Positions 1 through 64,000 of a stretch of DNA of 64,000 nt are shown one piece after another; within the stretch, counting starts at the first letter, position 1; each line of letters begins with the position of its first letter. The notes under the pieces were generated by a model that saw only the letters and a program-made list of their open reading frames with translations, was not told the origin of the DNA and ran no database searches. Source of the stretch: Myxococcota bacterium (GTDB taxonomy: Bacteria; Myxococcota_A; Polyangia; Nannocystales; Nannocystaceae); assembly GCA_039028615.1 (NCBI GenBank), contig JBCCHT010000026.1:128001-192000 (forward strand). The letters run 5' to 3'. Both the position numbers and the translations under genes were made by a program.

Positions 1-922
1 GTTCGTAGCTCGGCGGCGGATCGTGCTCGGGGTCGAACAGCCCCGCGATGCCGTGGAAGGGGCGGCGGCCGTAGAGCGCTTCGTACAGGCCCACACAGAA
101 GCTGAATTGGTCCGCGCGTGCGTCGGCGGGTTTGCCTCGTGCCTGCTCCGGGGCCATGTACGCGGGCGTCCCGAGCATCGTGCCCGTCTGCGTCAGCCGC
201 TGGTCCAGCGGGCGACTCGACGCGCTTCCTTGACCCGAGGCGGTGCCCGCGTTGCTCTGGAGCGTCGCCGCCATCGAGCGGAGACTGCGAGCTGCTTTCT
301 CTTGCTCTTCGTCGTCCAGGTCGGACAAGCCGCGCGCCAACCCGAAGTCGAGCACCCGCAGCCGCCCTTGCTCGTCGATGATGCAGTTGGCTGGCTTGAA
401 GTCGCGATGCACGATGCCCACCGCATGTGCGGCCGCGAGCCCGCGCCCTGCCTGCAAGTACACCTCGAGGCAGGTTCGCCACGGATGCGGCTGTTCATGC
501 CAGCTCCACAGCGTCTCGCCTCGCACCAGCTCCATCGCGATGAAGAGGCGCCCGTCGATCTCGCCCGTCTCGAAGACCTGCACCACGTTGGGGTGCGACA
601 GCTGGGCCAGGGCTTGGGCTTCTCGCAGCAGTCGCTTCTGGTGCCGCGTCCCCGCCGCTTCGTGCAGCACCTTGATCGCCACCGCTCGGTCGAGGCTCGG
701 GTCGTAGCCCTCCATCACCGTGCCCATCGCTCCTCGCCCCAAGCGTTGCTTGATCTGGAAGCGACCCAAGACCTCCGGCTGTGGCTCGGGTGTCTCGAAG
801 AGGCTCGCGAAGACTCGTTTTTGGTCGATCTTCGGCAGCAGGCGCGGGCTGGAACCGTCCTCCTCCGACGGCTTGGTCATGGCCGGGGGCAAGGAGTCGG
901 ACTCATCGAGCGTGGGCGGCAT
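1..922 (-). CDS. Ser/Thr protein kinase (Hanks type), N-terminal part; runs off the window edge
   Basis: Manual translation of the minus strand (absent from the ORF track): [36 protein letters not shown]. Start ATG 922; alternative in-frame ATG 1012. Confidence 0.9.
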
Positions 923-1325
923 ATGGGCCAGCGACAATGGCGAGCGCGAGGGGGATCGGCGGACGCTGATGGTATCGGACGCAAGTGCGGCGATGCGATC
1001 GATAATGAACATCACGGACGTCTCGGGCGAGGTCGGTCGCCCAAGCAGTCCGCCCGGTTCCCGGTTCGTTCCCACGAACCGCCAATTGTCTCGATAACCG
1101 AGTTTTGGGGCCAAACCGCGTCGGAGGATCGAACTTGACCGGTCGATCCTCGACGACCCGAACGCGCACACTCGAACGACGACGGTCGCGTTCGTTCAGT
1201 AGCCGCCAAGACCCTGTTTCGCGTCGACCGAGCATCGCGAGCTCGGTCCGACGACCAAACCCGCGGACCCTCGCCGCGCCTCGCAGCCAAACGAGATGGG
1301 CACGGCGAGGGACCGCGGGTCGGGG

Positions 1326-3053
1326 CTACTGAAGGTACTCGGCGAAGCTCTCGTAGGGCTGAGCACCCACCACCAGGTGCTCATCCACGAAGAACGATGG
1401 CGTGCCATTGCCTCCCGAGGCGCGACAGATCTGCGACTCTCGCTCGATCCGCGCCTGCGTCTCGGCCGACTTCATGTCCGCCTCGAATCGCGCAACGTCG
1501 AGCTTCAGCTCGGTCGCAATCGCGATCATGTCTGCTTCGCTGCGTCGTTCGGGGCTGTCGAAGAGTCGCTCGTGCATCGCCCAGAACGCGCCCTGAGCAT
1601 GGGCGGCCACGCTCGCTCGCGCTGCGACCATCGCCCCGGGGTGCACCGCGAGCGGGTTGTGCAGCCACGCCACCGAAGCCTCGGGGTGCTCGTCGACCAC
1701 CTGATCGAGTGTCGCGCGGGCTTTGTTGCAGAACGGGCAATCGAACTCCGCACACTCCACCACCAGCTCGGTCGGGGCCTGGCCCTCCGTGCGCGTCGGG
1801 ACGTCGTGGGAGCGCACGTACTCCGTCGGGGTCGGCAGGTCCTCGGGTGCGTCGGACCGCTGCTGGTAGTCCTCCGCTGGAGCACCGTCGCCCGTCAGCA
1901 CCACGCCGATGTGCATCGTCTCCGCGTGCCCGGGGGGTACGGTCAGGGTCGCGCCCATGAGCAGGCCCTCGAGGCACGGTTTCAGCGAGTCATCGGGCTC
2001 GCCTTGCGACGTGACCTCCACCGACTCGATCACCGCGTGGCCGTCGTCGTCGGGCATCGCCGTCTGCAGTGACAGTTGCACCCGGTCGTACGGTCCCAGC
2101 GGGTAGTCGTCGAGACAGGAGCCGAACGAGGGTAGCCCCGAGAACTCCGGGGCACACCCGCCGCCGCAGCCCGGCTCGGGTGGGCACTCACCGTCGCAGC
2201 TCGGCTCCGGGCACGTGCCGTCGCAGCCCGGCTCCGCATCGCTCGGCGTGGGCGCAGGCGGCATCGCGGCCTCCGCTGGGGCCTGCGTCGTTCTTGCCGT
2301 CGGACCGCCGGGTCGGCTCGCCGGTCGTGCCTGCGCCGTGGGTGCCCCGTCGGCCGAGGCCGCTTTGGCCACCGAAGGCTCCGAGCCATCGGCTTCGCCC
2401 ACGCTCGTGAATGCCACCGCCAAGGCGCCGGCCGTCAGCAGTCCGGCGCCCGTCCATTTCAACATCGTCGTCTTGATCATCGAGGGTTCTCCTGGCGATG
2501 AGCCCGACGAAGGAAGGGGCAAGGCGAACACTGCAGCCATCCCGCAGGTCCACGTCGCCCGATCCTCGTAGCGCTCGTCGAGTGTCCTCCGCATGCGGCG
2601 GAGACCTTCCTGCACCCGCCAGCGAATCGTGCCAGCGGGACAGCCCTCGGAGCGTGCGATGTCGGCCGCCGTGCGGTCCTCGAAGAACTTTGCCTCCAAT
2701 ACCCGTCGATACGGTGCGTCGAGCGTGGCCAGTGCCTCGTGCAGGGCACCGACCATCTCCGCTCGCGCCGTCGCATCCTCGACGCCCTCCGTCGCGTCCA
2801 CGGTGTCCATCACTTGCTCACGAGTTCGGCGACGAATCGTGCGACGAGTGAAGGCCCGGTGCTCGTTGCGAAGCACCTGCCGCAACCACGGACGCAAGCT
2901 CCGCGGGCGCGTGGACTGACTGAGGGCGTTGACCATGGCTTGTTGAGCAATGTCTTCGGCGTCATCGCTTCTCACCAACTGGCGGGCCAGCGACCGCAAG
3001 GCCTCGGCCTGCCCGGCGAGCTCCGAGCGAAAGTCGACGTTTGGCTGCGTCAT
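1326..3053 (-). CDS. ECF sigma-70 factor fused via a TM helix to a DsbA/thioredoxin domain
   Basis: Sigma region 2 (AEDIAQQAM...WLRQVLRN), region 4 (AADIARSEGCPAGTIRWRVQEG), hydrophobic segment (GAGLLTAGALAVAF), C-terminal EFDCPFC...NGTPSFFVD. Start taken at MTQPNVD. Confidence 0.85.
   Translation of the reverse strand: MTQPNVDFRSELAGQAEALRSLARQLVRSDDAEDIAQQAMVNALSQSTRPRSLRPWLRQVLRNEHRAFTRRTIRRRTREQVMDTVDATEGVEDATARAEMVGALHEALATLDAPYRRVLEAKFFEDRTAADIARSEGCPAGTIRWRVQEGLRRMRRTLDERYEDRATWTCGMAAVFALPLPSSGSSPGEPSMIKTTMLKWTGAGLLTAGALAVAFTSVGEADGSEPSVAKAASADGAPTAQARPASRPGGPTARTTQAPAEAAMPPAPTPSDAEPGCDGTCPEPSCDGECPPEPGCGGGCAPEFSGLPSFGSCLDDYPLGPYDRVQLSLQTAMPDDDGHAVIESVEVTSQGEPDDSLKPCLEGLLMGATLTVPPGHAETMHIGVVLTGDGAPAEDYQQRSDAPEDLPTPTEYVRSHDVPTRTEGQAPTELVVECAEFDCPFCNKARATLDQVVDEHPEASVAWLHNPLAVHPGAMVAARASVAAHAQGAFWAMHERLFDSPERRSEADMIAIATELKLDVARFEADMKSAETQARIERESQICRASGGNGTPSFFVDEHLVVGAQPYESFAEYLQ
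2146..2235 (-). repeat. Three tandem EPxCxGxC peptide repeats inside the sigma-DsbA protein
   Basis: EPGCDGTCP-EPSCDGECPP-EPGCGGGCAPE. Confidence 0.7.
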
Positions 3054-3182
3054 CGTTTCGTCGGGCTCGATGCCGCCGGGGCGGGAAGTGATGGCTTTGG
3101 AAGACACTTTTTGTGGGGTCAACGGTGCGACGGGGCGTATTGTCGCGGATTTCTTGGCGAAAATCCGACCCGCTCGGTCTCG

Positions 3183-3803
3183 TTAGAGCGTCGGCCACAC
3201 CGCGGCCGCCATCCCACACGCGACCTGCGCTCTCTTCAGTGCGTTCGCCGTCGCATTTCCGGTACCGGCGCGGTGGAACTTGCCCTTGCGGATCTCGTAA
3301 ACGAGGCAGTAGCTCGGGTGAGCTTGGCCTGCCGGGTTGACCGACGTCATGTAGTGGTGGAGCAGCGTCGCCATCGTCTTGCCGACCCCGCGAGCGAGAG
3401 GTTCCTGGTTGGGGTAGAGCTTCAGCGCGCCCTTGCCCTTGGGGCCATCGAGCAGCACATCGGGGAATACCGAGATGTCCACCCCGTGGTAGTGCCAGTA
3501 TTTCTGCTTGGCGTTCGGTCGCTGCTTGAGCACCTTGACTCCCTTCGGAAGTTTGAATGGCTGCGCCTTGAAGGCGTTCACCACCGCTTGCTCGTGGGGG
3601 CGAAGTGCTCGTCCGCCTGGTTTGCCGTTCTTGAGGAGGCCGACCAAGTGGTGGAGTGCATTGACATAGCCGAGCATGGGACCCGACCGAGGGTATTTGT
3701 GGCCGGTGAGGATCGTCTGCTGGGCCATCGGAGTATGCGGCGCCATCAGCTTGGCGAGCGAGGAGAAGGTCAAACGAGGCGTGGTGTGGATCTTGGTCGG
3801 CAT
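3183..3803 (-). CDS. Basic hypothetical protein, possible degenerate PD-(D/E)XK fold
   Basis: 206 aa, Lys/Arg/His-rich; VDISVFPDVLL...GALKLY resembles nuclease motifs II/III; 16 bp downstream of the caspase gene. Confidence 0.7.
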   Translation of the reverse strand: MPTKIHTTPRLTFSSLAKLMAPHTPMAQQTILTGHKYPRSGPMLGYVNALHHLVGLLKNGKPGGRALRPHEQAVVNAFKAQPFKLPKGVKVLKQRPNAKQKYWHYHGVDISVFPDVLLDGPKGKGALKLYPNQEPLARGVGKTMATLLHHYMTSVNPAGQAHPSYCLVYEIRKGKFHRAGTGNATANALKRAQVACGMAAAVWPTL

Positions 3804-3819
3804 GATCGAGTTCGGTTCG

Positions 3820-5709
3820 TCAGGGTCGTGGGTCGAGCTCGAAGTCGATGCGACCCATGGTCCATTGCTCCGAGACGGTGAAGGGCCGATGCATCGCTCC
3901 CCGATTGGGAGACGGGACGGCCAGGTTCAGCCCCTGTGCCGCGAACGCGGTTGGATCGTCCGGAGACGGGGGCGTGATCAGGTGACCCATTGCGATGGGT
4001 CTTCGGCTTGCGAGGATGAGCAGCTGTTGTGCGCGTGGATGATCCTTGGGAACACGGGCCGGCCAGCGGCAGGTCAGGCCCTGACGTCGTCGATGGGCCC
4101 GTCGCCCCACGTAGCGCCGCGCTCCGGGGCGGAGTTCCATCCCCTCGGGCTCGTGCGTGTTGAGGAGGTTCAGCCGTCCTTCGACGCTGAGTTCCAGCAC
4201 GGATGCGAACCACTGGCGGGGAGTCGTTCCGCGGTGCTCGAGGGCGATCCAGAGTCGGCTCCCGGCCCGAACGCGAGGGAGGCTGGCGCCCGTCGGCAAA
4301 GTACTCGGCAAGGAAATGGCCTCGCCGTCGGGTCCGAGCACACCCCAGCTCCAGGTTACGTCCGTGCTGGTCGCGGCATGGGGCGAAGCGGTGGCGAGCG
4401 AATCCAGCAGTCGTCGAGCGCGAGCTCGGTCTTCGAGCAGGGTGATGAGTTCCGGTCGGGTGGCGTGCTCGTCGGGAAAGTCGAGCCACAGCGGACGTCC
4501 GCGATCGTCGAAGACATCGAGGGTCGTGCTCGAGTTCGCCGTTGGCTGCAGCGAGGCGATGCGGGCATCCTCGGTGGGCGCGATTGGCCGCACGAGGCCC
4601 GAGGTCTCCAACGTTGCGTGTAGCTCCCGGTCGTCGTGCACGGTCACTGGAATGCGCCGATCGAGCCGCTGCACGATGGCCGACGCCCCCGCCACGGGCC
4701 GTGCGGTCGCGTTGGACAGCACGACCTCGCTGCTGTCGAGATCGACCCGTACGACCTCGGCTTCGGCCTCGAACCGGTGTCGTCCGTCTGCATGGAGCTC
4801 GAGCGCCGCGATGCCCCAGCGGTCGCCCGTATGCACGCCCTGCAGCATTCCCGCCCGAATCCAACCGCGGCCAGGCGTGCTCGCGGGGATGAACGCGGCG
4901 CTGTAGGGCACGGGGGCGGCCGCGGTGGACAGCAAGAGGCGATGCCTCGGTCCCGCCAAGACCACCCGCTGTTCTTCGGTCCCTCGATGACGACTCGCCT
5001 GCTCTCGGGCTCGATGCGCCACCGTGTCCCAGGTGACGCGATCGCAGCGAAGGCCTGCTTCTCGAACGGTCTCGACGAAGGAGCGAGTCAGCAGGCCATA
5101 CAGGCCCGCCGTCGTCTCGTCCGCGTACGCATGGCGCAACGCGGACGAACCGAACAGACGCACGATTCGCGGGTGCCCTTCGGTCGCCAGCAGCAGCGGC
5201 GGCGCCGTTTGCTCGTGGTACTGGTCATCGAGCTCGGTGACCCACGCGGGCGGGGCTACGGTGGGGACCCAGTCGTCACGCACGGTCGCTGCGGCATGGC
5301 AACAGTCGATGATTGCGGTGACGTTGCGACAAGTGTGATCGAGCCGAGTCAGACCATCGGACAGCTCGATATCGAGCAGCCCCACCCGCTGTCGTGAACC
5401 CTGCGGTCGAAGGGTCGCCAGATAAAACACGACCCGCTGCCCGAGGTCTCCACGGAGGCCCGAGAACTTCACCGCGCCGCCGTGACCGAAGAAGTAGAAC
5501 AAGCACGCATCGCCTGGTTGGCAGGCCGACACCATGGCCGTCAGGGCGGCGAGAACTCGGGAGCGAGTCGCGTCTGGCCCCGTGCACAGGGTGAGCGTCC
5601 AGCCGCCGAGATCCTGCAAAAGCGCCGCGATGGCCCCGCTGCCCGCCTCTGGCTGGAGCTCTCCAGAAATGGCCCGTTCGGGCACCCCGACGATGAGTGC
5701 GTGTTTCAT
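3820..5709 (-). CDS. Caspase-family (peptidase C14) protease with C-terminal extension, PCaspase-like
   Basis: KHALIVGV start, LFYFFGHGG (His76), IIDCCH (Cys137), GLLTRSF; DUF4384-like beta-rich C-terminus. Confidence 0.9.
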   Translation of the reverse strand: MKHALIVGVPERAISGELQPEAGSGAIAALLQDLGGWTLTLCTGPDATRSRVLAALTAMVSACQPGDACLFYFFGHGGAVKFSGLRGDLGQRVVFYLATLRPQGSRQRVGLLDIELSDGLTRLDHTCRNVTAIIDCCHAAATVRDDWVPTVAPPAWVTELDDQYHEQTAPPLLLATEGHPRIVRLFGSSALRHAYADETTAGLYGLLTRSFVETVREAGLRCDRVTWDTVAHRAREQASRHRGTEEQRVVLAGPRHRLLLSTAAAPVPYSAAFIPASTPGRGWIRAGMLQGVHTGDRWGIAALELHADGRHRFEAEAEVVRVDLDSSEVVLSNATARPVAGASAIVQRLDRRIPVTVHDDRELHATLETSGLVRPIAPTEDARIASLQPTANSSTTLDVFDDRGRPLWLDFPDEHATRPELITLLEDRARARRLLDSLATASPHAATSTDVTWSWGVLGPDGEAISLPSTLPTGASLPRVRAGSRLWIALEHRGTTPRQWFASVLELSVEGRLNLLNTHEPEGMELRPGARRYVGRRAHRRRQGLTCRWPARVPKDHPRAQQLLILASRRPIAMGHLITPPSPDDPTAFAAQGLNLAVPSPNRGAMHRPFTVSEQWTMGRIDFELDPRP

Positions 5710-5721
5710 CTTCCCCGCCGA

Positions 5722-5913
5722 CTACCGAGTGGAGCCATCGAGGCAGTAGTTGCAGGGGTCGTAGCCAGCGCGCCCGGCTTCGGAGCGTGTACGGAAATAG
5801 GTGCGTTGTTTGATCTTCTCGAGCTGGCAGCCCGACTTCCGGTTCTGCGGATAGTGGTACTCTTTGGTGTTCTGATTGCCGAGATACGGGTATGGGGTGG
5901 ATTGAATCGCCAT
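5722..5913 (-). CDS. Stand-alone Ada-type metal (Zn)-binding domain protein
   Basis: 63 aa: YLGNQNTKEYH...C...YFRTRSEAGRAGYDPCNYC matches the Ada_Zn_binding pattern; 12 bp upstream of the caspase. Confidence 0.8.
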   Translation of the reverse strand: MAIQSTPYPYLGNQNTKEYHYPQNRKSGCQLEKIKQRTYFRTRSEAGRAGYDPCNYCLDGSTR

Positions 5914-6031
5914 TGCAGCGACGGTGTCGACATCGCTAGAGTCGGTCCGTCGTTTCCGAAATACGAACCCGTGAGTTAGCTCCGCGAAAAGTCATGGACC
6001 GTTTCGATGTTCTCGACACTGAGTCGGGCGC

Positions 6032-8686
6032 ATGGCCAAGCGGCGACGATTGCGATCGGTGACGAGCCGTCGGTTGAACCACGACCAGTCGTCGGGTGAA
6101 GCTGGCGATAGCGCCGTGACCGACGACTTCGATCAGGCGGCTGGGGACGAGGGGACCTTGGATTCTCTCCCACCGGCCATCGCTCAGCTCGGTGTCGACG
6201 TCCAGGCCGAGTACGTGCGAGCACGCGAGCGCTTGGGCCTCGGAGAAGGCCTCGGCTCACGAGGGCTGGAGGTCGGCCGCTACCGTCTCGAAGAGCAGAT
6301 CGGTCATGGCGGCATGGGCATCGTCTATCGGGCGCACGACCCGGAGCTCGATCGACCGATCGCGATCAAGCTGGTGCAGGCCAAGCCCTTTGCGCAGCCC
6401 GACAAGCTTCGTCGGCGACTGCTGCGGGAGGCCAAGGTGCTCGCCAAGCTCACGCACCCCAATGTCGTGCGCGTCTATGACTGTGGCGAGCACGATGGCG
6501 AGGTGTTCTTGGCGATGGAGTTCGTCGAGGGGACGACTCTGCGGGACTGGCAAGAAGGCAAGCCGCGCCGCGCCGTGCTGGAGGCGTACGAGAAGGCAGC
6601 CCGAGGCCTCGCGGCGGCGCACGAGCTGGGGGTCATCCATCGGGACTTCAAACCCGACAACGTATTGGTGGCCAACGATGGTCGAGTGCTGGTGGGTGAC
6701 TTCGGGTTGGCGGGTCTCGTCGCCAGCGAGCCGATGCGCGGGGCTGGAGTTCAGCCCGCTGTGTCCGCGAGCGGGCGCATGTCGGCGACGCGAACGGGGA
6801 GCCTGCTCGGGACTCCGATGTACATGGCGCCCGAGCAGCTCCGGGGCGACGCTGCGACACCGCAGAGCGACCAGTTTGGGTTCTGCGTGGCGCTGTGGGA
6901 GGCGCTGACTGGATCGAGGCCGTTCGAGGCGGAGCAGGCGATCGTGTTGCTGCAGCGGATCGAGGAAGGCCGGCCAAAGGCGGTGGCGGAGGTGCCTCGG
7001 CGGCTTCGGGCTCGGTTGTTGCGGGGGCTATCGGCGGATCCGCAGGCTCGGTTCGAAGAGCTGAGCGAGCTGGCGGATAGGCTGCTGCCGCGACCGCGGA
7101 TGGTGGTGCTGGGATCGGCGCTGGGGCTCTCGTTGGTGGTCGGGCTGGTCGTTGGGAACGAGATGGCCAAGGAGCCCGAGCCCGAGTGCGAACTGGCGGC
7201 CAAGGCCGAAGAGGTTGGCGACCTTCCGGGCTGGAATGCCATCGAGACCATACTGTCTGGCGATCTGAGTCCATACCACAGGCGCCTCCGCCGTCGGTTC
7301 GACATGATGGAAGAGCAGGCCGCAACACTTTGTAGGTCGGTCGGGAACGTCTCCGAGATGGGCGCTCGTGACGAGCTGGGACGGCGATTCGAGTATCTTG
7401 AGAGCATCGTAACTAGCTCTTGGAAGCCGAAGGAACTGACTTCCATCATCATGGAGTTTGACGAGGGGGCTTGGAGGGAACCGCCTCCCCGACCTATTGC
7501 CCGCGAGGTCACTGTGCCCTTGCAGAGTGCGCGCATCAAACAGCTCGGTGGAATTGCCGATGCCGAGTCGGGCTACGAGGGGACTCCATCGGAAGTCGCA
7601 GAAGGAGCGGTCGTTGCGTCTGGAAGCAAAGACCTCGAGCTGGCGATTGCCAAGCGATGGAAAGGTCGATTCCTAGCACTTGAAGGCGATCATCAGGCCG
7701 CCAAGGCTAACTTTCGCGAGGCGGTGATGCACGCCGACGTTGCAGACTACGACGACGCGCGTATGGAGGCCCGGCTCATGATGGCCAAAACCATGATCAT
7801 GCGGCTAGGAGACGATGTTCGGGGTCTCGAGGACCTCGAGTATGCGTACGCGTTGATGCGAAAACACCACGAACCTTGGCTCAGCCCACGGAGGGCCCAA
7901 TACGAGGAGTTGCTATCGTCGGTTCTCAAGCAGCGTCAGGATTGCCGCCTGGCGCCCGCTCTTTGGCACCAGACGCATGCCTTGATCATTCGCCATTTGA
8001 GTGGAGACCTCCAGGCGCAATCGATGGGGCATATGAACCTGGCCCGTGTCTATGAGCTGTGCGGCCCTTCGCCCGAGCAGGAACGGCGCCATCTCCGTAT
8101 AGCCGTGGAGCTAGTGGAGAAACTACCTGGGAGCGCTGAACGAACGCAGGCGGCATTCGCCTTCGGTCATTGGCTGGCTGGGAACGGGAATGAATCCGAA
8201 ATGCCCCTCGCTGCGAGATTCCTCGAGGAGGCTCGGGCCAACCCGGACGTGGAGTCCTTCGCGCTATCCGACCTCATCATTCTCGCCGTGCATAACGGCC
8301 AGGACAAGAGGGCCGTACGCCTGGGAAACGAGCTTCAGACCGTGCTCGAGACCAGACCCCCAACGCTCCCGTCGAAGCGACGCGAAGCGTGGAGCATCGT
8401 CGCGATGACGTACGCCCTGGTTGGAAATGTAGAGGCATTCGACGGCGCTCGGCAGCGGTTTCTACAGGAGCGCGAACGTGACCCTTCCGTAGCATCCGAT
8501 CGTCAGCTCATTCGCCTGGATCTGATGGCTGCCGATTTCCTCCGTGAAGAGCGCCCACAGCGAGCCCGAGCTCTCGCGAAATCAACTCTCGCGATCGCAG
8601 CCTCTCTGCCCGGATCAGGTGAAGATGAAGATTTCATTCAAGAGGCCAAGGAGCTGATCGCATCGACCGAGGGACTCGAACACTAG
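6032..8686 (+). CDS. Ser/Thr protein kinase with TM segment and helical TPR-like C-terminus
   Basis: IGHGGMG, IAIK, HRDFKPDN, DFGLA, GTPMYMAPEQ; TM VVLGSALGLSLVVGLVVG. Confidence 0.92.
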   Translation: MAKRRRLRSVTSRRLNHDQSSGEAGDSAVTDDFDQAAGDEGTLDSLPPAIAQLGVDVQAEYVRARERLGLGEGLGSRGLEVGRYRLEEQIGHGGMGIVYRAHDPELDRPIAIKLVQAKPFAQPDKLRRRLLREAKVLAKLTHPNVVRVYDCGEHDGEVFLAMEFVEGTTLRDWQEGKPRRAVLEAYEKAARGLAAAHELGVIHRDFKPDNVLVANDGRVLVGDFGLAGLVASEPMRGAGVQPAVSASGRMSATRTGSLLGTPMYMAPEQLRGDAATPQSDQFGFCVALWEALTGSRPFEAEQAIVLLQRIEEGRPKAVAEVPRRLRARLLRGLSADPQARFEELSELADRLLPRPRMVVLGSALGLSLVVGLVVGNEMAKEPEPECELAAKAEEVGDLPGWNAIETILSGDLSPYHRRLRRRFDMMEEQAATLCRSVGNVSEMGARDELGRRFEYLESIVTSSWKPKELTSIIMEFDEGAWREPPPRPIAREVTVPLQSARIKQLGGIADAESGYEGTPSEVAEGAVVASGSKDLELAIAKRWKGRFLALEGDHQAAKANFREAVMHADVADYDDARMEARLMMAKTMIMRLGDDVRGLEDLEYAYALMRKHHEPWLSPRRAQYEELLSSVLKQRQDCRLAPALWHQTHALIIRHLSGDLQAQSMGHMNLARVYELCGPSPEQERRHLRIAVELVEKLPGSAERTQAAFAFGHWLAGNGNESEMPLAARFLEEARANPDVESFALSDLIILAVHNGQDKRAVRLGNELQTVLETRPPTLPSKRREAWSIVAMTYALVGNVEAFDGARQRFLQERERDPSVASDRQLIRLDLMAADFLREERPQRARALAKSTLAIAASLPGSGEDEDFIQEAKELIASTEGLEH

Positions 8687-8776
8687 ATCTCCGATCACTC
8701 TCTTTCCGACTACACACTCGACCACGAACAACAACAACCGTTCACGCTTCGCGTGAGCGCAGGAACACTCGTACCT

Positions 8777-9187
8777 ATGTCCACACCTCTCATCGTCACC
8801 AATGTCACCCCCGTCGATCTGAGCGGTCTCGTCAACGAGGCCAAAGAACTCCAGATACAGCACTCCAGCGCTTGCCTGTCCGATCACGGCCAGCAGCTGA
8901 ATGCCGAACATCGCGATCTCAATGCACCGACTGGCACTGTCCGTATCAAGATCGAGGATTTCGCTAGCCAAGGCGAGAACTGGCAAATCTCCGTCTCTCA
9001 CCAAGAGAGCGGAGTGCCCAGCACGTGGCCTCGCAACGGTAACCACGCCTATCATGACTTCAATGCCATGACCGATGCGCTGGAGGTCGACGTGGTCGCC
9101 ACGAGCACCGGTTCGCCGAGCGCTTCGAAGACGCGCAAGATTTGGATCAAGACCACTTCGGTCGATGGCCAGCCCGATCGCCCATAG
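8777..9187 (+). CDS. Small hypothetical protein (136 aa, beta-rich)
   Basis: ATG 8777 preceded by AGGAAC; lies between the kinase and sigma on the same strand. Confidence 0.7.
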   Translation: MSTPLIVTNVTPVDLSGLVNEAKELQIQHSSACLSDHGQQLNAEHRDLNAPTGTVRIKIEDFASQGENWQISVSHQESGVPSTWPRNGNHAYHDFNAMTDALEVDVVATSTGSPSASKTRKIWIKTTSVDGQPDRP

Positions 9188-9248
9188 CGCGGCCGGGGTG
9201 CTCGCCCTCGCCTATCGGGGGAGTCGTGGACGTGCTAGAAGCGCGAAC

Positions 9249-9902
9249 ATGGACTCCCCCGGAGGCGCCGATCTCGAACTGCTCGAATCCTGGCGTGGAG
9301 GCGATGGCAGGGCGGGCGAGCGGCTGTTGGCGAAGCACTTCGAGCGGATTCGGCTGTACTTCCGGACCAAGTATCCCGAGGCGCACGAGGACCTCTTGCA
9401 GGAGACGTTCTCACGGGTCGTGGCCAACCGCGACGAGTTCCGAGGAGAGTCTTCGTTCAAGACCTATCTGTTTCGGATCGCGAGCTACGTGGGGCACGAG
9501 TATGTGCGCAAGCGGTATCGCCACGGAGGCGACTTCTCGCCCGCGAACAGCTCGCTGGCAGACCTCACCGGCCGGCGTCAGTCGTCGCTGCTCGCGGAGC
9601 GCGAGGAGCATCGGCTGCTGCTCGATGCCATTCAGCAGCTGAACCTCGAGCAGCTGGACGTCATCCACCTCTACTACTGGGAGGAACTCTCGGCCAAGCA
9701 AGTGGGCGAAGCACTCGAGGTCCCGGAATCGACCGTGCGGAGCCGGCTGAGACAAGCCAAGGCGAATCTCGCCAAGGTGCACCGCGAGCTGGGCGAGGAG
9801 AAGCACTCGCGCGAACTCTCTGAGGACGACGTGGAGCAGTGCCTTCGAGACCTGCGAGGAGAACTCCGGCAGGCTCCATCGAGGAAAGAGCACACGAGCT
9901 AG
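9249..9902 (+). CDS. ECF RNA polymerase sigma factor
   Basis: DLELLESWRGGD, EDLLQETF, SFKTYLFRIA, LSAKQVGEALEVPESTVRSRLRQA. Confidence 0.92.
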   Translation: MDSPGGADLELLESWRGGDGRAGERLLAKHFERIRLYFRTKYPEAHEDLLQETFSRVVANRDEFRGESSFKTYLFRIASYVGHEYVRKRYRHGGDFSPANSSLADLTGRRQSSLLAEREEHRLLLDAIQQLNLEQLDVIHLYYWEELSAKQVGEALEVPESTVRSRLRQAKANLAKVHRELGEEKHSRELSEDDVEQCLRDLRGELRQAPSRKEHTS

Positions 9903-9968
9903 AAACGTTGGCTCCCTCGCGGGGAAGGGTCGGGCTCCCGGTGGCGGGGCCTCGGCCCCTTCGGTGGT

Positions 9969-11120
9969 GTGAACCGTCGAAATACCGATCATCTCGCCGT
10001 CGATGCACCCATCGTGGCCGTGTTCACGGCGAATCCATCCACCTTGACTCGCCTCGATCTCGAAGGGGAGCTCCGCAGCATCACTGACGAACTCGACCAA
10101 GTCGGGCTCCGTGGGGTCCTGCGTTTCCAGTGCGAGCCGGCTGCGACCCCCGCCGCGGTGCAGCGTGCCCTGTTGATGGATCGACCGACCGTGGTCCAGT
10201 TCAGTGGCCATGGGCGGGGCAGTGGTCGTCGGCGCCGCGCGTCGACACATGGCCGCCGCGACTTGGTCGTGGAGGATGAGCCGGTCGGTGCCACGGGGAT
10301 CATGATGCACGGAGATGCGAGGCGGCCGGTGAAGGTCGTCTCCGGGGCCGCGCTCGGGGATCTGTTCGCCAAGGCTGGCTCGAGCGTTCGTCTGGTGTTC
10401 CTCAATACCTGTCACTCCGAGGAGCAGGCGGACGCGCTCATCGAGCATGTCGATTTCGTCGTTGGAGTCGATGGTGCGATCTCGGACGAGGCGGCTCGGG
10501 TCTTTGCCACCGCGATGTATCGGGGACTCGCGTTCGGCCGTTCGGTCCGGGCTGCGTTCGATCTTGGGGTCACCGCCCTGAAGATGGAGGGGCTCGAGGA
10601 CGACTGGGCTCTGCCCGTGCTGAGTGTGAGGCCGGGAGCGGATCCGAAGGCGACGACGTTCGTCGATGCTCCGAAGCGCAGAAATGAGCAAGCCTGGGAC
10701 GCCTTCGTCTCGTACGCGAATACGGATTTCGAGCCCGTCCGCTGCCTCGCCGAAGCACTCCACAAGCGACAGCTCGAGATTTTTCTCGACGAATGGGAGA
10801 TCTTGCTGGGCGAAGAAGAAGGACGAAAAAAGGACGACGGCATCCGGGGCAGCGCCCACGGGATCTTGGCCCTGTCTCCGCAGACGATGACTCACCCCTG
10901 GGTCGAGGCGGAGTATGCGGCTCTGCTCGAAAAGGCGGTCTCAGACCGAAGGCGGCTGATCCCGGTGCTCGTCGGCGAGGGGGATGCTCAGCTTCCCCCC
11001 TTCCTCAGAGCGCGCCGCTATGTGGACCTCCGCGGAAAATCGGGCGCTGCGTACGAGCGAGAGGTCGAGTCGATTGCACTGGCGCTACGGGGAATACGGC
11101 GCGGGCCACCGCCGCGCTGA
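9969..11120 (+). CDS. CHAT protease-TIR domain fusion
   Basis: CHAT: FTANP, VVQFSGHG (His81), LVFLNTC (Cys148). TIR: WDAFVSYA, IFLDEWEI, PWVEAEY, LIPVL, YVDLR. Confidence 0.9.
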   Translation: MNRRNTDHLAVDAPIVAVFTANPSTLTRLDLEGELRSITDELDQVGLRGVLRFQCEPAATPAAVQRALLMDRPTVVQFSGHGRGSGRRRRASTHGRRDLVVEDEPVGATGIMMHGDARRPVKVVSGAALGDLFAKAGSSVRLVFLNTCHSEEQADALIEHVDFVVGVDGAISDEAARVFATAMYRGLAFGRSVRAAFDLGVTALKMEGLEDDWALPVLSVRPGADPKATTFVDAPKRRNEQAWDAFVSYANTDFEPVRCLAEALHKRQLEIFLDEWEILLGEEEGRKKDDGIRGSAHGILALSPQTMTHPWVEAEYAALLEKAVSDRRRLIPVLVGEGDAQLPPFLRARRYVDLRGKSGAAYEREVESIALALRGIRRGPPPR

Positions 11121-11134
11121 CCGGTGCCCGATCG

Positions 11135-11167
11135 GCGTACCCGACGAACCTGCTTCGTCGGGTACGC
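11135..11167. terminator. Perfect 14-bp hairpin between convergent genes (likely bidirectional terminator)
   Basis: GCGTACCCGACGAA-CCTGC-TTCGTCGGGTACGC. Confidence 0.65.
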
Positions 11168-11194
11168 TTCGAGGCCAGGTCGGTCGGGGGCGCG

Positions 11195-14100
11195 TCAGCG
11201 TTCGTCGCCGAGGTCGTCGAGTGAATCAGGTTCAACCGCTCGGAACCCGAGGTACGCCACGCGGTTGTCGGCATTGCGATTGAGGCGATACGCAGACCGT
11301 GCCTTGCGAGCGGGGTCGATCCAGCATCCACCGCGGATCACTCGGTTTCCATTCTCGAGCGGAGGATGGCGGAGCCCGTCACCGGTTCTCGGTGGGCAGC
11401 CGCGGTAGTCGCCGAACTCGTCGAGGCACCACTCCCACACGTTGCCGTGGACGTCGTAGAGCCCCAGCGGGTTGGCGTCCAGCTCACCCACCAGGTGTAG
11501 CCTCTGCTCGGAATTGTCGGCGTACCAACCGACCCGCGCGAGGTCCGAGTCTTCCCAGCCCGACCAGAAGGCGGTCCGGGTTCCTCCTCGAGCGGCACGC
11601 TCCCATTGCGCTTCGGTGGGGAGCGACAGCCCGGCCCACTCGCAGTAGGCCTTGGCCTCGTGCCAGGAGACGCCGACCACGGGCTGACGCGGTTGGTTGT
11701 AGCGGCCGTCTCCCCAGTATTTGGGCTCCAGGACCTTTGGGTTGGCCCGCAGATAGTAGCCATACTCCTCGTTGGTCACCGGGTGCGTCCCCATGAAGAA
11801 ACGGTCGAGCTCGACGTCGTGACGGGGACCTTCGCTACCTTTGCGGCCTCGCTCTCGACCATGCGAGCCCATCTTGAAGCACTCGGCGGGAATCAAGACG
11901 AGGCCGTAGCCACTCTTGGTGGACACACGGTGCTGCGGTTCCGGTCGTTGCTCTGGCAGGAAGAGCCGACGGAGAGGCTCATGCGGGTGCCGGGCCAGCT
12001 GTTCGGACACGGTCGATAGCCGATCGGGCTGAACCCTCTTCAGGAGCTGGGCGGCGGCGATCTGGCCGGGCCAGTGCTCTGGGCTGTCGTCCGACGGGGT
12101 GAGCAAATACTCGAGGAACGGCTCGATGCTGGCGTCCGCGGCCTCGCGGAGGCAGTCGACGAGTAGCTCGAGATGTTCTCCGACCATCGGTTGCTTCAAG
12201 ACCTCGCGGATCGTCGGCACGAAGAGCGCGGGCTCGCCGAGTGCGAGCAGCAAGATGGTCACCTCGCGCCACCACGGGTCGCCGAAGTGCTCGGCCAGCC
12301 GCTGGAGGATGCTGGGGTCACCGTGGGAGAGGCTTCGTAGGTGTCGGGCGCACAGGTATTCCTGGAAGCACAGGTGGAGCAGTCCGTAGCTATCCGATTC
12401 CTTCGAGCACAGGATGCCATCTTCGGTGCTCACGTTCTTTAAGAAGGCTTCGGCGTCGACGGGGTCGTCGTAGGCGAGAGCCGCATTGAGATGGGGCTCG
12501 ATGACACGGGCGATGGATGCAGCGTCGGCGTGGGTACGGCCTCGTTCCTCGTGCAGCCAGTACGCCAAGGGCTGCAGCAGCTGGTGTGCTTCGCGATCGC
12601 CGAAGCGACGGGGAAGCTCACCTCTGCCGCGCCACTTGTGCAGGAGGACCTGGAGGCACTGCTCGTAGAGCTCGCCCCGCCTGGCGGGCAAGCCTCCACG
12701 TTGGTGAAACACGGCGCACAGGACCGTGAGCATCAGGGGATTGCGGGCCAGCTCGAACATCCGAGTCGCTCGAAATTCGGGCGCCTCCAGCTGAGTGGAT
12801 AGCGCCTCGGCGCGACGTCGCGCCTCGGATGCCGACAGCCCTTCGTCGGAGGCACGGAACCATCGGACGATGAGGTTCTCGGCCTCGGCCTTGCCCAAAG
12901 GAGGGAGCTGGACCTCGAGCACGGGGGTCGACCATCGTCCCTCGGAACCCGGCTCCAACGGTCGCTGGGTGAGCATGAAGCGGGCTCGGGGATGTTCTCG
13001 CAGGCCCTGGTCGATCCACCGCGTGACGCGCTCACGACGTTCATGCGTGGGGAGCTCGTCGAAACCGTCGACCAGGAAGAGCAGGTGTTTCCGCTTCAGG
13101 AGCGCATCGATGAGCGAAGCGTCGACGCGAGAGTCTCGTTGCAGATACGTAGTAATGGCATCGTGCAGATCTTCGAGCTCGGGCGGCAGCTCGTGGAGAG
13201 GGAGCACGATCGGCACCGTATCGACCGGGAGCCCGAGGGTCTTGGGGTTTCGCCGCGCCAGCCACAGCGCGACACGTCGAAGATGCGTGGATTTGCCCGA
13301 GCCCGGGGGACCGACCAGCACGACGACTCGGCAGTCCTTCTTGGCTGCCTGCTGGAACACCTGGTGGAGTTCGAAGTCCGGCTCCTCGGTGTCTGGCGCG
13401 TCGTCGTCCGTCGAGCGAGCCGGTGTCGGCCTGACTTTCACGCGGAGGTCGTCGATCCGGAGTGTGTTCTCGAGCAAGGCGCTGGGTCCCAGCATGGTCG
13501 TGGTGGCGCTGTCTTGCTCTACGAGTTCGAGATAGCCCGACACATCTCGCGCTGGCCGTCGCTGGGTACTGGATGACGGGGTCGCCGTCCTCTGGCGTTT
13601 CGGTGCTTTGCTCCGCTTGGGCTTGGCGGGGGATGGTCCGTCGTTCTCCGGGGAGGCGGCGTTAGAGGGCGGAGGCTCGTCGGCGGCTGGAGCCTCGGCG
13701 GGCAGAGGTAGCGGTCGTACGGGCTTCATGGCACCGCCCTGCCGCCACTCGTGAAGGTTGTGAGTCACCTTCGAACCGACGTTCTCCGGTGTGAAACGAA
13801 TCGTGACCTCCTCTGCCTCGAGGCGAGATTTGAGCGCTTGAAGGCGACTTTGCTTGGCCCAACGTTGATCCAGGGCGTCGAACGCCCGGCCGACGACTAC
13901 GGGTTGCTGTTCGTCGATCAGGAAGACCAGCCGAGGGATCTTCTGCTCCAGTGCCCATTCGTACTCGAGTTCGATGAGTGAGCGGTCGTGGTCGGGTGGT
14001 GCGTCGCCGTAGCGCCACGACACCATCATCAAGAAGAGATCACAGCTCTCGAGTTGCTTTCGACGAGCTTCGAGCGCTGCCGTTCCGGCTCCGCTGGCGA

Positions 14101-14710
14101 GGGGCTCTTGAGGTACGACGACCATGCCGACCTCCTGGATTGTCTCGAGTAGCTGGTCGCGCAGGTCCGCGTCGTGATCCATGGTGGACGAGAGAAACAC
14201 CCGATAGGGAGTGGGGGCCGCAGGTTCGGCTGCTCCCGGCCATCCCGCTTGCGGTGAGTCCCCGAGCCGCTGGCGAAGCGCTGGTCCCGGATCGAAGCCG
14301 ATGATCAGCTCTGGTGCCTGTCCGGTGACACCCGCGATCAATCGTTCGAAACCGTCGTGATCGGTGAGGTCGACCCATGTGCGCGCCCGTAGGAACCCGT
14401 CGATGCTGTCCTTGGAGGCACCCGGTAGCAGGACGGGGATGACCCGGCTTTTGGATTGATCGATGAGGGCGAGCTGGCTTTCCTGGTCTCTCCAGGCATC
14501 GGCTCCTCCGGGCCCGAAGAACACCGCGACGGTCTTGCTGCTCTCGATCGCTTGCTCGAGCGCAGGGACCCACTGTTCGCCTGGTACCAACATCCACCGC
14601 CGAAAGTAGGGGTGCAGTTCGGCTTCGCTCCGTAGCCGTTGTGCGAACACTTCGACCTCGGATTCATCGTGATTGGTATGCGAGAGGAAGACGTCGTATT
14701 CGTCGGACAT
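11195..14710 (-). CDS. TIR-DUF4062-NACHT-FGE/SUMF1 multidomain (NLR-like STAND) protein
   Basis: TIR: YDVFLSH...WRDQE. DUF4062: RVFLSST, RYG, SLIELEYEWA. Walker A GPPGSGKST, Walker B LVDGFDE, NPLML, HLCFQEYLCA. FGE: FKMGS, PVTNEEY, LPTEAQWERAARGG, YDVHGNVWEW, RVIRGG, GFR. Confidence 0.92.
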   Translation of the reverse strand: MSDEYDVFLSHTNHDESEVEVFAQRLRSEAELHPYFRRWMLVPGEQWVPALEQAIESSKTVAVFFGPGGADAWRDQESQLALIDQSKSRVIPVLLPGASKDSIDGFLRARTWVDLTDHDGFERLIAGVTGQAPELIIGFDPGPALRQRLGDSPQAGWPGAAEPAAPTPYRVFLSSTMDHDADLRDQLLETIQEVGMVVVPQEPLASGAGTAALEARRKQLESCDLFLMMVSWRYGDAPPDHDRSLIELEYEWALEQKIPRLVFLIDEQQPVVVGRAFDALDQRWAKQSRLQALKSRLEAEEVTIRFTPENVGSKVTHNLHEWRQGGAMKPVRPLPLPAEAPAADEPPPSNAASPENDGPSPAKPKRSKAPKRQRTATPSSSTQRRPARDVSGYLELVEQDSATTTMLGPSALLENTLRIDDLRVKVRPTPARSTDDDAPDTEEPDFELHQVFQQAAKKDCRVVVLVGPPGSGKSTHLRRVALWLARRNPKTLGLPVDTVPIVLPLHELPPELEDLHDAITTYLQRDSRVDASLIDALLKRKHLLFLVDGFDELPTHERRERVTRWIDQGLREHPRARFMLTQRPLEPGSEGRWSTPVLEVQLPPLGKAEAENLIVRWFRASDEGLSASEARRRAEALSTQLEAPEFRATRMFELARNPLMLTVLCAVFHQRGGLPARRGELYEQCLQVLLHKWRGRGELPRRFGDREAHQLLQPLAYWLHEERGRTHADAASIARVIEPHLNAALAYDDPVDAEAFLKNVSTEDGILCSKESDSYGLLHLCFQEYLCARHLRSLSHGDPSILQRLAEHFGDPWWREVTILLLALGEPALFVPTIREVLKQPMVGEHLELLVDCLREAADASIEPFLEYLLTPSDDSPEHWPGQIAAAQLLKRVQPDRLSTVSEQLARHPHEPLRRLFLPEQRPEPQHRVSTKSGYGLVLIPAECFKMGSHGRERGRKGSEGPRHDVELDRFFMGTHPVTNEEYGYYLRANPKVLEPKYWGDGRYNQPRQPVVGVSWHEAKAYCEWAGLSLPTEAQWERAARGGTRTAFWSGWEDSDLARVGWYADNSEQRLHLVGELDANPLGLYDVHGNVWEWCLDEFGDYRGCPPRTGDGLRHPPLENGNRVIRGGCWIDPARKARSAYRLNRNADNRVAYLGFRAVEPDSLDDLGDER

Positions 14711-14889
14711 GGGTGCACTCGTTGGCCCCGTGTCGCGAAGGGCGAAAATCAGCATTCGAAAATGAGTATTTCGAGTCGAGTAAGCTCACGAGATTAAATC
14801 CACGAAACCATGGACCGAGTGGTGCCTTGGTGACACTGGCCCCGCCGTGCCCCAACGATTTCACCCTGGGCACGAGGTGGAGGCTCGGT

Positions 14890-15993
14890 ATGACCGATCA
14901 CCATGGAAAACGCCTGGATCTACTCATCCTCGCTCGTCTCTGTACGGCGGGTACTCGTCCTCCTTCCGCAGCCAAGCTGGAAAAGGACCTGTACGCGTTC
15001 TTGGAAGCCAAACTCTCTCAGCCCGAATGGGGGTCGAGGTGCTCGGAGCATCTCGCTTCGATGCTCGAGCGCGGCGATATCGACGAGCGTCGCAGCCCGA
15101 CACCCCAGGGACGCCAGCGGCTGATGCAGGCCTTGGGTGTTCGGGCTCTTCCTCCGCGATGGTCGAAGATGTGGCGGGCTCTGTTGCCGGCGCTGGCGCT
15201 CGATTTGCCTGGGCCTCGATGGTCGGAAATCGGGAGCGCGGAGGCACTCCGGGCTCGGATCATTCGCCAGCACCACGATCTGTCGATCGCCGACACGCCC
15301 ACGCTGACGCAGGCCGTCGACGCTCAGGCGTGGCAGGCCCTGGGCATCGACGAGACGGGGCCGCTGACGCTGGGCAAGATTCGGAGGGCTTTGCTCGAGC
15401 GGACCTTGAGCGCACCGATCCGGGCCAAGTCGGTGGATACGGCGAAGGCCGGACAGTGGTTGGCGACGGGCGCGGTTGGAACGACGACGCGAGACGTGGC
15501 CGCGATTCAGCGCGCGCTGGTGTGTCGCTGGGTCTTTGACGAAGAGCCCAAACCCAAGCCCACGTCAACGGAGATCACGGTCGTGACCCCGCGGCGGACC
15601 ACACCGGCGCGGCCGAAGCAGCTCCCGTTGACGCCGCCGAAAGGGAAGCGCCGCAAGAAGAAGCGGAGGCAGGCGAACGCAACGCCGACGCTGAAGCAAT
15701 GGGCCGAGCAAGTTCAATCGCTGGCCGATCGGATGAAAACCGGGCTCTACGGTGAGGAACGCGTGTTCATTGCCGCGGTCTGGCGGGCGGCTCAGCGAGG
15801 ATCGGCCGATCTTCACGGGCCCCTTGGCGAGTTCAAGTCGCGGCTCATCGAGGCCAATCGTGCCGGCCACCTACGTCTGCATCGAGCCGACCTCGTCGGG
15901 GCGATGGACGAGCGATTGGTCCGAGATTCCGAGATCGAACACCTCAACGCGAGCTTTCACTTCATCGAGATTCCGCCCCGGAGGATGTCATGA
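14890..15993 (+). CDS. Hypothetical basic protein, probable winged-helix nucleic-acid binder; partner of the downstream ATPase
   Basis: 367 aa with a KRRKKKRR linker and C-terminal VFIAAVW...FKSRLIEANRAGHLRLHRADLV; stop overlaps the next start (ATGA). Confidence 0.75.
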   Translation: MTDHHGKRLDLLILARLCTAGTRPPSAAKLEKDLYAFLEAKLSQPEWGSRCSEHLASMLERGDIDERRSPTPQGRQRLMQALGVRALPPRWSKMWRALLPALALDLPGPRWSEIGSAEALRARIIRQHHDLSIADTPTLTQAVDAQAWQALGIDETGPLTLGKIRRALLERTLSAPIRAKSVDTAKAGQWLATGAVGTTTRDVAAIQRALVCRWVFDEEPKPKPTSTEITVVTPRRTTPARPKQLPLTPPKGKRRKKKRRQANATPTLKQWAEQVQSLADRMKTGLYGEERVFIAAVWRAAQRGSADLHGPLGEFKSRLIEANRAGHLRLHRADLVGAMDERLVRDSEIEHLNASFHFIEIPPRRMS

Positions 15994-18900
15994 TGCCCGA
16001 TTCAATCTCACCCCTGGAGATCGCCGATACCGTGGACAGCATCGGCTCGATGATCGAGCGTGTGCTCGAGCCCGGGAATGAAGCCGAGCTGCTCGGCCCC
16101 GACCTGCATCGATTGCGGGTGGAGCATGATCTGCCTCGTCGCATGGTCGTGATTGGAGCGTTGCTCAACGACTTTGCCCGGGTGGCATATTGCTGCATCG
16201 AGGCCGACAAGCAGATCACCGACGAAGAGATCGAGCACATCTACCCCATCTATTTCTCGCTGCTCAGTTTTCTCGCGAAGTTCAGACCGGACTACGAGCG
16301 CTTCGTCGGGATCGGCCAAGACGAGCTACGGGAGCTGCTGGCCTACTATGCCGCGGATTCGGGCCCCTTTGGAGCGCGGGCGGAGCGAACCCAATGGGTC
16401 GGGCTCGACGTCTGTCGGAGGACCGCACGAGAAACCGGGGACGAAGAGCCGCTGGAGCGCTATGTCCGTTCCCAGCGACGCATCATGGACCGGGTCTTTT
16501 CGCTGGGGGGGATGACCACCGAGGAAGAGGTTGCACGCAAGGAACTCGGGGCGATGATCGAGCTGCGGCGAAAGCTCGTGGAGACTCCCTTGCCCGGAGG
16601 GACCGACCCGCGGATCACGGCGTTCTGTAGTCCTTCGGCGCCTTCGGTCTTCGGTGCCATCGCCCACGCACATCAGGTGCGGGAGCGAGACCCTTTCGAT
16701 GTCGACACCGTGCACTCGGAGGCACGCGAGGGGTTCGAGCGCTTGGTCGACCGGGTGCTGGCGTCGGATGCCGATCAACGGGGTCGCATTCTCGTCCTCC
16801 GGGGTCCGTCGGGGGCGGGCAAAACACACCTGATGCGGGCCTTTCGCGGGTATCTGCACGGGCATCGGCGAGGATTCGCCGCCTACATGCAGATGACGAC
16901 GCGAGCCGAGGACTACGCGCGCTATGTGCTGGTCAACATCATCGATGCGTTGGAGCGTCCCTATGACGCTCCCGAGCTGATGAACTCGGGTCTGATTACG
17001 TTGTCGGACGCTCTGGCCGAGGATCGCCGAACTCTGCCGGCCGATGTTCTCGAGGCGTTTCGCGACAGCGACTTCGATCCGATGCACACCGATCCCGTCA
17101 GTCCCTTGGTGGATCGACTGCTCGAGCACCCGGCGTACCAGGGCTTCGACCCGGATCTATTGCGGGTACTGCTCTATCTGCAGCGTCGAGAACCGCCGAT
17201 CCGTGCTCGGGTACTCAAGTACCTGCGCTGCGAGGGGCTCAACGACTATGACCGGCGGATGCTCGGTGGGATCAGCCCGCGTTTGGACCAGGACTCTCCG
17301 CTGCGCATGATCGAGCAACTCGGGCGATTGATGTCTCGGGTGGGCCGCTTCGCGTTCGTGCTGTTGGTCGATCAGATGGAAGACGTGTTCAACCTCGACG
17401 AGAGCGGGGTCCGTATCGCTCGTGCCGTCGACGTCTTGCGTCACGTCATCGATCACGTCCCCACCGCGGTGGTCGTTCTGTCCTGCCTCCACGATTTCTA
17501 TGACCGGGTACGGCGGCACCTATCGCGGTCGGCCCTCGATCGACTGGAGTCCGATCCTCCTCCGATCACCCTCAACGCGGGGCGCAGCCTGGCCGAGATC
17601 CAGCGGATCGTCGGGCTGCGCCTCGACTATCTGTACGACAAGATGGACGTTCGTTTTCATGACGACGATCCCACCTTCCCGATCCCGACCAAGGAACTCG
17701 AGTCTCGCGTGAACATGCGGACGCGTGATGTCCTGGACTGGTGTCGCGAGTATCAACAGCAGTGCATCGAGCGTGGCGGGTTGACCGACATGCCCGCGGG
17801 GGCACCGAAGCAGCGCAAAGCGGAGCCGTCGGAGACCAATCGACTGGAGCAGGCGTGGAACGACTTCCGAATCGCGTTCTCGAAGCCCGTACCCGAGGAC
17901 GATGAAACGCTGCTCGAGCTTCTGGCGTGGGCCTCGAGTCAGGTCGGGCAGGAGTACGAGCCTCCGTTTGGCCTGGTGACCGAGCGTGAGGGCGCGGCGC
18001 TCGTGGTGATGGGTGGTGACGAGCCGCTGGTGGTCGGGATTGGCAATCGAGGAACGCGTGGCGGAGGGTTGCATCGGCAGCTGACCGGGCTGCGAGAGCA
18101 AGCGGGTTCACGGCCCCTCGGTCTCGTTCGTTGTTCCGAGTTCCCCGACAATCCGCGGACCAAGGTCTTCAAGGCACTCGGCGAGCTGTTGCGCGACGGA
18201 GGGCGGAGAGTCACCGTGGAGGACGGCGACTGGCGCACGATCATGGCCTTTCGGGTGTTCAGCGAGGAACACGGCAGCGAGGATGGGTTCGGGGCTTGGC
18301 GTCGCAATGAACGGCCCCTCGCACAGATCGCTTCGCTTCAAGAGCTGCTGGCGCTCGACGAGCTTGCTCGTCGCGTGGGCAAGGATGGTAAGCCCAGCCC
18401 GGAGCGAGTCGATGATCCACCCGAGGCACCCGTCGCTTCACCCGGAGACGACCAGCCCGAGGGCGACGGTGAGCAGGAAGACGAGCAAGATCCCGAGGAG
18501 ATCGAGGTCGACCCCGAACCTGCGGACATCGAAGACGCAGAGGAAGTCGATTCTGGTGACGCTGAACCGACGGCTCCGAACGAGATCGCGGTGGGGCGGA
18601 CGACCGGGTTCAACGCCAAGCCGGTCACGATGCGCCTTGGAACGCTCGTCACCCACGGTGCCTTCTTGGGGTCCACGGGGAGCGGTAAGACGACGCTGGC
18701 CCTCAACTTGATCGAGCAGGCGCTCGAGCGAGGGATTCCAACGCTGCTTCTCGATCGAAAGGGCGACTTGTGCACCTACGCTCGTCCGAGCTGGTGGGCG
18801 GCCGAAGGGCGCGATGAGGAGGCCTCCGTGCGCAAGCAGAAGCTGCGGGACCAGGTGGACATCACCATCTACACCCCCGGGGCGCCGACGGGGCGTGACC

Positions 18901-19814
18901 TCGGTCTGCCGATCGTCCCGGCCGGGCTCAAGGACCTCTCGAAGCAGGCACGGGCGCAGACTTGTCGTCAGGCGGCGACGGCCATCGGCACGATGCTCGG
19001 CTACCGTAGCTCCAACAGCAGCGATTTGGCCCGGTTGAGCGTGTTGGCCAAGGCCATCGAAGTTCTCGGGCAAGTGGTGAAGGGCGAGGTGGGCCTGGAG
19101 CAGATCATCGGTCTCGTCGCGGATGAGGATCCTGCGCTGGTCAATGCCGTGGGGAGGTTGCCTCTGCGGCACTTCAGCAAGCTCGTCGATCATCTCGAGA
19201 CGCTGAGATTGTCTCGCGGCGAGCTTCTGTCCTCCGATGCAGAGCGGCTCGATCCCGCGCGGTTGCTCGGTGTCGATCGCGAGGACGGCAAGGTCTCGCT
19301 CAACGTGGTGAGCACCAAGTTCTTGGGAGACAACGCGAGCATCGATTTTTGGGTCGCTCGCATGCTCTCGGAACTCGCCGGTTGGGCCAGCCGGAACCCG
19401 AGTCCCGACCTACAGGCGCTGGTGATGTTCGACGAGGCCGATATCTACATGCCAGCCATGCGCAAGCCGGCCACCAAAGAACCGATGCTGGATCTGCTTC
19501 GTCGAGCACGGTCGGCAGGGGTCGGGGTGATGTTGGCGACGCAGAGCCCAGGGGACTTGGATTACAAGTCTCGCGACAACATCCGCACGTGGTTCGTCGG
19601 GCGCGTTGCGGAGAAGACGGCAATCGCGAAGATGCAACCGCTGCTCAGCGACTGTCGCACCAACGTGAAGGGCAAGCTCGCGCGCCAGGATATCGGCGAG
19701 TTTTTCATGCTCCAGTCGGGCAGTGCGATCGAGGTCAATGCGCATCGTTCGCTCATGGACACCGAGCAGCTGGCAGAAGACGAAATTCGCGAGTTGGCGC
19801 GGTCCGACGAGTAG
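15990..19814 (+). CDS. Large double P-loop ATPase: TerB-like N-terminus + AAA + HerA/DUF87-DUF853 domain
   Basis: First Walker A GPSGAGKT, Walker B LLVDQMED; second GSTGSGKT, LLDRKGD, MFDEAD, ATQSPGDL; IEADKQITDEE near the N-terminus; acidic linker. Confidence 0.88.
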   Translation: MMPDSISPLEIADTVDSIGSMIERVLEPGNEAELLGPDLHRLRVEHDLPRRMVVIGALLNDFARVAYCCIEADKQITDEEIEHIYPIYFSLLSFLAKFRPDYERFVGIGQDELRELLAYYAADSGPFGARAERTQWVGLDVCRRTARETGDEEPLERYVRSQRRIMDRVFSLGGMTTEEEVARKELGAMIELRRKLVETPLPGGTDPRITAFCSPSAPSVFGAIAHAHQVRERDPFDVDTVHSEAREGFERLVDRVLASDADQRGRILVLRGPSGAGKTHLMRAFRGYLHGHRRGFAAYMQMTTRAEDYARYVLVNIIDALERPYDAPELMNSGLITLSDALAEDRRTLPADVLEAFRDSDFDPMHTDPVSPLVDRLLEHPAYQGFDPDLLRVLLYLQRREPPIRARVLKYLRCEGLNDYDRRMLGGISPRLDQDSPLRMIEQLGRLMSRVGRFAFVLLVDQMEDVFNLDESGVRIARAVDVLRHVIDHVPTAVVVLSCLHDFYDRVRRHLSRSALDRLESDPPPITLNAGRSLAEIQRIVGLRLDYLYDKMDVRFHDDDPTFPIPTKELESRVNMRTRDVLDWCREYQQQCIERGGLTDMPAGAPKQRKAEPSETNRLEQAWNDFRIAFSKPVPEDDETLLELLAWASSQVGQEYEPPFGLVTEREGAALVVMGGDEPLVVGIGNRGTRGGGLHRQLTGLREQAGSRPLGLVRCSEFPDNPRTKVFKALGELLRDGGRRVTVEDGDWRTIMAFRVFSEEHGSEDGFGAWRRNERPLAQIASLQELLALDELARRVGKDGKPSPERVDDPPEAPVASPGDDQPEGDGEQEDEQDPEEIEVDPEPADIEDAEEVDSGDAEPTAPNEIAVGRTTGFNAKPVTMRLGTLVTHGAFLGSTGSGKTTLALNLIEQALERGIPTLLLDRKGDLCTYARPSWWAAEGRDEEASVRKQKLRDQVDITIYTPGAPTGRDLGLPIVPAGLKDLSKQARAQTCRQAATAIGTMLGYRSSNSSDLARLSVLAKAIEVLGQVVKGEVGLEQIIGLVADEDPALVNAVGRLPLRHFSKLVDHLETLRLSRGELLSSDAERLDPARLLGVDREDGKVSLNVVSTKFLGDNASIDFWVARMLSELAGWASRNPSPDLQALVMFDEADIYMPAMRKPATKEPMLDLLRRARSAGVGVMLATQSPGDLDYKSRDNIRTWFVGRVAEKTAIAKMQPLLSDCRTNVKGKLARQDIGEFFMLQSGSAIEVNAHRSLMDTEQLAEDEIRELARSDE

Positions 19815-20148
19815 CTCTTCGTCGAGCCGAATCCACAAGCAGGCGGCGGAAGCTCACGGTTTCCGTCGCTTGTTCAATTGCCCGCCACCCTTCACCAAAC
19901 CCCTTTCACGCCCCAACCACCAATCCCCGTCAAACCAAATCCAACCTTTTCGATGTTCGAACCACCCACCCCGACGACCACCGTCGCCATCGATCACCAC
20001 CACCACCCGAGGCACCAAACCGCGTACCCCTCCCCATCACACCAACCCTCTCTCCGCGACTCGCACGCAACACCCCGCGGCGTGGGCGGCGATCCTGACA
20101 GCCACCGCCAACCTTGAGGTCGCAGGGGCGATCGGGCAGGCTTGTCGC

Positions 20149-22170
20149 ATGAGTTGTCGGCGTCGTCGTTGGTCTTTGGGGTTGGTCGCGAGCTTGGCTC
20201 TGGTCGTTGCGTGTGGGGACGACGGGGGAGCGACGCCGACGGAGGATTCGGGAAGCACGACGGGGACTCCGGGGACGACGGGGTCCGAGGGGGCCGACGA
20301 GACGGGGAGCAGTGGCAGTAGCGGCGAGGTGGATGTGGATGCGAACTGCAGCGTTCGCTATCGCTGGGAGCCCGGGGGGGGCGACGTATCGAGCTTCCCG
20401 ACGCTGGAGATGGTGGCGGAAGATGCTTCGACGCCGACCGGCTATCGCGTCTCGCTGTCGGTCGACGACTATCCAGATCTGTCGGGTTATGGGCCCTATA
20501 CCGACGAGATTGCGACGGCGATGTCGAGCCTCGACGGGTTCGGTATCCAGGGAGAGGCCTTTGCTCGCTTCGACGGGGCCCTCGACGCGAAGGCGCTGCC
20601 TCCGGCGAATGCGGAGGCGTCGGTCGACGATGCGATCGGGATCGTGGTGATGCCGGAGGGGGGCGAGCCCTACCTGGCTCCGGTGGGCGTGGAGCTGACC
20701 GATGGCGGCGAGACGGTGATGGTCTACCCGATGTTCCCGCTGCCGCACGGGACGAACGTCGCATTTTGGATCAAGTCGGACTTTGCGGTGTCGGAGGGCG
20801 ATTGCCTGGCCGCGTCGGCCGGGATGCGAGAGCTGCTCGACAATGTGGAGGGCGAGGTGGGCGATGCGCTCACGGCGTTGCGCGACATGGGCGTCGTGGA
20901 GTCGGGCGACGACCTGGCGACGCTCCAGCCCTATCCCACGCAGAGCACGGCTCGAGTTTCGTATGCGGTGGCCGAGCACATCGCGAACATGCCGGAGAGC
21001 GAGTTCACGCTCACCGACACGACCTGCGAGCTGACCGAAGAGTTCAACTACTGTACGTCGACGTTCTCCTCGACGGACTATCGCAACGCAGAAGGGGTGG
21101 TGACGGTCGATGTGGACGCGGTCGAAGGACAGACGTCGTGGGACCTGGTGGTGCACTCGTGGCTGCCGCTGACGGGCACCGCTCCGTATCCGACGGTGCT
21201 GTATGGCCACGGGCTGACGGGGAGCGGTGAGCAAGGCTCGGCGCTGGCGGGGACGGCCATTCCGCGGGGGTACGCGGTGGTGGGCATCTCGGCGCTGATG
21301 CACGGCGACCACCCGAGCCTCGGAGGCAAGAGCCTCGACGGACTGTTGGCGACGCTGGCGTTTTTCGCGGCCGATCTGGAAGAGGGCAAGATCGATGCGC
21401 TGCGGCTTCGCGACCACCTGCGTCAGTCGACGTACGACAAGCTGCACGTGACCCGGCTGCTGCAGAGCGGGCCCGACCTCGACGGGGACGAGACGCCAGA
21501 CGTCGACCCGGAGCAGCTGGCCTATCTGGGAATCTCGCTGGGCGGGGTGATGGGCAGCGAGCTGCTGGCCCTGACCGATGCATTCCAGGGCGGGGTGCTC
21601 ATCATGCCGGGCGGGCGAGTGACGACGGTGATGACGGACCCGATGGGCAGCTTCGTCGACGTGCTGTCGCTGCTGGTGCCGGGGGATTTCTCCGATGGGG
21701 ACGAGCGGCGCTTGTTCGCGCTGCTCCAGACGGTGCTCGACGGTGGTGATCCCTCGACCTACGGGGCCAATGTGCTGCACGATCGGCTCGACTTTGCCCC
21801 GAACGCGCCCGATCTCCTGGTGGGGGCGGTGCTCGACGACAACACGGTGGTCAACGCGGCGAACTGGGCGTTGTCGCGGGCCTTGGGCATCGACATCGTG
21901 CCGCCCACGCTGCGGCCCGTGCCGGGCCTGGGCGAGACGGCAGCGGTTCCGGTCTCGGGCAACATGGCGGACGGAGTCACGGCGGGTCTGCTGCAGTTCG
22001 ACGTGATCGCGAACGACGAAGGGGAGGTGATCATGGGTACCCACATCAACCTGTCGTTCTCCGAGGTGGGGCTGACGGCGTGGTGGGGATTCTTGGATTC
22101 CCTGTTCGCGGACGGTACGGCGACGATCAACGACCCGTATGTCGAGGTGGGCCTCGACCACGCACGCTGA
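20149..22170 (+). CDS. Secreted lipoprotein, alpha/beta-hydrolase (lipase-like)
   Basis: Lipobox LVVAC, S/T/G linker, YGHGL, GISLGG nucleophile elbow. Confidence 0.8.
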   Translation: MSCRRRRWSLGLVASLALVVACGDDGGATPTEDSGSTTGTPGTTGSEGADETGSSGSSGEVDVDANCSVRYRWEPGGGDVSSFPTLEMVAEDASTPTGYRVSLSVDDYPDLSGYGPYTDEIATAMSSLDGFGIQGEAFARFDGALDAKALPPANAEASVDDAIGIVVMPEGGEPYLAPVGVELTDGGETVMVYPMFPLPHGTNVAFWIKSDFAVSEGDCLAASAGMRELLDNVEGEVGDALTALRDMGVVESGDDLATLQPYPTQSTARVSYAVAEHIANMPESEFTLTDTTCELTEEFNYCTSTFSSTDYRNAEGVVTVDVDAVEGQTSWDLVVHSWLPLTGTAPYPTVLYGHGLTGSGEQGSALAGTAIPRGYAVVGISALMHGDHPSLGGKSLDGLLATLAFFAADLEEGKIDALRLRDHLRQSTYDKLHVTRLLQSGPDLDGDETPDVDPEQLAYLGISLGGVMGSELLALTDAFQGGVLIMPGGRVTTVMTDPMGSFVDVLSLLVPGDFSDGDERRLFALLQTVLDGGDPSTYGANVLHDRLDFAPNAPDLLVGAVLDDNTVVNAANWALSRALGIDIVPPTLRPVPGLGETAAVPVSGNMADGVTAGLLQFDVIANDEGEVIMGTHINLSFSEVGLTAWWGFLDSLFADGTATINDPYVEVGLDHAR

Positions 22171-22419
22171 GAACGGGTCGGGCGTACCCTGCGTGGGGTT
22201 CCCCGACATGTCGGGAGTCACGCGGGTGTAGGGCTTTGGCCGAGCGAGCGCGGCGAGCCTGCAAGGGGGTCGATTGGGCCCTTCGATCGACGCGCGGTTT
22301 CATCCTTCGAGGGGCGGGGGATGGACGGTGTTCTCGAGCGAGCGTGATCGGCGTGTTCGTGAAGGCGGTCGAAGTCGCTCGCCGGGCCGTGACTTCGTCC
22401 TCTATCCTGAGACGGGGGC

Positions 22420-23013
22420 ATGGAGCACCAGGGCACACCGGGCTGTCGAATCAGCGGCAAGCTGCTGATCGGCGGACGGAAGACGTACAAGGAGGAGGCG
22501 GCAGGGCGCGACCTCGCGGCGTTCGTCGACCAGCTTCCCGAGGCCCTGCGCTGGTTCTTCGAGGAACGATTTCTGCCCACGAGTTGGTACGACGCGTCGT
22601 GCCTGGAGACGATCCAGCTCGAGTTTGCGCGGTGGCTGGACGAGGACCCGGGCCGAGTGGCGCGGCGGCTCGGAGGCAAGACGGCCTACGAGAACGCGGG
22701 CTCGGTGGGGCGGATCTTGATGTCGCTATTCGGGTCGCCGCAACGCGTGGCGAAGTACCTGCCCGACTACTGGGGCCGGCTCTACGACAGCGGCGTGGTC
22801 GAGGCGGACTACGATCGCACCACGGGCCTGTTGTCGATCACGATCCGCGAGTGGGAGAGCCACTCTCCGCTGATGTGCCTCAACCCCTTGGGATCGATCG
22901 AAGAGATGTCGCGACGCTTTCGGGAGCCTCGCTTCATCGATGGCCGGAGGGTAGCGTGCGTGGCCACGGGCGCCTCTGCGTGCCGCTACGAGCTGCGCTA
23001 CGCGTCGCTCTGA
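22420..23013 (+). CDS. Hypothetical protein (myxobacterial DUF2378/V4R-like)
   Basis: LPTSWYD, YWGRLYDSG, C-terminal CVATGASACRYELRY. Confidence 0.6.
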   Translation: MEHQGTPGCRISGKLLIGGRKTYKEEAAGRDLAAFVDQLPEALRWFFEERFLPTSWYDASCLETIQLEFARWLDEDPGRVARRLGGKTAYENAGSVGRILMSLFGSPQRVAKYLPDYWGRLYDSGVVEADYDRTTGLLSITIREWESHSPLMCLNPLGSIEEMSRRFREPRFIDGRRVACVATGASACRYELRYASL

Positions 23014-23032
23014 GCTCGCGCCCGGGTGGGGG

Positions 23033-24172
23033 CTAAGGGTCGTTCACCCAGATCTCGACGACCCAGGAGGGCAGGAGATCGCTGACGTAGGTGTCACTCC
23101 CTCGCACGAGGAGTAGGTCATCCGCGCCGTCGCCGTTGACGTCGCTGGTGAGGACGTCGACCGAGTCGAGGTCCCAGGGCGAACCGATGAACTCGGCATT
23201 GCCCGGGTTGGCATCGAAGAGCGAGTGGCCCCACTGCACGGACGAGCCCTCGTCGGAGACGAACAGCAAATCATCGCGGCCATCGGCGTCGAGATCGGCC
23301 ACGTGGGCCCTGGACCAGTTGCCATCGGCATCGAAGGTGAGGGTGGCATCTGCACCGTGACCCGTGCGGATCTGGAGTTCGAGCTGATCACCCTCCCGGC
23401 GCTGCGTGGCGAGGTCATGGAACCCGTCGCCATCGAAGTCGCCGACCCACATCGTGGTGGGCTCTGGCTCGGTGAGGGCGAAGGGGTCCTGCCACGGGGC
23501 GGAGTACTTCAGGACCTCGCCGCTCTCGGCGGCCCACAGCAGCTCGTCACGGCCGTCGCAGTCGAGGTCGGCCTTGAGAACCTGGGCGCTGCCGTTGGGG
23601 CTGAAGGTCCAGGGCATGTAGCGCTCGGTGGGGATTCCCGCTGGATCGATCACCACCACGACTTCGTCCAGCCCCTGGACGGCGAACCCGGGCTCACCGT
23701 CGTCGCCGAAGCGCCCAGTTTCGAAGTAGGGGCGATGCCCGAGCGGGGTGATGTCGGACAGCTCGTGGCACCACGTGGCCGTGAACCCGCCCCCGCGATC
23801 GACCTCGAATGCACAGACCTGCTGGCGATTGTCGGCGTGACCCCAGAGCAAGACCTCGGGGAGAAAGCCGCTGCGGTCGATGGTGGCCGCGTAGGGAACC
23901 TGGTCGATGGCCATGCTCGTCGCGGCGGGGGCGAAGGTCCCGTCCGCCTGCCCCAGCTGGATCCCGACACGGGGCGGATCTTGGGAGACGAGGGTCAGGG
24001 CGTCGGCCCGGCCATCACCGTTGGCATCGCCGATTGCGAGCAGGATGTCGGAACCGGCCTCTCGTGCCTCGAGGCAGAGCTGACCGGGAACGGAGAGACC
24101 ATCACCGCAGACGTCGGATTCGCTGCCGCACGCGGCCAGAGGCATTGCCAGCAGTACGAGAAAACGACGCAT
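23033..24172 (-). CDS. FG-GAP/VCBS repeat lipoprotein
   Basis: Lipobox LAAC; repeats GDANGDGRAD, DLDCDGRDE, GDFDGDGFHD, DLDADGRDD, DVNGDGADD. Confidence 0.8.
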   Translation of the reverse strand: MRRFLVLLAMPLAACGSESDVCGDGLSVPGQLCLEAREAGSDILLAIGDANGDGRADALTLVSQDPPRVGIQLGQADGTFAPAATSMAIDQVPYAATIDRSGFLPEVLLWGHADNRQQVCAFEVDRGGGFTATWCHELSDITPLGHRPYFETGRFGDDGEPGFAVQGLDEVVVVIDPAGIPTERYMPWTFSPNGSAQVLKADLDCDGRDELLWAAESGEVLKYSAPWQDPFALTEPEPTTMWVGDFDGDGFHDLATQRREGDQLELQIRTGHGADATLTFDADGNWSRAHVADLDADGRDDLLFVSDEGSSVQWGHSLFDANPGNAEFIGSPWDLDSVDVLTSDVNGDGADDLLLVRGSDTYVSDLLPSWVVEIWVNDP

Positions 24173-24272
24173 GCTTGACTCTAGCGCGGGGGTCGGGGGC
24201 CGCAAGCAGCTTGGGATGCGTTCGCGGCATTCCCCTCGAAGGAAGGAAACGCCGCGAACGGTGGCTCGTCCC

Positions 24273-24791
24273 TCACGCGGAAGCGGGCACGAGGCCCAAG
24301 GGGCCCAAGAAGTCCGCCTTACCCAGCGGAATACCCAGTTGGCGCATGATTCCGTAGGCGGTGGTCAGGTGGAAGTAGACGTTGGGAATCGAGAAGTCCT
24401 TGGCGAGGTCGTCGGTTCGGATCTCCATACCCTTGATGGCGGGGATGGTGACCATGCGCTCCGCGGCTCCCTCGGCCTTCTCGGCGGTGACCGACTCGAG
24501 GAAGGCCCGGGTCTTGGCCACTTTGTTCCGCAGGTCGTCGAGGGTCTGCTCGTCGTCGAGGATCTCCGGGCGAGCGACGCCCCCGATGCGATCGGCGAGC
24601 AGCGTGGCGTTGTTGCAGGCGAACTGAACCTGGCCGCGGAGGGTGTACATGTTGGGGTACAGCCGCTGCTCGAGCAGGACGTCGAGCGGGATCTCGTTGT
24701 CGCTGCAGAAGGCCTCGGCCTTGTTCAGCCACCCCTCGAGGTTGGTGAACATCTTGAGCAACTGGGGAATGGTCTGGTGAAAGAGGGCCAT
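24273..24791 (-). CDS. DUF1993 family (DinB-like) protein
   Basis: RLYPNMYTLRGQVQFAC, IPNVYFHLTTAYGIMRQLGIPLGKADFLG. Confidence 0.88.
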   Translation of the reverse strand: MALFHQTIPQLLKMFTNLEGWLNKAEAFCSDNEIPLDVLLEQRLYPNMYTLRGQVQFACNNATLLADRIGGVARPEILDDEQTLDDLRNKVAKTRAFLESVTAEKAEGAAERMVTIPAIKGMEIRTDDLAKDFSIPNVYFHLTTAYGIMRQLGIPLGKADFLGPLGLVPASA

Positions 24792-24819
24792 GGTGTTTGC
24801 TCCGATCTGGGTTCGGGGT

Positions 24820-25170
24820 CTAGTCGACGCGCTCGACTCGGAAGCCGCGGTTGGTGTCGAAGCCGACGTGGTCTCGAATGGCCTCGACGGCGGGGTTCGG
24901 GTTTCGATAGCTCCACACCGCGTTCTCGGCGTCGCGGAAGCTGGAGTAGGTGGCCTGGCCCTTGAGGGGGCAGGTCGACTCTTGGTCTGTGGTCTGCAGC
25001 ACCAGGCCGCGGGTGGCCTCGGGCGCGAAGTAAGGAACGGCCGGGAAGGTCCGGTCTTTGAAGTGCTCTTCGAGCTCGAGGACCTGGTCGGTCTCGAGGA
25101 GGAGCTCGTCGCCGAAGAACACTCGGTAGGGCCGGGTCGCGGCACGGATGGTTGCGAAATGGTCAGGCAT
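24820..25170 (-). CDS. DUF427 domain protein
   Basis: STCPLKGQATY, AVWSYRNP, IRDHVGF. Confidence 0.88.
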   Translation of the reverse strand: MPDHFATIRAATRPYRVFFGDELLLETDQVLELEEHFKDRTFPAVPYFAPEATRGLVLQTTDQESTCPLKGQATYSSFRDAENAVWSYRNPNPAVEAIRDHVGFDTNRGFRVERVD

Positions 25171-25391
25171 GGGTCTTGGCTCCGGACAATGAGAGGCGGT
25201 CGTCCCGCGGCGGTCGCCTGGGAAGCACTCCTCAGGGGCCGCAAGGGTCCAAAATCCGCCGTTTCGAGGTCGTTGGCCGCCGTTTGGCGGGCTCGATGAG
25301 GACTATATGGGCTGGTCCGTACCGCGTCATCGCGCAATACTTGGCGGCCTCGGTGCATCGATGCACACCGGGGCAAACGCGGGGGCAGAGC

Positions 25392-26267
25392 ATGAATTGG
25401 GACGATCTGCGCTTCTTCCTCGCGGTATGCCGCCATGGTTCCGTGACCGGCGCGGGCAAGCAGCTCGGCGTCACCCACACCACGGTGGCTCGGCGCATTG
25501 CGGCGTTCGAGGAATCGGTGGGCACACGCCTATTCGACCGCACGCGTGACGGCTACGGGATGACGCAGTCGGCCGAGGACATCTACCACCGGGCCGAGGC
25601 GGTGGAGGTCAGCTTGATCGACATCGAGCGCAGTGTGTTCGGGCGGGATGCCGAGCTGAAGGGTCCGCTCAAGCTCACCGCGCCCGATCACCTCACCGAC
25701 GTGGTGATTGCACCCCACATGTCGAAGCTCCGTCAGATGCATCCCGGCATCGAGCTGGAGTTGTTGTCGACGACCGCGGTGCTGGACCTCGATGCCCGGC
25801 AAGCCGACCTCGCGCTGCGAATTACGCGGGCCCCTCCCGACTACCTCATCGGACGCAAGATCGTGCCGGTGGAGCTGGGTGCGTACGCGAGCGCCTCGTA
25901 CATCGAGGAGCACGAGGGCAGCCCCGAGTTCATCTTGTATCGAGCAGACACGGAATCGAAGTGGATGCAGCTGTTCCCCCCAGGTGAGGTCGCCCTGCGG
26001 GTGGAAGGGGTGAGCACCGTTTATGCGGCGGTCAAGAACGGAGTGGGGATCGGCTGGCTCCCGTGTTTCTTCGCCGACGTCGATCCAGAGCTTCGGCGAA
26101 TCGAAACTCCAACGAGCCCGACCGAGTGGGGGCTGTGGATCCTCAACCACGTCGACTTGAGGGGCACCGCCCGCGTCCGAGCGGTCCGCGAGTTCCTCGT
26201 CGAGACCATCGAGGGGCAGCGCGACCTGATCATGGGGAAACACTCGCGCCTGGCCAAACTCCGCTGA
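25392..26267 (+). CDS. LysR family transcriptional regulator
   Basis: MNWDDLRFFLAV...GSVTGAGKQLGVTHTTVARRI; divergent from the DUF427/DUF1993 genes. Confidence 0.93.
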   Translation: MNWDDLRFFLAVCRHGSVTGAGKQLGVTHTTVARRIAAFEESVGTRLFDRTRDGYGMTQSAEDIYHRAEAVEVSLIDIERSVFGRDAELKGPLKLTAPDHLTDVVIAPHMSKLRQMHPGIELELLSTTAVLDLDARQADLALRITRAPPDYLIGRKIVPVELGAYASASYIEEHEGSPEFILYRADTESKWMQLFPPGEVALRVEGVSTVYAAVKNGVGIGWLPCFFADVDPELRRIETPTSPTEWGLWILNHVDLRGTARVRAVREFLVETIEGQRDLIMGKHSRLAKLR

Positions 26268-26276
26268 GTGAACGGG

Positions 26277-27260
26277 ATGAGCAAGGAGGTCGAGCGTGTG
26301 TTCGTGACGGGGGCGACCGGACTGGTCGGGCGCGCGGTGGTGAGCAGACTGCGGGAGCGGGATGGTGCCGTGACGGCCTCGGCTCGTGCCGTTCCCGATG
26401 ACGCTGGAGCCGACGACCTCGTGCGGTGGGTCGCGGGTGATCTGCGGGAGCTGTCGGGCTGGCAGGAGCAGCTCACCGGGCACGAGACGCTGGTGCACTG
26501 CGGTGCGCTCGTTGGACCGGGGCACTCCGCAGCCGACTCCATGCGAGTCAACGGCCAGGGCACGCGCGAACTCCTCGAAGCGGCGAGCCGAGCCGGTGTC
26601 GAGCACTTCGTGCACATCAGCAGCACGGGGGTGTACGGCTACGAGCAGGGTCGCTACGGAGAGGACGACCCGCTCACCATCGATGTTCGCGAGCCCTACG
26701 TCGCCTCGAAGGTCGAGGCCGAGCGCGCCTGTCAGTGGGCGCGGACCGAGACGAGCATGAGCATCACCGTCTTGCGTCCGAGCATGATCTACGGCGCGAG
26801 CCCCCGCGGCTTCTTGCCGATGTTCGCGAGCGCGATCGGCGAGGGCAAGTTCAAGATCCTGGGCGATGGTGGAGCCCGCATGCCCGTGGTCAGTGTCGAC
26901 GACGTGGCCGCAGCGGTGGTGCAGGTCGTGAGCACGCCCGAGGCGCGAGGCCAGACCTACAACATCGACGCCGAAGGCGAGGCCACGTGGCGGGAGGTCG
27001 TCGAGCTCATCGCCAGCCAGGTGGGCGCGGCGCCTCCGAAGTCGATCCCGCGCTGGGTCGCGGCGAGCGTCGCCCGCGTCGCGCAGTGGATCAGCGCGTT
27101 GCCCGGTGTGCCGCCGTCACCCCTGCATCCCGTCTTGGTCGAGATGATGACCCGCAGCTATCGCTATGACATCTCGCGGGCCAAGCAGACGCTGGGGCTC
27201 GAGCCCACGCCGTGGGCCGAAGGCATCACGGCGGCGCTGTCCGAGATCGCATCCCGTTGA
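26277..27260 (+). CDS. NAD-dependent epimerase/dehydratase family protein
   Basis: VTGATGLVG, HISSTGVYG, YVASK, LRPSMIYG. Confidence 0.9.
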   Translation: MSKEVERVFVTGATGLVGRAVVSRLRERDGAVTASARAVPDDAGADDLVRWVAGDLRELSGWQEQLTGHETLVHCGALVGPGHSAADSMRVNGQGTRELLEAASRAGVEHFVHISSTGVYGYEQGRYGEDDPLTIDVREPYVASKVEAERACQWARTETSMSITVLRPSMIYGASPRGFLPMFASAIGEGKFKILGDGGARMPVVSVDDVAAAVVQVVSTPEARGQTYNIDAEGEATWREVVELIASQVGAAPPKSIPRWVAASVARVAQWISALPGVPPSPLHPVLVEMMTRSYRYDISRAKQTLGLEPTPWAEGITAALSEIASR

Positions 27261-27279
27261 TGCGGGGTTGAATCCTCCG

Positions 27280-27318
27280 GCGTGCCCTCGGCCCAGGGGG
27301 CAGGGACCGAGGGCACGC
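27280..27318. terminator. 12-bp GC hairpin between convergent genes
   Basis: GCGTGCCCTCGG...CCGAGGGCACGC. Confidence 0.55.
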
Positions 27319-27330
27319 GATGGAGGAACT

Positions 27331-29187
27331 CTATCGCTCGACCGGGACGAGGCCGAGCTCGTAGAACGACACGGTACCGCTGACCTCGTTGGTCACGACG
27401 ACCAGTGGGGTGCCCGTGGGGCTGTCTTCTTCGCCGATGAAGACGAGGCCTTCGGGTGCGAGGTCGTCGGCAGTGCCCGCCTCGGCGTCGCCCATGAAGT
27501 CGCGCCGGTTGATGTACATGAGCCACTCGGGGGCGCTGGGGTCCGCGAGATCCCAGACCATGAAGCCGCCGACGCGCTCGAGGCCGACGAAGACGTAGGC
27601 GTGGCCGAAGGCCTCGCCGACCACCAGACCCTCGGGCTCGGGGCCCTTGGCGTCGCTGCGCGAGTCGAAGGAGCCGTTCTCGTCGTTCGTCGAGTTGAAG
27701 TCGTCGGGGAAGGCGACCGCGACGGCCTGCTCGATGGCGTCGCCGCTGTCCCACACGACGTTGCCTGTGGCGTCGAACACGGTGATCGAGCGCGAGCCGT
27801 ACGAGAATAGCTGCTCGTACTCACCGTTACCGTCCGCGTCGCCGTTGACGGTGGTGACCTCCAGGCGGCCGAGCGCTTCCTCGAGCTGGAGGTCGGCCGC
27901 GTTGGGGAACGCGGTGGGATCGAGGGTGAGGTCTTCGACGCGAACCTCCTCTTCGAAGCCGTCGTAGTCGCGCGCGTCCCCTTCGTTGGCGGTGATCAGG
28001 TAGGTCGCGCCCGCGGCCTCGAACGAGGCGATTGCGTCCGGCTGCCGCATGCCCCACACGGGCACGGGGCCGATGTTGATGGCGTCGTCGCGATCGCTGG
28101 GATCGATGCCGGTCACGCTGTGGTCGACGAAGCCGAGGCCCACGACCTGCGTGACCAGGCCGCCGTTGAGGTCGACCACGGCCATCGCGTTGTTCTCCTG
28201 GAGGGTCACCCAGGCAGTATTGGAGTCGGCAGACACCGCCACGTACTCCGGCTCGAGGTCCTGCGCGATGCTCGAGCCCGGGCCGAAGATCCGGGTGGAG
28301 CCGTCGATGTGGGCGGGGGTCAGGGCCTGGAAACCTGCGGTGAGGACATCACCGTCGTCGAGGTTGTCCGCGCCACGGGCCAGATCGATGATGCTCACCG
28401 ATCCCTCGGGGTCGACTTGGCCGGGCTCGTAGCCCTCGGGCTCGCCTTCGTTGGCCACCACGACCGCGCTACCGTCAGGGGTGAAGGTGACCATGTCCGG
28501 GAGCACGCCGACCGTGATCGACGACAGCTCCGTGCCGTCGGAGTCGAAGAACACGACCTCGCCGGGCGCGAAGTCATCCACGTTGGGGAAGCTGGCCGCG
28601 ACCACCCCATCGTGCACGGTCACCGAGGTGGGGCCAGCCAGATCGGGGTTGGACGGGGTCAGGGCCTGCACGAAGGCCGGCATCGTGGGATCGGAAACGT
28701 CGAGGATGTCGATCACCTGGTCGTTGCCGTTGGTCACGAACAGCGACTGGCTGATCGGATCGAACGCCGCGATCTCGGCCGCGCCTTCGTCGTAGATCTC
28801 GGCCAGGGGCTCGGGGGCGTAGCGACCGATGCGGTTGATCTCCAGCTCCATCGGCGGCTCTTCGCCCGTGCTGTCGGTGCTGTCGGTGCCTTCTGTGTCC
28901 CCGGTCTCACCCCCGGTGGTGCCTCCGGCCGTGCCACCCGTGGTGAAGCCCGTCGCTCCACCCGTGCTCGAGTCGCCCCCAGGCTCCCCCGAAGTGTTCT
29001 CTGCGTCGTCTCGGGTCGTGGCGGGAGGGGGAGCGTCGCCCGTCGTCGTGGCGAGGCCGGAGGTCGTGCCCCCGCCGATGCCCGAGCTCCCGTCGCCCGA
29101 CGCGGTGGTGTCGTCCGCACAGGCCAGGGCGAGGCAGGCCAACGCGGCGAGCGTGGCGCGGGACGTGAAATTGATGCCGACAGTCAT
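27331..29187 (-). CDS. Choice-of-anchor I beta-propeller lipoprotein (alkaline-phosphatase-associated)
   Basis: Lipobox LAC; AAEIAAFD, LPDMVTFTPDG, ANEGEP, LEPEYVAV, RSDAKGPEPEG, NEVSGT. Confidence 0.88.
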   Translation of the reverse strand: MTVGINFTSRATLAALACLALACADDTTASGDGSSGIGGGTTSGLATTTGDAPPPATTRDDAENTSGEPGGDSSTGGATGFTTGGTAGGTTGGETGDTEGTDSTDSTGEEPPMELEINRIGRYAPEPLAEIYDEGAAEIAAFDPISQSLFVTNGNDQVIDILDVSDPTMPAFVQALTPSNPDLAGPTSVTVHDGVVAASFPNVDDFAPGEVVFFDSDGTELSSITVGVLPDMVTFTPDGSAVVVANEGEPEGYEPGQVDPEGSVSIIDLARGADNLDDGDVLTAGFQALTPAHIDGSTRIFGPGSSIAQDLEPEYVAVSADSNTAWVTLQENNAMAVVDLNGGLVTQVVGLGFVDHSVTGIDPSDRDDAINIGPVPVWGMRQPDAIASFEAAGATYLITANEGDARDYDGFEEEVRVEDLTLDPTAFPNAADLQLEEALGRLEVTTVNGDADGNGEYEQLFSYGSRSITVFDATGNVVWDSGDAIEQAVAVAFPDDFNSTNDENGSFDSRSDAKGPEPEGLVVGEAFGHAYVFVGLERVGGFMVWDLADPSAPEWLMYINRRDFMGDAEAGTADDLAPEGLVFIGEEDSPTGTPLVVVTNEVSGTVSFYELGLVPVER

Positions 29188-29291
29188 GAGTCTCTCGACG
29201 TGGAGTACAAACCCGCACTGTCACACCGGGGTCCCGTCGACCTCACAAGGGGTCTCGCAGGCGTCACATCTACGTCGGTATAACGACCTCC

Positions 29292-30131
29292 ATGTCGGAT
29301 TCCTCTGCGCTGCAGGCTCTGGAGACCCGGGGGTTCGTCGTGCTCGAGGGGCTCCTCGATGCGCCGCAGCTGTCGCGGGCGCGCGAGCAGCTCGAGCCGC
29401 TGCTCGAGGTGGGCCCCGCGGGGCGCAATCACTTCGAGGGCACCAAGACCCAGCGGGTCTACTCGGTGGTGGCGTATGACGAGATCTTCGGGGAGATGGT
29501 CCTGCACCCACGGGTGCTCGCGATCGTCGACGCGCTGCTGGAGCCCAACTATCTGCTGACGGCGAGCCAGGCCATCGTGATTCACCCGGGCGAGACGCCG
29601 CAGCCCGTGCACTACGACGATGGGTTCTACGGTCTGGCCCGTCCGCGGCCGCCGGTCAGCATCTCGACCATCTGGGCGCTCGACGACTTCACGGCTGCGA
29701 ACGGGGGCACGGAGATCATTGCCGGGAGCCACCGCTGGGACGATGCACAGACCGAGGCGGCGAAGCTCGTCGATCTGCACAACGACCCGGGGGCGAGGGG
29801 GGCACGGATCGACGCCGAGCTCGGGCCGCTCGAGATGAAGGCGGGGTCCTGTGTGGTCTTCGCCGGGACGATGTTGCATCGCGGCGGGGCGAACCGATCG
29901 CAGATGCGTCGTCGGGCGGTGAGCCACCAGTACTGTCAGCCGTGGGCGCGGCAGCAGGAGAACTTCATGCTCTCCATTCCCCGAGCGCGAGCGGCCGCGA
30001 TGCCGCCTCGCCTGCAGGGGATGTTGGGCTACTCCATTCACCCGCCCTTCATGGGTCACGTGGCGGGGCGCACCCCGACCAAGCTCCTCGATCCGCAGTG
30101 GCGTAATCCGCTGGAGACCGACAATTCCTGA
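29292..30131 (+). CDS. Phytanoyl-CoA dioxygenase (PhyH) family protein
   Basis: QPVHYDD (HxD), WALDDFTAANGGT, GSH, LHRGGAN. Confidence 0.9.
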   Translation: MSDSSALQALETRGFVVLEGLLDAPQLSRAREQLEPLLEVGPAGRNHFEGTKTQRVYSVVAYDEIFGEMVLHPRVLAIVDALLEPNYLLTASQAIVIHPGETPQPVHYDDGFYGLARPRPPVSISTIWALDDFTAANGGTEIIAGSHRWDDAQTEAAKLVDLHNDPGARGARIDAELGPLEMKAGSCVVFAGTMLHRGGANRSQMRRRAVSHQYCQPWARQQENFMLSIPRARAAAMPPRLQGMLGYSIHPPFMGHVAGRTPTKLLDPQWRNPLETDNS

Positions 30132-30133
30132 GC

Positions 30134-30829
30134 TCAGTCGAAGGTGCGCTGGATCGACTCTCGAAGTACGCTCGATGCATCGGCGGGGAGCAGGCCCCCG
30201 TGGCCGCCGATGAGCTTGTCGAAGGGAAGGCTGGCCAATCGCTCGAAATCTGGGCGTAGCGTGCCACCCGGTGGGGTCTGGAGCTTGCGCCACGGAGGCC
30301 CGATCTGCGCTGGATTTCGGAAGCCCAGCATCGCGGTGATGATCTTGGCTCCGGTGGACATCAATGGATGCGGAGCCCAGTGCTGCACCGCGTCGCAGGT
30401 CACGACCAGCCCGCCGTCGCGATCGACGTGCAGCGCGGTCTCGGGGATTTTCACGTCGCGGAAGCGGAAGACCCTCACCCCCGGGAGCGGAAGCTCAGTT
30501 GCCTCGGTCAGCTCGGCGACCCCGTCCTCGGCATTGGCAGACCAGCGCTTGGCCCCGTAGCGATCGACGTAGTACGCGTCGTCCATGCCGTGGCCGCCGA
30601 TCTTCATGACGTGCGCCACTCGGCCCAGCGTATCGAGGGCGCGCTCGCCTTCTTCGTTCAATCGCACCGCATTGACGAGGGTCAGCTCGCCTTCGTGGCG
30701 AAGCACCACCATGTTGCGAATCAACCGCACCAGGGGCTTGAGCATGACGGTCCCGGTCACGAACCAGGCGTCGTCGAAGATCGGTTGGAGTTCGCCGTGA
30801 GGCGTGGCCGCGGGAAATTGAGTCGACAT
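30134..30829 (-). CDS. Hypothetical protein, metallo-beta-lactamase-like (DUF4336-like)
   Basis: RNMVVLR, GHGMDD, CDAV, LIGGHG. Confidence 0.7.
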   Translation of the reverse strand: MSTQFPAATPHGELQPIFDDAWFVTGTVMLKPLVRLIRNMVVLRHEGELTLVNAVRLNEEGERALDTLGRVAHVMKIGGHGMDDAYYVDRYGAKRWSANAEDGVAELTEATELPLPGVRVFRFRDVKIPETALHVDRDGGLVVTCDAVQHWAPHPLMSTGAKIITAMLGFRNPAQIGPPWRKLQTPPGGTLRPDFERLASLPFDKLIGGHGGLLPADASSVLRESIQRTFD

Positions 30830-31033
30830 TGGTGGTGTGCCTCGAATTCAGGACGCTCGGGATGAGCGTGTTTTGCGCGTGTTCGTAGACGACGACGCCG
30901 TGGCCGGAGACCAAAGTTCTCGTGATTGTTTGAGAATTTGTGTTTCCGGAAATGCTTGTTTCCTATTATAGGGATCGATTTACGGAATGCAACATTTCTG
31001 GAATGGAAAGTTTCTGCTATTAAGTGAGTCGAG

Positions 31034-31630
31034 ATGGCGAACGCGAACCGGCGTCCGGCGAAGGCTCGCGGGCGCAAACGAGATGCCGATCGCACGGACG
31101 CCATCCTGGCCGCCGCCGGAGAGCTGCTCCTCGAGGTGGGGTTCGATCGGCTCCGGGTGCAAGACGTCGCGGCGCGAGCCGGGGCGGGCACGGGCGCCAT
31201 CTATCGGCGGTGGCCCAAGAAGGAAGCGCTGCTGGCCGAGGCGATCCGGGCGATGCCCGATGTCGATGCGGCGGTGACCGACGACCCGGTCGCCGACCTG
31301 CGGACCCTGATCGCCGACAAGTGCCGGGCGACCACGGAAAAGCCCGACCTCGTGCCTGGTCTGATCTCGGCGATGCGTGCCGACCCGGGCATCGAGCGTG
31401 CGGTGAAGGACGGCATCAACCTCGACTACCTGCGCGATGCGGTCGCTCGTATCGTCGGTCCGGACCACCCGCACCTCACGCTGCTGACCGATCTCGTCCC
31501 CGCGGTGTTGCTACAGCGGGCCGCGTTCACCCCCGAGGTCCTCGATGCCGACGCGATGACGGACGAACTCCTCTCGTTCATCCAGGCCGTGGGCGAGCAG
31601 CTTCAGTCGATCACTTCGAAGAGCAAGTAG
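31034..31630 (+). CDS. TetR/AcrR family regulator
   Basis: ILAAAGELLLEVGF...DVAARAGAGTGAIYRRWPKK. Confidence 0.92.
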   Translation: MANANRRPAKARGRKRDADRTDAILAAAGELLLEVGFDRLRVQDVAARAGAGTGAIYRRWPKKEALLAEAIRAMPDVDAAVTDDPVADLRTLIADKCRATTEKPDLVPGLISAMRADPGIERAVKDGINLDYLRDAVARIVGPDHPHLTLLTDLVPAVLLQRAAFTPEVLDADAMTDELLSFIQAVGEQLQSITSKSK

Positions 31631-32253
31631 AGCCCCGCGAGCGCCCCCAAGATGGCGGCCAGGCACAGGGCTCGGTAGGCGGCGGAGCCACGACCCTCGA
31701 GCCAGCGCTGGAACGTGCGGCTGAGGGTGGGGACGAGCAGCCAGCCGGTCATCGCCACGGTGATGGCGTTGCCGATGAGCACCGCGCTGGGCTTGGACAG
31801 GGGCTCGAGTAGGGGCGACGCGACGAGCTGGAGCAGCATCACCGAGGGGTACAGCGCCAGCAAGACCAGCAGGTTGATCTTCCAGACGGGGGGCTTGGTC
31901 GTCAGCCGCGAGGAGAGCCACTGCTCGAACGCGGGTTTTTGCATCGAGCCGCGGTAGCTGTAGCCCTGCTTCTCCGCCGTCACGAGCAGCTGGCGTCGGG
32001 TGTCGCTGTCGAGCCACTTCAGGCAGCTGCTCAACGAGTCGAATTGCAGCTGGGTCGTGTAGGCCACGCCTGCGCTGGTGGGGGTGCTCGATGTGTCCTG
32101 GCCCAGAAATCCGGGGAAGCCCTGGGCGGCCTCTTCGAAGCGGCGCTGGATCTCGGCGAAGGCCGCGGCCTGCTTGGACGTGCCCTCGTAGTGGATGGTG
32201 TAGACGAAGGCGCCCCGCTTCGGTTGCGTGGAGCTGTGGTCGGGCGTGGTCAT
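31603..32253 (-). CDS. Antibiotic-biosynthesis-monooxygenase-like membrane protein
   Basis: GFPGFLG, FDSLSSCLKWLDS, PPVWK followed by three TM helices. Confidence 0.75.
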   Translation of the reverse strand: MTTPDHSSTQPKRGAFVYTIHYEGTSKQAAAFAEIQRRFEEAAQGFPGFLGQDTSSTPTSAGVAYTTQLQFDSLSSCLKWLDSDTRRQLLVTAEKQGYSYRGSMQKPAFEQWLSSRLTTKPPVWKINLLVLLALYPSVMLLQLVASPLLEPLSKPSAVLIGNAITVAMTGWLLVPTLSRTFQRWLEGRGSAAYRALCLAAILGALAGLYLLFEVID

Positions 32254-32307
32254 CGGCGCGCGCGAGGGGTGACCGTACCCGCAGCGAGGCGGCGAGACCA
32301 AGCCGAA

Positions 32308-33282
32308 CTAGCGAGGCGCGGGGGGCAGGGGAATGCCCACCCGCTCGGCGTCGGCGAAGCGCCCTTCGGCTCGGTAGTGCTCCGCCAGGATCTGCAGCAG
32401 CTCCAGGGAACGCGCGGGGTGGAGCCGCTGGAAAAAGGCCGAGGCGGCCTCGGGTCGGCCTATCTCGGCGTAGGCACGCACGCAGTCCTTGGCGGCCGAA
32501 TCGGCGAGGCCGGCGGAGTGCTCGAGGGTGCGGGCGTGGATGACCACGTCGACCCAGCGGTCGAGGGCGGCCTGGTTGTCGTGGCGATTGAAGGCGATCC
32601 AGCCGAGGCGATAGCGGGCGTACAGCTGCGAGCCGAGCTCGCCGCGACCGGAGGCCAGCAGATATAGAGGTTCGGCATTGCGGACCTCGTTGTCGGCAAA
32701 GGCGGCGTCGGCCAGCACGAGGGCCGAGGGACCGACGAGGGCGTGGTGGGGATGATTGCGGAGCAGGGCCTCGTAGTCGCGGTGGGCACCTTCATCGTCG
32801 CCCTGCGCCTGCCGGGTGGTCGCGCGCCCGTACCGAGCTTCGGCCATGAGCTCGTTGGGCAAGCCCGGACTCTCGAGAGCGCGGTCGTAGCTCTGCTCGG
32901 CCTGGTCCAGCCAGCGGTGGCGCTGCGCCGTGAAGGTTTCGTTTGTGCGGGCCCACTCCTCCTGCATCTCGATGTCGCTCGAGTCCAGCTGCTGCAGGGC
33001 GTGGGTGTAGTGCTGCTCGCTGGCCAGCGCGAGGTGCTCGGAGTAGGCCTCGGCCATCGCGAAGAGGGCTCGGGCGCGGGTCTCACCCTCCGTCTTTGAC
33101 GCGATCCGCTGCTGCACGGCGATGCGGCGGTCGAGCGCGGCGTGCCGTGCCGTGAACGAGTCCTCGGGCTCGGGCTCCGACGCTGCGGTGTCCGCGGGCG
33201 CCGCGGTTGGAGCGTTGGCGGGGGCACATGCGCCCACCACCGCCGTCATCACGAGCCACGATCGAAGCACTGCCGGGCGCAC
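32308..33282 (-). CDS. Tetratricopeptide-repeat lipoprotein
   Basis: VVGAC lipobox; helical repeats ALFAMAEAY, ARYGRA, ARYRLGW. Start uncertain. Confidence 0.7.
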   Translation of the reverse strand: MRPAVLRSWLVMTAVVGACAPANAPTAAPADTAASEPEPEDSFTARHAALDRRIAVQQRIASKTEGETRARALFAMAEAYSEHLALASEQHYTHALQQLDSSDIEMQEEWARTNETFTAQRHRWLDQAEQSYDRALESPGLPNELMAEARYGRATTRQAQGDDEGAHRDYEALLRNHPHHALVGPSALVLADAAFADNEVRNAEPLYLLASGRGELGSQLYARYRLGWIAFNRHDNQAALDRWVDVVIHARTLEHSAGLADSAAKDCVRAYAEIGRPEAASAFFQRLHPARSLELLQILAEHYRAEGRFADAERVGIPLPPAPR

Positions 33283-33335
33283 GAGGGACCCTGACACCCC
33301 GGACGGCCGTGGGTTCCCGACGGGCGAGACTCGCC

Positions 33336-34019
33336 TCACTCTTCGGCGAGCGCGCGGAGCCCGGCAATGGTGACCCGCAGCGTCTGCTCGAGGCTCGACT
33401 CGAAATCGACGCAGGCGTGGGCGAGATCGGGGCGCTGGAGGGCTTCGTGCACGGCGGGGGCGGGGTGAGCCGCGGGCCACATGCCGACCATCTGGAAGTA
33501 GGTGACCTCGACGAGCTTACGTACCTGGGTCGCGGACAGCTCGGGCAGCGCCTGACCGATGGCCTGCAGCAACCCTCCCATGGGCTGCATGAAGCCGAGC
33601 TTGAACTCGACGACGACGTCGGTGGAGACGTTGCGCTCGAGCACGGTGGCCAGCACCGAAGCGAGGCGAGGGAAGGTCTCGTGCTCCATGGTGGCGGCCG
33701 TGATCGCGGACGCGAAGCCCCGGGCGTCGCCCGGCGAGCTGAGTCGCTGCAAGCGGGCGATGACCGCGTTGCTCCAGCGCTCCATCGCTTCGAGCATGAG
33801 GTGGAGGAACAGCTCCTCGCGGCTCTCGAAGTAGCGGTACACGCTCGCCTTGGAGATGTTGGCCTCGCGCGCGATGGTGCTGAGGCTGATCTCGTCGACC
33901 GGGCTCTGCTCGAGCATGCGGGTGGCCGCGTGCAGCAGCGCTGCCCGACGATGTTGCTTTTGCTCGTCGCTTCTTGCGCGTTTCCAGACCCCGGCCAATA
34001 ACGAACCCTCAGTCTCCAT
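33336..34019 (-). CDS. TetR/AcrR family regulator
   Basis: KRARSDEQK...IAREANISKASVYRYFESREEL. Start uncertain. Confidence 0.9.
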   Translation of the reverse strand: METEGSLLAGVWKRARSDEQKQHRRAALLHAATRMLEQSPVDEISLSTIAREANISKASVYRYFESREELFLHLMLEAMERWSNAVIARLQRLSSPGDARGFASAITAATMEHETFPRLASVLATVLERNVSTDVVVEFKLGFMQPMGGLLQAIGQALPELSATQVRKLVEVTYFQMVGMWPAAHPAPAVHEALQRPDLAHACVDFESSLEQTLRVTIAGLRALAEE

Positions 34020-34109
34020 GTTACGTCATCGGGCCGGGGTTGGCACGCCAGATACGGATTTTAGTCACGTATTCGACTTCTTAGAGGTTTTTCGATGAAA
34101 ATCTTCGAC

Positions 34110-34128
34110 AACGAACCGATGGTCCGTT
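34110..34128. promoter_or_regulatory. Imperfect palindrome, probable TetR operator
   Basis: AACGAACC-GAT-GGTCCGTT in the AT-rich divergent tetR/SDR spacer; matching half-site AACGAACC at 34000-34007. Confidence 0.5.
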
Positions 34129-34171
34129 ATGTTCTTTCTCGGGTGCAGGACACCCGCCGAGGAGAAGCACG

Positions 34172-35110
34172 ATGGGTAAGCAACGTTGGACCAGCAAGAA
34201 CATCGAGGACCAGACCGGTCGAGTGGCGATCGTGACTGGGGCCAATAGCGGCATCGGGTTCGAGGCCGCCAAAGAACTCGCGGTCGCGGGCGCCGAGGTG
34301 ATCGTGGCCAGCCGCAGCGAGGAGCGGGGCCGGACCGCAGTCGAGCAGATCCGCCAGGCGGCTCCGAGCGCGACCGTCGAGCTCATCGTGCTCGATCTGG
34401 CCGATCTCGGCTCGGTCGAGCGGTTCGCCGCCACCTTCACCGAGCGATACGACCGGCTCGACCTGCTGGTGAACAACGCGGGCGTCATGATGCCGCCGCA
34501 GCGCCAGGAGACGGCCGATGGCTTCGAGCTTCAGTTCGGCACCAACCACCTGGGTCACTTCGCGCTGACCTTGCGGTTGCTCCCAGTGCTGGCGGAGACC
34601 GAGGGCTCGCGGGTCGTCAACGTGTCGAGCTCGGCGCAGAACTTCGCCAAGTTCGACCTCGACGACTTGCAGTGGACGCAGCGCTCCTTCAACCGCATGG
34701 GGTCGTACGGCGCGAGCAAGGCCGCCAACATGCTGTTCACCCTGGAGCTCCAGCGGCGTCTGTCGGAGGCGGGCGTGTCCACGATCTCCACCGCCTGCCA
34801 CCCGGGCTGGACGGGCACCAACCTCCAGGCGTCCACGCCGATGTTCCGCTGGCTCAACCCCATCTTCAGCATGAAGCCCTGGCAGGGGGCGCTGCCTACT
34901 CTGTATGCCGCAGTCGCGCCGCAGGCGGTGGGCGGCGGCTATTATGGCCCCGATGGCCTGGGCACGATGCGAGGCTATCCCGCTCCGAACAAGCCGGCGA
35001 AGCTCAGCACCGACGCCGCCGCGGCCAAGCGCCTGTGGGACCAATCGGAGGAGCTCGTGGGGCTGACCATGCCCTCCATTCGTGGCGCGGCCCGGGCTCA
35101 CGCCAGCTGA
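34172..35110 (+). CDS. Short-chain dehydrogenase/reductase
   Basis: TGANSGIG, NNAGVM, FGTNHLGHF, YGASK. Confidence 0.93.
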   Translation: MGKQRWTSKNIEDQTGRVAIVTGANSGIGFEAAKELAVAGAEVIVASRSEERGRTAVEQIRQAAPSATVELIVLDLADLGSVERFAATFTERYDRLDLLVNNAGVMMPPQRQETADGFELQFGTNHLGHFALTLRLLPVLAETEGSRVVNVSSSAQNFAKFDLDDLQWTQRSFNRMGSYGASKAANMLFTLELQRRLSEAGVSTISTACHPGWTGTNLQASTPMFRWLNPIFSMKPWQGALPTLYAAVAPQAVGGGYYGPDGLGTMRGYPAPNKPAKLSTDAAAAKRLWDQSEELVGLTMPSIRGAARAHAS

Positions 35111-35130
35111 GTCCAGCCGCGAAAACGACC

Positions 35131-35163
35131 ACGGCTCGACATGGGTTCTCCATGCCGAGCCGT
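35131..35163. terminator. Hairpin between convergent genes
   Basis: ACGGCTCG(A)CATGG-GTTCT-CCATG(C)CGAGCCGT. Confidence 0.5.
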
Positions 35164-35186
35164 TGTTCGTGGGGCGAAGGGCTCGT

Positions 35187-36560
35187 CTACGCGAGCACGC
35201 CGGGCAGCGGCCCCGTGGAGTAGTTGGGGTTCCCGAAGTTGTCGATGTCGGCCCCCACCGCCTGCGCCAGGGCGATGAACAGGTTGTTGTGGGGCGTGTC
35301 GGAGGTGAAGCGGAGGAAGCGTCCGCTGTTGATCCGGTTCTGGTAGTTGCCCGCGATCACGTAGGGGACGCTCCAGGGCTCGTGCACCGCCCCGTCGCCC
35401 TGTTCGTTGACCCAGGCGACGACGGTGCTGTCGAGCAGGCGGGACCCATCGGCTTCGATGGTGTTGGCCAGCAAGTTCACGAAGTACAGGAACTGCTCGG
35501 AGTACCAGCGATAGCAGTTCTCGAAGTCGTCGAGCACGCTCTGCGAGTACGGCCACTGGTGTGACAGATCGTGGTGGTGCAGCGTGGCGCCGAGCCAGCT
35601 GAGGACGGTCCAGCTCTGGGAGACATGCCACTGCAGGCTGGCCACGCGGGTCAGGTCGCAGGAGAGCGCGATGGCCAGCAGCTCCATCATGAGCCGGCCG
35701 ACCTCGGGGAAGTACTCGCCGGCGAGGTGGGGCATCACGGGCGGAGCACCGGGCACCTGGCAGTTCTTGGTGGTGCCCATCGCGTCGAGGGTCATCTCGA
35801 GCTCGCGAATGGCGTCGAGGTGCGACTCGAGCTTGGTGCGGTCGTTGCTGCCGAGCTTGCCGTTGAGGGTGTCGAAGTCGCTACGAACGTAGTCGAGGAT
35901 GCTGTGGCGCCGAATCCGAATGCGCTCGAGCTGCTCGGGCGTGTACCCGGCGTTGGCGAAGATGGTGTAGAAGGCCGAGCGCGGGTCGTTCTCGGGGGCC
36001 AGCGGCTCGTAGGGCCCGCGATAGCACATGCGGCAGTTGAGCGGCCGCGAGGAGTCGAGGGTGGCGCGCACGCCCAGCTGGATCGACCGGAAGGTCGTGG
36101 TGGTGCCGATGTGATCGGCGATGACCTGGTCGATGGAGGGTCCGCCCGCCGAGCCGTCGAGCAGCTGCCCATTGGACCCGGTGGTGTGGTTCTTCGACAC
36201 GATGTCGGTGGCGGTGAGGCAGTGCGCCATGCCCATGTCGTGGGGCGGGGCCTGCTCGCCCTCGAAGCGGCTGAGCATGTCGACCCCGTCGAGGATGAGC
36301 AGCTCGTTCTTCACCGGCTCGAGCGGGGCGAGCAGGCGACCGGGCTCCGAGGGGCTGTCGAGCACGAAGTCGGTCTCGCTGCCGATGGGCTCCCAGCGGC
36401 CGGGCACGGTGCCGTTGGGCTGAAAGAAGGTGACGAAGCGCGCTGGGTTGCCCTTTTCGGTCCCGGCCTTGGTCTCCATCGCCTCGAGGAAGGGCAGCGC
36501 GATCGCGATGCCGCCTGCGCCACGGAGTAGGGTTCGACGACTGAGTGGCTTGACCATCAC
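35187..36560 (-). CDS. DUF1552 domain protein (Tat signal)
   Basis: LSRRTLLRGAGG...ALPFLEAM, SIDQVIA, CDLTRVASL, HHDLSH. Confidence 0.9.
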   Translation of the reverse strand: MMVKPLSRRTLLRGAGGIAIALPFLEAMETKAGTEKGNPARFVTFFQPNGTVPGRWEPIGSETDFVLDSPSEPGRLLAPLEPVKNELLILDGVDMLSRFEGEQAPPHDMGMAHCLTATDIVSKNHTTGSNGQLLDGSAGGPSIDQVIADHIGTTTTFRSIQLGVRATLDSSRPLNCRMCYRGPYEPLAPENDPRSAFYTIFANAGYTPEQLERIRIRRHSILDYVRSDFDTLNGKLGSNDRTKLESHLDAIRELEMTLDAMGTTKNCQVPGAPPVMPHLAGEYFPEVGRLMMELLAIALSCDLTRVASLQWHVSQSWTVLSWLGATLHHHDLSHQWPYSQSVLDDFENCYRWYSEQFLYFVNLLANTIEADGSRLLDSTVVAWVNEQGDGAVHEPWSVPYVIAGNYQNRINSGRFLRFTSDTPHNNLFIALAQAVGADIDNFGNPNYSTGPLPGVLA

Positions 36561-38248
36561 TCACCTCCTTCGATGGCGGTGCGGTAGCGGAACGAGTCGA
36601 GCTGGGTCATGGCGACGATGAGCTCGCGGATGTCGTAGCCGGACTCGGCGAACTGGGCGGTGAGTGTTTGGATGTTGCACTCGTCGAGGCCCTCGCTCTC
36701 GCCGCGGCCGTGGGCGAAGCGCCACCACTGCGAGGCGGTACAGGCGGCCACCTCCTCGCTGCTGGCCATCAGCGCGCCCAGCTCGGTGACTCCGTCGAAG
36801 TCGGCGTCGACGTCGGTCTGCGCGAGCAGCCCGGTCGAGTCGATGGGCAGCCCGTTCTCCTCGGTACGGAAGCGACCGACGCCATCGTAGCTTTCGAAGC
36901 CGAAGCCGATGGGGTCGAACAGATCGTGGCAGCCACGGCACGCGGGATCGTTGGCGTGCTGCTCGTAGCGCTCGCGCGTGGTGGCGTCGTCGTCGATGTC
37001 GGGCAGGGTGGTGTCGACGTCGGGCGGGGGCGGAGGCGGGTGCTGGCAGAAGAACTGCCCCCGCACGTAGAGCCCGCGCGCGATGGGGTTGGTGCCGGCC
37101 GAGCCGGAGTAGCCCGACAGGACGCCGCCCATCGACAGCACACCCGAGACCTGACCGTGGCTCGGGGTGACCTGCTGCATCGAGTCGCCGCCCGGGGCAT
37201 CCCAGCCGTAGAACGAGGCGAGGGTGGGATCGGCGAAGCTATAGTCGGCGGTGAGCAGCTCCGACAGCGTGCCGTCGCTCTCGAAGACCACGTGGTCGAC
37301 GAAGGCGCGGGCCTGCTCTTGTTGGAGGGCGTTGATCGTGGCGTTCCACTCGGGAAACGCGGTGGGGTCCTTGTCGATGACGTCGAGCCGTTGGATGCCC
37401 AGCCACTGGTCGTGGAAGTGCTGCACCATCTCGCGGGCCTTGGGATCGTCGAGCATTCGACGGGCCTGCGCCGCGATCTCTTCGGTGGTGCCGAGCGCGT
37501 CGGCATCGGCGGCGGCGAAGAGCTCGTCGTCGGGCATCGAGCCCCACAAGAAGTAGGACAGCCGCGAGGCCATCTCGTCGCTGGACAGCAGGACGTAGCT
37601 CTCTGGCTCGTCCGTCGGGGTGCCGATCTCGATGCGGTAAAGGAAGTTGGGTGACTGCAAGAACGCCTGGATGAGGCTCTCGATGGCCGGGCGCTGCGCG
37701 TTGTCCTGACGGATCCCGTCGTAGAGCGCCTCGAGACCGTCTTGCTCCGCATTGGTCAGCGGGCGTCGCCACGCTCTGCGGCCAAAGTCGCCGATGAACT
37801 CGTGGATGCAGGTGTTCTCGTCGCTGGTGCAGGGAATGAGCGTCTCGACGTCATCGACCGCTCGCTCCGAGATCGCCTCGGCGGCCAGCATGTACTTGTT
37901 GGCGTTGATGAAGGTGACCGGTGACCCGCCTCCGATGGTGTCGAAGCCACCCACGCCCTCTTGGGGGAAACCATGGGTGACCGATGGGCGCGAGTCGTCG
38001 CCCAGCAGGTCGCGGATGGTGTTGTCGTACTCCCACGACGACAGACGGCGCAGCGGCGTGGTGCCCAGCTGCGGCCCATCGGCGTCGCAGTTGATCTGTT
38101 CACCCCCGCTGTCGCTGCCTCCGCTCTCGCTGCTACCCCCGTCGGCCGTGCCTCCGCTGCCATCCGCCTCGGTGCCTCGATCTTTGCACCCGACGATGGC
38201 GAAGACGGAGGCCACCAGGCCCATCCGCACTACGCTCGTCACCCTCAC
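36557..38248 (-). CDS. DUF1592/DUF1588/DUF1595 family lipoprotein with CxxCH
   Basis: LRRLSSWEYDNTIRDLLG, SPNFLYRIE, ASRLSYFLWGSMPD, CRGCH; overlaps the DUF1552 start. Confidence 0.9.
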   Translation of the reverse strand: MRVTSVVRMGLVASVFAIVGCKDRGTEADGSGGTADGGSSESGGSDSGGEQINCDADGPQLGTTPLRRLSSWEYDNTIRDLLGDDSRPSVTHGFPQEGVGGFDTIGGGSPVTFINANKYMLAAEAISERAVDDVETLIPCTSDENTCIHEFIGDFGRRAWRRPLTNAEQDGLEALYDGIRQDNAQRPAIESLIQAFLQSPNFLYRIEIGTPTDEPESYVLLSSDEMASRLSYFLWGSMPDDELFAAADADALGTTEEIAAQARRMLDDPKAREMVQHFHDQWLGIQRLDVIDKDPTAFPEWNATINALQQEQARAFVDHVVFESDGTLSELLTADYSFADPTLASFYGWDAPGGDSMQQVTPSHGQVSGVLSMGGVLSGYSGSAGTNPIARGLYVRGQFFCQHPPPPPPDVDTTLPDIDDDATTRERYEQHANDPACRGCHDLFDPIGFGFESYDGVGRFRTEENGLPIDSTGLLAQTDVDADFDGVTELGALMASSEEVAACTASQWWRFAHGRGESEGLDECNIQTLTAQFAESGYDIRELIVAMTQLDSFRYRTAIEGGE

Positions 38249-38455
38249 GCGATCGGATTAGCACGCGCGTTCGCTCGTAATCGGTGACCTTCCGCAACGA
38301 ACGACGAGGCCGAAACGGTGAGACAAAAACGAAGCGAACGAGCTTCGAGCACTCGTTCGAGGTGCCGCGTTTTGCCCCACGCGTAGAGCCATGGCGAACG
38401 GCATTCCGACACGGAACAACGGATCGTCGTTGCTCGTGGCTAAGGGCAACCCCGA

Positions 38456-39376
38456 TCAGTTCGCCACGCACAGGCCCGGCTCGGCGCCGACGCAGGTCTT
38501 GTCGGGCACACCCTCCGGCCAGAACGGATCGCACGTGGAGCCGGGGAGCAAGGCGGGGCAGGGGTCGGGGCCGTCGACGGGGCACAGCGCGGTACAGCAG
38601 CCCGACGAGCCCTCACAGCCCGGCACCAGCTCGCCGTTGATGCACGCGAGGCCGGCCGGGCACGCGTTGATGAACTCGCAGGGCGCACCCACCATGGTCT
38701 CGGGGCGGGAGCCATCGGGGACGCAGGTGAAGCTGTCGCTGAAGGTGGGGTAGCAGGCCTGGTCCTGGGGGCAGTCTTGCACCAAGGGATCACAGCCCGC
38801 GGTGCAGATGTTGAGCACGCCGTCGCCGGTGATCTGACACGTGTCGCAGGGATCGGGGCAGCCCGGGTTCTTGAAGTCGCCGGTGCAGAACTCGATGCAC
38901 GAGCCCATGTTGGTCTCTTGGTCGACGTTCCAGCACATCGAGGTGCCGTCGCAGTCGTCGATGCCCGAAAGTCCTCCGCCCTTCGCCGTGCACGGCTCGC
39001 CCGGTCCGGCCGGATCGCGAGCGATCGGTACGCACATGGTGTCGTTCCATGCGCTCCCCCCGTCGCTCGAGTAAGGCATGCACTTGTAGCCGGGCGGGCA
39101 GTTCTGCTCGATGGTGTTGCAGCTGTCGGGGAAGTCGGGGATGACGGTGCCCGTCTCGCTTGGTCCGGTGGGCGTCGACGTCTCCGCGGTGCCGTCGGGA
39201 TCGATACCGGTCGTGGTGTCGGTGGTCGGCTCGGGTGCGGTCGACCCCGTCGAGCCGTCGGCCTGGGTCTCGGCGGCGGAATCGGAACCCCCCGACTCCG
39301 TCCCCGCGGCGGGGCCACAGGCGAGAGGAAGCAGCACCAACGAAAGCAAACGGGCGTGGCTCCAACGGCAGTCCAT
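38456..39376 (-). CDS. Cys-rich secreted lipoprotein (myxobacterial family)
   Basis: Lipobox LAC, S/T linker, QNCPPGYKCMPY, CDPLVQDCP, GCCTALC. Confidence 0.8.
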   Translation of the reverse strand: MDCRWSHARLLSLVLLPLACGPAAGTESGGSDSAAETQADGSTGSTAPEPTTDTTTGIDPDGTAETSTPTGPSETGTVIPDFPDSCNTIEQNCPPGYKCMPYSSDGGSAWNDTMCVPIARDPAGPGEPCTAKGGGLSGIDDCDGTSMCWNVDQETNMGSCIEFCTGDFKNPGCPDPCDTCQITGDGVLNICTAGCDPLVQDCPQDQACYPTFSDSFTCVPDGSRPETMVGAPCEFINACPAGLACINGELVPGCEGSSGCCTALCPVDGPDPCPALLPGSTCDPFWPEGVPDKTCVGAEPGLCVAN

Positions 39377-39430
39377 GCCCAATTATTACCAATTTGACAG
39401 GGGCCGTGTCTTCGCTCTTTGGTTGCGCCC

Positions 39431-40435
39431 ATGAAGCTTACGACGATCGGTGCGTTGCTCTTGGTGTCGACTCCGCTCGCCTGTGGAGACGACGGCTCCA
39501 CCCCCGCGGGGTCGACGGGGTCGACGGGCGCGGTGATGGGCAGCAGCAGCTCGGAGGGAGGCGACACCGTGGGCACCAGCGAGGGCGGGGGCACCGAGGC
39601 CGCGAGCAGCTCGGGGGCGGCCGACTCGACCGGGGTCGACGGCGACGAGCAGCCCGAGGACGTCTTGTGGGCCGATCGTGTGCTGAACATCGCCCATCGT
39701 GGAGGACGCGCGGAGCGGCCCGAGCACACGCTGGTGGCCTATGACCACGCGCGCGAGGCCGGGGCCGACGTGCTCGAGCTCGACGTGCACGCCACGGCCG
39801 ACGGGGTTCTGGTGGTGATGCACGACGACACCGTCGATCGCACCACCGATGGCGAGGGGCTGATCCAGGAGCTGACCCTCGAGGAGATCAAGGCGCTGGA
39901 TGCCGGGTACGACTTCTCCGAGGACGGCGGCGCGACGTTCCCGTACCGGGGCATGGGGCTCGAGGTGCCGACCCTCGAGGAGGTCTTCGAGGCGCACCCC
40001 GATGCGGCCTACGTCATCGAGATCAAACAAGCTGCGCCGTCCATCGTGGGGCCCTTCCTGGCGCTGTGCAACGACGCGCAGGTCCACGACCAGATGGTCG
40101 CCAGCGCGTTCGCGGCGTCGACCCTCGAGGAGATCCGCGAGCAGGATCCCGAGATGCCCACGAACTTCGGGGTGACCGAGGTGCTCGCCTTCCTGGCCGT
40201 GACCGACGAGACCGCCGACGAGTATGTGCCCCCGGGGCAGTTCCTCCAGGTGCCGCCCGAGCAGTCCGGCATCCCCATCCTGACGCCCGCGTTCATCGAG
40301 CGCGCCGAGCAGTTCGAGCTGAAGGTGCACGCCTGGACGATCAACGACGAGGCACAGATGCAGGAACTCATCGAGCTGGGCGTGGACGGGATCATCACCG
40401 ACCACCCGACGGTGCTCGATGGCCTGCTCGAGTAG
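39431..40435 (+). CDS. Glycerophosphodiester phosphodiesterase lipoprotein
   Basis: IAHRGG, PEHT, ELDV, HD, IEIK, WTIN, DGIITDHP. Confidence 0.93.
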   Translation: MKLTTIGALLLVSTPLACGDDGSTPAGSTGSTGAVMGSSSSEGGDTVGTSEGGGTEAASSSGAADSTGVDGDEQPEDVLWADRVLNIAHRGGRAERPEHTLVAYDHAREAGADVLELDVHATADGVLVVMHDDTVDRTTDGEGLIQELTLEEIKALDAGYDFSEDGGATFPYRGMGLEVPTLEEVFEAHPDAAYVIEIKQAAPSIVGPFLALCNDAQVHDQMVASAFAASTLEEIREQDPEMPTNFGVTEVLAFLAVTDETADEYVPPGQFLQVPPEQSGIPILTPAFIERAEQFELKVHAWTINDEAQMQELIELGVDGIITDHPTVLDGLLE

Positions 40436-40443
40436 CGCGCTGC

Positions 40444-43098
40444 TCAGCTCGGCGGGGCGCCGTCACGGAGCGCGATGCGGGCCTTGTCGAGGCTCTTGCG
40501 CACGCCCACCGTGTTCGGGTGGGTGGGGCCGAACGAGGCCTCGCAGGCCTCGGCGGCGCCCGAGAACGCCGCGACCGCGTCCTCGAAGTTGCCTCGCAGG
40601 GCGTGGATGTTGCCCATCTGATTGAGCACGCCGGCCATGAGTTGGTGCTTGGGTCCGTAGGCGGCGTCGGTGATCTGGCGCGCTCGCTCGAGCAGGCGGA
40701 GCGCACGGTCATCCTGCTCCCGGAGGTCGGCGACGATCCCCAGGTTCATCAGAATGCGACCGACGAGCGGGTGCTGCGGGCCGAAGAGCGTCTCGCGGAT
40801 CTCGAGCGAGCGTGTCATCAGACGATCGGCCCGCTCGAGCTCACCCGCCTTCATGGCGAACAAACCGAGGTTGTGCAGCGAGGCCGCGACCTTGTTGTGG
40901 GACGGGCCGAAGACGGCCTCGTTGATCTCGAGGGCGCGCTCGAGGCTGCTGCGGGCCTGCTCGAGCTGCCCCTGCTGGCGCTGGACGTCGCCGATGGAGT
41001 GCAGCAGCTCGGCCACGTGCGGGTGCTGGGGGCCGCGGGTCTGCTCGACCACCGTGAGGGCGTGGTCGAGGTGCTCGAGGGCCTGCTCGTAGTGACCGAG
41101 GTGCGCATGGATGGAGCCGACGCCCATGTCGGCCGAGACTCGTAGCGGGTGATCGGGCTCGTACAGCTCGGTCACGAGCTTCAGGCCACGCTCTTTGTGG
41201 TCGAGGGCCTCCTGGGTCTTGCCCGCGCTGTGCAGCGCCTCGCCGACGCCCATGTGGAACGACGCGAGTAACTCGGGTTCGTCGAGCCGATCCATCAGGC
41301 CACGCGCATGACCGATCCACCGCTCGGCTTCATCGGGCTGCTCGAGGACAATGCCGTACTGCCGCACCAGGACGATCGCGATCTTGCCCGCCCGGCGGTC
41401 GAGCGAATGCCCGAGGGCGTCGAAGTACGCTTGCTCGAGGATCTTCAGGGCGGTGGGGTCGCTGTCGTGGGCGAGGGCCTGGCCTTGGAGCACCGCGACA
41501 TCGACGGACAGCGGGGGAAAGTCGAGGTCCTCGGTTCGGGCCTGGAGCGCGGTGGCCTGCGATGCCGCGTCCTCGTAGCGACCGGCACGGTATAGAGCCT
41601 CGACGCGGGCGAGCGTTTGGCGGGCCTGCTGAACCTGCTGGGCGAGCTGGGGATCGTCGGGCTCTGACTGGTCCGCAGGGAAGACGTCGGACTGGGCACA
41701 GCGGGCGGGGTCGGGGAGTCGGTGCGCGGCATCGATGGCGCGGCCCACCGTGGCTTCGTCGGCCTCGCTCAGCGTACGCACCAGGGCATCCAGCGCCTGT
41801 CGGCGGTCGTCGAGACAGCGGCTGCGGGCGTCGAGCACCCGTGTCTGTGCCTGTTCTCCTCCCGACGCGAGGCAGACGGCTCGATGCTCTTCGACCCATC
41901 GGTCCGCGTACGCATCGAGCCGGGTCTCGAGTCGTTCCCAGGTCTGCGCGGCGTAGACCACCTCGGTGGCGAGCAGGGCCTGCTCGGCCTCGGCCTTGTG
42001 GCGCTGGCCCCAGACCTCGGCCAGGGCGTCGGTGCCGTCGCAGGCGGGCGGGTGCTCGCGGCTCATCATGCCCGTAGCCACCAGCGCCACTCCGACACCC
42101 AGCGCAGCCAGGCTCTCCACGGCTCGACGGGGCGGCTTGGAGCGCCGGGGCGTCAGCGCGGCGAGCAGGGCCTCCATGGACGAGAATCGATCTTGGGCCT
42201 TGGCGGCCAGGCCCTTTTCGAGGGCAGTATGGATCTCGACCGGGACGCCTTCGAGCTGATCGGCGGCCCGGGGCGGCCCCTGCGTCTTGAGCTTGAACAA
42301 ATAGGCGTGGGTGCCCTCTTCCGAGTAGGGACGATGACCGCAAAGGCCTTCCCACAGCGCCGTGCAGAACGCGTATTGGTCGGCGGCGAGACCGACCGAC
42401 TTTCCGATGTACTGCTCGGGCGCCATGTAGGCCGGCGTGCCCATCACCATGCCGGGCTCGGTGACCTCGCCGATCGCCCGCGGGCTCTCGCCTTCCACGG
42501 GCCCGGAGGTGAGGTCGAACATCGACTCGTCGCCGCAGGGGCGCGCGAGGCCGAAGTCCATCACCCGCACGCGACCGTCGTACCCCACCAGTACGTTGCG
42601 GAGGTTGAAGTCCCGGTGGACGAGCCCGACTTCATGGGCGGCCTGGAGCCCTCGACCCGCCCGCATGAACATGTCGAGGACCTCCGGCCACTTGCGAGGC
42701 TTCGCGCGAAGCCACTGGCGTAGCGTCATGCCCTCGACCAGTTCCATCGCGATGAACAGCTGGCCCTCCTGCTCGGCCACGTCGTAGATGGGCAGCACGT
42801 TGGGGTGTGACAGCTGGGCCATCGCCTGCGCCTCGCGTCGCATGCGGTGGTGCGAGCGGGCGCTGGAGCGGTGGACGAGCTTGATGGCGACGTCCCGCTG
42901 AAGCTTCGGATCGTGGGCCCGATGGACGTGCCCCATGCCTCCGGCGCCGAGGACCTCACCTAGGCGATAGCGGCCGAGCTGGTCGCCCTCGCCGGCCGTC
43001 GAGGGGGCGGGGCCCTCGTAGTCGAGGGTCGTCTCGTTGGCGCCCGGCCATTGTTCGTCCTCCTCCGAAACCCCCACCTCCTTCATCGTATCCCTCAT
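40444..43098 (-). CDS. Protein kinase with TM and TPR repeats; atypical catalytic loop
   Basis: LGAGGMG, VAIK, HRDFNLRN, DFGLA, YMAPEQ; C-terminal GPxHP TPR repeats. Confidence 0.92.
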   Translation of the reverse strand: MRDTMKEVGVSEEDEQWPGANETTLDYEGPAPSTAGEGDQLGRYRLGEVLGAGGMGHVHRAHDPKLQRDVAIKLVHRSSARSHHRMRREAQAMAQLSHPNVLPIYDVAEQEGQLFIAMELVEGMTLRQWLRAKPRKWPEVLDMFMRAGRGLQAAHEVGLVHRDFNLRNVLVGYDGRVRVMDFGLARPCGDESMFDLTSGPVEGESPRAIGEVTEPGMVMGTPAYMAPEQYIGKSVGLAADQYAFCTALWEGLCGHRPYSEEGTHAYLFKLKTQGPPRAADQLEGVPVEIHTALEKGLAAKAQDRFSSMEALLAALTPRRSKPPRRAVESLAALGVGVALVATGMMSREHPPACDGTDALAEVWGQRHKAEAEQALLATEVVYAAQTWERLETRLDAYADRWVEEHRAVCLASGGEQAQTRVLDARSRCLDDRRQALDALVRTLSEADEATVGRAIDAAHRLPDPARCAQSDVFPADQSEPDDPQLAQQVQQARQTLARVEALYRAGRYEDAASQATALQARTEDLDFPPLSVDVAVLQGQALAHDSDPTALKILEQAYFDALGHSLDRRAGKIAIVLVRQYGIVLEQPDEAERWIGHARGLMDRLDEPELLASFHMGVGEALHSAGKTQEALDHKERGLKLVTELYEPDHPLRVSADMGVGSIHAHLGHYEQALEHLDHALTVVEQTRGPQHPHVAELLHSIGDVQRQQGQLEQARSSLERALEINEAVFGPSHNKVAASLHNLGLFAMKAGELERADRLMTRSLEIRETLFGPQHPLVGRILMNLGIVADLREQDDRALRLLERARQITDAAYGPKHQLMAGVLNQMGNIHALRGNFEDAVAAFSGAAEACEASFGPTHPNTVGVRKSLDKARIALRDGAPPS

Positions 43099-43328
43099 TC
43101 ATGGGCAATTGCCCGTTGAACCTTCGTGGGTCGTGACGATCGATTCCGGTCGAAGTCATCGTGGCATTGGGAGCTACGGACCTTGCAGCGGGGGCGCTGG
43201 GCCCTATGCAGGGGGCGCCCACGGGCAGTGGGTCAATTTGTTCAATGATCCCGAGGTCCCCAATTCGATCATGCATTGCTCTTCATATCGGGCGGTCGCG
43301 GCGAGTTTGCAGTACCGTCCGTTTCGCG

Positions 43329-44477
43329 ATGAGCGACGCCAACGACCTCAAGCCGCTGCGGGCGAAACTCGACGAACTCGATCGACAGTTGATCGAAGTG
43401 GCCGCGAAGCGCGGAGAGCTGATCGAACGCATTGCGCGGGCCAAGCGAGCCGGCGGGGCGAGCGGCAGGCTCTTCGATCGGGGACGCGAGCGCGACGTCT
43501 ATGCGCGGGCGCGGGCGAACGCAGAGCAGCTGGGGGTCTCGGGGCTGTTGGCCGAGGAGCTGATGGGCGTGCTGGTCGAGCACTCGCAGCGCGTGCAGGA
43601 AAGCTTGGTCAAGGGGGATGCCGATCCTCCGGCCCGGGCCTTGCGGGTGTTGGTGGTCGGCGGCGCGGGGCGTATGGGTCGACGCTTCGTGCAGGCGCTG
43701 TCCGGGCGGGGGCACGACGTCGACATCCTCGATCCGGCGGCCGAAGGCGGCACCCCCGAGTATTCCGAGCTGGTGCCGGGTGCCGACATCGTGATGCTCG
43801 CGGTGCCCATGGCCCACGCGGTGCAGGTCGCTCGCGCGGTCGGGCCCCTGGTGCGCGCGGACGCGCTGCTGTGCGACATCAACAGCCTCAAGGAGGACAT
43901 CTGCGCCGAGATGCTGGAGTCCTGCGCAGGCTCGTGCGTGGGGCTACACCCGATGTTCGGCCCCTCCGTGCACTCGCTGCGGCGTCAGAAGGTCGTGTAC
44001 TGCCCGCTGCGTCCGGGAGAGCACGGGCCGTGGCTGCGCTCGGAGCTGGAGCGGATCGGGCTCGAGGTCATCGAGAGCACGCCGCAGGAGCACGACCGAA
44101 TGATGGCCGTGGTGCAGGTGCTGGTGCACTTTTCGACGCTGGTCATGGGGCACTCGCTGCGGCGCTTCGGCATCGGCGTCGCGCGGAGCCTGGCGTTCAC
44201 CAGCCCGATCTACCGACTCGAGCTGGCGTTCGTGGGGCGACTGTTCGCGCAGGACCCCAAGCTCTACGCGGAGATCGAGATGCAGAACCCGCACGGGGCG
44301 GCGGCACGCAAGGCGTTCTTGGAGTCGGCGCAGGCCCTCGACGCGACCATCGGCGCCAACGACCGCGACGGGTTCGCGGCGGCGTTCTCCCAGACGCGCG
44401 ACTACTTTCAGGACTTCGCGGGCGAGGCGATGTCGCTGTCCGATCGGATCATCGACACGCTCGTGCGTCAGCCCTGA
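43329..44477 (+). CDS. tyrA: Bifunctional chorismate mutase/prephenate dehydrogenase
   Basis: LRAKLDELD CM domain, VGGAGRMG, HPMFGP, HDRMMAVVQVLVHF, SPIYRLEL, RLFAQDPKLY. Confidence 0.93.
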   Translation: MSDANDLKPLRAKLDELDRQLIEVAAKRGELIERIARAKRAGGASGRLFDRGRERDVYARARANAEQLGVSGLLAEELMGVLVEHSQRVQESLVKGDADPPARALRVLVVGGAGRMGRRFVQALSGRGHDVDILDPAAEGGTPEYSELVPGADIVMLAVPMAHAVQVARAVGPLVRADALLCDINSLKEDICAEMLESCAGSCVGLHPMFGPSVHSLRRQKVVYCPLRPGEHGPWLRSELERIGLEVIESTPQEHDRMMAVVQVLVHFSTLVMGHSLRRFGIGVARSLAFTSPIYRLELAFVGRLFAQDPKLYAEIEMQNPHGAAARKAFLESAQALDATIGANDRDGFAAAFSQTRDYFQDFAGEAMSLSDRIIDTLVRQP

Positions 44478-44495
44478 GGGACGTACCCACGTGAA

Positions 44496-44531
44496 GAGGC
44501 CGCGGAGGGGACGAATCCCACCCGCGGCCTC
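44496..44531. terminator. Hairpin between convergent tyrA and FG-GAP genes
   Basis: GAGGCCGCGG...CCGCGGCCTC with inner GGGA-CGAA-TCCC. Confidence 0.55.
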
Positions 44532-44551
44532 GATGGCTGCCTCGCGTACGC

Positions 44552-46636
44552 TCAGTTGGCGAAGCCGTAGCCTCGGCACGAACCGAGCGTGAAGTCGGCG
44601 TCGTTGGGCCCGTAGTACCAGCTGGAGGTCTGGGTCGCGGCGTCCCAGTCCTCGATGCCGGTGAAGCCGGAGTTCGGCAGGTACGCGGAGGCGGCCGGCT
44701 CGTCGCCCGTGGTCGCCAGAGGCCACGACAGGACATTGTGCCCGGCGACCGCGGCCAGCGGGGTCTCGTCGGTGGGCACGCGACCGACCATCGAGCGATA
44801 GGGGTCCACGCCCGGCCAGAAGTTCACGATCACCACGCCTCCGAAGGGCACCTCGAAGTCACCCCACACGTCGGTGGCCCAGTAGGTCTCGAAGCTCTGG
44901 CTCGCCGAGTCCCACATGTGCACGCCGCGGACGTCCTCGTCGTAGAAGTCGATCCAGTCGGAGGCGAAGGTCGGGGTGTCGGCCAAGCACGCCCCCCACA
45001 GGTTGTAGCCGGGGTGAGCATCGTGGGTGACCTTGGCCATCACGTCGGAGACGGGGTCGTCGCCGTCGGTCAGGACCCGGTAGTAGTAGGTCGGGGTGTC
45101 GATCTGTCGCGGTGCACCCAGCAGGTCGATCGAGCTGAGGTCTGCGCCCGACGACACCAGGGTCGCGGTGGGGCCGGCCGCCGTCGAGCACGGGCCGGAC
45201 ACCGCGGGGAGATCGTCGATGTTGGTCGCTCGCCAGACCTCGTAGTTGCCGCTGCTGGTGGACGAGGCCGACCAGTTCAGCACCACGTCTTCGCCGTCGA
45301 TGTCGATGTCGACGTCGAAGCCGTTGTGGTCGGTGAGCCCGGGGGCCCACTGCGTGTCGTCGGCTCCGGGGCAGACATCCTCGTCGTCGGGCACGCCGTC
45401 ACCATCGGCATCGGGGGGACCCGAGGGCCCGGCGTCGAGGAATGCCACGCCGTGGTAGCGACCATTGGCGGTGATCGAAGTGCAGCTGAAGGTACGGTCA
45501 CCGTTATTGGTGCACAGGTCGACCGCTTCGTCGGTCCCCGTCGTCGAACGCACGAGATCCTGGAGGCCGTCGCCGTCCGCATCGGAGAGGCTCACTTGGC
45601 CCTCCGAGCTGATGTCGAGGTCGCTGAAGGTCGTGACCCCGTCGAGGTACTGGCAGTCGGGGCTGTTCGTGCCATTGCCCCAGCACACGTACGCGTCGCC
45701 ACGGGAGCCCATCACGAGGTCGTCGAGGCCGTCGCCATCCATGTCGGACACCTTCACGTCGCTCGAGCCCGAGCCCCAGAAGCTGCCTTGGTAGTGGATG
45801 TCGGTCAGGGACGCGGTGGTGCAGCTGAAGGTGCCGTCGCCATCGTTGATGCAGATCTCTCCGGGAGATCCGAACACCGGGTGCGCCTCGACATAGAGGT
45901 CGGGGTACGGGTCGCCGTTGGCGTCGAAGACCGCGGCGTCGCTGTTGAAGCTGCTGAAGCTCGTGCTCGACTCGGTGAAGTTGCGGCAGTCGAAGCCGCC
46001 CACGCCGTCTCCCAGGCACAGCTGGCTGAACCCGGTCTGCCAGGTGCGGTAGTAGCTGAGGTACGCGTCGTCGATGCCGTCACCGTCGAAGTCGGCCCAC
46101 TCGATCGCCTCGTAGTTGGTGCCCACATTGATCCCGATCTCCTCACAGAGCATCGGGAAGGTGCCGCCGTAGCAGACGTGGGGTCCGTCGTCGCCGTGGC
46201 TATAGGTCACGTCCTCGATGCCGTCCTGGTCGTAGTCGTACAGGGTGACGTGATCGATGCGACGAAAATCGGCCGAGCCCTCCAAGAAGGCGCAGGTCCA
46301 CCCTTCGGTGGCAGAGGCATCGGGTTCACACTGGAGCGCCTGCTCGGAGAACGCCACGAAACCGCTCTGTCCGTCTTGATTGGCGTCCATCGCGATGAAG
46401 TTTTGGCCCCGGGTGTCGGACCGCAAAAAGCCGGCCCAGGCCGGCAGGGTCACGACTTCGCAGGCCCAGGCCCCGGTGTCGTCGTTGCAGAATTGAAAGG
46501 AGTCGCGGGCGGGGGATTCGTAGCCCGTCACGATGGACGCAGCGGCGGCCGTCTGCGGGGCGCCAGCGAGGGCGAGGCACAGGGGGCCGAGGGCGAGCGC
46601 GGTAGCAGTGGGGACGAGGTTTTTGCTGATCATCAT
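44552..46636 (-). CDS. Secreted FG-GAP/VCBS repeat protein
   Basis: Signal peptide; repeats DYDQDGIED, DFDGDGIDD, DANGDPYPD, DMDGDGLDD, DADGDGLQD; TSP3-like DADGDGVPDDEDVCP. Confidence 0.8.
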   Translation of the reverse strand: MMISKNLVPTATALALGPLCLALAGAPQTAAAASIVTGYESPARDSFQFCNDDTGAWACEVVTLPAWAGFLRSDTRGQNFIAMDANQDGQSGFVAFSEQALQCEPDASATEGWTCAFLEGSADFRRIDHVTLYDYDQDGIEDVTYSHGDDGPHVCYGGTFPMLCEEIGINVGTNYEAIEWADFDGDGIDDAYLSYYRTWQTGFSQLCLGDGVGGFDCRNFTESSTSFSSFNSDAAVFDANGDPYPDLYVEAHPVFGSPGEICINDGDGTFSCTTASLTDIHYQGSFWGSGSSDVKVSDMDGDGLDDLVMGSRGDAYVCWGNGTNSPDCQYLDGVTTFSDLDISSEGQVSLSDADGDGLQDLVRSTTGTDEAVDLCTNNGDRTFSCTSITANGRYHGVAFLDAGPSGPPDADGDGVPDDEDVCPGADDTQWAPGLTDHNGFDVDIDIDGEDVVLNWSASSTSSGNYEVWRATNIDDLPAVSGPCSTAAGPTATLVSSGADLSSIDLLGAPRQIDTPTYYYRVLTDGDDPVSDVMAKVTHDAHPGYNLWGACLADTPTFASDWIDFYDEDVRGVHMWDSASQSFETYWATDVWGDFEVPFGGVVIVNFWPGVDPYRSMVGRVPTDETPLAAVAGHNVLSWPLATTGDEPAASAYLPNSGFTGIEDWDAATQTSSWYYGPNDADFTLGSCRGYGFAN

Positions 46637-46861
46637 GGCGGACTCCGATTCGTGCGAGTGGGCGAGGAGGTCGCGGAACACCGTCGCGTCGCCGCACGGC
46701 TCCAATCACCGAGGCTCATTGCGAGCCATGGGCCGACTGGCGCCATCCGTCGACATGTGCGTGCTCCATCGGCCGCACACGACGCTCCCGTTCCCCTCTC
46801 GCGGGTTAAGTGCAAGAAGCCCGGTTTCGGATCGAATCGACCCAAAATATTTTCGTGTCAG

Positions 46862-47464
46862 CTAGTCCATGAGGGCGCGAATGCGCTGCGCCCAGCCCTC
46901 GAGGTCGAGCTCTTCTTCGCTCTTGGGCCCGCCCGGAGTCCGCCGCAGCAGCTCCATCAGCTTTTCGCGGCCACGGAAGGTACGGGTGCGGGCCGTCGCG
47001 GCCGAGACCCCCATCGCTTCGCCTATGTCCGCGGACGACATGTCTTCCCAGTACCGCATCTCCAGCACGACCTGGAGCCCCAGCGGGAGACGGCGCAGCG
47101 CCTCGAGCAGGAGTCGATCTTGCTCGAGCGTGCGCATCAAGGTGCTCGGCCCGGGCGCGAGATCGAAGGCCGCGCAGGACTCCAGGGCATCGATCTTTCG
47201 CGCGCTCGCGTCCTTGGTGAAATATCGCTTCAGCACGTTGTAGGCGGTGCCGAACAAGTACGAGCGGAAGTTCGCGTCCTCGCGCAGGCGGTCACGGCCC
47301 ACCACACACGCCGCGAAGGTCTCCTGGATCAGGTCCTCGTGGTCGTACGGGACCTTGTTGATGAAGAACCGCGAGACGTGGTCGAAGTAGCGCTGGAAGA
47401 GAACCTGCCCAGAGCTGGCATCGCCTCCACGCCACGCGACGAGCAGCTCGGCGTCTTCCGTCAC
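46862..47464 (-). CDS. ECF RNA polymerase sigma factor
   Basis: DAELLVAWRGGD, EDLIQETF, FRSYLF, ADIGEAMGVSAATARTR; same family as 9249-9902. Confidence 0.92.
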   Translation of the reverse strand: MTEDAELLVAWRGGDASSGQVLFQRYFDHVSRFFINKVPYDHEDLIQETFAACVVGRDRLREDANFRSYLFGTAYNVLKRYFTKDASARKIDALESCAAFDLAPGPSTLMRTLEQDRLLLEALRRLPLGLQVVLEMRYWEDMSSADIGEAMGVSAATARTRTFRGREKLMELLRRTPGGPKSEEELDLEGWAQRIRALMD

Positions 47465-47615
47465 GAGGCGACGGTAGCACGCAGGGCCCGCTTCGAATCG
47501 CTACGGCTCGGCCGGCACCTGAGGGTTTCCACCATCGGGCTGAAGAACGCCGGTTGCGAGCCCTACGGAGTCGAACCGAGCGTGGGGGAGCCGCGTTTCG
47601 TGCGCGGCCCCGGGC

Positions 47616-48095
47616 TCAGTTGTCGCCGCGCTCGTCGTCGACGTGACCGTGCTCGAGCTCTTCTTTGGTGGCGTCGCGGATCTCCATGACCTCGACCTTG
47701 AAGTGGAGGTTCATGCCCGCCAGCGGGTGGTCGAGGGTCAGGGTGACGTGCGTGTCGTTGACCTCGGCGATGTACATCTGCACGCGCTTGCCCTCTTCGA
47801 GCTCGATGCCGACCGGCATACCCGGCTGAGGCTCGCCGCCTTCGAAGGCCTCGCGGGGGACTTGCTGCCCCTGGCCAGTCCGGGGCCCGTAGCCTTGCTC
47901 GGGCGGCACGACGAGGTCGAGGGTGTCGCCCTTGGTCTTGCCCTCGAGCGCCTTCTCCAGCCCCTCCACGATGGCCCCGGTGCCGTGCAGGTAGGGCATG
48001 GGGTCCGAGTCGCGTGAGCTGTCGATCTCTTGGCCGTCGTCATCGGTCAGGACGTAGTGGATGAAGACGACTTTGTTGGCGCTGACGGTGCTCAT
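47616..48095 (-). CDS. slyD: FKBP-type peptidyl-prolyl isomerase, SlyD family
   Basis: [40 protein letters not shown]. Confidence 0.9.
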
Positions 48096-48264
48096 GCGAC
48101 GCACGGTGTAGCACGCGGTCGACGACGTGGAACGCGGGCTCCGCGGGGCGGGCGTGAGGCTGCGACTGCGGTGGGCAGGACGGCGGTTTGGTTCCAATGG
48201 AGCGCGATGACGGCATCCAGGGGGGCGATGCGCGCGGACCGGTGAGTCCCGAGCCTATCGACGC

Positions 48265-49224
48265 TCAGGGGCCGAACGAGTCGCTGAAGATTTCCTTGGC
48301 GCTGGTGCCCGCCAAAAACAGCGAGCGTCGCATCTGCGAGACGAAGCCGCTGTTGCCACACAGGTAGGCTCGGACGTCGCGAGGCTCGGGGTTCTCCCGC
48401 GAGACCAGCTCGGGCAGTGAGCCGACGACGAGGTCCGGGTCGGACTCGGGTTCGGACTCGAGCGTGCACCAGCGGACCTCGAGGTTGTCGTGCTGCGAGG
48501 CCATGGCCTGGAGCTCGGGCCGCAGGTACAGCCCGCGCGGGTCGGCAGCGCCGTGATAAAGCGTGATGGGGCCGCGATGGCCTCGGGCCAGAGCATCGCG
48601 CGTGACCCCGAGCAGCGGGGCGAGCCCGGTCGAGATGCCGGCGAGGAGCAAGGGGCGATCGGGGGCGTCGGCGGTGTAGAAGCAGTCGCCGAAGGGCCCG
48701 CGGAGCTCGAGCGTGTCGCCCAGCTCGACCACGGAGGCGAGCCAGTGGCTCATCTTGCCGTCGGGGAGGACGCGGATGTGCAGCTCGATGGAACCATCGG
48801 TGGGCGGGTTGGCCACGGAGTACGGCCGGGCCAGGCCATCGGGGCGAACGACCTGGACGAACTGCCCGGCTCGAACCCCCAGGGGCGCGGCTGTCTCGAA
48901 CTGCAGGAGCACGACGTCGGGGGCGACCCAGCGGCGGCCAACGAGGATGGCTCGAGCGTGGGCCGACGCCGGGTCGGAGACGCTCAGGTGTTCCGTTGGC
49001 CGACACACGCACGCGAGGAACAACCCCCGTTCGCGCTGGGTCGCGCTGAGCCCCCGTTGAGCCTCGGGAGGCACCGACCCCGCGTCGGCTTGCATGGTGC
49101 ACGCCTGACAGGTGCCGCGACGACACGAGAACGGGATTTCGTGCTGGGCTCGCTCGAGCCGCTCGAGCACGGTCTCGTTGGGCAAGCAGGGCAAGGTGAC
49201 CCCGCGGTAGGCGATGGAACCCAT
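48265..49224 (-). CDS. 2Fe-2S/FAD/NAD(P) oxidoreductase
   Basis: SCRRGTCQAC, LACVC, RPYSVA, GPFG, TGLAP, YLCG. Confidence 0.9.
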   Translation of the reverse strand: MGSIAYRGVTLPCLPNETVLERLERAQHEIPFSCRRGTCQACTMQADAGSVPPEAQRGLSATQRERGLFLACVCRPTEHLSVSDPASAHARAILVGRRWVAPDVVLLQFETAAPLGVRAGQFVQVVRPDGLARPYSVANPPTDGSIELHIRVLPDGKMSHWLASVVELGDTLELRGPFGDCFYTADAPDRPLLLAGISTGLAPLLGVTRDALARGHRGPITLYHGAADPRGLYLRPELQAMASQHDNLEVRWCTLESEPESDPDLVVGSLPELVSRENPEPRDVRAYLCGNSGFVSQMRRSLFLAGTSAKEIFSDSFGP

Positions 49225-49438
49225 GACTCAAAGGGTTCATGACGCGCCAAAATATGAATGTCAAATGCCTGTTTGTGACTCGGCTTCGCGCGTGCGAGGG
49301 AACAAACGACGAGCGTCGGAGTGCGGGCGCATTGTCGTTTCGGGCCGGTCGATGCAGGCGGCCCTCGTCTGGATGCTCGCGCAGTGCCCTCTTGGGGGGT
49401 CTTCTGCTGCCGGTCGGGCGATGTGCGACCATGGGCGC

Positions 49439-49762
49439 ATGGTCGTGGCTCGGCTCTGTTCGTTCCTGCTCGTCGCCATCGTCGGTTGTCGGCCCGCCGC
49501 GGATTTGTCGGTGCCGGCGAGTCAGGGTCCCGCTCCGACCGCGGCGGGAGCTCCCGCGGTGGGGGCCGAAGTCTGCGAGACGGGGCCGGAAGACCTCGAT
49601 GGTTTCGAGGACGATGACGACTGCGCCGACCTCGACAACGACCAGGACGGGGTCGTCGACGAGCAGGACCGGTGTCCCAACGAGCCCGAGGACATCGACG
49701 GCTTCGAGGACGACGATGGCTGCCACGACGACGCTCCCGCCGTGCTGCCGGCCGAGGGCTGA
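49439..49762 (+). CDS. Short lipoprotein with thrombospondin type-3-like Ca-binding repeats
   Basis: IVGC lipobox; PEDLDGFEDDDDC and PEDIDGFEDDDGC. Confidence 0.7.
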   Translation: MVVARLCSFLLVAIVGCRPAADLSVPASQGPAPTAAGAPAVGAEVCETGPEDLDGFEDDDDCADLDNDQDGVVDEQDRCPNEPEDIDGFEDDDGCHDDAPAVLPAEG

Positions 49763-49783
49763 GCCTGCTATCGTCCCGAACCG

Positions 49784-50974
49784 GTGGACTACTTCGACCG
49801 CTTGGGCGCCAGCCTGCAAGACGCGTGGAGCGAGCGCGGGCGCCTCGAAGAGCACTTTCCCGACGCGGCGGTCGAGGTGCTCCAGCGCATGCCGCCCGCG
49901 GAGGCGCTCGATCGGGAGTCGTTGCTCGACCACCTGCTCGACCCTCGCCGACCGACCTCGATGCAGCTGGCGCCGCAGGGGGCGTTCGGCCAGCCCGGGT
50001 TCACCGTGCACCACGGCCACGGCTTTTCGATCGAGGTCTACCACTGGCTCGAGTCGCTCTCGGCCATCCACAACCATCCCTTCTGTGGCGCGTTCACCAT
50101 CCTGCACGGGCACTCGGTCCACGCGCGCTACGAGGTGGGCCCGATGAGTGCCCGGGGCGGCCGAGCGTATCGGACCACGGTACGACTCTCCGCGCTGGAG
50201 CTGGTGCGACCCGGCGACGTGGTGCCCTTCTCGCTGGAGCGTCACCCGCTGGTGCACGCCCTCGTGCACGTGCCTCGGTCGTCGATCTCGATGGTCGTAC
50301 GAACCTCGCGGACGGAGGGCTATTTTCGCTACTTGCCGCCCGGGATTGCGCTGCCCATGGAAGGCGCGGGAGAGCCTCGCGACCGGCAGCTCGCTCTGCT
50401 CGAGTCGCTGGCGGCCACGGGCGATCCTCGGCTATCGGTTCGGCTCCAGGCCATGCTCGAGCACGCCGACTTCGAGCTCGCGATGCGCTTGCTCTCGGCG
50501 CACTGGCCCGGCAGCGCTCCGCAGCCGCGCGCCGAGCTGCTCGCCACGGTGCGCGCCCGTTTCGGAGAGGACGCAGATGCGATGCAGGTCGTGCTCGACC
50601 GGGCGCTGCGCCTGCAAGAAGCCACCTCGGTACGCGAGGGCCTCGCCGACCCTGCGCTCCGTCTGGTGGCGACTGCCTTGGGCTATGCCGAGCTGCGCAG
50701 CCAGGTGCTCGGGTTGCTCGAAGCGGCCGGGCTCGAGCCGGTGGAGACCCTGCACCGCTTCGTGGACGAAGCAGGGCTCTACGACGAGGGCGAGGAAGCT
50801 TCGGCCATCATCGCCCATGTGCTGGTCGAAGGCGGCGGCGCACCGCAGGCGCTCGAGCGCCTGCGCACCGTGTACGAGGCCACGGCGATCGAGGGCCACG
50901 AAGCCGAGGTCGAGGAGTACTGCCGCGCGTCGATCTTTGCCGTGCTCGGCGAGGATCAACCCTCGCGCAAATAG
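49784..50974 (+). CDS. Hypothetical protein with cupin (cysteine-dioxygenase-like) domain
   Basis: IHNHPFCGAFTILHG...LVHALVH His pattern; helical C-terminus. Confidence 0.65.
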   Translation: MDYFDRLGASLQDAWSERGRLEEHFPDAAVEVLQRMPPAEALDRESLLDHLLDPRRPTSMQLAPQGAFGQPGFTVHHGHGFSIEVYHWLESLSAIHNHPFCGAFTILHGHSVHARYEVGPMSARGGRAYRTTVRLSALELVRPGDVVPFSLERHPLVHALVHVPRSSISMVVRTSRTEGYFRYLPPGIALPMEGAGEPRDRQLALLESLAATGDPRLSVRLQAMLEHADFELAMRLLSAHWPGSAPQPRAELLATVRARFGEDADAMQVVLDRALRLQEATSVREGLADPALRLVATALGYAELRSQVLGLLEAAGLEPVETLHRFVDEAGLYDEGEEASAIIAHVLVEGGGAPQALERLRTVYEATAIEGHEAEVEEYCRASIFAVLGEDQPSRK

Positions 50975-51693
50975 TCGTGGGCGACCTCGCCGAAGGTCAG
51001 CGTGAAGTTGGTGTGGACTTCCACCGCCCCCAGGACCTCCTTGGGTGCGATGGCTCCCAGCGGATCGTTGGGCGTACTCCGTAGCTCGACCTTCGCACCT
51101 CCGGCCCGGGCTCCCATGATCTCCACATCCTGAAGCACGGTGGAGGTCAGCTGCATGACATCGGGCGGCGCTCCTTCACGCACCGACGGGACGAGCTTGA
51201 GGTTGAAGAAGGTCGGATTGAAGGGCACATCGGAGGGGGCAATCTCGGGCCCGAGCTCGAGCACCGACTCGATGATCGCGCTGCCACCCCGCTCGACTCG
51301 GGTGGCGATCTGGCCATCTCCTTCGATTCCGATGGTGGCGAGCTTCTTGGGAAAGCCCCAGATCTCCCGCCCCGCGCCCATGGGGTTGTCCTGGTCGAGG
51401 TACATATACGCCGTGAATGCGCCTTCGACCCCGTTGAGGCTCGAAGGCACCAATAGCGCCACTTCGTGGTAGGTGCCGAACACGTCTGCGGTGAGGCGGT
51501 TGACCATCAACGCCGCCTGGCCATCGGGGTTGGGGACGAGGGGGGCAGGGACCAAGGCCGCCAACGCATCGCGATTGGCCGCAACGAACGAGATCAGCTG
51601 AAGCCGACTGTCGGTATAGCGACACGGCGGTCGTTGGTACAAAGGAGCATCCTGGGGAACGCAATATCCGTGCGTCTTGTTGACCATCACCAT
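50956..51693 (-). CDS. Acetoacetate decarboxylase family protein
   Basis: LVPAPL, GTYHEV, GREIWGFPKK. Confidence 0.88.
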   Translation of the reverse strand: MVMVNKTHGYCVPQDAPLYQRPPCRYTDSRLQLISFVAANRDALAALVPAPLVPNPDGQAALMVNRLTADVFGTYHEVALLVPSSLNGVEGAFTAYMYLDQDNPMGAGREIWGFPKKLATIGIEGDGQIATRVERGGSAIIESVLELGPEIAPSDVPFNPTFFNLKLVPSVREGAPPDVMQLTSTVLQDVEIMGARAGGAKVELRSTPNDPLGAIAPKEVLGAVEVHTNFTLTFGEVAHDYLREG

Positions 51694-51862
51694 TTCTCCC
51701 GGTCGTCGCAGCACTACGAGCGACGATCGTCTCGGTTATAGATTGACGAGGGATCGGGGCGCAGGCCCAAATCCGACAATCGAAGAACTGAAGTAGCGCA
51801 AAAACTATGGCGGTGCTCGGAACCGCTCGCCGCGGTCGATCTCTAGCGGGACTTACGGGTCG

Positions 51863-52885
51863 TCAGCCGCGACAACACAACGTGTACTCGGAGTCGGTCG
51901 TGGTCGGCGGCGCTTCGATGATGCCTGCGGATTGGCATGCGGGCTCTACCTCATAGCCGATGGCGTAGTAGATGATTCCCGGCGGCGCCGGGCTGCAGAC
52001 CGCATTGGCGGGCAGGGCCGCGATGGGGGCGTTGTCGCAGCTGCCCCCCGGGTACATCACCACGTCACCGCAGTCCCAGTTGCAGCCACCGCACTCGAGG
52101 TCGCAGGAGGGGGGCGTCCACGAACCGGCCATGACCTCCCGATCGCCGTACTCTCCGGGGCATTCGTGTCGGCCTTCGGCCAGCAGACACGCGGCCGTCT
52201 CGGGGGCGCACCAGTTGCCGTCGCCGCAGTTGGGCGCGACTTCGTTGAGCTGACAGACCAGCTGGTCACGCGGGGGAGTGACCGGCACCAGGAACGTGTC
52301 GGGGGAGCAGGGGGGGGCGACGAGATCGGCGTAGTAGTTGCCCTCGACGAGCGAGCCCGAGGTGAGTCCGCATCCGCTGTTGTCGACTTGCAGGTTGTCG
52401 CACCCGGGGGTGTTGAGCTGCCAGCTGAGACCACAGGTGCCGAAGGTCTCGTTGCAGTCACAGTCGCAATCGAACTCCGGCTCGGTGGTGAGCAGGGCGA
52501 AGGTGTCGCTGCCGGTAGGACACAGATCGTTGTTGTCCTTCGGCGGGATCATGACGGGGAGCCAACCGCCGGGGATCGGCTCGCAGGTCATGTCCGGGGG
52601 GCACTCGCCGGTCGGCGGCAGGCCCATGTCGATGGGCAACACGCCTTCGTCGGTGCTCTCGTCGATGGGGCCGTCGGTGGTGGTCGGGCCCTTGGTGCTG
52701 TTCGTCGTCGCGGGAGTGGGCGGCGATGTGGTTGTGCCCCCGGTCGCGGTGGTGGCGGAGCCGGCGGTCATCCCGTTGGCGCCCGTGTCGTTGGCCACCG
52801 CCATGTACTCTGGGTTTTCTCGGGCCCAGCACGCGGACGTCAGCACGAGCATCCAGAGACCGGCGTGAACTCCACGACTACCCAC
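51863..52885 (-). CDS. Cys-rich secreted lipoprotein
   Basis: LTSAC lipobox, Thr-rich linker, many Cys, ends TLCCRG. GTG start inferred. Confidence 0.7.
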   Translation of the reverse strand: MGSRGVHAGLWMLVLTSACWARENPEYMAVANDTGANGMTAGSATTATGGTTTSPPTPATTNSTKGPTTTDGPIDESTDEGVLPIDMGLPPTGECPPDMTCEPIPGGWLPVMIPPKDNNDLCPTGSDTFALLTTEPEFDCDCDCNETFGTCGLSWQLNTPGCDNLQVDNSGCGLTSGSLVEGNYYADLVAPPCSPDTFLVPVTPPRDQLVCQLNEVAPNCGDGNWCAPETAACLLAEGRHECPGEYGDREVMAGSWTPPSCDLECGGCNWDCGDVVMYPGGSCDNAPIAALPANAVCSPAPPGIIYYAIGYEVEPACQSAGIIEAPPTTTDSEYTLCCRG

Positions 52886-53160
52886 GGACTTCAGACTACC
52901 AGCGAGCCGTGGCACACAGGGCGCGTGATGGCGACAGAGGCCGCGGCCCATTGCTGGCCACCGTCGATCGACGCCACGAAGGGCCGCGCGTGGTGTTCGT
53001 AATGACGTTCGATCCTCCAATCGTCCTTCCAAGTGGCAGTGCCCTCCGGTGAAGTTTCCACTCACCGCCGGTCGATTTTTTTACGATCGCCGAGGCTCGC
53101 TCCAGGTCGCCTGCCGTCGGGGCTTCTCGTATCGCGCCGATTTCGCAGCGCGGGGGCGGA

Positions 53161-53928
53161 TCAGCACCCGTTCGCTTCACATGCGCAGGCCGAGCCAGAG
53201 GCCTGCACGTCGGGGCCATCGTCCTGGCTCTGGTTGCAGGACACGATGCTGTCGTTGGACCCGCACTGGAATTCGAGCTGGTCGCAGGTCTGGTTGTCGC
53301 CGCGGCACGACACGGCGCACGGACCGTCGCCACACTGCACCACCGCCTGCTGGCATGCCTGGTTCCCGCCGCAGGCGACGCTGCACTCGTGCGCGGTGGG
53401 GCACTGAATGGTTGCTTGCTGACAGGCCTGATTGCCCTGGCAGGTGACCTCGCAGGCGTTGCCGGGGGGGCAGACGATCGAGTCGCCCTGACAGGACTGG
53501 CTGCTCCCGCAGTCGATTCCGCAGACCCCGTCCGTGCAGGAATCGCAGCCCATGGGACAGCCCATCGGGCTCATGGGGGCCGTGCCGCACGCGGGTCCGT
53601 CGGTGGTGGAGCCTTCGCCCTCGTCGGTGCTCCCGCCCACGCCCTCGGTGGTACCGCCGTCGTCTTCCGTGGAGTCGCCGACTCCCTGCGTCGTCTCGCT
53701 GGTCTCGCCGTCATCGGCGTCGGTGGTGGGCGTCGCCGAGGTATTGTCGCCGCTGGCCGACATGCCGCCGCTGCCCACCGCAGACGTCGCGACGGATGCA
53801 TCGGTGGTGCCGCGGGTCGACCCGGTCGAGTCGCCATCGCCGGGCTGCTGCGCCGAGCTGCTCCCTTGTCCTCCGGCGTTGGGACTGCATCCGAGCAGGA
53901 GCAGCAGACCCAACGCCAGACAACGCAT
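53161..53928 (-). CDS. Cys-rich lipoprotein with short CxGxxAC repeats
   Basis: LLGC lipobox; CQGNQACQQA and CGGNQACQQA repeats. Confidence 0.75.
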   Translation of the reverse strand: MRCLALGLLLLLGCSPNAGGQGSSSAQQPGDGDSTGSTRGTTDASVATSAVGSGGMSASGDNTSATPTTDADDGETSETTQGVGDSTEDDGGTTEGVGGSTDEGEGSTTDGPACGTAPMSPMGCPMGCDSCTDGVCGIDCGSSQSCQGDSIVCPPGNACEVTCQGNQACQQATIQCPTAHECSVACGGNQACQQAVVQCGDGPCAVSCRGDNQTCDQLEFQCGSNDSIVSCNQSQDDGPDVQASGSACACEANGC

Positions 53929-54039
53929 GGATCCCAGCCTACCGGAGATCATGGCCCGAATCACCCATTCGTTGAGCCCGGGCACCATTGGTATTGCCGC
54001 TTGCGAGGATGGCCTTCGGCGGGGAAGGATGCAGGGGTC

Positions 54040-55416
54040 GTGAAGTCCGTCGTTGCGTGGTCCGTCGTGATCCTGGCCGGTTGCCTCGGTGGCTGCGGTC
54101 GGACCGATCCGATCGCGCTATTGGATGCGTCGATGCCCGACACCGGGGGCGAGGAAGGCGAGTCCACGACGGCGGCCGATTCGTTCGCCGACGACTCGAA
54201 CGCCGACACCGCCGCGGACACCGGACCCGTGGTCACCACGACTCCGCCTCCCCCGGTGACCACGACCGATCCCGGCGGTGAGGTGGATACGGGGCCGATG
54301 ACCAACTGCGGCAACGCGGTCATCGAATTCGACGAGCTGTGCGATGGACCCGAGCTCGGGGGCGAGGACTGCGTCTCGCAGGGCTTCGGCGATGGCGTGC
54401 TGCTGTGCACCGACGACTGCCTGGGCTTCGATCCGGTGCTGTGCGAGGAGCCGAGCTGCGGCAACGGGATCCTCGAGGGCGAAGAGGCCTGCGACGGGAC
54501 CGACCTGGGCGGTGTCACCTGTGAGGATCTCGGCTTCGGCCCGGGAATCCCCAACTGCACGATCGGGTGCACGGGCTTCGACGTCACCCCCTGCATCGGC
54601 GCGCGCTGTGGAGACGGGATCGTCCATGCCACCGAGGTCTGCGACGGGCTCGACCTGAAGGGCGAGACCTGCGTGAGCCAGGGCTTCGACGGCGGCGTGT
54701 TGAGCTGCGCGGCGGGGTGCCAGGACTTCGAGTACGGCAACTGCTTCCAATGCGGCGACGGCTTCATCGATCCGGGCGAGGTGTGCGACGGCGCGGACCT
54801 GGGCGGCAACAGCTGCCTGGCCCAGGGCTTCGATGGTGGGGCGCTGGCGTGTGCCTCCGATTGCGGGGGCTTCGACATCACCGGGTGCATCAGCCTCACC
54901 TGCGGCAACGACCTCATCGATGGCGCCGAGGTCTGCGATGGCCCCGACTTGGCCGGCCAGGATTGCGCGTCGTTGGGCCTCGGCACGGGCGAGCTGGCGT
55001 GCGACGCCGGGTGCACCAGCCTCGACACCTCCGGTTGTTTGTTCTGCGTCGAAGAAGACATCGGCACGGCCACTGGACCCGGCGTGGCGACGGGCAATAC
55101 CGATCTCGAGGACGACGACCTGCCCCAGAGCTGTGCGGCGGGAGGCAGCGCCGACCGGGTCCTGCTGTTCACGGCGACCGACGCGGGCGACTACGCCTTC
55201 GACACCAACGGCTCGGACTACGACACGGCCCTCACCGCGTTCGCGAGCTGTGACCCGGGCTCCCAGCTGGCGTGTGACGACGACGGCGGCACCGGGACCG
55301 ACTCGCGCATCGTGGTGGACCTCGCGGCGGGTCAGTCGGTGTTGATCGTGGTCGACGGCTGGTCGGGCAGCACGGGGGACTGGATCCTCAACATCGAGCC
55401 TCCCTCGCTGCCCTGA
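54040..55416 (+). CDS. Lipoprotein with five myxobacterial Cys-rich repeats and a PPC-like C-terminal domain
   Basis: Five CG(N/D)...E.CDG..L.G..C repeats; FDTNGSDYDT, LACDDDGG, LIVVDGW. Confidence 0.82.
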   Translation: MKSVVAWSVVILAGCLGGCGRTDPIALLDASMPDTGGEEGESTTAADSFADDSNADTAADTGPVVTTTPPPPVTTTDPGGEVDTGPMTNCGNAVIEFDELCDGPELGGEDCVSQGFGDGVLLCTDDCLGFDPVLCEEPSCGNGILEGEEACDGTDLGGVTCEDLGFGPGIPNCTIGCTGFDVTPCIGARCGDGIVHATEVCDGLDLKGETCVSQGFDGGVLSCAAGCQDFEYGNCFQCGDGFIDPGEVCDGADLGGNSCLAQGFDGGALACASDCGGFDITGCISLTCGNDLIDGAEVCDGPDLAGQDCASLGLGTGELACDAGCTSLDTSGCLFCVEEDIGTATGPGVATGNTDLEDDDLPQSCAAGGSADRVLLFTATDAGDYAFDTNGSDYDTALTAFASCDPGSQLACDDDGGTGTDSRIVVDLAAGQSVLIVVDGWSGSTGDWILNIEPPSLP

Positions 55417-55440
55417 GCGGCGGCGGAAAACCGGGGTAGA

Positions 55441-56337
55441 GTGCGAGCCGTGTCCGGCCGCGTGCTGAACCTGCTCCACCGGTACTACACCACGACCCGG
55501 CCCAACCCGCGGGTCCTGGAACTGTGTGGAGCCACCGAGCCCGACACGCCCTATACGGCCGAGCGCGACGAAGACCTCACGGTGATCCTCAACGGCTGGG
55601 CGCGCCCGGAGTACCTGCCGCTGGTGTGGGAGGGGATTCAGTATCAGACCCGTCGCCCGGCCCAGACGTGGATCGTGCAGAACGGGCCGGGCAAGTTGGC
55701 CGCGGTGCCCCGTGAGTTCTTTGCGTCCGTTCGCGAGCACCACACGCGGATCATCGACTCCGACCTCAACCTCGGGTGCTGGTTTCGCTTCATCTTGGCC
55801 GCCCTGTACTGCCGCACGCGCTATGTGGCGATCTTCGACGACGACACCCTGCCCGGGTGCGAGGCCTTGGCTGCGGCCCTGACCGATCTGCACGCGCGCC
55901 CGGGCATCTACGGTGGTCGCGGCATCATCTACGTCGACGAAGGAGGTCCGCCGCGGTTTTGGGCCCACGAGGTCGCGGGGTGGCCGGCGGGGACGCCCGA
56001 GGCCACGCGGGTCGATTTCGTGGGGCATGCGTGGGTCATGGAGACGGCCTGGCTGCGTCGCATGCTGCCGCTATTGCCCTCGACCTTCCTCGACGCGGCC
56101 GAGCCCGGTCGCCAGTGTGGTGAGGACATGTTCCTGTCGTTCGCGGGACAAAAACTCGGCGTGCCGACCTTTGTGTGGGGGCACGGAGCGACCTGCAACG
56201 CCCGCTGGTCGAGCCTGCAGGCCCTCGAGATGGGGTGCCACGAAAACTCGATCAGCATGTCCGGGGGGCTGGCTGGGGGCGACGAACACCTGCGCGAGCT
56301 CCTGGCCGCGGGCTGGCGACTGCTTCGATTCCAATGA
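55441..56337 (+). CDS. GT-A fold glycosyltransferase (GT2-like)
   Basis: LTVILNGWAR, YVAIFDDDTLPG (DxD), GEDM. Confidence 0.78.
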   Translation: MRAVSGRVLNLLHRYYTTTRPNPRVLELCGATEPDTPYTAERDEDLTVILNGWARPEYLPLVWEGIQYQTRRPAQTWIVQNGPGKLAAVPREFFASVREHHTRIIDSDLNLGCWFRFILAALYCRTRYVAIFDDDTLPGCEALAAALTDLHARPGIYGGRGIIYVDEGGPPRFWAHEVAGWPAGTPEATRVDFVGHAWVMETAWLRRMLPLLPSTFLDAAEPGRQCGEDMFLSFAGQKLGVPTFVWGHGATCNARWSSLQALEMGCHENSISMSGGLAGGDEHLRELLAAGWRLLRFQ

Positions 56338-56369
56338 GCGTGGCGCGTCGCGAGCGATGTCGCTAGATT

Positions 56370-57188
56370 TTGCCCGTGTCGTTCGGCCGCCACCTCGAGC
56401 AGTTCCTCGGCCACCTCGCGGGCGGGGGCTCGATGACGCTGGTGCGCTACGGCGATGGCGAGCGCTGCATCATGCAGGGGGCGGAGATCAGCACCATGGG
56501 GACCAACCGGCACTGGTGCTGGCGTCCGAGCCTGGGCATCTCTTCGCCTCGCATCACCGAGGACCTCGCCGCAACCTTGGCCGTCGATCGCCCCGGCTAC
56601 TACGTGGGCATCAGCTGTCCCTGCTGCAACGAGCCCGACCATCGGTTTTACATGGACCGGCTCCCTGCCGCGCGTCGGCGCAGTCGGGTGACCTACGCGA
56701 ACCTGTTCTCCAACGGGAACTACCCCGCGCTGGCCGAGGGCTTCGTGCCGGCGTTGCGTGCCGCGGGGCGCCCCGTGGTGTTGGTGAGCAACTGGGACCG
56801 CGACTACGACCGCGCCCGGCAGGTGCTCGCGGGGCTCGAGGTCTTCGCCGTGCCGCTGTCCGCCCGGGAGTTCGACGAGCCGATCCCCAATCCGGTCGGC
56901 GAGGGCTTCTACCGGGGCGGGGCGGTGCTCTGGTACTCGCAGCATCGCGACGAGGTGCGGGCCCGGGCCCGTGCGGTGGCGCGGGAGCACGCGGGCGCCA
57001 TCGTGCTCGTGCAGCTGGGACCGGTCGCCAACATCATCGTGGCCGAGATGTTCGACGAGCGCCCCGAGGGCACTTACCTCGACATGGGCCACGCCCTCGA
57101 CCTGCTGCTCTATGGCGAGACCTCGCGGACCTACATGGTCGGCGCGGCCGCGATGTGCCGCGACATGGACGTCGACTGGGTGTTCTAG
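56370..57188 (+). CDS. Putative GT-D fold (DUF1792-like) glycosyltransferase
   Basis: VRYGDGE, LGPVANII, YLDMGH. Confidence 0.6.
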   Translation: MPVSFGRHLEQFLGHLAGGGSMTLVRYGDGERCIMQGAEISTMGTNRHWCWRPSLGISSPRITEDLAATLAVDRPGYYVGISCPCCNEPDHRFYMDRLPAARRRSRVTYANLFSNGNYPALAEGFVPALRAAGRPVVLVSNWDRDYDRARQVLAGLEVFAVPLSAREFDEPIPNPVGEGFYRGGAVLWYSQHRDEVRARARAVAREHAGAIVLVQLGPVANIIVAEMFDERPEGTYLDMGHALDLLLYGETSRTYMVGAAAMCRDMDVDWVF

Positions 57189-57194
57189 CTCTTC

Positions 57195-57881
57195 CTAGAG
57201 CACCCAGAAGGCGATCATCGCGAAGTGGGCAGCCAGGGCGGCGATGACGAGGGCGTGGAAGACCTCGTGGTAGCCGAAGATGCCCGGGCGGGGGTTCGGG
57301 CGCTGCATGGCGTAGATGACCGCCCCGATGGTGTACAGCGCTCCGCCCAGCAGCAGCATGGTCATGCCGCCCGCGCCCAGGACCTCGGCGAAGTCGCCCA
57401 TGAGCGGGAGCGTGACCCAGCCCGCCGCCAGGTAGGACCCGGTACGAATCCACTTGGGCGCCCGGGTCCAGAACAAGTTGACGGCCATGCCGCTGGCGGC
57501 CACCGCATAGGTGGCGATGAACATGCCCTCGAGGCCCCGGTCCTTGAGGGGGATCATGAAGATCGGCGTGCAGGTGCCCATGATCAGCACGAAGATCATC
57601 GCGTGATCGAGGCGGCGAATCCGGGGGTACCAGGTGGGAGACCAGGTGACGCGGTGGTACAGCGCGCTCGTACCCAAAAGCCCGGTGACGCTCGCTCCGA
57701 AGACCAAGGCGGCCAGGCTGGCGCCGCCCAGGTTGCTCAGCACGAGTAGGATGCCCGCGATGAGCGAGACGAAGAAGGCATAAAAATGCAGCACCCCGCG
57801 GTAGGTGGGGCGCTCATCGATGACCGCAACCGACACTGCGCCGCCACGGTACACCGAGCGATCGATCGCGACTGTCACCAT
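57195..57881 (-). CDS. Hemolysin III/PAQR family membrane protein
   Basis: SALYHR, RRLDHAMIF, GGALYTIGA, GYHEVFH. Confidence 0.92.
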   Translation of the reverse strand: MVTVAIDRSVYRGGAVSVAVIDERPTYRGVLHFYAFFVSLIAGILLVLSNLGGASLAALVFGASVTGLLGTSALYHRVTWSPTWYPRIRRLDHAMIFVLIMGTCTPIFMIPLKDRGLEGMFIATYAVAASGMAVNLFWTRAPKWIRTGSYLAAGWVTLPLMGDFAEVLGAGGMTMLLLGGALYTIGAVIYAMQRPNPRPGIFGYHEVFHALVIAALAAHFAMIAFWVL

Positions 57882-57943
57882 CCGGTCACCGTTCGGTCTG
57901 AGTTGATGTGCTGCCGATCTCCGAACGTGGCAGGATGTCGCAG

Positions 57944-58498
57944 ATGGCGCAGGGCTCCACAATCGTCAGCTTCGATGTCGCGCTCTCGGACATCGATCGG
58001 CAGGTCTACGAGACCCTCTCGTTCAAGGTCGCCCGGCATCCCTCGGAGACCCCGTTGTTTTTGGTGACCCGGGTGATGGCCTTTGCGCTGGAGTGGACCG
58101 AGGGGCTCGCGTTTGCGCCCGATCTGTCGACGGCGGACACGCCCGCGCTGTGGGCTCACGACGCCACGGGGCTGCTGCGCGCGTGGATCGAGGTGGGTAC
58201 GCCCGATGCGGCCCGTTTGCACCGGGCGCGCAAGGCCTGCGAGCGGGTGGCCGTGTATTGCCATCGCAACGTCGACACGTGGCTGCGCGGGCTCGCCGGG
58301 CAGACGGCGCACGCCCGGGACTCGATCGTCTTGCGGCAGTTCGAGCCCGAGTTCATCGCGGCGGTGATCGAGCGGCTGGAGCGACGCAATACCTGGTCGC
58401 TGTCGGTCACCGAGGGAGCGTTGTATCTCGACATCGAGCGCGGCGAAGGCAACGAGTCGCTCCAGGGGCGCGTCGAAGCGCTGGCCTGGCCAGACTGA
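57944..58498 (+). CDS. yaeQ: YaeQ family protein
   Basis: LSDIDR, ARHPSET, PALW, WIEVGTPD. Confidence 0.9.
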   Translation: MAQGSTIVSFDVALSDIDRQVYETLSFKVARHPSETPLFLVTRVMAFALEWTEGLAFAPDLSTADTPALWAHDATGLLRAWIEVGTPDAARLHRARKACERVAVYCHRNVDTWLRGLAGQTAHARDSIVLRQFEPEFIAAVIERLERRNTWSLSVTEGALYLDIERGEGNESLQGRVEALAWPD

Positions 58499-58501
58499 GT
58501 T

Positions 58502-59017
58502 CTAGCGATAGGGCTGGTGACGGATCTGGCCGAGGGTCTTTTCCAGAGCGTCGATCTCGGCCAGCAGTCGTCGTTGCCAGGGCTCGGCCTCACCCACCGG
58601 TTCGAGCGCGGCGATGAGGCGATCGAGGGAGAAGCCGGCCTCGGCCAGGTCGCGGCGGTCGTCGGCCTCGACCCCGGCGATCGCCTGGTGCACCTGGATG
58701 AACATGCGGCGGCCCGGGCCCACCCCGTCGCCGCCGCGGGGCGTGCGGTTCCAGTGCACGCCCACCATGCTCGCGCCGAGGTCCCCGCCCTCGTGGATCA
58801 GCGAGGCCCCCGGAGGAGCACACAGCAGCATGTCCTCGGCGGTGAGATCGCGGGTCGCGGCCCGGATGCCTTGCAGCGAGCGCAGCAGCGGGTAGAGGCG
58901 ATCGTTCAGCGGCGACGGGGGCAGAGCCAGGGGCGCGGGCGCTGGTCGGTTGCGCTCGCGGACCCACATCCCGAACGCGAACAGCATGCCTCCCGCGCCG
59001 ATCAGCCAGCCGATCAC
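58502..59017 (-). CDS. Hypothetical protein with N-terminal TM
   Basis: MIGWLIGAGGMLFAFGMW; fills the gap between flanking genes. Confidence 0.6.
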   Translation of the reverse strand: MIGWLIGAGGMLFAFGMWVRERNRPAPAPLALPPSPLNDRLYPLLRSLQGIRAATRDLTAEDMLLCAPPGASLIHEGGDLGASMVGVHWNRTPRGGDGVGPGRRMFIQVHQAIAGVEADDRRDLAEAGFSLDRLIAALEPVGEAEPWQRRLLAEIDALEKTLGQIRHQPYR

Positions 59018-59050
59018 GGGGCAGACGATAGCGGGAGCGACGAGGTTCGC

Positions 59051-59866
59051 TCAACCGAGGACGTCGGCGGCCTGCCCCTGCACCAATCCGCGGAAGAACT
59101 GCGCGCCCGCGTCGTTGGCGGGGAAGATCAGCTCGACCCGAAGCTCGCTGATGGTGATCTCCCGCGCATGCTGGAAGCGCATCACGGTGGTGAAGGTGGA
59201 GATGCGCTGGTCGCCGATGCGAAAGCGGGCGCAGACCACGGGCGACTCGGCGTCGCTGGCGAGGCCCCGGGGGCGGGGCACGTCCTTCATGTGGGCGAGG
59301 ATGCGATCGGTCAGCTCGGTGAGGCGGGGGTTGTTGGCCCGCGCCGCCTCGTGCCGACGACCATCCGCCACCGTCCACGCGACCTCGGCCCAGTTTTCGA
59401 TCATGGTGCGCATGGGACCCGGACCAAAGAACTCGTCGATGGATTGCTCGGGGGACTTGTCTTCGGCACCGGGCATCAGCGCCCGAAAGCAGGCGTTGGT
59501 CATCTTCACCGTGCCGAGGCCATCGAGCGCGCAGCCGGGGTAGGGGTGATGGTGCTCGAGGATCGCCTCGACCGCGGTCTTGAACGGGCGCAGCTGCTGT
59601 TCGTCGAGGTCGCGCTGGGCGAAGGCTGGCGGCAGGCCGGCGGAGGTGAGCAGGTCGTTGCGATCGCGAACGGGCAGGTCCATGCACTCCGCCAGCCGCA
59701 GCACGAGCTCTCGCCCGGGTCGCGAGCGCCCCGTCTCGATGAACGACATGTGCCGGGGCGTGGTCTCGGCCAGGGTGGCGAGCTGGAGCTGACTCAGCCC
59801 GCGCTGGCGCCTCCACGTTCGAAGCTGCTGTCCGAAGAGGCTCCGCGGGGGCTCGGTCCGTGCCAT
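59051..59866 (-). CDS. XRE-family HTH regulator with MmyB-like ligand-binding domain
   Basis: LRTWRRQRGLSQLQLA...HMSFIETGRSRP, HHPYPG, ELRVELIFP. Confidence 0.9.
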   Translation of the reverse strand: MARTEPPRSLFGQQLRTWRRQRGLSQLQLATLAETTPRHMSFIETGRSRPGRELVLRLAECMDLPVRDRNDLLTSAGLPPAFAQRDLDEQQLRPFKTAVEAILEHHHPYPGCALDGLGTVKMTNACFRALMPGAEDKSPEQSIDEFFGPGPMRTMIENWAEVAWTVADGRRHEAARANNPRLTELTDRILAHMKDVPRPRGLASDAESPVVCARFRIGDQRISTFTTVMRFQHAREITISELRVELIFPANDAGAQFFRGLVQGQAADVLG

Positions 59867-59952
59867 GGCCCACTCAGCGTAGCCACTGGGAGGGAAGGTC
59901 GGCACTTCCCTCCGCGGGAAGGGGCGAAAAACGGCGCCCAGATGGTCTGGGC

Positions 59953-60480
59953 TCAGTCGGCGCCGGGATCGACGACCACATCGGGCGCGGCCTGGCGTTC
60001 GGAGGCCGCTCGTGACACGCGAGGATCGGAGTCGCCCGTGGCTTCGTCGACGAGATCACCGAGTTCGCCTTCGAGGGGCAGCGCCCCGGAGCCGACGATC
60101 GCGGCGGCTCGCAACGATGGGTGCATCGCGGGGTCTTCGATGACCTCCACCAGCAACGAGCGCGTGGCTTCGCTGGCGTCGAAGCGCAGCAGCGACAGCG
60201 CGCGGACGCGAACGTTCATGCGCTCGTCGTGGGTCGCCAGGTGCCGCAGCGACTCGGCCGCGCCCGGCGTGCGGGCGAGTTCTTGCGGCGTGGGGAGGTC
60301 TTCGGTGTGGCGGGCGCGGAGGCGGACCCGCAGGGACTCGAGGCTCGCCGGATCGGTGGCGGAGTTAGACGCGGGCGGCTCCTCGGTGGCTGCCCGGGGA
60401 TCGGTGCTGGGCGCGGGCGACGTGGGCTCGGCACAAGCACCGAGCAGCAGCAGACAGGTGAGAAGAGCGAGGGGCTTCAT
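59953..60480 (-). CDS. HEAT-repeat lipoprotein
   Basis: LGAC lipobox; VRVRALSLL, LRAAAI, DSDPRVSRAA. Confidence 0.7.
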   Translation of the reverse strand: MKPLALLTCLLLLGACAEPTSPAPSTDPRAATEEPPASNSATDPASLESLRVRLRARHTEDLPTPQELARTPGAAESLRHLATHDERMNVRVRALSLLRFDASEATRSLLVEVIEDPAMHPSLRAAAIVGSGALPLEGELGDLVDEATGDSDPRVSRAASERQAAPDVVVDPGAD

Positions 60481-60484
60481 GGGT

Positions 60485-61621
60485 TCACCGAGCCGCGGCA
60501 CTGAGGCCGAGCAGTCGGCCTTGCCAGGGGCTGAGGTCGCGTTGGGGGAAGGACTCGGCCGCCACCCAGAACATGAGGTTCGTACCGTCGGGGCACTCCT
60601 CGGGGTCGAGCGTGCCGTCCCCGTTGGCGTCCATGGCGGTGGTGCACTGCGGCGTGTCTTCGAGGGGATCGTGGAAGTCGCCTTCGGCCTCGCTGGTGTG
60701 GGCCAGGCCGATCTGATGGCCAAACTCGTGGGCGACGGTCTCCGCGAGCCACGACGGTCGCAAGGCGCCGTTGCCATCGAGGTGCGCGTCGACGGCCACG
60801 AGCACGCCCGACGCGACGGTGCCCGGAACGCCGACCGGCCCGGGCAGCCCGGCCGCGATGCCCAGGGTGTCGGGCTCGTCCGAGAACGCCTGGATCAAGA
60901 ACACGGGCACGCGCTGGGTCTCGGCCGGGGCATACGAGGCCCGCAGCGCGTCGGCGTCTTCTCCCTCCGCGCTCACGAAGGGCGCACCCTGAGCCAGGGT
61001 ATCGGTCTGGATGTCGGCCGTGATCCCGGCCTCGGCCAGCACGGTGGTGATGTCCTGCGCGACTTGGTCGAGACCGAAGCCGTACAGACTGGTCGACCCG
61101 CTCGCCACCAGGGCCATGGTCAAGGTCTCTCCGGGGTCGCTGCGCCGCGAGACGAAGTGCATCGTGCCTTCGCGGCCGCCGAGGTCTCCGTCGGCCGTGG
61201 CTCGAATCTCCAGACACCCCGGCTCGAGCGCAGAACTCTCGTGGGTGGGAAACGCGATCGAACCTACCGGGTTGTAGGTATGAAAAAATGGGGGGGTCTC
61301 CCCCCACTCATCGGCGCCCAGGTCGATCAACATGCGGTGATCTTGGCGAGCCCAGCCCACCGCGGTCTGGGCCGTGCTCGACTCCACCACCACCAACAAT
61401 CCGGTGAGGTCTTCGGGGACTTGGAACAGAAGATCGTCGCCGCGCGAGGTGATGCCATCCGAGCGCCAGGCGATGGGCGCGGTGTCGGTGGCGACCTCGC
61501 CGGCGCGGCCCAGCACGGGGGCGCCGTCGCAGGATAGGGGGCCGCCGTCCGCACCAAAAACCGCGCGAGCGGGCTCGGGCCGGCATGCCGCGGTAGACGC
61601 AAGGACCAGCCCCACGAGCAT
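60485..61621 (-). CDS. Secreted zinc metalloprotease (metzincin)
   Basis: HEFGHQIGLAH (HExxHxxGxxH), NLM Met-turn, AAC lipobox. Confidence 0.85.
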   Translation of the reverse strand: MLVGLVLASTAACRPEPARAVFGADGGPLSCDGAPVLGRAGEVATDTAPIAWRSDGITSRGDDLLFQVPEDLTGLLVVVESSTAQTAVGWARQDHRMLIDLGADEWGETPPFFHTYNPVGSIAFPTHESSALEPGCLEIRATADGDLGGREGTMHFVSRRSDPGETLTMALVASGSTSLYGFGLDQVAQDITTVLAEAGITADIQTDTLAQGAPFVSAEGEDADALRASYAPAETQRVPVFLIQAFSDEPDTLGIAAGLPGPVGVPGTVASGVLVAVDAHLDGNGALRPSWLAETVAHEFGHQIGLAHTSEAEGDFHDPLEDTPQCTTAMDANGDGTLDPEECPDGTNLMFWVAAESFPQRDLSPWQGRLLGLSAAAR

Positions 61622-61785
61622 GGGGTGCCAATGCTGGCCGCGATGCACGTGTTTACCCGACGCGGTGGGTGCTCCCGGTCGTCGAATCGAGGGGCGCGCG
61701 AGCATCGACTCACGAGTCTACCCGCTCGACGCCGCAAAGTGGGTGCGGAGTAACAAACGCGATTACGATCGGCGATACTGTCGCG

Positions 61786-64000
61786 GTGCAGGATGTTCTG
61801 AGCGGATCGGCCTCCGATCCCTACCCGGAGACGGCTGCCCTCGGGAGCCGGACGCGGGGGCCCGAACTCGACGCGGGGCTCGGTACCGGCAGCAACCTCG
61901 GGCGCTATCTCGTGCTCGAGACCGTCGGTCACGGCGGTATGGGTCGCGTGCTGCGGGCCTACGATCCCAAGCTCCAGCGCGAGGTCGCGCTCAAGGTCGT
62001 CCGCCGAGAAGCGCTGGATGCCGATGCCCACGACCGCATGCTGCGGGAGGCGAGGGCGATGGCTCAGCTGTCGCATCCGAACGTGGTGGCGGTGCACGAC
62101 GTCGAAGAGTCGCCCTTCGGCCTGGTGCTGGTGATGGAGCTGGTGGTCGGCCAGACGCTGCGCAAGTGGACCAAGGAAAAGCCCCGCCCGTGGCCCGAGG
62201 TGGTGACGCAGTTCCGCCTCGCGGGGCTCGGGCTGGCGGCGGCGCACACCCAACGATTGCTGCACCGCGACTTCAAGCCATCCAATGTGCTGCTCTCGGG
62301 GCTGGGCGAGGTCAAGGTCACCGATTTCGGCCTGGCCAAGCTCGTCTCGAGCACGGGCACGAAGCACTCGGACGGCCTGGTGCCGATCCCGACCAACGAC
62401 TCGCTCGACGGCACGCTGACCCAGGCCGACATCGTATTGGGCACGCCGCGCTACATGGCGCCCGAGCAGCACCGCCGTGAAGTGCTGGGTCCCGCCGTCG
62501 ACCAGTACGCGCTATGCGTCTCGCTGTGGGAGGCGCTGGTGGGCAAGCCTCCGTTCCGGGTCAAGGGCTTCGATGCGCTGCTGGAGGCCAAGGAAGAGGG
62601 CGCGCCGCCCTGGCCGGCCGATGCGCCCTCGGTACCGCGTCCGATCGTCGAAGCCATTCGCCGTGGCCTGGCCGCGAACCCGCTCGAGCGCTGGCCGAGC
62701 ATCGATGCCCTGCTCGACGCCCTGAGCTACGACCCCGCGCGACAACGAACGCGATGGCTATTGGCCCTGGGAGGGCTGGCGTCCGTGGTGGCGGTGGCGG
62801 GCGGCGTCCAGTCCTGGGCGGCGGAGCGAGCCGAGCAATGCCAGGGGGCGCAGGCGCAGCTGCGAGAGGTCTGGGACCAGGCGCGCAAGGATGAAGTCCG
62901 GCAGGCGATCTTGGGCGTGGGGGCGGGCTACGCCGAGACGGCGTGGAACCACGCCGAGGTCGTGCTCGATGGCTACGCCGACGAGTGGGCGACCATGCAC
63001 GCCGACGCCTGCGAGGCCACCACGATCCGCGGCGAGCAGTCGGCCGCGGTCATGGACCTGCGCATGGGCTGCTTGTATCGGGCCAAGGTCGAGCTTTCGG
63101 CGGTGAGCTCGGTGCTGTCCAATGCCGACGCCGACGTCGTGCAAAAGACCCACGATCTCATCGACGGCCTGCCCGAGCTCTCCCGCTGTGCGGACATGGA
63201 GGCGCTGAGCGAGGAGGTCGAGCCGCCGCGACCCGAGGAAGCGGACGCGGTCGACGAAGTCCGAGTGCAGCTGGCCGCCAGCAAGGCAGAGCGTGAAGCC
63301 GGGCGTTTCAAGCGAGCGCAGCAGGAACTCGAGGTCGCCAAGGCGATGGTGACCACGCTCGAGTACGAGCCGATTCGCTCCGAGGTGAGCCTCGAAGAGG
63401 GGCATGTGCTCGACGAGCTGTCCGAGCACGAGTCCGCCGAGCAGGCGCTCGGCCGCGCGATGCGTCAGGCGGCGGCGCAGGGGCAGCGAGAGCTGCTGCG
63501 CGAGGCGGCGTCGATGTCGATCTTCGTGGTGGGGCAGCAGCTCAAGCGTCCCAAGGAAGCGCTGCGATATCGCGAGCTGGCCGAAGGGCTGGCCGAGGGT
63601 GACCCCAGCGCGGAGGCCGAGGTCCGCAGCTTCGTGGCGATGTCGCTCGAAGGCCAGGGCAAGTACGAGGAAGCGGAGCTCGAGCATCGGCGGGCGCTGG
63701 CGCAGCGAGAAGAGACCAAGGGCCCCGACGATGCGGCCGTGGCCAGCTCGCGGAACAACCTCGCCAACGCCCTGTATGCGCAGGGCAAGTACGAAGAATC
63801 GGAGCAGGTGCACCGACAGAACCTGGCGATCCGCGAGCGGGTGCTGGGTCCCGATCATCCTCGGGTGGCCAAGTCGCGGAACAACCTCGGCATCGTGCTG
63901 CAGACCCAGGGCAAGTACGAGGAGGCCGGGGTCGAGCACCGCAAGGCGCTCGAGGTGTGGGAAAAGACCCTCGAGCCCGGGCACCGCGACATCATCACCC
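61786..64000 (+). CDS. Ser/Thr kinase with TM and TPR repeats; runs off the window edge
   Basis: Manual translation: VGHGGMG, VALK, HRDFKPSN, DFGLA, GTPRYMAPEQ; TPRs SRNNLA and GPDHP. GTG start inferred. Confidence 0.92.
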   Translation, partial: MQDVLSGSASDPYPETAALGSRTRGPELDAGLGTGSNLGRYLVLETVGHGGMGRVLRAYDPKLQREVALKVVRREALDADAHDRMLREARAMAQLSHPNVVAVHDVEESPFGLVLVMELVVGQTLRKWTKEKPRPWPEVVTQFRLAGLGLAAAHTQRLLHRDFKPSNVLLSGLGEVKVTDFGLAKLVSSTGTKHSDGLVPIPTNDSLDGTLTQADIVLGTPRYMAPEQHRREVLGPAVDQYALCVSLWEALVGKPPFRVKGFDALLEAKEEGAPPWPADAPSVPRPIVEAIRRGLAANPLERWPSIDALLDALSYDPARQRTRWLLALGGLASVVAVAGGVQSWAAERAEQCQGAQAQLREVWDQARKDEVRQAILGVGAGYAETAWNHAEVVLDGYADEWATMHADACEATTIRGEQSAAVMDLRMGCLYRAKVELSAVSSVLSNADADVVQKTHDLIDGLPELSRCADMEALSEEVEPPRPEEADAVDEVRVQLAASKAEREAGRFKRAQQELEVAKAMVTTLEYEPIRSEVSLEEGHVLDELSEHESAEQALGRAMRQAAAQGQRELLREAASMSIFVVGQQLKRPKEALRYRELAEGLAEGDPSAEAEVRSFVAMSLEGQGKYEEAELEHRRALAQREETKGPDDAAVASSRNNLANALYAQGKYEESEQVHRQNLAIRERVLGPDHPRVAKSRNNLGIVLQTQGKYEEAGVEHRKALEVWEKTLEPGHRDIIT

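Follow-up and report, generated by a model that had tools for sequence, protein, structure and literature searches.

A PCaspase-type two-protease module beside a TIR-bearing candidate STAND sensor in a marine-type myxobacterium

The locus lies in a stretch of 64,000 nucleotides (the window) from a marine-type myxobacterium whose genome is 96.7% complete. ORF calls, Pfam searches and reading of the sequence recovered the eight genes, their domains and the His/Cys dyads where the initial annotation had placed them. Counterparts below are named after the type III-B CRISPR system of Haliangium ochraceum, in which SAVED-CHAT acts on PCaspase in a cascade that also includes PCc-sigma, PCi and PCk (Steens et al., bioRxiv 10.1101/2023.06.23.546230). 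The features are:

3183-3803, minus strand: 206-aa basic protein (ORF, pI 10.4)
3820-5709, minus strand: PCaspase-family caspase, 629 aa, proposed executioner zymogen (PADLOC, fold)
5722-5913, minus strand: Ada-like zinc-ribbon protein, 63 aa, first gene of the caspase operon (Ada_Zn_binding, below cut-off)
5914..6031, no strand: divergent intergenic (promoter) region between the caspase and kinase operons (position)
6032-8686, plus strand: Ser/Thr kinase, 884 aa, PCk counterpart (Pkinase, 3.6e-40)
8777..9187, plus strand: small protein, 136 aa, at the PCi position (homology, position)
9249..9902, plus strand: ECF sigma factor, PCc-sigma counterpart (Pfam Sigma70_r2, Sigma70_r4, ECF)
9969-11120, plus strand: CHAT-TIR, 383 aa, proposed initiator protease (Pfam CHAT 2e-07, TIR_2 2.9e-20)
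11195-14755, minus strand: TIR-DUF4062-NACHT-FGE STAND sensor (NLR), 1186 aa (Pfam)
14641..19814, plus strand: 450-aa and 1274-aa genes, divergent from the NLR (Pfam; PADLOC mad8, 6.3e-21)

The intergenic region 5914..6031 contains sequence blocks kept in three related loci (L003-L005); a search of it for a sigma-70-type consensus found none. Profile scans of 49 window ORFs (11 + 38) detected no cas or CD-NTase families.

The catalytic domain of the caspase spans approximately residues 1-255 and carries the dyad H76/C137, intact as read from the sequence. Pfam gave no match for this protein, even at E 10; the caspase label rests on PADLOC 'caspase' (4.5e-08), NCBIfam caspase_w_EACC1 (1e-05, far under the model cut-off), metacaspase PDB entries (E 0.005) and the fold. 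The AF2 model (pLDDT 83.8, pTM 0.85) retrieved GSU0716 in Foldseek at 5.9e-10, as well as MALT1 and metacaspases, and in an alignment of 34 family members H76, D135, C136, C137 and R144 are invariant. Beyond the catalytic domain, the model shows two beta domains, at 270-412 and 450-629, with a long helix (418-444) between them; these extra beta-rich domains amount to ∼370 residues.

The two short genes flanking the caspase gene are less widely conserved. The Ada-like protein matches Ada_Zn_binding with E 0.0067 and 16.9 bits, against a cut-off of 23 bits, and its gene is kept upstream of the caspase only in L003, L004 and L005 (54-57% identity). The 206-aa gene follows the caspase gene downstream, after a gap of 16 bases. 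Its product has 16 unnamed relatives (40-57% identity) and no match in Pfam, PADLOC or NCBIfam; although the protein is basic, the earlier description as nuclease-like is not borne out. As tblastn found a homologue in none of 20 related loci, the membership of this gene in the system is doubtful.

In the kinase, the Pkinase domain (residues 84-351) is followed by a single hydrophobic stretch at about 356-375, read by eye, and by a C-terminal region of ∼500 aa. The top PADLOC model, C3a189 'kinase' (9.5e-78), is covered only at positions 5-296 of 840. The protein is conserved in L003-L011 with 33-47% identity over about 790-880 aa. The ORF of the small protein (8753-9187) could encode 144 aa; the length of 136 aa is counted from the conserved Met9 at 8777. 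It is conserved in eight loci (41-53% identity), its family has 95 representatives at E<=1e-3, and the C-terminal tail QPD-P is invariant. A CI-2-like fold is not supported for this protein; the AF2 model (pLDDT 94.7) is an all-beta sandwich, and CI-2 is absent from its fold matches. The sigma factor ORF opens at 9075, with candidate starts Met31 (9165) and Met59 (9249); the protein matches TIGR02937 (1e-22) and is conserved in 16 of the 20 loci with 31-68% identity.

The CHAT-TIR protein consists of a CHAT domain (residues 18-196; 10020-10556) and a TIR domain (residues 246-363; 10704-11057). The closest PDB match of the CHAT domain is 8tl0, a SAVED-CHAT structure (E 7e-12), and its FSGHG and NTCHS motifs align with the catalytic His and Cys columns of 8tl0. 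The dyad H81/C148, intact in the sequence, is invariant in 36/36 members of the family, which includes 38 TIR-bearing clusters. The TIR is more variable: at the W+4 position, where the catalytic Glu is expected, 17 of 36 members have Glu, and the rest have Gln (12), Ala (2), Val (2), His (2) or Met (1). This is suggestive of lost catalysis in CHAT-borne TIRs and falls short of proof, because in the alignment rows 8 of the 12 members with Gln have a Glu one residue earlier. The window protein itself retains Glu315.

Five of these genes, encoding the caspase, kinase, 136-aa protein, ECF sigma factor and CHAT protein, have homologues in the same order in SAVED-CHAT/caspase loci. In particular, L023 and L024, loci in two further genomes of the host's class, carry in this order SAVED-CHAT, sigma factor, a 145/156-aa protein, kinase and a Peptidase_C14 caspase. 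The window caspase matches the two caspases both in the N-terminal part (1.8e-24 and 6.6e-23) and in the C-terminal part (4.5e-04 and 1.6e-06), the kinase domain and the sigma factor are detectably homologous, and the small-protein family aligns with its positional counterparts there with an hhalign probability of 97.1 (E 6.6e-11). In H. ochraceum, all five gene types recur, and the published arrangement likewise runs from CHAT-X through sigma, small protein and kinase to caspase; the CHAT is of the same clade, judging by the 8tl0 match, and the dyads are intact. Thus, the relation to the H. ochraceum module proposed in the initial annotation, including the five shared component types, holds, and by sequence the five module parts are of the same kind as in the published system. 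There are also differences. The window CHAT has a C-terminal TIR, whereas SAVED-CHAT has an N-terminal SAVED domain; the two systems' kinases have no C-terminal region in common (those of L023 and L024 cover the C3a189 model end to end); the window locus has an extra Ada-like gene; at the position of the caspase inhibitor PCi (Steens et al., 10.1101/2023.06.23.546230), its small protein models as a beta sandwich, CI-2 not being among the fold matches; and a TIR-bearing NLR-like STAND protein is a fixed neighbour.

Linkage of the caspase to the kinase, small protein and sigma factor was observed in 8 of the 20 related loci (L003, L004, L006-L011), and in six more the caspase occurs with kinase and sigma factor. 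Of the 20 loci, 11 contain a CHAT gene; none was found in L007, L009 and L011 despite the core module, with 10-22 kb of DNA covered. The expected swapping of the CHAT partner domain among such loci was indeed seen, the domains fused to CHAT being TIR, SIR2, SAVED, FGE, sigma, a weak EAD7, or none.

SAVED-CHAT oligomerises on cA3, and its activation depends on filaments (Steens et al., 10.1101/2023.06.23.546230). In contrast to H. ochraceum, no source or reader of cyclic oligoadenylates (cas10, CD-NTase, SAVED) was detected in the window genome. SMODS and Cmr2 profiles gave no match in this 96.7%-complete genome, while their positive controls were found in three and five genomes, respectively; Pfam SAVED also gave none, as did the control for that profile. 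The absence of cas genes and SAVED stated in the initial annotation agrees with these searches. The best explanation of the locus is a two-protease cascade of the PCaspase type whose input has been rewired from SAVED, reading cyclic oligoadenylate, to a STAND/NLR-type sensor.

The candidate sensor combines TIR (14336-14692; TIR_2, 1.7e-22), DUF4062 (13952-14203; 3.6e-12), NACHT (12851-13330; 1.4e-16) and FGE-sulfatase/C-type-lectin-like (11234-11905; 5e-48) domains. It could be a defence-island neighbour, a self-contained TIR-STAND NADase, with CHAT-TIR and the caspase module forming a separate system with a trigger of its own. Since the NLR and CHAT-TIR genes are convergent, with 74 bases between them, they do not form one transcript, and STAND-FGS proteins with an N-terminal TIR have been described as stand-alone systems (Kaur et al., eLife 2021, PMC8195603). 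Moreover, the NLR has divergent partners of its own, a 450-aa protein of no family and a 1274-aa protein with a double P-loop (AAA_16/STAND-like and HerA-like), which stay beside it in L003/L004, where the fetched DNA reaches the 450-aa gene only, and in the rearranged G167 locus; these two are possible companions of the system. Still, we consider separate systems unlikely. The convergent pair was kept in 4/4 genomes of the genus with a full-length CHAT-TIR, including G167, whose locus is otherwise rearranged, with a nearby caspase of only 25% identity. In addition, an NLR-FGE homologue adjoins sigma-kinase genes in L013 and L046, and three other loci show a like-with-like pairing of SIR2, there with another STAND clade.

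In the window and in L003/L004, CHAT-TIR adjoins TIR-DUF4062-NACHT-FGE; in L006, L008 and L010, SIR2-CHAT adjoins SIR2-nSTAND1-WD40, an architecture occurring in Enhygromyxa and Plesiocystis. Hence, the domain fused to CHAT matches the N-terminal domain of the adjoining STAND NTPase. Between the paired SIR2 domains, identity is 32-33% in L008 and L010 (tblastn at these two loci; E 4e-16 and 6e-20); the two window TIRs are only 27% identical (E 1.3e-08), too little for a recent duplicate. No EAD7-bearing STAND protein was found near the weak EAD7-CHAT of Nannocystis. These instances are not independent, as the TIR-type loci all come from one genus and the matched pairs all come from one bacterial family.

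Catalytic positions were assigned by alignment to PDB chains and from the residue numbers taken as catalytic there. The STAND-borne SIR2 domains have G/E/G in place of the catalytic Asn and C/C/C in place of the catalytic His, none of the three being intact; the CHAT-borne SIR2 domains retain Asn in 3/3 and His in 1/3. By contrast, NLR-type TIRs retain the catalytic Glu position in 11/11. As Glu315 is also kept, NADase activity or signalling by the window TIRs may occur. This leaves room for a Thoeris-like scheme, in which the intact NLR TIR would make an NAD-derived signal read either by the TIR of CHAT-TIR, a degenerate domain then standing in for SAVED, or by the caspase, whose beta-rich C-terminal domains would suit such a role. 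We give this scheme a low probability. The STAND-borne SIR2 domains, missing both catalytic residues, can make no signal and yet are still paired with SIR2-CHAT, and therefore a scaffold role is the simplest function shared by both types. Furthermore, the known signal sensors named by Rousset et al. (bioRxiv 10.1101/2024.10.24.620036), SLOG, Macro and SAVED, are neither TIR nor SIR2, and like-with-like pairing is what the homotypic adaptors of the 'EAD principle' predict (Kaur et al. 2021, PMC8195603). The sequences thus favour paired TIR or SIR2 domains as scaffolds for homotypic recruitment over small-molecule signalling.

For the TIRs of CHAT-TIR and the NACHT protein, a pair proposed for modelling in the initial annotation, complex prediction with our own alignments gave a score of 0.41 (runs 0.41, 0.32, 0.43), the best of three controls scoring 0.00. 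The runs have at least 91% of contacts in common, with partner pLDDT of at least 75. This mark is reached by 116/157 solved complexes and 2/215 mismatched pairs; only 18 of the 157, but both passing mismatches, reach it at 0.60 or under. As TIR-TIR complexes have already been solved, the pass may stem from likeness to them, and the prediction lends weak support to the contact.

We infer every binding, cleavage and phenotype step of the proposed cascade, and hold it, with somewhat better than even confidence, to run from a sensor oligomer through TIR-TIR recruitment of CHAT and cleavage of the caspase to the sigma factor, the inhibitor and cell proteins. An invader-derived molecule would be bound by the FGE/C-type-lectin-like domain of the NLR, and NACHT oligomerisation would cluster its N-terminal TIRs. 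The TIR of CHAT-TIR would enter this array via homotypic contacts, crowding the CHAT domains, which would be turned on as by filament formation in the solved SAVED-CHAT relative. CHAT would then cut the 629-aa caspase zymogen, and the active caspase, probably with basic P1 specificity, would act on the ECF sigma factor and the 136-aa inhibitor-like protein, on many proteins of the cell and perhaps on the kinase. A transcriptional response would follow, along with growth arrest or death.

The same wiring could instead serve the social life of myxobacteria, as a death or signalling circuit in kin discrimination or development with sigma and kinase as the main output. In our searches the module was confined to Polyangia (57/401 genomes of the class, 35/71 of the own family), it always contains a sigma factor and a large kinase, and FGS systems are enriched in multicellular bacteria (Kaur et al. 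2021, PMC8195603). On the other hand, the homologous SAVED-CHAT module is tied to CBASS and type III CRISPR and has an abortive-infection-like phenotype (10.1101/2023.06.23.546230), and the TIR, SIR2, STAND and FGE repertoire is typical of anti-invader systems. A social role thus appears less probable still than the Thoeris-like scheme or separate systems.

In the cascade that we prefer, the starter protease is tied to an NLR-like sensor via a common TIR, which looks like a bacterial version of caspase recruitment in inflammasomes. In the animal apoptosome and inflammasome, CARD-CARD or PYD-PYD contacts recruit initiator caspases to an oligomer of NLR or Apaf-1. Common features would be a STAND oligomer, a homotypic adaptor on both sensor and initiator, activation by proximity, and cleavage of an executioner by the initiator. 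Here, however, the adaptor has a TIR or SIR2 fold, not a death fold, and the initiator is a CHAT protease; we regard the likeness as analogy, without implying common descent of the wiring.

Among bacterial systems, STAND NTPase-FGS conflict systems (Kaur, Burroughs, Iyer and Aravind, eLife 2021, PMC8195603) share the STAND NTPase flanked by a TIR at its N-terminus and an FGE/FGS sensor at its C-terminus. The EAD principle, outlined in the same paper, likewise places one domain on the NTPase and on a separate effector and predicts homotypic recruitment, although its domains are small helical EADs or Death-like domains, whereas the common domain here, TIR or SIR2, has an enzyme-type fold. The window effector, unlike those of STAND-FGS systems, would be the initiator of a second protease with its PCaspase module, sigma, kinase and inhibitor, a combination not described in the available part of that paper. 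Type IV Thoeris is a TIR-caspase operon in which diffusible N7-cADPR directly activates the caspase (Rousset et al., 10.1101/2024.10.24.620036). It resembles the window in combining TIR with a caspase-family protease that has an extra C-terminal region and is likely promiscuous and specific for basic residues; the window adds the CHAT intermediary and the STAND sensor, and its type of TIR often lacks the catalytic Glu. Finally, a protein of Thiohalocapsa PB-PSB1 joins CHAT and TIR in a single chain and belongs to a putative conflict system whose sensors have a lectin fold (Dore et al., PNAS 2024, PMC10907252). The accessible description of that system mentions neither a PCaspase nor a sigma factor, a kinase or a separate TIR-STAND partner; unlike in the window, the CHAT plus TIR protein there is itself the sensor, diversified as the target of a diversity-generating retroelement (DGR).

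ORF calls bear out the eight genes listed in the initial annotation at 3183-14755 of the window (G+C content 65%; genome length 12.27 Mb, completeness 96.7%). The layout comprises at least eight genes, with two divergent operons and, convergent, the gene of an NLR-like sensor (hereafter, NLR); a CHAT protease stands in between. The proposed domains are seen by Pfam: Pkinase (3.6e-40), ECF sigma, and CHAT (2e-07) with TIR_2 (2.9e-20) in the 383-aa CHAT-TIR protein, as well as TIR_2, DUF4062, NACHT, and FGE-sulfatase in the 1186-aa NLR. The catalytic dyads, read from the sequence, are intact as stated, H76/C137 in the caspase and H81/C148 in CHAT-TIR, and the protein described as having 136 aa is a 144-aa ORF taken from the conserved Met9. 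An Ada-like match is indeed present, although it is weak and under the cut-off (E 0.0067). The 206-aa protein is basic, as had been claimed, but the label "nuclease-like" finds no support in Pfam, PADLOC, or NCBIfam matches; moreover, tblastn finds its gene in none of 20 related loci, which speaks against its being a part of the system. Pfam searches with the caspase and the 206-aa and 144-aa proteins yield no match even at E 10.

Genes in loci fetched from related genomes (numbered with L below) were called with a six-frame codon log-odds caller; GC3-based and sense/antisense codon-ratio callers were dropped, as they mis-called the caspase, sigma, and CHAT-TIR genes. The six-frame caller favors an antisense ORF over the gene of the small (136-aa) protein, the reality of which rests on conservation. 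A consensus scan of positions 3000-15200 yielded no sigma-70-like sites (1.3 in shuffles) and seven terminator-like sites compared to 5.9 (sd 2.5) in shuffles, no excess over chance. Short blocks, CCAGTGTCG, AACGATCA, GGAGCTTGCTCAC, and GACACCGT, are kept across four genomes in the promoter region from which the caspase and kinase genes diverge, and may be binding sites of the module's own sigma factor or of a regulator:

Divergent promoter region with conserved blocks
window 5914-6031
L003 9610-9800
L004 9615-9795
L005 660-855

Despite the lack of a Pfam match, the 629-aa protein is a caspase. It matches the PADLOC "caspase" model (4.5e-08), its FGHGG and DCCH are aligned with the catalytic motifs of metacaspase PDB matches, and the best Foldseek matches of its AlphaFold model (pLDDT 83.8, pTM 0.85) are GSU0716, MALT1 paracaspase, and metacaspases. 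As in metacaspases, an Asp is kept two residues ahead of the catalytic Cys; along with the Arg specificity remarked on in the available part of Rousset et al. (bioRxiv 10.1101/2024.10.24.620036), this suggests a basic P1 specificity. R144, invariant in the family, belongs to a low-confidence model loop, 139-146, right after the catalytic Cys, and we speculate that this residue is a candidate processing site. The same genome (G000) encodes a second caspase of the family, 28% identical, with a TPR ORF ahead of it (G000:C88:8300-9163, locus L002).

To our knowledge, the PCaspase cascade has been described solely as an accessory to signaling by cyclic oligoadenylates. As described in the available part of Steens et al. 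(bioRxiv 10.1101/2023.06.23.546230), SAVED-CHAT of Haliangium ochraceum is activated by oligomerization and then cleaves PCaspase, a protease of broad specificity that in turn cuts PCc-sigma as well as its own inhibitor, PCi. As stand-ins for the H. ochraceum sequences, we compared the window with SAVED-CHAT loci sought in 401 genomes from its own class. Relatives of the window caspase occur in at least 57 of the 401 genomes, a lower bound from a stricter first look. Full-length matches to the PADLOC SAVED_CHAT model were found in five genomes, and in two of these (L023 and L024) the gene is located ∼5 kb from a caspase match, in the following order:

L023/L024: SAVED-CHAT / sigma factor / 145/156-aa protein / ∼1080-aa kinase, paired with a 670/719-aa Peptidase_C14 caspase

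The five component types named in the initial annotation are thus the same kinds of parts in the same order as in SAVED-CHAT/caspase loci. The window caspase matches those of L023 and L024 both in the N-terminal (1.8e-24 and 6.6e-23) and in the C-terminal part (4.5e-04 and 1.6e-06), the sigma factors are 31-36% identical, and the kinase domain matches too; the L023/L024 kinases align with the PADLOC "C3a189 kinase" model over its full length, the window kinase over positions 5-296 only. The best PDB match of the CHAT domain is 8tl0, a SAVED-CHAT structure (7e-12), with the catalytic dyad columns aligned. Hence, through L023/L024 and 8tl0, the proposed comparison with the PCaspase module proved favorable: the window has a caspase with the His/Cys dyad, an adjacent CHAT of the SAVED-CHAT clade, and the sigma, small protein, and kinase genes in order. 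SAVED, the sensor domain through which cA3 activates the CHAT protease of the published module, has no match on CHAT-TIR, where TIR_2 is in its place, and the PADLOC SAVED_CHAT model matches this protein in the CHAT part only (E 0.0022). PADLOC found no cmr genes in 16-18 kb upstream of L023/L024; these are SAVED-CHAT/caspase loci of the published architecture that may lack a CRISPR link on the scanned side. In two further loci, SAVED-CHAT together with a SMODS cyclase and ThiF/E2 adjoins the kinase, small protein, and sigma genes, with no caspase within 16 kb; such an arrangement is the CBASS-type form mentioned in the available part of Steens et al. (10.1101/2023.06.23.546230):

L026 7578-10008
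L027 7214-11375

As the initial annotation noted, cas genes and SAVED are absent from the window, and so is CD-NTase, among the 49 ORFs scanned. The genome (96.7% complete) also yields no SMODS and no Cmr2, the controls giving matches in three and five genomes, respectively, and no Pfam SAVED, with the control silent. Consequently, no CD-NTase or type III CRISPR-Cas signal source, such as the PCaspase module is linked to, was found at the window or in its genome. Three PADLOC SAVED_CHAT matches in this genome were rejected, being ordinary CHAT proteins by Pfam where checked (two of three). Most genomes searched (many Polyangia) encode ordinary CHAT proteins, 600-1700 aa long, that match positions 4-280 of this model, and therefore a SAVED_CHAT match alone is no proof of SAVED. 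The matches in the genome include:

G000:C6:159850-160914, match to the SAVED_CHAT model
G000:C29:16801-17886, match to the SAVED_CHAT model

A profile built from 34 caspase relatives (protein cluster P0024 was left out, as it covered 56% of the query) led to 20 loci from named genomes, which were then searched by tblastn with the window proteins. The caspase is paired with the kinase, small protein, and sigma genes in eight of the 20 loci (L003, L004, L006-L011), from Paraliomyxa, Enhygromyxa, Plesiocystis, and other Nannocystaceae, and with the kinase and sigma genes, with no small-protein match, in six more (L012, L013, L016-L019). L022 has the kinase and sigma by tblastn and the caspase by Pfam. 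L005, a 3.9-kb contig, carries nothing but the caspase, the Ada-like gene, and an incomplete kinase gene, and four distant loci from actinobacteria and a cyanobacterium have the caspase alone, save for one weak kinase match in L014. L003 and L004 retain the full arrangement, complete with CHAT-TIR, the NLR (57-62% identical), and the Ada-like gene. A 1280-aa open frame in L009, considered as a caspase fusion, was rejected as an upstream antisense extension.

Eleven of the 20 loci contain a CHAT gene, and none was found in the 10-22 kb fetched for the core loci L007, L009, and L011. The swap of the CHAT partner domain, proposed for checking in the initial annotation, is seen across related loci, and a second sample, 20 loci around more distant caspase relatives, contains TPR-CHAT neighbors as well as fusions:

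CHAT partners and fusions in loci related to the window
window, L003, L004: CHAT partner TIR
L006, L008, L010: CHAT partner SIR2_2
L012, 11778-13265: CHAT partner is a paralogue of the sigma factor
L016: CHAT partner weak EAD7
L013: CHAT without a partner
L055, 4261-9537: caspase-nSTAND1-WD40 fusion adjoining a second caspase
L056, 9057-12908: caspase-CHAT fusion, 1283 aa
L058, 4943-6724: CHAT-FGE fusion

The executioner-type caspase is thus repeatedly paired with a second clan-CD protease bearing a variable sensor or adaptor.

The domain carried by CHAT is repeated on its neighbor. In L006, L008, and L010, the caspase and SIR2-CHAT are separated by the gene of a 1515-1529-aa protein with an N-terminal SIR2_2 followed by nSTAND1 and WD40, and the two SIR2 domains are 32-33% identical in L008 and L010 (E 4e-16 and 6e-20). 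The window is parallel, as CHAT-TIR adjoins the TIR-DUF4062-NACHT-FGE gene. Among the five TIR_2 domains of this genome, the one of CHAT-TIR comes closest to those of the NLR (27%, 1.3e-08) and of an NLR paralogue encoded on a different contig; with five domains only, this closeness is weak evidence of pairing. The paralogue is a 1467-aa ORF with a 54% identical TIR (G000:C85:9001-9420, locus L039). The NLR-type TIR is present in all five other genomes of the genus and in none of the other 67 family genomes searched. Full-length CHAT-TIR is found in four of the six genus genomes, each time as a convergent neighbor of the NLR, so that the two genes are not co-transcribed; the pair is kept even in G167, a genus genome in which the locus is otherwise rearranged, the 1274-aa and 450-aa genes being located between the NLR and a caspase only 25% identical to that of the window. 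The matched pairs all come from one bacterial family, and hence are related rather than independent instances. The weak EAD7-CHAT provides no example of matching, since there is no matching STAND nearby: searches for EAD7 in three Nannocystis genomes yielded only matches under the Pfam cut-off, namely the CHAT gene and, at a distance, a 599-aa ORF.

The NLR has the makeup of a STAND NTPase-FGS system, that is, a STAND protein with a C-terminal FGE and an N-terminal effector or adaptor domain repeated on a separate effector. The available part of Kaur et al. (eLife 2021, PMC8195603) describes STAND-FGS systems in which TIR is N-terminal, as well as the recruitment of effectors through a small adaptor domain that is shared. 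The EADs described there are small and helical, whereas the domain repeated here, TIR or SIR2, is not one of them. A 450-aa protein of no family and a 1274-aa double P-loop protein travel with the NLR, and a pair resembling their genes adjoins a caspase-REase gene in a genome from a different family:

Pair of 450-aa and 1274-aa genes (the latter both AAA_16/STAND-like and HerA/DUF87-like, PADLOC mad8 6.3e-21)
window 14641-19814 (+)
L044 9769-13859
L061 16877-20000

TIR and SIR2 are NAD-consuming death enzymes. W311-x3-E315 of CHAT-TIR aligns on the W-x3-E of AbTIR-type chains, the Glu of which we take to be the catalytic residue (AbTir E208, SARM1 E642). The dead E-to-Q TIR mutant in the available part of Rousset et al. 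(10.1101/2024.10.24.620036) agrees with this assignment. In an alignment of 36 CHAT-TIR proteins (the window and 35 clusters, excluding P0036, the window's own shorter entry, P0068, which is partial, and P0071, of 666 aa), the CHAT His and Cys are present in all members. The TIR position is Glu in 17, Gln in 12, Ala, Val, and His in two each, and Met in one. Given that a Glu stands one residue earlier in eight of the 12 Gln-bearing members, it is not certain that catalysis is lost in the TIRs lacking the Glu. The residue is kept in all 11 NLR-type TIRs and in the window CHAT-TIR, and in the TIR variant a signal produced by TIR may accordingly be at work, like the N7-cADPR that the type IV Thoeris TIR makes. 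Type IV Thoeris, however, is a TIR-caspase operon in which the signal activates the caspase directly, whereas here a CHAT protease stands between, and there are two divergent operons and an NLR.

For SIR2, the positions were derived from ThsA (6lhx), with N112 and H152 as the presumed catalytic residues, and from a comparison of entry 9v0g with 9v12, in which two positions are Ala. In the STAND-borne domains, the Asn is replaced by G/E/G and the His by C/C/C, none of the three being intact. The CHAT-borne ones keep Asn in three of three cases and His in one of three, and two metagenome CHAT-SIR2 proteins keep both. A STAND SIR2 without both residues would neither deplete NAD nor produce a signal, and what it has in common with its partner is the fold. 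This decay is the strongest argument for the docking reading, as it suggests that the paired TIR and SIR2 domains are docking or oligomerization modules.

The locus thus appears, judging from sequence comparisons, to be a PCaspase cascade that takes its input from a STAND/NLR protein, the coupling being via matched TIR or SIR2 domains that seem to be turning from enzymes into adaptors. From the homology, linkage, matched-domain pattern, and residue decay observed here, we infer the steps from sensing to cleavage. The FGE domain of the NLR would be the sensor, and its NACHT module would oligomerize; TIR-TIR contacts would then recruit CHAT-TIR, and the crowded CHAT would cut the 629-aa caspase zymogen, which would act on the cell as well as on the sigma factor and the small protein. 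The two-chain prediction of the TIR-TIR contact, proposed as a check in the initial annotation, scored 0.41 compared to 0.00 for the best of three controls, but this amounts to "weak support" only. The mark is reached by 116 of 157 solved and two of 215 mismatched pairs, and at ≤0.60 there are 18 of the 157 solved pairs and both mismatches. The runs, with custom alignments as input, had at least 91% of contacts in common and a partner pLDDT of at least 75. Solved TIR-TIR assemblies exist, and the result may reflect likeness to these only.

It is possible, if somewhat doubtful, that the system is a true bacterial inflammasome or apoptosome, with TIR and SIR2 turned into homotypic adaptors, the counterparts of CARD/PYD, that dock the initiator CHAT on an activated STAND/NLR oligomer; an interchangeable input (SAVED, TIR, SIR2, FGE, TPR) would precede a constant caspase-inhibitor-sigma-kinase output, and residue decay would be an enzyme-to-adaptor change in progress. 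The window locus and its relatives indicate that the PCaspase output, i.e., executioner caspase, inhibitor-like protein, sigma, and kinase, can plug into NLR-like sensors, the plug between the sensor and the initiator protease apparently being a shared TIR or SIR2 domain. If true, bacteria hold the full logic of the animal inflammasome, from the sensor oligomer and homotypic adaptor to the initiator and executioner proteases, and TIR and SIR2 can scaffold without catalysis, which bears on the origin of TIR adaptor functions in animals. The window system also offers a small clean gene set for testing proximity activation of a prokaryotic caspase cascade. In the literature searched, we found no paper naming CHAT-TIR or SIR2-CHAT or describing this wiring, with possible overlap in the supplements of Steens et al. 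and of a 2025 preprint (10.1101/2025.11.14.688446), whose available part includes PCaspase in a list of protease-associated effectors that are widespread. The available part of Dore et al. (PNAS 2024, PMC10907252) mentions a protein with CHAT plus TIR that a diversity-generating retroelement targets.

The window small protein has no BLAST match to those of L023/L024, and its family profile matches these position-equivalent proteins with an hhalign probability of 97.1 (E 6.6e-11, 123 columns). PCi has no detectable homologues elsewhere, and none in other prokaryotes, according to the available part of Steens et al. (10.1101/2023.06.23.546230). With 95 representative clusters at E≤1e-3, the family as delineated by profile searches is no orphan and is widened accordingly. 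The predicted structure (pLDDT 94.7) is an all-beta sandwich, its best matches being MakD (Z 8.5), SO1698 (Z 7.6), and PixA (Z 7.4); the CI-2 type fold is absent from its Foldseek and VIA-align matches. The C-terminal half of the fold recurs in giant proteins, in up to 20 stretches (P0126, of 4298 aa, P0145, P0154, and others), and, being so repeated, is a widespread beta-sandwich module.

The window contains two further ORFs. One encodes a 598-aa protein that combines regions 2 and 4 of an ECF sigma factor with a Pro-rich linker and, at the C terminus, a DsbA/thioredoxin domain; the adjoining one is a second Ser/Thr kinase that runs off the window:

1326-3122 (-), 598-aa ORF, ECF sigma with DsbA/thioredoxin domain
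2-1171 (-), Ser/Thr kinase ORF
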